This document shows positions 1 to 18,486 of a DNA stretch of 18,486 nucleotides, piece by piece. The first letter of the stretch is position 1. Every line of letters starts with the position of its first letter. The translations under genes and the position numbers were made by a program. The notes under the pieces are model-generated. The model was not told the origin of the DNA. It saw nothing but the letters and a program-made list of their open reading frames with translations, and made no database searches. The stretch is taken from UHGV virus genome UHGV-0140400. One strand, written 5' to 3'. Origin of the DNA: a virus.

Positions 1-32
1 GACTGGAGTTCAGACGTGTGCTCTTCCGATCT
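1..32. other. Illumina TruSeq adapter sequence (technical contamination, not phage DNA)
   Basis: The string gactggagttcagacgtgtgctcttccgatct matches the TruSeq indexed-adapter stem. Its exact reverse complement (agatcggaagagcacacgtctgaactccagtc) forms the last 32 nt of the window. Confidence 0.9.
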
Positions 33-183
33 AAATATTAAGGAAATTTTTTTTGGTACTTCACCCCACCCCCACCCAGAAACGAGAACAGAATTTGAGC
101 ACGTAGCGACAAAAATTTTGAGTGAAAGGTCAATTAAAAAATACATTTAAAAATATGTAATGGATTATTGATAAAAAGTTTTT
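33..183. repeat. Left inverted terminal repeat (ITR), 151 bp, identical to the reverse complement of 18304..18454
   Basis: Direct comparison of the left end with the reverse complement of the right end shows identity from aaatattaagg... through ...gataaaaagttttt, diverging at position 184. It contains a C-rich tract, caccccacccccaccc, at 62..77. Confidence 0.9.
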
Positions 184-204
184 CAAAAAAGTTTGCTAAA
201 ACTA

Positions 205-233
205 TTGCAAAAAATTCGCACTTATTATATAAT
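205..233 (+). promoter_or_regulatory. Left-end early sigma-A-type promoter (TTGCAA - 17 nt - TATAAT)
   Basis: TTGCAA at 205..210 and TATAAT at 228..233 are separated by a 17-nt spacer, immediately outside the ITR and upstream of the first + strand ORF. Confidence 0.5.
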
Positions 234-263
234 GTAATCAAGTTAGAAATGGAGGTGAGAAAA

Positions 264-536
264 GTGACACCAGAAAAAGGTCAAGCCTATACGGAAATGT
301 TACAACTGTTTAATTTATTACAACAATGGAATGATTTTTACACATCAGAAAATGCAAGTAATTTATTAGTTGCATGTCAACAATTATTAATTAATTACAA
401 TGACCCAGTCATTAAATTTATTAATGATGAAAATGAAGATAAATCACTACTAAGCTATTTAGCAGGTGATGACGGATTATCACAATGGCAATTTTACAAA
501 GGTTTTTATAATAATTACAACGTTCATATTTTTTAA
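264..536 (+). CDS. Hypothetical early protein (about 90 aa)
   Basis: The ORF track gives 168..536 from a TTG inside the ITR and upstream of the predicted promoter. The more likely start is GTG 264, which has a GGAGGTGA SD at 251..258 with 5-nt spacing; ATG 249 is an alternative. TAA stop at 534..536. No recognisable motif. Confidence 0.5.
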   Translation: MTPEKGQAYTEMLQLFNLLQQWNDFYTSENASNLLVACQQLLINYNDPVIKFINDENEDKSLLSYLAGDDGLSQWQFYKGFYNNYNVHIF

Positions 537-583
537 AATAACATTTAATACTATATTCTAAAAATATAATGTGAGGTGAACAT

Positions 584-799
584 ATGAACTACATTGATGT
601 TGAAATCAAAGGTTTTACAGTCTATGCAAAAAATGATAGACATGAAGAATATGACTTTTTTATTCCAAAACAAGATTACAGAATAACTAAACGTGAAATA
701 TTACAACATATTCCAGAAGGACATACATTACTAGATAGCAAACGTACGTCAAAAATAATTACAGTAAGTTATGATGAATTATTAAAAATTGAAATTTAA
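584..799 (+). CDS. Hypothetical early protein (71 aa)
   Basis: ATG 584 is preceded by a GAGGTGA SD. The ORF is intact with a TAA stop. No recognisable domain. Confidence 0.55.
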   Translation: MNYIDVEIKGFTVYAKNDRHEEYDFFIPKQDYRITKREILQHIPEGHTLLDSKRTSKIITVSYDELLKIEI

Positions 800-814
800 A
801 GGAGTTAATAAAAA

Positions 815-1249
815 ATGGCAAATGTAAATGAATTATTAAACAAATATTCTAACGGTGGCGCAAAATTTGAATACGACAATGAAAAAGAAAGAGAATATAT
901 CAAATTAGGTGAATTGGATATGTCAAAAACATACCCTATTGAAGCGTTATTCATCAATACGAAAGGTAAATTTGGTGACCAAGGTGTCATCATTAGTGGT
1001 GACTACATTGTCAACTTACCTAATCACTTAACAGAAATGATTGAAGAAATGCGACAAGATAGTGAAATGGTTGACGCAATCAATCAACGTTTATTTGATT
1101 TTGAAATTTATGAATTTGAATCTAAGAAATATAATCGTGTATCACATAGTATTAATTTAGTACCAAGTGAAAAAGCAAAACAAGAGGTTGAACCTGAGCA
1201 ACGTAACCCGTTATATAGTGAGCCTGAACCTGAATCTGAAAAAAAGTAG
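815..1249 (+). CDS. Putative ssDNA-binding-like early protein (144 aa) with an acidic Pro/Glu-rich C-terminus; candidate -1 frameshift extension to 1323
   Basis: AAGGAG SD lies 10 nt upstream of ATG 815. The C-terminal EPEQRNPLYSEPEPESEKK is linker-like. The downstream -1 frame encodes ...ERRNPFARSTKPIDISDEDLPF-stop, which is the canonical SSB C-terminal tip; see finding. Confidence 0.6.
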   Translation: MANVNELLNKYSNGGAKFEYDNEKEREYIKLGELDMSKTYPIEALFINTKGKFGDQGVIISGDYIVNLPNHLTEMIEEMRQDSEMVDAINQRLFDFEIYEFESKKYNRVSHSINLVPSEKAKQEVEPEQRNPLYSEPEPESEKK

Positions 1250-1323
1250 TATATGAGCGACGTAACCCGTTCGCTCGTTCTACTAAACCAATTGATATTA
1301 GTGATGAAGATTTACCATTTTAA
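1240..1323 (+). other. Candidate programmed -1 ribosomal frameshift cassette: slippery A_AAA_AAG (1240..1246), TAG stop, 8-nt spacer, stem-loop gagcga-N10-tcgctc (1255..1276), and -1 frame extension 1246..1323 ending DEDLPF-TAA
   Basis: The heptamer is in the correct X_XXY_YYZ phase relative to the zero frame (gaA AAA AAG TAG). The -1 frame from 1246 reads VVYERRNPFARSTKPIDISDEDLPF then a stop. The hairpin starts 8 nt after the slippery site. Confidence 0.45.
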
Positions 1324-1336
1324 TAAAAACTGAATA

Positions 1337-1360
1337 AAGGGGGCAATGCCTCCTTTTTTA
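1337..1360 (+). terminator. Rho-independent terminator after the SSB-like gene
   Basis: aagggggc-aat-gcctcctt forms an 8-bp stem with one G-U pair, followed by TTTTTT. Confidence 0.6.
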
Positions 1361-1376
1361 TTATGGAGTGATAAAA

Positions 1377-1586
1377 ATGTTAGCGTTTGAAAAAAGTATT
1401 ATTGATGTATTAGAAAAAGCCTATGCTATGAATAAAGGATTTGTTGTGCTTTGTCAAAGAAGTAAAAAATATTTAAGTCGTACACTAAAATTTCTTGATG
1501 ATATTAAATGTGAGTATATAACAATTACTGATAAAGACGGTACTATTAATATTGTGATTGATGTTAATTATTATAAAGGGGTTTAG
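1377..1586 (+). CDS. Hypothetical early protein (69 aa)
   Basis: The track starts at GTG 1368, but ATG 1377 with a GGAG SD (1365..1368) and 8-nt spacer is more plausible. The ggagtgataaaaATG motif is reused at another gene (17875, - strand). Confidence 0.5.
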   Translation: MLAFEKSIIDVLEKAYAMNKGFVVLCQRSKKYLSRTLKFLDDIKCEYITITDKDGTINIVIDVNYYKGV

Positions 1587-1589
1587 TTT

Positions 1590-1835
1590 ATGTTTGGTAC
1601 AATCGTTACAATAGGATTATGTTTATATGGTATAATTGCTTTAATACTTGTTTCAATCGTTAATTATAAAAGGAGTGATTACATGAATTTGATTAAAGCA
1701 TATTATAATATTGTTAACGCTCTCAATGATTACGATTTAACAAAAGAACAAAGAGATAAATTAGAAAATGCTTTATTTGAAATTACGCATATTCTTAATG
1801 ATTTAGAAAGTGAGGGAAAATATTTTGATAATTAA
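1590..1835 (+). CDS. Hypothetical small membrane protein (81 aa, N-terminal transmembrane helix)
   Basis: The N-terminus FGTIVTIGLCLYGIIALILVSIV is hydrophobic. A strong internal SD (AAGGAGTGA) plus ATG 1683 in the same frame could give a separate 51-aa soluble product. Confidence 0.45.
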   Translation: MFGTIVTIGLCLYGIIALILVSIVNYKRSDYMNLIKAYYNIVNALNDYDLTKEQRDKLENALFEITHILNDLESEGKYFDN

Positions 1836-1842
1836 ACATCAA

Positions 1843-3054
1843 ATGAAATTACATTTAAATGAATTGGTTGATTGGGCGTGGCGTAATGGTATAACATCTG
1901 AAAAGTTTCACTCAAATAATGGTTCATATGTAATATTTGACCATAGTGCAGTAGTAGAAACCTATATTATAAACAAAAATGATTTATTTAATGTTATAGA
2001 AGAAATTGAAATCACATTAAATACACCGATTGACTATTTCCTAGAGAAAGATATGTACGGAAATTATCGTGAACATCAAAATATTGCTATTAAGGATTTA
2101 TTATTTTTAAATACAACATCAGATATTTGGTTAATTAATGATGATGATTCACATATATTGATTTATAAAGACGGAAAACTCATTGATGAATATATGTATC
2201 ATCAATTTGAATATGAAGCTAATCAGAATAAACATATTTACCCAAATAATAAAGCAAGTGGAACGTACCCACATAAAACAGAACAAGACGTCACACCACC
2301 AAAAAAACAACCTGATACAAAACCCCTACCACCTGAAGATAATACACCAAAAGTGAGAACCATTAAAACATTAAATGGTACAGTGATGAAAGATTATACA
2401 CCCGTTTCATCAATACAATATGTTAAATCTGTTGGAATCATTGGTGACAGTGTGGGTAAAGGCGCGCATGCTTCATATAACTTTGGTGATTACATCAAAG
2501 AAAAAACAGGTGCAAAAATTCAAAACTTATCAGTAAGCAGTGCTACAATGAGTGAAGTTAAAGACAATAATATATTAAATCAAGCTAAACAACTCAAAGA
2601 TAATGAATTAGTGATTATACAGGGTACTGATGATGATTGGTTGTTTAATTCAAATGCAGGTGTTGAAGTAGGTAATAAACTTACTGATACAAAAACATAT
2701 ATCGGTGCATTTTATAAGGTTGTAGAAACGGTTAAAGAAAATAACCCAAAAGCTAAAATCGTTGTAATTACACCAACGAAACAAGCTAAAATTGATGATA
2801 CAGGAAAAGTTATAAGACGTGATACAGACAAGAATAAAAAAGGTTACACATTAAAAACTTATGTTGATTCACAAGTGAAAGCAACTAAAGATTTAGGATT
2901 AGCATTATATAATGCTTATGATGATTCATTAATTAATCCTTATGATGAAAAATTTAGACAATCGTCTATGAAAGACGGTTTACACCCAACAAAATGGGGT
3001 CATGAAATGATGTATTATCGCATTGTAGAAACATATCATAAAAATTTTGATTGA
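1843..3054 (+). CDS. SGNH/GDSL-family hydrolase (esterase/lipase-like) fused to an N-terminal domain of unknown function via a Pro/Lys-rich linker
   Basis: The C-terminal half has the GDS(x) block IIGDSVGKG, then QGTDDDW, then DGLHPT (DxxH catalytic pair), matching the SGNH hydrolase blocks. The linker is TPPKKQPDTKPLPPEDNTPK. The track starts at GTG 1810. ATG 1843 lies 8 nt after the stop of the upstream gene (translational coupling); TTG 1825 is also possible. TGA stop at 3052..3054. Confidence 0.65.
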   Translation: MKLHLNELVDWAWRNGITSEKFHSNNGSYVIFDHSAVVETYIINKNDLFNVIEEIEITLNTPIDYFLEKDMYGNYREHQNIAIKDLLFLNTTSDIWLINDDDSHILIYKDGKLIDEYMYHQFEYEANQNKHIYPNNKASGTYPHKTEQDVTPPKKQPDTKPLPPEDNTPKVRTIKTLNGTVMKDYTPVSSIQYVKSVGIIGDSVGKGAHASYNFGDYIKEKTGAKIQNLSVSSATMSEVKDNNILNQAKQLKDNELVIIQGTDDDWLFNSNAGVEVGNKLTDTKTYIGAFYKVVETVKENNPKAKIVVITPTKQAKIDDTGKVIRRDTDKNKKGYTLKTYVDSQVKATKDLGLALYNAYDDSLINPYDEKFRQSSMKDGLHPTKWGHEMMYYRIVETYHKNFD

Positions 3055-3064
3055 GGTGTAGACA

Positions 3065-3568
3065 ATGAAAAGAGGTAACAAAAGTAATCGCATTGCACGT
3101 TCAAATGCTTTTAGAGAATCAACATCAAAAAAACAATCAACCTATGAACGTGACGGATTTGTTTTTTTATTTGATGATGAAGAATTACAAAAAGAATATA
3201 TACATGAGTATAATTACTTTAATAATCTATTTGTAGAAAAAGGAAAAGTTAAATTACCTAAACCAAAAAAGATTGGTTACAATGATGCAAAAAGTTTAGT
3301 CAGTGGTAAGAATCAAGAAAAATTGACTAATATAGAAAATGTATATAAACAACTGGATTATGATTGGGAACAAAAAGGTAATATGCACAAACGTCACCTA
3401 TTCCAAGAATCAGTCAAAGAAAATGATGGTTCACAAGAAATATCACACTTTATTAAATCAACGGAAAAGCTATTTGAAGAACTTGCAGAAGCAACGAAAG
3501 TAGCAGATATTGTCAATAAAAAACAAGTTAAATATAACGTGGTTTATTACGTCAGACAGGTAGGTTAA
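3065..3568 (+). CDS. Hypothetical basic protein (167 aa); speculative terminal-protein or DNA-binding candidate
   Basis: A GAGGTG SD lies 6 nt before ATG 3065. The N-terminus is Lys/Arg-rich (MKRGNKSNRIARSNAFRESTSKKQ). The gene sits in the replication module upstream of the ATPase and polymerase. No motif evidence. Confidence 0.45.
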   Translation: MKRGNKSNRIARSNAFRESTSKKQSTYERDGFVFLFDDEELQKEYIHEYNYFNNLFVEKGKVKLPKPKKIGYNDAKSLVSGKNQEKLTNIENVYKQLDYDWEQKGNMHKRHLFQESVKENDGSQEISHFIKSTEKLFEELAEATKVADIVNKKQVKYNVVYYVRQVG

Positions 3569-3626
3569 AATATGTTTGAAAACATTCAAGATATTATTGA
3601 TTATTATTCAAGTAAGGAGGGAAAAA

Positions 3627-4886
3627 ATGAAAAAGTCACGACTGAATGAAGTTAAAGATTATCAAAACTTTGTAACTAAGTTTAGACGTTCTATTCCCAA
3701 ACAATATAACCAAATTGAACTTGCAGATGACTTAATGAATTTAGATATTGATTTTTTAATTTCCATATCCAACCGTTCAGACGGTAAAACATTCAACTAT
3801 GTTGCATTTTTTATGAAGTTAGCTATTGATTTAGATATTAAGTTTACTTTACTCGCAAGACATCATACATTGCGTGACGCTTATCGTGAATTACTTGAAA
3901 GAATATGTATTGAACAAAAACATTTTAATGATAAAGAGTTATTTTTTAGAAATACGCAAGATTATATTGCAGTGGGTTATGGTGATAAAGAAATAGGTAT
4001 TATTACACATCTTAATAATGCTACAGATTTAAAATATCATTCTAATTTTATGAAAAACTTTCCAATTATTATATATGATGAATTCCTAGCTTTAGAAAGT
4101 GACTATCTCATAGATGAGTGGGAAAAGTTGAAAACCATATATGAAAGTATTGACCGTAACCATGGTAATATTGAGTATATCAAAATACCAAAAATTGTAT
4201 TACTAGGAAATGCCGTAAACTTTTCAAGTCCCTTACTTGCTAACTTAAATATTTATGAACAGTTGCAACATCACTCAAAATTTGGTATGAATAGCAAACG
4301 TCAGTATAGTAATATCATGCTTGAGATGAGAAGAAATGAATTTTCTAATGAGAATCGTAACACACGTGCATTTAATACTGATGATGATTCTATGACAACA
4401 GGTGAATTTGATTTTAATACATTCAATTTAGCAGACGATTATTTGAGGGCGCACATATCAAGTAATGGAAACTTTTTCCATATCAAAACCCCCTATAACT
4501 ATATTAAAGTGATGTATAACTTAAATGATTATCAAACGAATATTAAAGTTGTACCCTATTCAGATGATTATCAATTTTGTACTGATGTATCAGATGTTGA
4601 ACATGGTGCATTATTTTTAAAAGAATCATTTTATAAAGATAATCATCAAAGGCGTTATTATAACCCCTCAAATCTTCATTTTGATAATGCTTACAGTAAA
4701 TCATTTATACTCAATGAGGACGATTTTATTCATTTAAACATGAACAAGATTATAAAGTATCATTTAAAAACAGAACGTAACAAAAAAGGGTATCAACCTT
4801 TTGAACAAAAAGAAAAAATGTATCATGATAACTACATTGAAAGAACTAAAAAAAATCTAGTAAAATCATTTATAAGCAATGTGTAA
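3627..4886 (+). CDS. DNA encapsidation (packaging) ATPase, phi29 gp16-like
   Basis: A strong AAGGAGGG SD precedes ATG 3627; the track's TTG 3576 start is unlikely. The Walker A is deviant (SNRSDGKT) and the Walker B is IIIYDEF. Size and position next to the DNA polymerase match 44AHJD/P68-type phages. Confidence 0.6.
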   Translation: MKKSRLNEVKDYQNFVTKFRRSIPKQYNQIELADDLMNLDIDFLISISNRSDGKTFNYVAFFMKLAIDLDIKFTLLARHHTLRDAYRELLERICIEQKHFNDKELFFRNTQDYIAVGYGDKEIGIITHLNNATDLKYHSNFMKNFPIIIYDEFLALESDYLIDEWEKLKTIYESIDRNHGNIEYIKIPKIVLLGNAVNFSSPLLANLNIYEQLQHHSKFGMNSKRQYSNIMLEMRRNEFSNENRNTRAFNTDDDSMTTGEFDFNTFNLADDYLRAHISSNGNFFHIKTPYNYIKVMYNLNDYQTNIKVVPYSDDYQFCTDVSDVEHGALFLKESFYKDNHQRRYYNPSNLHFDNAYSKSFILNEDDFIHLNMNKIIKYHLKTERNKKGYQPFEQKEKMYHDNYIERTKKNLVKSFISNV

Positions 4887-4890
4887 AGTT

Positions 4891-4919
4891 TTTACATATT
4901 GCTTTTTTTATGATATAAT
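4891..4919 (+). promoter_or_regulatory. Candidate promoter for the DNA polymerase gene (TTTACA - 17 nt - TGaTATAAT, extended -10)
   Basis: TTTACA at 4891..4896 and TATAAT at 4914..4919 with TG at 4911..4912. It lies between the ATPase stop and the polymerase SD. Confidence 0.45.
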
Positions 4920-4943
4920 GTTTTTTGATTAGAGGTGTAGAAC

Positions 4944-7235
4944 ATGGGATTATTAGAAGCAATGCAAAAACATAAAGGTCAAAAAAATTTATATCTTTAT
5001 TGGGATATTGAAACATTAAACTATAATAAGGTTGCAGGTAGAGAAAAACCAACAAAATATAAAAATGTCACTTATAGTCTTGCAATTGGTTGGTATGATG
5101 GACAACACATTGATGTTGAAGTTTTTCCAAGTTTTAAAGCCTTTTATCAATCTTTTTTTGATTACGCCTCAAGACGTGATACCATTACGAAATCACAAAC
5201 AACCATTAATATGATTGCACATAACTGTAATAAATATGATAATCATTTTTTACTTCATGATACAAAATATTATTTTGGTGATGATTTAGTGATAGAAAAT
5301 TTATTTATGAAAAGTGCAGAAGATAACGAAAATACGATTAATATCAATGAAGCAAAATTATTATCAAAAGAAACAAATGTGATTTTAGAAAAACGTGTTA
5401 AATCAAGTATCAATTTAGATTTAATGATGTATTTGAAAGGATTTAAGTTTAATATCATTGATAACTTTATGAAAACCAATACATCAATTGCTACACTAGG
5501 TAAAAAGCTCAAAGACAGCGGGTTTATTAGTGAAGATGAATTAAAAACTGATTTTCAATATGATGTGTTCGATGTAGAACATGATATGACAGATACACAA
5601 GCCTATGCTTATGCTTATGAATGTTTTCATCAACTTACAGAATCACAAATGACCTATATTAGAAACGATGTCATCATATTAGGTATGTGCCACATACATT
5701 ATAGTGATATATTCCCTAATTTTGATTATAGTGCGATGACCTTTAGTGTAAATATTATGAAAAGTTATATCAATAATGAAACAACACGCTTACAATTATT
5801 AAACCAAAAAGGAAAGCAAAAAATATCATACACAGATTTCACTTTTTTTGATATGAATTTTTATGACTTTATTAAGGGTTTCTATCGTGGTGGATTAAAT
5901 ATGTATAATTCACGTTATGTTGATAAAATAATCAATGAGGAATGTTTTTCAATAGACATTAATAGTAGTTATCCTTATGTAATGTATCATGAAAAATTAC
6001 CGATGTATATTTATGATTTTGGTGAATATGAACAACCTACAACGATACACATTGATTTAACTAATAGAGATTATTTTTCACTTTATAAAATGGATAAAGT
6101 CACATTCAATCGTACTATTTTAAGAAATATTGAAAGTGATTTAATTAAACAATGTCTTGTTAAATACTACAATAATGATAAAAAGTTTGTTAACATAAAT
6201 ACAAACACTTTACGCATGATTCAAGATTTAACGGGTTTAACTTTTGACAAAATAAATGTGTTTGCTTTTGTGTGCTATGAATGTGAATACTTTGGTGCTC
6301 GTGATATTATTCATCATAATTATTTTATTAAAACACAGGGTAAATTAAATAAAAAAATCATTATGGATTCACCCTATAACTATAAAATTACTGATGAAGT
6401 GAATACACATACCTATTCACAAGAAGAAATCATGTTGAGTAAAGTTGTTTTAAATGGTCTGTATGGTATACCTGCTTTACGGTCACATTTTAATTTGTTT
6501 AGACGTGATGAGGACGGTTTTTTAGTTAACCATGAAAATGGATATAAAAACAGTGAACGCAATTTGTTGTTTTCAACTTTTGTTACATCACAAGCCCTTT
6601 ATAATTTACTTGAACCATTACAAAATTTAACACAATCTGAAATTGATGAATGTTTTATATATTGTGATACGGATTCACTTTATTTAAAATCAAAGATTAA
6701 ACATAAAATCAATGATGAATTATTTGACCCAATCGCATTAGGTAAGTGGGACATTGAAAATCACGTTATTAAAAAAATGTATGTACTCAATCATAAAAAG
6801 TACGCCTACCAAAAAGAAGATAATACAATTAAAATAGCCAGTGCAGGTATTCCATTAGACGCATTTAATAAAAATCAATCTTTTGAAGAATTTATAAAGA
6901 ATGATTTTCACCATAAAGCAATTGTGTATAACAATAAATCCATTTATAACGAACAAAAGACAATATCTATTTATCCGTCAAAAACATATATTGAAAAAGG
7001 TACACCTTATGATTATTATTTCCCTAAAGAATTAGAGGATAGAAAAGAAGATGTATTAAAACAAGCAAGACGTGAATATGATGATGTTAATGACGATGAT
7101 ATATTATACATTGAGAGTGAAGTAGGCGCTTTTTCATTTAGTGACTTGTTTCCATATCAATTTGAAATTAAAAATAAATGTGATATTAACATTTTATATA
7201 TGGTTCATCAAGATATAAAAAATGACGCTACATGA
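4944..7235 (+). CDS. Family B, protein-primed DNA polymerase (763 aa)
   Basis: Exo I is YLYWDIETLN, Exo II is HNCNKYDNHF, motif A is DINSSYPYVMY, a motif B-like block is NGLYG, and motif C is YCDTDSLY. A GAGGTG SD precedes ATG 4944. It ends in a TGA-TAG-TAG triple stop inside the terminator hairpin. Confidence 0.9.
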   Translation: MGLLEAMQKHKGQKNLYLYWDIETLNYNKVAGREKPTKYKNVTYSLAIGWYDGQHIDVEVFPSFKAFYQSFFDYASRRDTITKSQTTINMIAHNCNKYDNHFLLHDTKYYFGDDLVIENLFMKSAEDNENTININEAKLLSKETNVILEKRVKSSINLDLMMYLKGFKFNIIDNFMKTNTSIATLGKKLKDSGFISEDELKTDFQYDVFDVEHDMTDTQAYAYAYECFHQLTESQMTYIRNDVIILGMCHIHYSDIFPNFDYSAMTFSVNIMKSYINNETTRLQLLNQKGKQKISYTDFTFFDMNFYDFIKGFYRGGLNMYNSRYVDKIINEECFSIDINSSYPYVMYHEKLPMYIYDFGEYEQPTTIHIDLTNRDYFSLYKMDKVTFNRTILRNIESDLIKQCLVKYYNNDKKFVNINTNTLRMIQDLTGLTFDKINVFAFVCYECEYFGARDIIHHNYFIKTQGKLNKKIIMDSPYNYKITDEVNTHTYSQEEIMLSKVVLNGLYGIPALRSHFNLFRRDEDGFLVNHENGYKNSERNLLFSTFVTSQALYNLLEPLQNLTQSEIDECFIYCDTDSLYLKSKIKHKINDELFDPIALGKWDIENHVIKKMYVLNHKKYAYQKEDNTIKIASAGIPLDAFNKNQSFEEFIKNDFHHKAIVYNNKSIYNEQKTISIYPSKTYIEKGTPYDYYFPKELEDRKEDVLKQARREYDDVNDDDILYIESEVGAFSFSDLFPYQFEIKNKCDINILYMVHQDIKNDAT

Positions 7236-7251
7236 TAGTAGCGTCTTTTTT
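7224..7251. terminator. Bidirectional rho-independent terminator at the convergence point of the + and - gene sets
   Basis: gacgctac-atgata-gtagcgtc forms an 8-bp GC-rich stem, flanked by AAAAAA upstream and TTTTTT downstream, so a U-run follows the hairpin on both strands. Confidence 0.7.
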
Positions 7252-7346
7252 ACGAGGTATAGTGACAAGTGACGTTTGCCATACGGATTATGTTTTGTTG
7301 TTTATTTACTAGAATGTTCTAGCATACTTATATTATAGCATAATTT

Positions 7347-8768
7347 TTACTTAATGCCACTAAAAAACATAATATTATCCCCTGCATTTTCAGGTACACC
7401 GTCAATCAATGTATATTCAACAACACGACTAGGTGCCCAATAAGGTGGCACGTTATAATTGGCTACTAAAAATGAACCGTCTTTGAATACTGCTACTACG
7501 ACACCCGTATGTCCGACACCGGGTAATGATGCTTGTAAATAAGGGGGTTTACTACTAAATCCATAGCCAACTGTTGGTCGATGTGTGACACGTGCGCCAC
7601 GATTACGATATACCACCCACACACGTTGACCGTTTGTGACTTGTCCGTCGTCGGCAGGTTGTACTTTACCATGTAATTGTGTCATATAACACTGTGTCAA
7701 TTCTGTACATTGACCTGTATTACCAAACCTCGGAAATGTATTACCACTGTTATTTAGATAACTAGGTTTAAATAGTGGCACGTCAATAGCGTCTTTATAT
7801 TTTTTTGGTAATTGAGAATAAGTCCAGTTACCACCAATCACACGTCCACTTTTACCATTAGGTGCAACTGATTTACCCCCTTTATCTGCGCCACCCTCAC
7901 TATCATCGGCACCTGTATCTTTTCCACCACCCCCGTCGATTCTTGATATTAAGTCTTTCATTTCATCAAGTAATTTTTGATTCATATTTAAACGATAGGT
8001 GTTATTGTATGTTTTTGTAATGGTAAACATCTGATTAGAAAAAAATTTATCAGTACCAATAGAGTGCAAATCCCACTGCATACTGTCTTGTAATTTTTTA
8101 AGAAATTCCTCAAAGGCACGTGCAACAACATCAAGCCCACCACTAGAGCCACTAGAACTACTTGAAGCACTACTTGAACCTCCTTTACCGTCTATTTTTC
8201 CACCCCAAGCTAAAATCGTGTTTGAAGCGTCTAAGAATGGATTTCCATATGTTTGCACTCGGTTATAACTTGCTTGTAATCCCTCAGGATAATAAGCAGC
8301 CCAAGTTGCTGCAGCTGTTAATGGAATATAGGCACGACCGACTTTACCATTTTTCATATTATGTGAAAAATCATAATTACCTTTTGCTTTTACACTTGCA
8401 GGCACAAAGTCTACGGGATTTCCTGCGTCAATCCACGAGGGTGTACCTGCTTGACGAGATTGAGACACAAGTTTACGTGCAACAAATTGTGCGTCTGATA
8501 AATAATTACCCTGTGGTGTTGTATGGTTAAGCCAACCCCAACTACCATTATAGCCCTCATTTTTTTCATAAGCACTAAATAATGCAGGTGATACCCCAAT
8601 GCTTTTAACTGCACTCAAGACCTGCCTAATTTTACCTGAATCATTACCACACCACGCTTGAAATCGTCCAATCCCTTTAACTTTAGGTACTAAATCATCA
8701 ACACTTAATCCAAAATCATCATTTAAATTAGAATGAATAAACTTATCAATTTTTTCTTTATCATTCAT
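7347..8768 (-). CDS. Virion-associated peptidoglycan hydrolase (tail lysin/tail spike): N-terminal lysozyme-like domain, two Gly/Ser-rich linkers, C-terminal CHAP peptidase domain
   Basis: The C-terminus carries the CHAP catalytic Cys (GQCTELTQCY) and His (GVGHTGVVVAV). The linkers are GGSSSASSSSSGSSGG and GGGGKDTGADDSEGGADKGGK. It is the last gene of the late operon and overlaps the holin stop in ATGAATGA. Confidence 0.7.
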   Translation of the reverse strand: MNDKEKIDKFIHSNLNDDFGLSVDDLVPKVKGIGRFQAWCGNDSGKIRQVLSAVKSIGVSPALFSAYEKNEGYNGSWGWLNHTTPQGNYLSDAQFVARKLVSQSRQAGTPSWIDAGNPVDFVPASVKAKGNYDFSHNMKNGKVGRAYIPLTAAATWAAYYPEGLQASYNRVQTYGNPFLDASNTILAWGGKIDGKGGSSSASSSSSGSSGGLDVVARAFEEFLKKLQDSMQWDLHSIGTDKFFSNQMFTITKTYNNTYRLNMNQKLLDEMKDLISRIDGGGGKDTGADDSEGGADKGGKSVAPNGKSGRVIGGNWTYSQLPKKYKDAIDVPLFKPSYLNNSGNTFPRFGNTGQCTELTQCYMTQLHGKVQPADDGQVTNGQRVWVVYRNRGARVTHRPTVGYGFSSKPPYLQASLPGVGHTGVVVAVFKDGSFLVANYNVPPYWAPSRVVEYTLIDGVPENAGDNIMFFSGIK

Positions 8769-9183
8769 CTTTATTCACTTCTTTCATTGGCTTGTTATCA
8801 CGACTTCTTATGACTTTTAATTTTTCCCCAATTTCTTCAGGAATCAGTACCCCCATTTCTGCACAGTTTTCAACAATAGATAATCCCTCATTCGCTATAT
8901 AGAAAAAGATTGTTACCATTAATAAACCATTGTTTAGATTTAATATTTGGTCGATGATATTTGCTAAAATGATAATACAGAAAATGAGTATTTTACGACC
9001 AAATCCATACATGCTTTTTCTACTCCATAAGTTTTTATTTTTAAAGGCTTTAGCTAAACCTGTAATAATATCAATTAACATTAAAACCATTAAAAAATAC
9101 AGTAATTTTATATCACCTGCATATATAAATGTGTGAAATGCGTCAGTTTGTGTATATTGTACGTGTAATTCACCTTTTTCCAT
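8761..9183 (-). CDS. Holin (phage_holin_4/LL-H-type, 140 aa, three predicted transmembrane segments)
   Basis: The hydrophobic segments are LLYFLMVLMLIDIITGLA, ILIFCIIILANIIDQIL and GLLMVTIFFYIANEGLSIVEN, with a charged C-terminal tail. Its position matches 44AHJD-like phages. Confidence 0.65.
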   Translation of the reverse strand: MEKGELHVQYTQTDAFHTFIYAGDIKLLYFLMVLMLIDIITGLAKAFKNKNLWSRKSMYGFGRKILIFCIIILANIIDQILNLNNGLLMVTIFFYIANEGLSIVENCAEMGVLIPEEIGEKLKVIRSRDNKPMKEVNKDE

Positions 9184-9192
9184 TTTTTAAAC

Positions 9193-10959
9193 CTACTTTC
9201 TAAATTTATTTTTAAATACATTTTGTGCCATTGGATTGTTTGTTCCGTCGTTATGCCAAAATCTGACACCCGTTTCAAGTAATACTTTCAATTGTTCTAA
9301 AAGCATAGGGTCGATACCGTCAATAGTATATGTACCTCTCATTCTTAAATAATTGCATACCGTCCATGAATCAATTGGGAATGGTGTTCCTGCTTGGTCG
9401 TTCGTTTCAAAACCTAACATGAAATAATAACGTTGAATATTATCCATGTCGAAGGGCGCGGGTACACCGATTTTCATGGTTAATCCATTAATACTATTTG
9501 CGATTTGGAACGCATTTCCCATTTGTGAACTTGTCACAGTAGGGGGTTGTAATGCTAAGTCTTTATATTCTGCACGTAATTCTTTATAGTAATTATACTC
9601 ATCATTAAATTTTGAAAATAAAGCCGTTGGTGAAAGATTAGAACCAATACTTACGGCGTCATAAAATCTTGATTTCAAATCATTACCATTGACAACATTA
9701 TTGATTCTGCTAGATATTAAATTACTTTGTGCATTTTTTTGTTTGTTGGCTTGTTGAGATTGTGCAAGTAATCCATTATCAATTAAAATAGGGACTTCGG
9801 CAAAACTATCAAACGTGATAGCCGTATTTAAAAATGAACCTGTATCAATCAAAATTGAATTATCACTTGCTTGTATTGGTTTTTCATTGGGTGCGCTATT
9901 ATAGTCAACGGGATAAATACGTACCTCATTATGATAACCAATAATAGATTTTGTTCTTAACTTAACCCCTGTTCTTTCTGTTATTTTTCCTGCGTCAAGT
10001 AATAAACTGTCACCATTCCATGAATATATTTCAATCGTTAAATATTCATTTCTCACTAAATGTTTTAATTCATCTTGATTACTATTTAACATATATTGCA
10101 ATCGTTCAAATGGTACACGTAATTCTTTTAATTCCCACTCATTAGATAATTTATCATTTTTAAGTGTCATTAATCCTTTTATATCTTCTTGTGTTTTGAC
10201 TGCTTCTAAATCATCTTTATTAATAAATGTTGCAGGTATTAATATGATTTTTTGAAAGTTTTGTGTAATCCATGGATATTTACTCATTTTATCCATAAAG
10301 TTATTAAAATCCTCACGATTCATGACATATAAATTAACTGGACTTGTAATGTAATCGTAAGTAATCCCTTTTGAAGATTCTAAGTTTGGTTCTTTTTTAG
10401 TACCAAATTTTTTAGATAAATCAGCACTTGATTGGAATAAAACAAGATTACCACCAAACTGTTCAAGATAATTATTCAGATAGTATTTGTTACTGGCTTT
10501 AATAACATCATCATTATTTCTCAGTGATGGTAACAAATAATTATAGACATCACGTGGTAAATGTTGACGTTCAACAAAAACATTTTGTACTTGAGATAAT
10601 ACATTACCCTGTGTGTAAGTCATGACTGTATCAATGACTAAATACATACGCGTAACATGATCATTGACATATTCAATTTGATTGACAAACGCGTAATAAC
10701 GTCTATTTTCAAAATCAGATTTAAATGTACAATAATTGATACCCTGTGCGTCTTGCCATGACATTTGCTCAAGATTTACCATGTTTCTATCACGTATAAA
10801 ATTAAACGGAATATTTTTATAATCAATTGCTTTAAAATGATTTTCATTTAAAAAATAGTTGTCACGTTCATTGTTTGATGAAAAGTGAATCGTGTTTTGA
10901 TAATCTGTCAGTGGTGTGTTATAGAAAAATTTAAAATGTGTCAGTTTTCTATCTGCCAT
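9193..10959 (-). CDS. Putative tail knob/distal tail tube protein (phi29 gp9-like, 588 aa)
   Basis: Called from size and its position between the holin and the lysin/fibre genes. A GGAGGA SD is present. No diagnostic motif, so the call rests on synteny. Confidence 0.4.
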   Translation of the reverse strand: MADRKLTHFKFFYNTPLTDYQNTIHFSSNNERDNYFLNENHFKAIDYKNIPFNFIRDRNMVNLEQMSWQDAQGINYCTFKSDFENRRYYAFVNQIEYVNDHVTRMYLVIDTVMTYTQGNVLSQVQNVFVERQHLPRDVYNYLLPSLRNNDDVIKASNKYYLNNYLEQFGGNLVLFQSSADLSKKFGTKKEPNLESSKGITYDYITSPVNLYVMNREDFNNFMDKMSKYPWITQNFQKIILIPATFINKDDLEAVKTQEDIKGLMTLKNDKLSNEWELKELRVPFERLQYMLNSNQDELKHLVRNEYLTIEIYSWNGDSLLLDAGKITERTGVKLRTKSIIGYHNEVRIYPVDYNSAPNEKPIQASDNSILIDTGSFLNTAITFDSFAEVPILIDNGLLAQSQQANKQKNAQSNLISSRINNVVNGNDLKSRFYDAVSIGSNLSPTALFSKFNDEYNYYKELRAEYKDLALQPPTVTSSQMGNAFQIANSINGLTMKIGVPAPFDMDNIQRYYFMLGFETNDQAGTPFPIDSWTVCNYLRMRGTYTIDGIDPMLLEQLKVLLETGVRFWHNDGTNNPMAQNVFKNKFRK

Positions 10960-10977
10960 AAAATATCCTCCTTATAT

Positions 10978-11008
10978 GTAAAAATAGACACGCTTTCACG
11001 TGTCTATT
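10978..11008 (-). terminator. Internal intrinsic terminator/attenuator in the late operon, between the 263-aa gene and the tail-knob gene
   Basis: aatagacacg-ctttca-cgtgtctatt is a 10-bp stem. On the - strand it is followed by TTTT. Confidence 0.5.
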
Positions 11009-11018
11009 ATATCATAAT

Positions 11019-11810
11019 TTAATCCATAAATACGGTATTAATTGGACACCACTCATCACCTGTTGGACTAGGGTAGGTTGTTCCCTCAATAACAACATCA
11101 CCTGCACGCATAATTGTAATTCTTGTGTAGTAAATTGAACCTGATTTTTTACTAGTATTTTGAACATAGTAATGTGGATTTGTGAACTCTCCATTGATTG
11201 GGATTTTTCCTACTGTAATAGAATCACCATTATACCCTTTCACTGCACCACGTAAAGCAACTGTTTTAATGCCTTTTACGTTAGTAATTCGATATTGTGG
11301 TGGGTCGGTATGTGGTATTAACCCACTACCTGTGATTGTGATATTTTGCCAACCTGTATCATCAATAGTAATACCATTGATTTTTTCCGTATTCGATTGA
11401 ATTTTTTGATTTGTTTCTTTTATCTTTTCGTTTAACGTTTTTTGTTCTTGTTTCAATTCGTCGATATTAATGGAATCAAGTTTTTGTTTCATTTCTTCTA
11501 AATGTGCATTGTCTAATTTTTCAGTGACTTCTTTTACTTTTAATTTGTTATCTTCGACCGATGTCTCAATGACTTTGATTTTTTCTTCATTATCATAGAT
11601 ACGTTTTTCATTGTCTGATAATTTTTCTTGAACTTCTTGAACCTCATCTTGTAGTGGTTCGATACTTTCTAAATGAAGAAAACCATTTTTTGTGTAAATG
11701 TAAATATCACCATCAATCGTTGATAATATATCATTTTCATCAACAAGATTTGTATTAAAATTTTCTAAGTGGTAAATATCTTTTACACTTCTTACAAATT
11801 TACTAGCCAT
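11019..11810 (-). CDS. Structural protein with a central coiled-coil and a C-terminal beta-rich domain (putative fibre/receptor-binding accessory protein)
   Basis: Residues about 50..140 are heptad-like and Glu/Lys-rich. The GGAGG SD overlaps the endolysin stop (TAAATG junction). Confidence 0.4.
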   Translation of the reverse strand: MASKFVRSVKDIYHLENFNTNLVDENDILSTIDGDIYIYTKNGFLHLESIEPLQDEVQEVQEKLSDNEKRIYDNEEKIKVIETSVEDNKLKVKEVTEKLDNAHLEEMKQKLDSINIDELKQEQKTLNEKIKETNQKIQSNTEKINGITIDDTGWQNITITGSGLIPHTDPPQYRITNVKGIKTVALRGAVKGYNGDSITVGKIPINGEFTNPHYYVQNTSKKSGSIYYTRITIMRAGDVVIEGTTYPSPTGDEWCPINTVFMD

Positions 11811-12716
11811 TTAGTCAACCTCCAATTTTCCCCAAAGATTTTTTTCATTTTTAATTTTTTCTTGTTTATCTTCAATATGACCGATTGGCATATAAAATCT
11901 TTCTTTACTAGCACCTTTTTGTTGGTAATAAAAACCTAACCACCAATAACCATCTTTTTTAATAATTCTATCAAATTTAACATATTGATTAGGATATATC
12001 CAAGAATTTTTATCAACCATTGTACCTTTTAAACCTGGTTGTTTTCTTACAACAATCGGTTCTTTATTGGTTTTATGTGTTGTAAATTTTCCAGTCCAAT
12101 TGAAAATTGTTTTAGGTTGTTTTTTTAATGACTTAGATTTTCCTTTCATATATCCCACAACTAAATTGTCAATCACTTTCATATCACGTCGACCATAACC
12201 ACATGCTGCTAAGATGTTTCCTGGGTCTTGTTTATCAGCTTGAATATCTTGATGCCCCGGCATTTCATTTTTAGGATTAATAGTCCATGATTCACAAAAT
12301 ACTGCTGCTATACGACACGCATTATCTAATGACTTCATTGAACGTTCTTTATTTTTAAAGTAACATGCTTCAATACCAAAAGCACCATCATTTGCATCAA
12401 CACCATACCAAGCATTATCAGTTGGCGTATCATACAATACATGCCATGCTTTCTCTGTAACTGGAATACATATAATAGCTTCTTTATCATCAACAAATAC
12501 GTGTGCGCTTGCAACCATTGCCCAATCAATATTATACGTATTTCTATAGTAATTCACATTATCTTGTGCTGTGGTATCTGGATTGCCTGTGTCATGAAAG
12601 ACTGCAAAACGTGGTTTTCCTGTTGTAAGTTTTTGACCTGTGCGTCTTGTTCCAAATGGTAAAAAGTCAGTATAAACGGGAACACCGTTCCATGTACCTA
12701 TTTTTTTCTTACTCAT
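11811..12716 (-). CDS. Endolysin: N-acetylmuramoyl-L-alanine amidase (Amidase_2/PGRP) with a C-terminal SH3b (SH3_5) cell-wall-binding domain
   Basis: The Zn-ligand context is AVFHDTGN, and PGHQDIQADKQDPG is the PGRP-type H...DP motif. The C-terminal SH3_5 signature is YWWLGFYYQQKGASKERFYMPIG. A GGAGG SD lies 7 nt from the ATG. Confidence 0.75.
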   Translation of the reverse strand: MSKKKIGTWNGVPVYTDFLPFGTRRTGQKLTTGKPRFAVFHDTGNPDTTAQDNVNYYRNTYNIDWAMVASAHVFVDDKEAIICIPVTEKAWHVLYDTPTDNAWYGVDANDGAFGIEACYFKNKERSMKSLDNACRIAAVFCESWTINPKNEMPGHQDIQADKQDPGNILAACGYGRRDMKVIDNLVVGYMKGKSKSLKKQPKTIFNWTGKFTTHKTNKEPIVVRKQPGLKGTMVDKNSWIYPNQYVKFDRIIKKDGYWWLGFYYQQKGASKERFYMPIGHIEDKQEKIKNEKNLWGKLEVD

Positions 12717-12737
12717 TAAATCGCCTCCATTTTATTT

Positions 12738-12763
12738 AAAAAGGGTAGAATAATCTACCCTTT
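12738..12763. terminator. Intrinsic terminator (hairpin usable on both strands) overlapping the stop of the appendage/fibre gene, upstream of the endolysin
   Basis: aaagggtaga-ataa-tctacccttt is a 10-bp stem. The - strand transcript continues with a U-run (TTTTT). Confidence 0.5.
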
Positions 12764-13831
12764 TATAATGAACCCTTTACTATCCATTGTATTAGGTTCT
12801 ATGTTTGTTGAATATCCATGGTCTTTATCTGTAAATATCCTACTACCATTATACACGTTATATACTGTTTTGTTACTAGATATGTTAGAACCAAAACAAG
12901 TAATTTCACCACCACGTGTTGCATAAACGGGTTCATTTTTAGTACCTGAAATATTTGACGCTTCGGCGAACACTTTAGACGCATAAGCTAAAATACCAAA
13001 GTCACCACTACCTGTGATTGTAATTCTATCTGCAAATATTTGTCCACCACGTGTCGCTTCAATACCATTACGTCCTGCATGTTCAATGACGGCTTCGTTA
13101 ATAGAAATCATTGAACCATACGCTAATACGTTATCATCTTTTGAACGTGACACTTTCGCACCATATGCTGCAACATAACCACCACGTGTTGATTCTAATC
13201 CACGACGACCGTTACCGTCACAATTAATTTCTTGACAATACACATCACCTGCGTAGGCAAGTACACCATTACGTTTATTACCATTGGTTGTTGATAATCT
13301 CGCTTGTACCGTTGAACCATGTGTACATTGAATACCATCAAGTCCATTCTCATTAGCATTACCACTTGTGAAATCAAGTTTTGAGTTGTTACTTGCGATG
13401 ACACCATGCCATTTATTACGTGAAGCCGTTGCACCTGTTGCGTCAATAGAACAACCCCTGTTTGCCATAATACCACTTGCACCACAACCATTAGCAATCC
13501 CTTTATCAAAGTTAATATTTGATGAACGTGTTGCAATAACACCGTACGTTGTTTGTGAATTTGAGCAATCAGAATATCTTAAATCAATATCACTTGAAGC
13601 ATAACTAACAACATTATCATCAATTGTATCAGTGATTTTACAGTTTCTTGCACTCGCTTGTGAACCTGTAGTCACCATTAAACCATGGTGTCCGTTAAAT
13701 CTTGCTTCGGTAAAATCAATATAACCACTTGCACCATGTGAGAAGTGTATTCCAATTTCACCACAACGATTGACTGTCATATAGTTACCTGTTAATGATG
13801 AATTAAATATTCTTAATCCGTCACCATACAT
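12755..13831 (-). CDS. C-terminal part (358 codons) of the pre-neck appendage/tail fibre: right-handed parallel beta-helix (pectate-lyase-like) domain
   Basis: Repetitive Gly/Asn/Ser/Thr-rich turns (ATRGG..., NG.G..A.G periodicity) are typical of beta-helix depolymerases and phi29 gp12. There is no SD in front of its first ATG. It is in the same frame as the upstream 209-codon ORF, separated from it by one TGA and 41 sense codons. Confidence 0.6.
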   Translation of the reverse strand: MYGDGLRIFNSSLTGNYMTVNRCGEIGIHFSHGASGYIDFTEARFNGHHGLMVTTGSQASARNCKITDTIDDNVVSYASSDIDLRYSDCSNSQTTYGVIATRSSNINFDKGIANGCGASGIMANRGCSIDATGATASRNKWHGVIASNNSKLDFTSGNANENGLDGIQCTHGSTVQARLSTTNGNKRNGVLAYAGDVYCQEINCDGNGRRGLESTRGGYVAAYGAKVSRSKDDNVLAYGSMISINEAVIEHAGRNGIEATRGGQIFADRITITGSGDFGILAYASKVFAEASNISGTKNEPVYATRGGEITCFGSNISSNKTVYNVYNGSRIFTDKDHGYSTNIEPNTMDSKGFIIKG

Positions 13832-13954
13832 ATTTTGTTGATTATTATATTCTTCTAATTGTTCTCTATTTCCATTATAGGAAAAATCACAATAGTTAGC
13901 TTGAATATGTGAACCATTGACACCACATAAACCAATAAAATTAAAGTGTGTAGA

Positions 13955-14584
13955 TCAACCACGTTCAGTCATTTCAAACGTTGTATTATCCATCAAGAAA
14001 CCACAGTTAATACTATCTGAAAAATCTTTGTTTTGAAGTTTAAAATCAATTTTAGGGAATGTTGAATTTATTCCATAAAATAATGGTTTTACTCTAAAAA
14101 TTGGATTTGTTTTTATTTCAACTTGACGATTTAATTCAGTTTCATAGGCTTCTACAATATCATTTTCTGATGTAATCGTAATATGATTATAACGTTTATC
14201 ACGTAAGAATAATTGTTCTCGCATCATGTAATCTTTAAGTAATATCACACGTATAGATTTTGGTTGAACAATTAAATTTTCAATGTAATCAAAACAATGA
14301 TTCAATGTGTCAAAATCACCTTTTTGTCCTACTGTATAAGTGACATCTGTATTTGATAACGTTAAAGCGTCGTTTGTTTCTTTCATTTTTTGTATATCAT
14401 CTGCTAAACCATTGACAAAATCACATAATTCAAAAATAAAACCATTAAATCGCGCTAAATAATCATAATATGATTTTGAATTGGTATTATAATCTGCATT
14501 ATCACTGTAAAATTGTTCACGATATATGCCACGACGATACCCGTATTCATTATTATAATTGATTCGACCGTTATTTATATACAT
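13955..14584 (-). CDS. N-terminal part (209 codons) of the same appendage/tail-fibre gene, ending at an in-frame TGA
   Basis: A GGAGGA SD lies 7 nt from ATG 14584. The ORF ends ...EMTERG-TGA at 13955..13957. The frame continues open (STHFNFIGLCGVNGSHIQANYCDFSYNGNREQLEEYNNQQN) into the beta-helix ORF. Confidence 0.55.
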   Translation of the reverse strand: MYINNGRINYNNEYGYRRGIYREQFYSDNADYNTNSKSYYDYLARFNGFIFELCDFVNGLADDIQKMKETNDALTLSNTDVTYTVGQKGDFDTLNHCFDYIENLIVQPKSIRVILLKDYMMREQLFLRDKRYNHITITSENDIVEAYETELNRQVEIKTNPIFRVKPLFYGINSTFPKIDFKLQNKDFSDSINCGFLMDNTTFEMTERG

Positions 14585-14596
14585 ATTTTTATCCTC

Positions 14597-15448
14597 CTAC
14601 CATATGTGTAAAAAACATTCTTTATCATATGTTTTAAATATTGTATCACGCATTGAATATAACTTTTGTAAGTTATCTATTAAGTATTGTTTTGTTAATC
14701 CTGTTCGATTCATTTCATTTTGTGACTCAGTATTACGTTTCGTATCACTTTCACCATTTCTTAATGAATCAAACGTATTATCTTTTGCACCTGTTTTTTC
14801 TGATACTGTTTCACTGGTATTTTTATCACGTGAAATCGTATTTGTGTCTGCATAATCAAGTACCGTATTATCAACATCAATATTGACTTTTGACTGTGGT
14901 AGGGTAGATTCTGCAGTACGATTATCATCAAAGCTTTTTGTGATTGTATCTTCATAGTCTTTATATTCTTCATGACCTTTGTCTTGTTGTCTGTCTTTCG
15001 TTTGACCCTGTTCGATTGCATTTTCTAATGCTTTACCAATATCAGTAGACTGTGTGTCTGTTACTTGTTCAATGTATTTATAAATATCTGAACCATAGAC
15101 ACGATATATATAATCTTCATGTGTCATGGTGATATATAAAACTTGACTTGCAAACGATTCTACCGTTTGTCTGCCAATTTCTCTATATAAAAAACGCAAT
15201 GTAAAACTTTCTTTAAAATATCGGTCAATGCGTTCATCATTAAACATGAAACCTTTAAAAAACATATGATCAACAATTTGTTTAACATCATCATCAAAAT
15301 ACAACATCTTTTGCATAAATGCATGTTTTGAATCATTAAAGTGGATTCTATCATTATTAACAAATTCATTTAATCCCAAACGTTGTAATTCACTTTCAAT
15401 GATTTCATATAATGTTGTTGTGTGTTTACTCAACTTTTCCACCACCAA
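14597..15448 (-). CDS. Putative lower collar protein (phi29 gp11-like, about 280 aa)
   Basis: Called from size and its position between the portal and appendage genes. The start is uncertain: TTG 15448 has no SD, and TTG 15431 (SD-like GGTGG) is an alternative. The central region is acidic. Confidence 0.4.
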   Translation of the reverse strand: MVVEKLSKHTTTLYEIIESELQRLGLNEFVNNDRIHFNDSKHAFMQKMLYFDDDVKQIVDHMFFKGFMFNDERIDRYFKESFTLRFLYREIGRQTVESFASQVLYITMTHEDYIYRVYGSDIYKYIEQVTDTQSTDIGKALENAIEQGQTKDRQQDKGHEEYKDYEDTITKSFDDNRTAESTLPQSKVNIDVDNTVLDYADTNTISRDKNTSETVSEKTGAKDNTFDSLRNGESDTKRNTESQNEMNRTGLTKQYLIDNLQKLYSMRDTIFKTYDKECFLHIW

Positions 15449-16433
15449 AATTATCAGTCTTTAGATTCATAATATCCATTTCAGATATAGCTTCATCATC
15501 ATAATAAGGGTGAATATCTAAATTAAAACGACGATTTAACATTTCAAAAGGATTACGACCCCTTAAATAGATATTACTATTTGATGTAGTAAATGAACGA
15601 TTTGATTTAGCTTCGGTATCACTGACACCACTTTCTTTATCAACTGCAAGTGAGTTGACACCTAAAAAGTTTGATAATTCACTCACTTTATTTTGATATT
15701 CTCGTTTCATTTCAACTAAAGCAGTAGTTACAAAATCACTACCCAAGTCAATGATATCTTCTTCAGGGTCAATGTATTTATCTGTCTTAATAAAAGGTGC
15801 ACCATTATTCAATTTATTAATAAACTGATTAATCGTTTCATCTTGAATATCAGATAAAAATATTTTACTAAATTTAGACTGCATAATAAGTGAAAAGCGA
15901 GATAATATAATTTCTGCTAATTCATCACAATAATGTTCGATAATCTGATAATCATTATTTAAATTGACGGGTTTATTTCTTAATACAATAAAGTCACCAC
16001 TTTGGCATTTATCATAATATTCAATTTCTAAAGCATAATCAGGTCTTAAATAATCAGGAATAATAAATGTGATGTCATCTTGAGTTAATCTCTTATTAAA
16101 AGTTAAATTGAAGTTATTTATAAAATCGTTACTATTTTTATAATACATTGATTGGATATAACCTAATATCATAATGACACCATTTCTTGCTTTACCAACT
16201 ACAACTTGATAACCCTGTCTTAAAGCAATTTCAAGTTGTAAGAAATCAATGCCAACTGAATTTTGATTTGTATAATTGATAAGTAAGGGTAAAAATTCCA
16301 CGTAACGATTAAAAATTAACCGACGAAAACGGTTCCTATGTTCCATTATTCGTCGGTCAATATCTTCAGTCAATTCAACTTTTAAACCAACATCTTTATT
16401 TTTTCCGATGTAATCGTTATCTAAATAACTCAT
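15426..16433 (-). CDS. Putative portal/upper collar (connector) protein (phi29 gp10-like, 335 aa)
   Basis: An AAGGAGGA SD is present. It lies directly downstream of the major capsid gene and is connector-sized. The call rests on synteny. Confidence 0.5.
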   Translation of the reverse strand: MSYLDNDYIGKNKDVGLKVELTEDIDRRIMEHRNRFRRLIFNRYVEFLPLLINYTNQNSVGIDFLQLEIALRQGYQVVVGKARNGVIMILGYIQSMYYKNSNDFINNFNLTFNKRLTQDDITFIIPDYLRPDYALEIEYYDKCQSGDFIVLRNKPVNLNNDYQIIEHYCDELAEIILSRFSLIMQSKFSKIFLSDIQDETINQFINKLNNGAPFIKTDKYIDPEEDIIDLGSDFVTTALVEMKREYQNKVSELSNFLGVNSLAVDKESGVSDTEAKSNRSFTTSNSNIYLRGRNPFEMLNRRFNLDIHPYYDDEAISEMDIMNLKTDNFGGGKVE

Positions 16434-16453
16434 GGTTTAAAAGTCCTCCTTTA

Positions 16454-17671
16454 TTATTCTGTTGCACCTGCGTCAGGTTGTTCCTTTGGTGCTTCTGTAA
16501 TTAAGATTTTATTAAAGAATGGTGACATAGCTTTGAATGAGTAATAATGAATCCAGTGTGTTACTTCATCAAATTCACCATTGTAAAATGGTTCTTTTAA
16601 CATGCCTTTTGTATTACGTTTATATTTAAGTGCATTAATATCAAAAATAAATGCAAACAATTCACCTTGTGGCTTGATTTCTTCAATGTTTCCTTTAAAT
16701 TCTTTTAAATCAGATACATTAAATGTAAATACTGAACCAGTAGGGATAACATCACCAATCATCGCTTGATAATCACCAAAAGCACGTAAGTAATTGATTG
16801 TATCTTCATTTGATAAAGTGACATCTTTTGTTGTTTTATATACACCACCTAAATCATCAAAACTGATGATATGGTCTGTAAAGTCAATGCCTGCCATTTG
16901 GAAAGTATTCGCAATTTTTGTATCAAGTAAATATGACTTGAGTGAATCAGTTGTTAAAATTGCAATATCACTTAATTTTGAAACAGTTGTATATTGTCCT
17001 ACTGAACCACCTGACGCTTTGTGTACTTCATTGTATTTTGCACTGTTATTTTGCATATTTAAAATTGCTTCAAATACACGTTCTGTTAAATCTTCTTTTG
17101 ATGAAGCAGTACGACGGTTTGAATCTTGCAATTGATTAATTGCATAATCAACCATCATTGCACGTATTTCTTTTTCTTCTTGAACGTTAATATCTGAAAT
17201 CTTTTTACGTAATACACCTAAAGCGTAATTTGTAGCGTCACCTAATGTTTGGAAATTAAAACGTACATCATTATTATTTAATGTGAATTTTTGTTTTTTA
17301 ACAATTCCTGAACCATATAAACGTGTTGCCATTTGTGGATAATTACGTTTTAACATTAATTCTTCTGATTTAGATAAATTCATTTCAATTGGAATTGTAT
17401 CCATAATAACGTATTCTTCAGAATATTGTCCGATAAAGTCTTGTTCTTTTGCTAACCAGTTGAAACGATTTCCTAAAGCAATGTCAATCAATAATGTTTC
17501 ATTGATTTTAGGGAATAGGTATTTATTTACATATGTTTCAAACATTGTATTTACGTTTGACCAATTCTCACCAAAAGTCCATTTTTTACCATAATCATGG
17601 TTAAAATCTTGTAATGACGCTTTAGTAGAATCTGCAATTAAAGTAGGTATATCTGTCTTTTTATCTGCCAT
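16454..17671 (-). CDS. Major capsid (head) protein (405 aa)
   Basis: A strong AGGAGG SD is present. It is the largest ORF after scaffold and small-ORF genes at the start of the late operon. Its size matches the major head proteins of P68-like and phi29-like phages. Confidence 0.6.
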   Translation of the reverse strand: MADKKTDIPTLIADSTKASLQDFNHDYGKKWTFGENWSNVNTMFETYVNKYLFPKINETLLIDIALGNRFNWLAKEQDFIGQYSEEYVIMDTIPIEMNLSKSEELMLKRNYPQMATRLYGSGIVKKQKFTLNNNDVRFNFQTLGDATNYALGVLRKKISDINVQEEKEIRAMMVDYAINQLQDSNRRTASSKEDLTERVFEAILNMQNNSAKYNEVHKASGGSVGQYTTVSKLSDIAILTTDSLKSYLLDTKIANTFQMAGIDFTDHIISFDDLGGVYKTTKDVTLSNEDTINYLRAFGDYQAMIGDVIPTGSVFTFNVSDLKEFKGNIEEIKPQGELFAFIFDINALKYKRNTKGMLKEPFYNGEFDEVTHWIHYYSFKAMSPFFNKILITEAPKEQPDAGATE

Positions 17672-17683
17672 TGTTTAATCCTC

Positions 17684-17875
17684 CTATACTTCTTGTGTTG
17701 AATCATCACTATAAGTTTGTTTTGTCAATGAATGAACTTGTCTACCGTATTCATCTTCTGATTTTGATGTTGCAATACTCATATTTGCATTTAATTCTCT
17801 TGATTTATTCAAACGTGAATCTTCATAATTGGCATGTGTCATACCACGCATTTCATTTCCGTCAAAGTTTGCCAT
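17684..17875 (-). CDS. Small hypothetical late protein (63 aa) between the scaffold and capsid genes
   Basis: An AAGGAGTGA SD and ATG (MANFDG...) are present. The track's GTG 17884 start is less likely. The protein is hydrophilic and Ser/Asp/Glu-rich. Confidence 0.45.
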   Translation of the reverse strand: MANFDGNEMRGMTHANYEDSRLNKSRELNANMSIATSKSEDEYGRQVHSLTKQTYSDDSTQEV

Positions 17876-17887
17876 TTTTATCACTCC

Positions 17888-18211
17888 TTATAAATTTAAC
17901 ATTTGTTTGATTTCTTCACTTGATTCAATACCATCTGTTTCTTGGTCGTCATCAACTTCAGTAGGTGATGTTTTATCTTCAAAATTTGGGTCACTAGATT
18001 CACCCGTTGGTTGTGGTTGTGCTTCTTGATTATTTAATCTTTGTTCTAAAGCAGTGACACGTTGTTCTAATTGTACAAATGCTTCTGATTTTTCTTCAGT
18101 CACTTCTTTTTCAGGTTCAGTGACAACATCTTCTGCACTTTCTATTTTTTCTGGTTGTTCTGTTTCTTCATTTGTTGGTTCTTCTTTAATTATTTTTTCT
18201 TCTTCTGCCAT
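17888..18211 (-). CDS. Putative scaffolding protein (phi29 gp7-like, 107 aa, highly acidic coiled-coil)
   Basis: The sequence is Glu-rich (MAEEEKIIKEEPTNEETEQPEK...LEQRVTALEQRL). It is the first gene of the leftward late operon. An AGAGGTG SD is present. Confidence 0.55.
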   Translation of the reverse strand: MAEEEKIIKEEPTNEETEQPEKIESAEDVVTEPEKEVTEEKSEAFVQLEQRVTALEQRLNNQEAQPQPTGESSDPNFEDKTSPTEVDDDQETDGIESSEEIKQMLNL

Positions 18212-18259
18212 TTTATTTTACACCTCTTTATTTTTAAAAAATGTAAGCAAATTTTTGCT

Positions 18260-18296
18260 TGACTATATTATAACATAAAAATTGTGAGTTGTTTAA
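18260..18296 (-). promoter_or_regulatory. Right-end promoter for the late (structural) operon on the - strand (TTAAAC - 18 nt - TGtTATAAT, extended -10)
   Basis: On the - strand the sequence reads ttaaacaactcacaatttttatgTTATAAT. It sits just outside the right ITR, about 50 nt upstream of the scaffold ATG. Confidence 0.45.
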
Positions 18297-18303
18297 ATAT
18301 GTT

Positions 18304-18454
18304 AAAAACTTTTTATCAATAATCCATTACATATTTTTAAATGTATTTTTTAATTGACCTTTCACTCAAAATTTTTGTCGCTACGTGCTCAAATTCTGTT
18401 CTCGTTTCTGGGTGGGGGTGGGGTGAAGTACCAAAAAAAATTTCCTTAATATTT
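18304..18454. repeat. Right inverted terminal repeat (151 bp)
   Basis: It is the exact reverse complement of 33..183 and includes gggtgggggtggggtg at 18411..18426. Confidence 0.9.
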
Positions 18455-18486
18455 AGATCGGAAGAGCACACGTCTGAACTCCAGTC
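18455..18486. other. Illumina TruSeq adapter (reverse complement of 1..32); technical
   Basis: The sequence is agatcggaagagcacacgtctgaactccagtc. Confidence 0.9.

Follow-up and report, generated by a model that had tools for sequence, protein, structure and literature searches.

The window analysed here, an 18,486-nucleotide stretch presented as the virus genome UHGV-0140400, is an Andhravirus genome, and its virus is a Staphylococcus picovirus; positions 815–1340, used as a query, were 100% identical to vB_ScaM-V1SC05. All features described below lie on the plus strand. [quoted passage not shown] Its N-domain (residues ~20–124) is probably OB-like, and the linker is disordered from residue ~124 onwards. 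In a 169-aa product obtained by fusing the ORF to the downstream −1 frame, pLDDT is below 50 at residues 124–169. A Pfam scan of this fused protein returned no match at E ≤ 1, PF00436 (SSB family) included, and the only family match was the PHROG 378 'SSB' profile (1e-11), which covers residues 2–169. The gene product is best explained as the phage's OB-like ssDNA-binding protein, with DNA binding as a predicted activity.

Read in the −1 frame from position 1246, the DNA continues as VVYERRNPFARSTKPIDISDEDLPF and then TAA TAA (1246–1323 up to the first stop codon), and this extension contains no ATG, GTG or TTG of its own. It ends in D-E-D-L-P-F (1303–1320; 1303–1323 with the stop), an SSB C-terminal (SSB-Ct) tip of the D-D-D-[IL]-P-F type that forms the very C-terminus of the −1 product, is preceded by a disordered linker and occurs in the −1 frame only. 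The host SsbA ends in DNPFANANGPIDISDDDLPF, followed by its stop codon. The Andhra-type tail agrees with staphylococcal SsbA at 19 of its 20 C-terminal residues and at up to 52 of 60 nucleotides. The tail is in frame in Andhra gp03 and in Pontiff, both of which carry eight adenines (A8) instead of the seven (A7) of the window at the junction between the two frames.

Homology to these in-frame tails and to staphylococcal SsbA excludes a chance ORF, and the sequence identifies the tail as genuine coding sequence and a real SSB C-terminal module. The likeness to host SsbA spans its 20 C-terminal residues and is not limited to the hexapeptide that the original prediction had recognised. Independent initiation of the tail is excluded by the lack of a start codon, so it could be expressed only as a fusion. 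The pN/pS ratio is 0.56 in the tail frame versus 1.76 and 1.46 in the other frames. A 26-aa ORF in frame 0 (1253–1333), considered as a conserved element, was discarded, as it is interrupted in other haplotypes and has pN/pS above 1. A phmmer search of the tail against PDB sequences gave no match. A hairpin with a T-run resembling an intrinsic terminator (1336–1357) is located 3′ of the tail's stop, and not 3′ of the stop of the 144-aa ORF. Gene callers and published records end the gene at 130–146 aa and leave out ~80 nt of conserved coding sequence.

The junction itself consists of an A7 homopolymer tract (1239–1245) whose length varies among relatives, with A8 placing the tail in frame and A7 placing it in −1. 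Overlapping this tract is the slippery heptamer A_AAA_AAG (1240–1246), in X_XXY_YYZ phase on the codons GAA AAA AAG. The zero-frame TAG stop (1247–1249) follows directly 3′ of the heptamer, and GTAG is invariant across all haplotypes. Among bacterial −1 heptamers, A_AAA_AAG is the one most prone to shifting where tRNA-Lys(UUU) reads AAG, and stops adjoining slippery runs stimulate shifting. All A7-state relatives keep the heptamer, P0076 included, in which a GAA-to-GGA change has cut the run to A6. Both P0076 and P0079 have this A6 homopolymer (GGA AAA AAG) and retain the heptamer and the −1 layout, a pattern in keeping with slippage by the ribosome and not by the polymerase.

The heptamer alone is not rare, because another in-phase A_AAA_AAG occurs at 3265, without an obvious role; this second site also led us to reject genome-wide avoidance of the in-phase heptamer as support. 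For AAAAAAGTAG, one occurrence was observed versus 0.13 expected. The original prediction had held that the coincidence of features at the junction was very unlikely to be due to chance. This stands for the tail, which is homologous to Andhra gp03 and SsbA, but not for the phase of the heptamer, the adjoining stop and the −1 position of the tail. On the sequence, these three are not independent evidence, because all of them arise once a single A is taken out of GAA AAA AAA GTA G, the A8 sequence that Andhra and Pontiff carry. In the window, no SD-like element was found within 30 nt upstream of the heptamer. GAGG(T) stands 9–10 nt upstream in short-linker relatives and in most 129-aa relatives, which is the spacing of the SD-like element of dnaX.

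Downstream of the heptamer, an RNA hairpin is predicted at 1245–1284, with an outer stem (1245–1249/1280–1284) and an inner 10-bp bulged stem (1253–1262/1268–1278) around a loop at 1263–1267. The 6-bp stem noticed originally (1255–1260/1271–1276) is part of this larger structure. The inner stem lies 6 nt and the GC-rich core 8 nt from the heptamer, matching the canonical spacing of 6–8 nt. The minimum free energy is −16.8 kcal/mol (z = −4.1), and none of 200 dinucleotide shuffles folded as well. Stability also exceeded that of synonymous recodings for the window type (p = 0.003), L026 (p < 0.003), and L042 and L048 (p ~0.03), and P0083 forms a hairpin at the same place from unrelated sequence (p < 0.003 under the same null). 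Under this null, the hairpin was not significant in the Andhra/PSU3, St134 and P0076 haplotypes, and the nearest in-frame sister clade has no hairpin there. The hairpin is made of the rare codons GAG (11%) and CCG (5%), and almost every haplotype retains its core. There is weak covariation, seen at 2 of 10 pairs, a level that 37 of 500 shuffles also reached.

The region also contains a direct repeat (copy 1, 1182–1212; copy 2, 1241–1271), whose cores encode E-Q-R-N-P-L in frame 0 (1196–1212) and E-R-R-N-P-F in the −1 frame (1255–1271). Its 59-nt spacing had been read as a possible duplication. The spacing is 60 minus 1, that is, an in-phase peptide repeat (EQRNPL/ERRNPF) broken by a one-base frame offset. 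This peptide repeat is present in many relatives and absent from short-linker forms, and an origin by assembly duplication was rejected on these grounds. All of the features described by the original prediction (ORF end, heptamer, stop, stem, −1 frame and repeat) are present at the positions it gave.

Among relatives, A7 is the natural majority state. When proteins were clustered at 90% identity, 68 clusters ended in [EG]KK followed by a stop versus 2 of the in-frame A8 type, and A7 is likewise the majority in Illumina metagenome contigs. The clade is monophyletic and has three deep branches, between which N-domain dS is 1.1–1.9; each of them contains the −1 layout. P0083, the most divergent member, keeps GAA AAA AAG TAG, and its tail is strongly diverged but open (VDKNHRNPFSHATGSELENDDLPF, then a stop). 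Of 20 distinct A7 tail haplotypes, 16 are intact; indels in A7 tails come in multiples of three, and conserved residues show synonymous changes. Comparison with homologues, which had been proposed as a check, revealed a heptamer–stop–hairpin layout conserved in most relatives. The indel origin put forward at the same time as an alternative was right as well; there are relatives that carry the tail in frame through A8 (Andhra, Pontiff, L025, L032 and P0002).

The A7/A8 polymorphism has already been published (Bari et al., bioRxiv 10.1101/776245). In that study, A8 phages with a full-length SSB resist the Nhi defence, while A7 phages with a 'truncated' SSB are sensitive, JBug18 and Pike (A7) fully so. 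There, A7 was taken to be no more than a truncation that an indel had produced. No spontaneous Nhi-escape mutants of JBug18 were obtained from ~1e10 pfu, and the isolation hosts were Nhi+ RP62A for A8 phages and LM1680 for A7 phages. The window allele is A7 of the JBug18/Pike type, with an identical tail peptide. Since A7 phages are sensitive and A8 phages resistant, any full-length protein produced from A7 is functionally not equivalent to that of A8. Bari et al. (bioRxiv 10.1101/776245) make no mention of frameshifting, and neither they nor a 2026 review (PMC12904381) discuss the slippery heptamer, the hairpin, how A7 dominates in nature or how the out-of-frame tail is conserved. A literature search returned no relevant work on phage SSB genes that undergo frameshifting, and the papers searched contained no proteomic or reporter evidence of the 169-aa product in A7 phages. 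New here are the A7 majority, the occurrence in three branches, the intact tails and their lack of a start, the hairpin, and the upstream GAGG in many relatives.

The anatomy of the site, its conservation and the predicted hairpin suggest that −1 ribosomal frameshifting yields a minor, tip-bearing isoform, a proposal that we take as the best explanation, though with no more than about even confidence. In the zero frame, translation would end at TAG and give the 144-aa protein without a C-terminal tip. In a minor share of translation events, the pair of tRNA-Lys that occupies AAA-AAG would slip back by one base at A_AAA_AAG, helped by the hungry stop codon and the hairpin 6–8 nt downstream. Translation in the −1 frame would then produce a 169-aa isoform that gains the disordered linker and a tail closely copying that of host SsbA (...RNPF...PIDISDEDLPF). 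The phage output would be mostly tipless SSB with a set fraction of tip-bearing SSB, which could capture host proteins that interact with SSB or tune how it binds DNA itself. The one-base expansion to A8, as in Andhra and Pontiff, would represent a genetic 'locked-ON' form, and published data link A8 to Nhi resistance. The slippage itself, its level and the role of the tip are inferred.

The main rival explanation, a real possibility although on the whole a rather doubtful one, is a genomic ON/OFF indel switch and nothing more, whereby full-length SSB comes from A8 genomes, A7 genomes yield nothing beyond the truncated form, and slippage, if it occurs, is incidental noise. A7 tails would stay intact because lineages pass periodically through A8, where Nhi-like defences, for example, select for the tail, and because recombination exchanges tails. 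The clear phenotype of the A7/A8 difference and the different isolation hosts (RP62A, Nhi+, versus LM1680) accord with such a switch, as does the fact that heptamer, stop and frame all follow from a single A deletion. Three near-identical A7/A8 pairs (Pontiff versus L027/L043, L025/L041 versus L040, and P0002 versus the window type) point to recent genomic switching, which a pure indel-switch model explains too. Other in-frame 'fixes' exist, namely a 138-aa type and a deletion between the two repeat copies in P0015, which fuses the tail in frame. Tail dS is below N-domain dS in several pairs, consistent with module exchange. The tip has also decayed in the 129-aa group, where it was lost at least twice, by a deletion in L146 and by a TGA nonsense mutation with Pro substitutions in L163–165.

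By contrast, the very low frequency of A8 (2 of ~70 clusters) means that selection confined to A8 phases would be weak, and the failure to recover JBug18 Nhi-escapers is contrary to frequent, productive switching from A7 to A8. Moreover, a switch does not predict a hairpin more stable than synonymous recodings, the independent hairpin of P0083, GAGG at a dnaX-like spacing, or retention of the heptamer at A6.

Transcriptional slippage, in which RNA polymerase would add an A on the A7 template to give A8 mRNA and full-length protein in frame, seems unlikely. The two frames meet precisely at a homopolymeric A-run, slippage by polymerase or ribosome would yield the same protein, and the comparisons that speak for expression of the tail do not tell the two mechanisms apart. 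However, efficient slippage by bacterial RNA polymerase usually needs runs of 9 or more A/T, and the A7 of the window falls below this. Furthermore, P0076 and P0079 keep the layout with only A6, a conserved structure lies downstream at the spacing of ribosomal frameshift sites, and an in-phase stop and SD-like element are irrelevant to a polymerase.

We also considered A6 as a third natural state. The S-CoN_Ph28–35 record series has A6 in every member, and its long A/T runs are one base short elsewhere too. Otherwise, A6 occurs only in two single metagenome protein clusters (P0017 and P0027), for which one contig, L151, was examined and is A6. Outside P0017 and P0027, A6 is thus tied to one record series with a systematic homopolymer deficit, and we rejected it as a natural state. 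Finally, the artefact against which the original prediction had warned, either a homopolymer miscall of a true A8 genome or a mis-assembled duplication of the 59-bp segment, is highly improbable: homopolymer miscalls do occur in this record group, as the S-CoN_Ph28–35 series shows, but at least 6 laboratories have recorded A7, in at least 8 isolates, and dozens of Illumina metagenome and Logan contigs carry it, JBug18 and Pike (A7) were sequenced from the same sample and in the same MiSeq run as Pontiff (A8), at 400–2559×, and differ from it in phenotype, and the repeat is an in-phase peptide repeat in many relatives that is absent in short-linker forms.

Returning to ribosomal frameshifting, we tentatively suggest a broader reading, on which we place somewhat less than even confidence. 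Most Andhraviruses may deliberately hold a host-mimicking tail one base out of frame, with a dnaX-type cassette fixing the proportion of tip-bearing to tipless SSB at a low level. A8 would then be an override that floods the cell with tip-bearing SSB and defeats the Nhi nuclease-helicase. The 'truncated SSB' would be a recoded two-isoform gene, and the dose of the SSB-Ct mimic a tunable axis of phage–host conflict. If the slip is real, the Nhi-sensitivity determinant now called truncated SSB needs reinterpretation, and the retention of a 'broken'-looking gene in ~95% of the wild genomes of the clade would be explained. It would be, to our knowledge, the first case in which recoding controls what share of a phage replication protein carries a mimic of the host SSB C-terminus. 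The locus would also offer a compact, genetically tractable model, with an 18-kb phage whose host is established and a defence whose read-out is known, in which the dose of the SSB-Ct tip can be related to replication, host-factor recruitment and SSB-triggered defence sensing (Nhi, Hachiman and retron Eco8).

Among the closest known systems is that of Andhra gp03 and the 'truncated SSB' of JBug18 and Pike (Bari et al., bioRxiv 10.1101/776245), which is the same gene with the same polymorphism as the window. Bacterial SsbA shares the plan of a disordered linker and an acidic tip, D-[DE]-D-[LI]-P-F, which in the phage protein would follow a putative OB-like domain. Homopolymer contingency loci are similar in that a coding homopolymer differs in length between close relatives and toggles a C-terminal module; unlike in such loci, published escape attempts failed here, and the OFF state bears features of a translational recoding site. 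In T7 10A/10B, lambda G/GT and tail-chaperone homologues, as proposed here, a minor longer isoform arises by a −1 shift near the end of the ORF, in a layout conserved across relatives and at a ratio that the site sets. Those are structural or assembly proteins, whereas here a host-derived SSB tail would be placed on an early replication protein.

The tau/gamma arrangement of Escherichia coli dnaX, to which the original prediction had likened the locus, has the identical in-phase A_AAA_AAG and a stem-loop ~6 nt downstream. The SD-like GAGG ~10 nt upstream is shared by many relatives of the window phage but not by the window. In both systems, two isoforms would differ by the C-terminal protein-interaction module of a replication protein, as judged for the phage from its sequence. 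The likeness holds for the heptamer and for the layout of the C-terminal module, but the polarity is reversed: the dnaX shift truncates the product (gamma), whereas the phage shift, with the zero-frame stop adjoining the heptamer, would extend it, in a Firmicute host and in an SSB gene rather than that of a clamp-loader subunit.

The SSB gene (815-1249, + strand; 144 aa) ends in TCT GAA AAA AAG TAG. On the same strand, its A-run comprises seven residues (A7; 1239-1245) and carries the heptamer A_AAA_AAG (1240-1246) in X_XXY_YYZ phase, directly followed by the zero-frame TAG stop (1247-1249). From 1246, the -1 frame reads VVYERRNPFARSTKPIDISDEDLPF and then TAA TAA. These elements agree with the original prediction, as does a direct repeat (1182-1212 and 1241-1271, spacing 59), and the observation is confirmed. 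The tail frame contains no ATG, GTG or TTG and no ORF is listed there for the window, so the tail can be produced only as a fusion. At 1336-1357 (+ strand), a hairpin and T-run resembling a terminator lie 3' of the stop of the tail, not of that of the 144-aa ORF. The slippery site (1240-1249, AAAAAAGTAG) is 90% complementary to CTCCTTTTTT at 1350-1359, which lies 100 nt further 3' in the terminator T-run (inverted repeat I3); long-range pairing between the two is conceivable.

The placement of the motif had been judged very unlikely to arise by chance, but its components are not independent. Deleting one A from GAA AAA AAA GTA G automatically produces the heptamer phase, the adjoining TAG and the -1 tail, which are thus one event and not three independent proofs of programmed frameshifting. 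A second in-phase A_AAA_AAG (3265-3271, CCA AAA AAG ATT) lies inside an ORF at 3065-3568 (+ strand), so the heptamer by itself is not special for this genome.

Within the queried interval (815-1340), Staphylococcus phage vB_ScaM-V1SC05 matches the window without a single difference (100% identity), and other Andhravirus genomes show 93-99.8% identity. Andhravirus belongs to the Rountreeviridae, phi29-like, protein-primed picoviruses infecting coagulase-negative staphylococci. In relatives, the ORF is annotated as 'single-stranded DNA-binding protein' and corresponds to gp03 of phage Andhra. Positions 18304-18439 match the reverse complement of left-end sequence, as seen through Ph29; an inverted terminal repeat of this kind is what a linear, protein-primed phi29-like genome should have, and the window accordingly resembles a complete genome. 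A 414-aa ORF at 1810-3054 (+ strand) is probably the counterpart of the gene two downstream of SSB in contig L148 (partial call, 409 aa), which matches the GDSL-lipase family PF13472; if so, this would be an unusual enzyme for early genes.

Scanning host ssb ends with a degenerate pattern in one genome per species, we found chromosomal ssb genes that terminate in NPFA-x4-PIDISDDDLPF and a stop in Staphylococcus, Macrococcus and other Bacillales. Staphylococcal SsbA terminates in DNPFANANGPIDISDDDLPF. The Andhra-type phage tail, RNPFAHANGPIDISDDDLPF, which likewise runs to the stop, shares 19 of its 20 residues with this end (as many as 52 of 60 nt), and the window variant, RNPFARSTKPIDISDEDLPF, shares 15 of 20 (our count). 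PHROG 378 (SSB) aligned with residues 2-169 of the fused product, up to the profile end. In the AlphaFold model of cluster P0002, the natural form of the window haplotype with eight A residues (A8), the N-domain folds as beta1-3/alpha/beta4-5 (pLDDT 80-90) and residues 124-169 are disordered. Acidic tails are known from the bacterial SSB C-terminus (SSB-Ct), T7 gp2.5 and T4 gp32. The phage tip may dock host SSB partners, autoinhibit DNA binding, or evade or trigger defences. The NPFANANG-coding stretch of host ssb, CCAUUUGCAAAUGCAAAUGG (for example, L092 from S. hominis and L059 from S. caprae), has its own palindromic hairpin (dinucleotide-shuffle z down to -3.8), unrelated to the phage hairpin described below.

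What varies among relatives at this site is how many A residues the run has. Andhra, Pontiff, metagenome contigs L025/L041 and L032, and Logan contig L148 (P0002) are A8; their layout, GAA AAA AAA GTA G, places the tail in frame, and their proteins measure 155-173 aa. A7 is found in the window, V1SC05, Pike, JBug18, BESEP3, SeAlphi, St134, PSU3 and most metagenome contigs, with the tail in -1 and the heptamer followed at once by TAG. All members of the GenBank record series S-CoN_Ph28-35 (for example, L152, OR354852.1) are A6. However, these records run one base under the window at the 1239 A-run, at 1354 (T6 to T5), 4848 (A8 to A7) and 8039 (A7 to A6). In addition, frameshifts riddle one member, and the genes of Ph35 are fragmented, at 73 features in 18 kb. 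The series therefore probably carries homopolymer sequencing errors, and we treated its A6 calls as unreliable.

Among 119 homologous protein clusters (90% identity, from ~5.8 billion proteins), 68 show the A7 state, ending in [EG]KK and a stop, and two (P0002 and P0025) are in-frame A8 types. The two outcomes between which homologues had been expected to decide, a conserved heptamer, stop and hairpin layout or an in-frame tip indicating an indel, both occur. In P0015 (one cluster; L149/L150), the tail is fused in frame through a deletion between direct repeats (EQRNP...ERRNPF) that removed the A-run, a third way, alongside A8 and slippage, of obtaining an SSB with the tip. Two non-GenBank clusters (P0017 and P0027) have an A6-type stop at the end, and the single contig examined (L151) is A6. 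In a neighbour-joining (NJ) tree of the N-domain, the A-run clade is monophyletic with three deep branches, all A7 (dS between them 1.1-1.9), and in-frame variants are scattered tips inside its crown group. In every sister clade the acidic tip is in frame, ending in QRNPFDTNDDL[AP]F or GRAFDNDENLAF. The most divergent member, P0083 (65% N-domain identity), keeps GAA AAA AAG TAG and an open, strongly diverged tail, VDKNHRNPFSHATGSELENDDLPF; in P0076 and P0079 (GGA AAA AAG TAG), a substitution cuts the run to A6, and the heptamer and -1 layout remain. The main rival to recoding, a purely genomic indel switch without meaningful frameshifting, accounts for recent A7/A8 pairs but leaves the 68:2 dominance of A7 with intact tails unexplained.

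Selection on the out-of-frame tail was assessed in an initial set of 10 distinct A7 tails of full length (78 nt). The pN/pS ratio was 0.56 in the tail frame, whereas the two remaining frames gave 1.76 and 1.46; variable columns per codon position numbered 9, 10 and 16. Invariant N, F, A, I and D residues show synonymous variants, and length differences are multiples of three. A larger contig set gave 20 distinct A7 tail haplotypes, 16 of them intact. The four defective ones all belong to the 129-aa group of relatives and go back to two or more events: L146 lost the tip through a 25-nt deletion, while L163-L165 show a GGA to TGA nonsense change, subsequent tip decay (LPF to LTF or LSF) and one missing Asp. 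Heptamer and hairpin remain intact in all of these contigs. Such losses, for which an indel switch also accounts, show the tip to be dispensable in some lineages; since decay is soon visible once constraint is lifted, intactness elsewhere is meaningful.

A more extensive hairpin (1245-1284, + strand; -16.8 kcal/mol, z = -4.1, 0 of 200 shuffles as stable) is predicted around the stem-loop originally noticed, which forms its core; the inner stem begins 6 nt and the GC-rich core 8 nt downstream of the heptamer. The core, GAGCGACG-UAACC-CG(U)UCGCUC, occurs in nearly all haplotypes (MFE -9 to -18 kcal/mol). Against a synonymous null, in which the peptide was fixed and codons were redrawn from this phage's usage, the hairpin was more stable than expected in the window type (p=0.003), L026 (p<0.003), L042 (0.03) and L048 (0.03), as was an 11-bp hairpin of unrelated sequence at the same offset in P0083 (p<0.003). 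It was not significant in the Andhra/PSU3 type, St134 or P0076, is lost in A8 contig L032 and is absent from the closest in-frame sister clade. Its stem uses rare codons (GAG, 11% of Glu codons; CCG, 5% of Pro codons), and covariation is weak (compensatory changes in 2 of 10 pairs; score reached by 37 of 500 shuffles). Short-linker and most 129-aa relatives (L010, L026-L030, L042-L048, L145) also carry GAGG(T) 9-10 nt 5' of the heptamer, the spacing of the Shine-Dalgarno (SD)-like element in dnaX. It consists of a rare GAG codon and a next codon that is always G-initial, though its amino acid differs (V, E, A or G). GAGG(T) is absent from P0083, L147 and the window's long-linker allele, where the repeat insertion displaced it. 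An indel switch leaves the hairpin and SD-like features unexplained.

Full-length SSB has a published phenotype. Andhra and Pontiff, whose SSB is full-length, are resistant to Nhi, a nuclease-helicase of S. epidermidis (SERP2475); JBug18 and Pike, whose SSB is 'truncated', are sensitive; and JBug18 recombinants that acquired Andhra nt 1302-1362 are resistant (Bari et al., bioRxiv 10.1101/776245). This span covers the A-run and the first 18 tail codons. An indel switch accounts for this phenotype, but not for the missing spontaneous A8 escapers: none could be recovered from ~1e10 pfu of JBug18, and ten of ten resistant recombinants gained the Andhra VDNE and HANG codons plus the extra A (Bari et al., bioRxiv 10.1101/776245). 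Resistance may therefore stem from the restored frame, from the sequence of the tail or from both. Because A7 phages are Nhi-sensitive, any full-length protein of theirs is insufficient for protection or wrong in sequence. The A8 phages were isolated on Nhi+ RP62A and the A7 phages on LM1680 (GenBank host fields and genome announcement). Bari et al. (bioRxiv 10.1101/776245) make no reference to a slippery site or to recoding, and a 2026 review (PMC12904381) is likewise silent on both.

Transcriptional slippage would yield the same protein, but is disfavoured by the short run, the existence of an A6 variant and the structure downstream of the site. A sequencing or assembly artefact is excluded, since two A7 phages (JBug18 and Pike) and an A8 phage (Pontiff) share both the wastewater sample of origin and the MiSeq run (400-2559x), and the A7/A8 difference is genuine.

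The best-supported reading of these sequence patterns is a -1 ribosomal frameshift at A_AAA_AAG. Slippage would produce a minor 169-aa isoform bearing the host-like SSB tail, and zero-frame termination the major 144-aa protein without the tip. A8 would be a genetic locked-ON variant, whose in-phase A_AAA_AAA would give ...KKSR and a stop on a -1 slip; both genotypes could thus make both isoforms, in reciprocal ratios. To our knowledge, staphylococci decode AAG by tRNA-Lys(UUU) only. The A-run polymorphism at the SSB locus is already published; new is that a phage SSB gene carries a candidate -1 site of the dnaX type, whose payload is a putative host SSB-Ct mimic. The original tau/gamma-style, two-isoform interpretation is partly supported. 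As in dnaX, the signal would combine heptamer, hairpin and SD-like element, with an interaction module on one isoform only; unlike in dnaX, the shift would extend the protein, the polarity of T7 10A/10B and lambda G/GT.

Follow-up and report, generated by a model that had tools for sequence, protein, structure and literature searches.

Is the in-frame TGA that divides the receptor-binding protein (RBP) gene of this phage a boundary between two genes, a signal read by the translation machinery, or a defect, and if a defect, of the phage or of its record? The window, by which we mean the whole stretch of DNA analysed, is a complete Andhravirus genome of 18,486 bases (Rountreeviridae, Rakietenvirinae; a Staphylococcus epidermidis picovirus) with a G+C content of 30%. 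Pike, BESEP3, S-CoN_Ph33, St 134 and Andhra are 93-95% identical to it over ~95% of its length, and the phage collection holds no record identical to the window. Our analysis shows that the locus is the single, known Andhravirus receptor-binding tail appendage gene, present as a disrupted allele as written. The stop itself is best read, on comparison with related sequences, as an unselected single-base lesion, private to this genome and very recent, and not as a decoding signal.

Translation of the minus strand gave 209 sense codons, the TGA, 41 sense codons (STHFNF...NNQQN), an ATG at 13831..13829 and then sense codons as far as the TAG. The frame therefore contains exactly one internal stop and lacks the uninterrupted form typical of the gp15 family, and the first-pass annotation was right to describe one 609-codon frame broken by a single TGA with only sense codons in the intervening stretch. 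The list of open reading frames splits the gene into 13955..14584 (209 aa) and 12755..13831 (358 aa). That the downstream part has no ribosome-binding site before its ATG had also been claimed, and we found no Shine-Dalgarno-like motif upstream of 13831 or of any other in-frame ATG, GTG or TTG in codons 211-320. The shared frame is not a matter of chance, since relatives have an uninterrupted 609-codon gene at the same position. Pike, Andhra and St 134 each have one 1830-nt CDS of 609 codons between the tail stem gene and the endolysin, annotated in St 134 as 'receptor binding protein; appendages', and the order stem (lower collar), RBP, endolysin on the late strand is the same in the window, Pike, Andhra, St 134 and L004, a metagenome contig that is the nearest intact relative. 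The RBP genes of L004 and the window differ at 2 of 1830 nt, positions 14374 and 13957. With the intact L004 protein as query, PDB 8EGR chain A (Andhra gp15) was matched over residues 1-609 at 1340 bits; the distal 399 codons of the window gene match PF13229 (Beta_helix, Pfam, E 1e-13), and Andhra gp15 and the window gene have the same 609-codon length with ~96% amino-acid and 93% nucleotide identity.

Andhra gp15 has been solved by cryo-EM (Hawkins et al., Sci Adv 2022; PMC9710869) and surrounds the tail as 12 trimers (36 copies) that determine host range. In each chain the N-terminal 36-38 residues form a loop by which the protein binds portal and stem; a coiled coil of 34-38 residues follows, and then a beta-helix of 534 residues whose relatives are polysaccharide lyases and the appendage protein gp12 of phi29 (PMC9710869). 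The window gene resembles it in position, in its 609 codons, in colinearity over residues 1-609 and in the succession of loop, coiled coil and 534-residue trimeric beta-helix, and differs in having TGA for Gly210 and Asn for Tyr71, both of which are invariant in the relatives examined. Taking the extent of the beta-helix from the published structure (residues ~76-609; PMC9710869), codon 210 lies ~135 residues inside it, because loop and coiled coil end near residue 75. The TGA does not mark a junction between an attachment domain and the beta-helix; the break falls within the beta-helix, which begins near residue 76.

The likenesses that had been proposed to phi29 gp12 and to P68-type fibres fared differently, the former standing for the beta-helix and the latter failing outside residues 23-73. 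As in phi29, twelve beta-helix appendages surround the tail of a small protein-primed podovirus, and structural resemblance of the gp15 beta-helix to phi29 gp12 (PDB 3GQ9) has been reported (PMC9710869); at E<=1e-3 there was no sequence match to 3GQ9 among PDB sequences, and the window protein does not show the autoproteolytic chaperone domain of gp12. The P68 gp17 tail fibre (PDB 6IAB/6IAC) is a functionally equivalent appendage with a portal-binding and coiled-coil N-terminus, and window residues 23-73 match P68 fibre residues 29-79 (E 1e-5). Beyond this the two are not homologous, P68 gp17 having a beta-propeller platform and tower where gp15 has a beta-helix, with ~23% overall identity (PMC9710869). 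The window gene belongs to a known, structurally solved family, and a nonsense lesion in such a family is ordinary and no new biological feature.

Table. Coordinates of the RBP gene, its parts and the private sites of the window
Feature	Position	Strand	Basis or remark
RBP (tail appendage) gene, Andhra gp15 orthologue	12755..14584	-	translation, synteny, PDB 8EGR match, PF13229; 609 codons + TAG
Start ATG	14584..14582	-	AGGAGG upstream
Ribosome-binding site AGGAGG of RBP gene	14593..14598	-	8 nt before ATG
In-frame TGA, codon 210	13955..13957	-	from GGA (Gly); G>T on coding strand = C>A at 13957 on + strand
Proximal 209 codons	13958..14584	-	portal/stem-binding loop, coiled coil, ~first 135 beta-helix residues; 24.8 kDa if terminated
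Distal 399 sense codons + TAG, rest of beta-helix	12755..13954	-	identical to nearest intact relative
Terminal TAG of RBP gene	12755..12757	-	translation
Hairpin AAAAGGGTAG-ATTATT-CTACCCTTTT	12739..12764	-	contains true TAG; terminator-like gene end
Codon 71 TAC (Tyr) > AAC (Asn), second private change in RBP gene	14374	-	end of coiled coil
Further private sites of the window, besides 13957	1891, 5570, 5930, 6022, 7023, 11202, 14374, 14788, 14933, 15809		

To establish the ancestral state of codon 210, we compared 35 other copies of the gene, taken from cultured phages and from IMG/VR contigs, JGI/ENA metagenomes and Logan assemblies. All 35 encode glycine there (GGT in 23, GGA in 7, GGG in 5), and among them codons 209-211 (Gly-Gly-Ser) vary at third positions only, a pattern in the alignment that indicates purifying selection on the residues. 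Two independent metagenome contigs, L004 (ENA ERZ1756112, 18,150 bp) and L005 (Logan SRR1039533), are identical to each other, carry GGA and differ from the window at just 7 of 11,864 positions (99.94% identity over 11.9 kb) and 5 of 4,516 positions, respectively. Since every relative has GGN and the nearest have GGA, the TGA is a private G>T change, and the ancestral codon is one of the four one-step ancestors that the first-pass annotation had listed for such an alignment. Downstream of the TGA there are no differences from the nearest intact relative; with no decay 3' of the stop, the lesion must be either very young or not real. Tyr71 is likewise invariant, as TAC or TAT, in 33 relatives and is Asn in the window, and in ten further near-complete contigs every called RBP product is 609 aa long. 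The TGA allele did not turn up in IMG/VR or GTDB genomes scanned for exact 33-mers and 24-mers, and neither the 209-aa nor the 358-aa product has an exact match in a 153-billion-gene index. A homologue search with the N-terminal fragment gave four short partial matches and did not return 609-aa proteins known to be in the collection.

The stop is one of a larger set of changes peculiar to this genome. The window has the derived state at all seven positions where it differs from L004/L005, and private changes are absent from L004. Counting only sites without variation in at least 10 relatives, 8 changes are private to the window, 7 of them amino-acid-changing (one the stop) and 1 silent. This 7:1 ratio, as against 150:230 in the relatives (Fisher p=0.0086), and the corresponding 5:2 ratio among the differences from L004, as against 1603:4801 between lineages (p=0.013), have no power to separate error from fresh mutation, a high nonsynonymous share being expected for very recent real mutations also. 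Invariant residues are altered in five essential genes: Tyr>Asn in the portal, Thr>Ala in the stem, Tyr>Asn in the RBP, Val>Ile in gp6 and two in the polymerase, Asp360Gly just after motif A and Thr694Pro. Private changes that are radical and fall on invariant residues have the look of random, unfiltered change. Stops are created by 5.0% of all possible single-base substitutions in the RBP gene, and with about ten unselected private substitutions the chance of one or more nonsense codons would be roughly 40%; at these rates, one nonsense codon is unremarkable. The private changes bear no technical signature in their transitions and transversions (4:4 against 209:181), oxidative damage of the C>A/G>T kind would account for only 2 of the 11 derived changes, and the phasing-error signature, a match to the neighbouring base in 5 of 7 changes, is not distinguishable from chance. 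Of the other window proteins, portal and polymerase, both with private changes, have no entry in the 153-billion-gene index; capsid and terminal proteins, which are unchanged, occur in 3 and at least 23 contigs, respectively.

The first-pass annotation had offered sequencing error, nonsense mutation and readthrough as explanations of the TGA. Readthrough as an evolved feature does not survive the comparison, the stop being present in 0 of 35 relatives; error and nonsense mutation are both kept, and error is favoured. That the TGA is a technical error and not a real mutation is the most likely single explanation, although we would give it no better than an even chance. A wrong consensus base, such as low coverage or an amplification error would produce, may have entered an uncurated Illumina assembly, and the actual phage would then make an intact 67.5-kDa protein. 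The record was evidently not curated, since untrimmed Illumina TruSeq adapter remains at both ends, 32 nt each at window positions 1-32 and 18455-18486 (GACTGGAGTTCAGACGTGTGCTCTTCCGATCT), so that the true genome termini are 33 and 18454. The untrimmed adapters, together with private changes that look unselected, lean towards an uncurated-assembly error. It also counts for error that the TGA allele and the other variant proteins are seen nowhere else while unchanged proteins are found elsewhere. Against this reading, both termini were assembled cleanly into adapter, contrary to very poor coverage, and Illumina assemblies of good coverage seldom have substitution errors in their consensus.

Technically broken RBP reading frames are known in the clade and count for error as well. 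S-CoN_Ph33 and S-CoN_Ph35 (OR354856, OR354858), plaque-forming phages of this genus, have their RBP gene annotated in several ORFs, and these breaks are technical. Both genomes were sequenced by ONT R9.4.1 only (PMC11001980). Their breaks differ from the present one in being indels (1 and 14 gaps), whereas the window has one substitution in an indel-free Illumina assembly.

A real TGA is a possible alternative, somewhat less likely than error. It would be a very recent nonsense mutation in a defective or complementation-dependent genome, sampled from a mixed population or after a bottleneck. The lesion is a clean substitution in an indel-free, full-length gene, Illumina chemistry rarely miscalls a consensus base, and the absence of downstream decay fits an age of a few generations. 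Premature stops also occur in other metagenome-derived relatives, in the head fibre gene of contig L032 and the endolysin gene of contig L013, and, more speculatively, the two private polymerase changes at invariant residues make a raised mutation rate conceivable. What weighs against a real mutation is that a lethal allele would not be expected to become the consensus of a phage population that is propagating. The appendage affected here is a host-range determinant present in 36 copies per virion (PMC9710869). In phi29, particles without the analogous gp12 are non-infectious. The absence of the TGA allele from IMG/VR, GTDB and the 153-billion-gene index also speaks against it.

If the TGA is nevertheless real, the 24.8-kDa stub would keep the portal- and stem-binding loop and the trimerising coiled coil and would lack ~75% of the beta-helix. 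Nonsense mutants of phi29 gene 12 (sus12) form appendage-less, non-adsorbing particles; by this likeness an appendage-less phenotype is to be expected, although the sus12 mutations are laboratory amber alleles grown on suppressor hosts. Virions made from this genome alone would be without functional appendages and would not adsorb, and neither host-range studies nor therapy could sensibly use the stock. A real TGA would also amount to a modest natural experiment on the number of appendages required by a picovirus.

It is improbable, in our estimate, that the TGA is real and the phage viable through unprogrammed, low-rate readthrough, with near-cognate tRNA-Trp inserting Trp at the UGA; equally improbable is the outcome that this predicts, small amounts of full-length Trp210 protein greatly outnumbered by stubs. 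UGA is leakier than the other stops, being read through at 1e-2 to 1e-3 in enterobacteria, and Bacillus subtilis reads it as Trp at a few percent. In S. aureus RF2 accounts for only ~9% of release factors (PMC4989110), and UGA termination may be weak in staphylococci if RF2 is scarce. We regard it as very unlikely that RF2-poor staphylococci read opal at the percent level, that virions mix a few Trp210 appendages with stubs and that the phage propagates in this way. Were opal so tolerated, a lytic phage would be living with a nonsense codon in its receptor-binding protein, and far fewer than 12 appendage trimers would suffice. Several observations oppose leaky readthrough. The base after the TGA (+4) is U, which in E. 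coli makes a strong termination context, and the window offers no downstream structure, suppressor tRNA or Rfam element that would help. At residue 210, where a Gly-Gly-Ser turn has an invariant Gly, the protein would probably tolerate Trp poorly. The protein is trimeric, and stubs that keep the coiled coil and portal loop should poison trimers and fill the 12 sites, to judge from the gp15 structure (PMC9710869).

TGA also functions as an ordinary terminator in this genome and in most relatives. It ends the gp6/SGNH, polymerase and holin genes, each followed by a further in-frame stop within 0-7 codons, as had been claimed of its use here as a terminal codon with a backup stop, and these three TGA terminators are common to 17 of 18, 17 of 25 and 22 of 25 relatives. 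The backup stops carry little weight, because the genome is only 30% G+C. Across 20 genes there is a single internal TGA and three genes terminate in TGA, so that the genome does not show the pattern of TGA reassignment (code 4).

An evolved stop, whether programmed readthrough of the Q-beta A1 type, a reassigned or selenocysteine TGA or a functional division of the appendage into two genes, is scarcely credible, since codon 210 is a stop in none of the 35 relatives, genomes 99.9% identical included, and TGA otherwise serves as a terminator. Such a stop would be consistent with a TGA that lies in frame before a distal part still intact and protein-coding, and with the stand-alone 142-156-aa proteins that carry the same N-terminal anchor module in uncultured picovirus-like contigs. 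These natural short anchor proteins, however, differ in their C-terminal half, and what follows them is no beta-helix but a separately started M23 peptidase gene, whereas here a second gene would have no start backed by a ribosome-binding site and the break lies inside the beta-helix fold and not between modules. A tRNA scan found no tRNA gene in the genome, suppressors included, the 116 nt around and after the TGA fold no better than shuffled sequences (z=0.13), and near 13955 there is no Rfam or SECIS-like match. Selenocysteine insertion was rejected as a candidate: no hairpin or SECIS match lies 3' of the UGA, and homologues have Gly, and not Cys, Sec or Trp, at this position. Programmed readthrough was rejected on the lack of conservation of the stop, the lack of a stimulatory structure and the U at +4. 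Q-beta A1 offers a likeness in its in-frame UGA inside a phage structural gene, whose long product would carry Trp; there the stop is conserved and both products are required, whereas the window stop is private and splits a single fold.

In annotation, one disrupted receptor-binding protein gene, an Andhra gp15 orthologue, should take the place of the two ORFs, which are not to be counted as two proteins, and the adapter should be cut from both ends of the record. The finding is a useful annotation flag and has no bearing on a wider open question. Promoter-like matches within the RBP gene number 10, below the shuffle mean of 13.2. The only Rfam matches are sub-threshold, and all of them fall on the hairpin at the end of the gene, which folds with its flanks at -15 kcal/mol.

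The window carries an untrimmed Illumina TruSeq adapter, GACTGGAGTTCAGACGTGTGCTCTTCCGATCT, at both of its ends, and the phage terminus (AAATATTAAGG...) directly adjoins it. The true genome is therefore 33..18454 (18,422 bp), and removal of the adapter reveals a perfect inverted terminal repeat, corresponding in place to the repeat regions of 155 bp annotated in Andhra. The Andhra GenBank record itself (KY442063) bears the same adapter and index at both ends, and adapter cores are also present in the contigs of two other relatives (L015 and L037). The record of phage JBug18 (GenBank MH972263) has ∼90 nt of nearly pure poly-T at each end (1-93 and the last ∼90 nt), and its real terminus, AAATATTAAG, begins after the poly-T stretch; this is a further case of an Andhravirus genome published with an artefact of assembly.

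Besides the in-frame TGA in the gene for the receptor-binding tail-appendage protein (RBP), six amino-acid changes are private to the window (positions 1891, 6022, 7023, 14374, 14788 and 15809), at residues that are invariant in 10-33 relatives. Either they are errors of one kind with the TGA, or they represent a mutation load. Two of them fall in the polymerase, which makes a mutator allele conceivable; Asp360>Gly lies ∼11 residues past a motif-A-like DINSSYP. Stops within the reading frame of a structural or lysis gene were also found in a few other metagenome-derived relatives. Among 435 gene-level tblastn alignments a stop occurred in four, two of which come from the indel-ridden record of the plaque-forming phage S-CoN_Ph35.

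Features of the window and of related contigs
Feature	Location	Details
Adapter	1-32; 18455-18486	
Inverted terminal repeat	33-183; 18304-18454	151 bp
Hairpin	12739-12764 (- strand)	10-bp stem AAAAGGGTAG / CTACCCTTTT, loop ATTATT
Private change, RBP	14374	Tyr71>Asn
Private change, portal		Tyr209>Asn
Private change, stem		Thr>Ala
Private change, gp6		Val>Ile
Private change, polymerase		Asp360>Gly
Private change, polymerase		Thr694>Pro
In-frame stop, head-fibre	L032 (OCLO01000250.1)	
In-frame stop, endolysin	L013	codon 298
In-frame stop, capsid	L031	
Stand-alone anchor and downstream peptidase genes	L049 144-1775 (ENA ERZ27288456 k119_267962); also L050	proteins P0001-P0004

In uncultured picovirus-like contigs there is a gene for a separate, stand-alone protein of 142-156 aa, the first ∼75 residues of which are homologous (∼64% identity) to the portal-binding loop and coiled coil of the RBP. 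At 12 nt past this gene lies that of a 394-aa protein with an M23 (lysostaphin/LytM-like) peptidase domain at its end, and none of the cultured phages in the collection match these contigs outside the ∼140-nt anchor module. On this basis the N-terminal anchor looks like a mobile module able to present different tail enzymes. In the gene that follows the RBP, near relatives (L037-L046 and L004, the nearest intact one) differ in their endolysin module: in some it has 299-305 aa with Amidase_2 and SH3b domains, the type found in the window (301 aa), and in others 250 aa with CHAP and SH3b domains. Such differences at one position indicate that modules have been exchanged within the genus Andhravirus. 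The true RBP stop codon, TAG, is contained in a terminator-like hairpin, which a simple scan did not pick up; the endolysin gene starts 22 nt beyond it.
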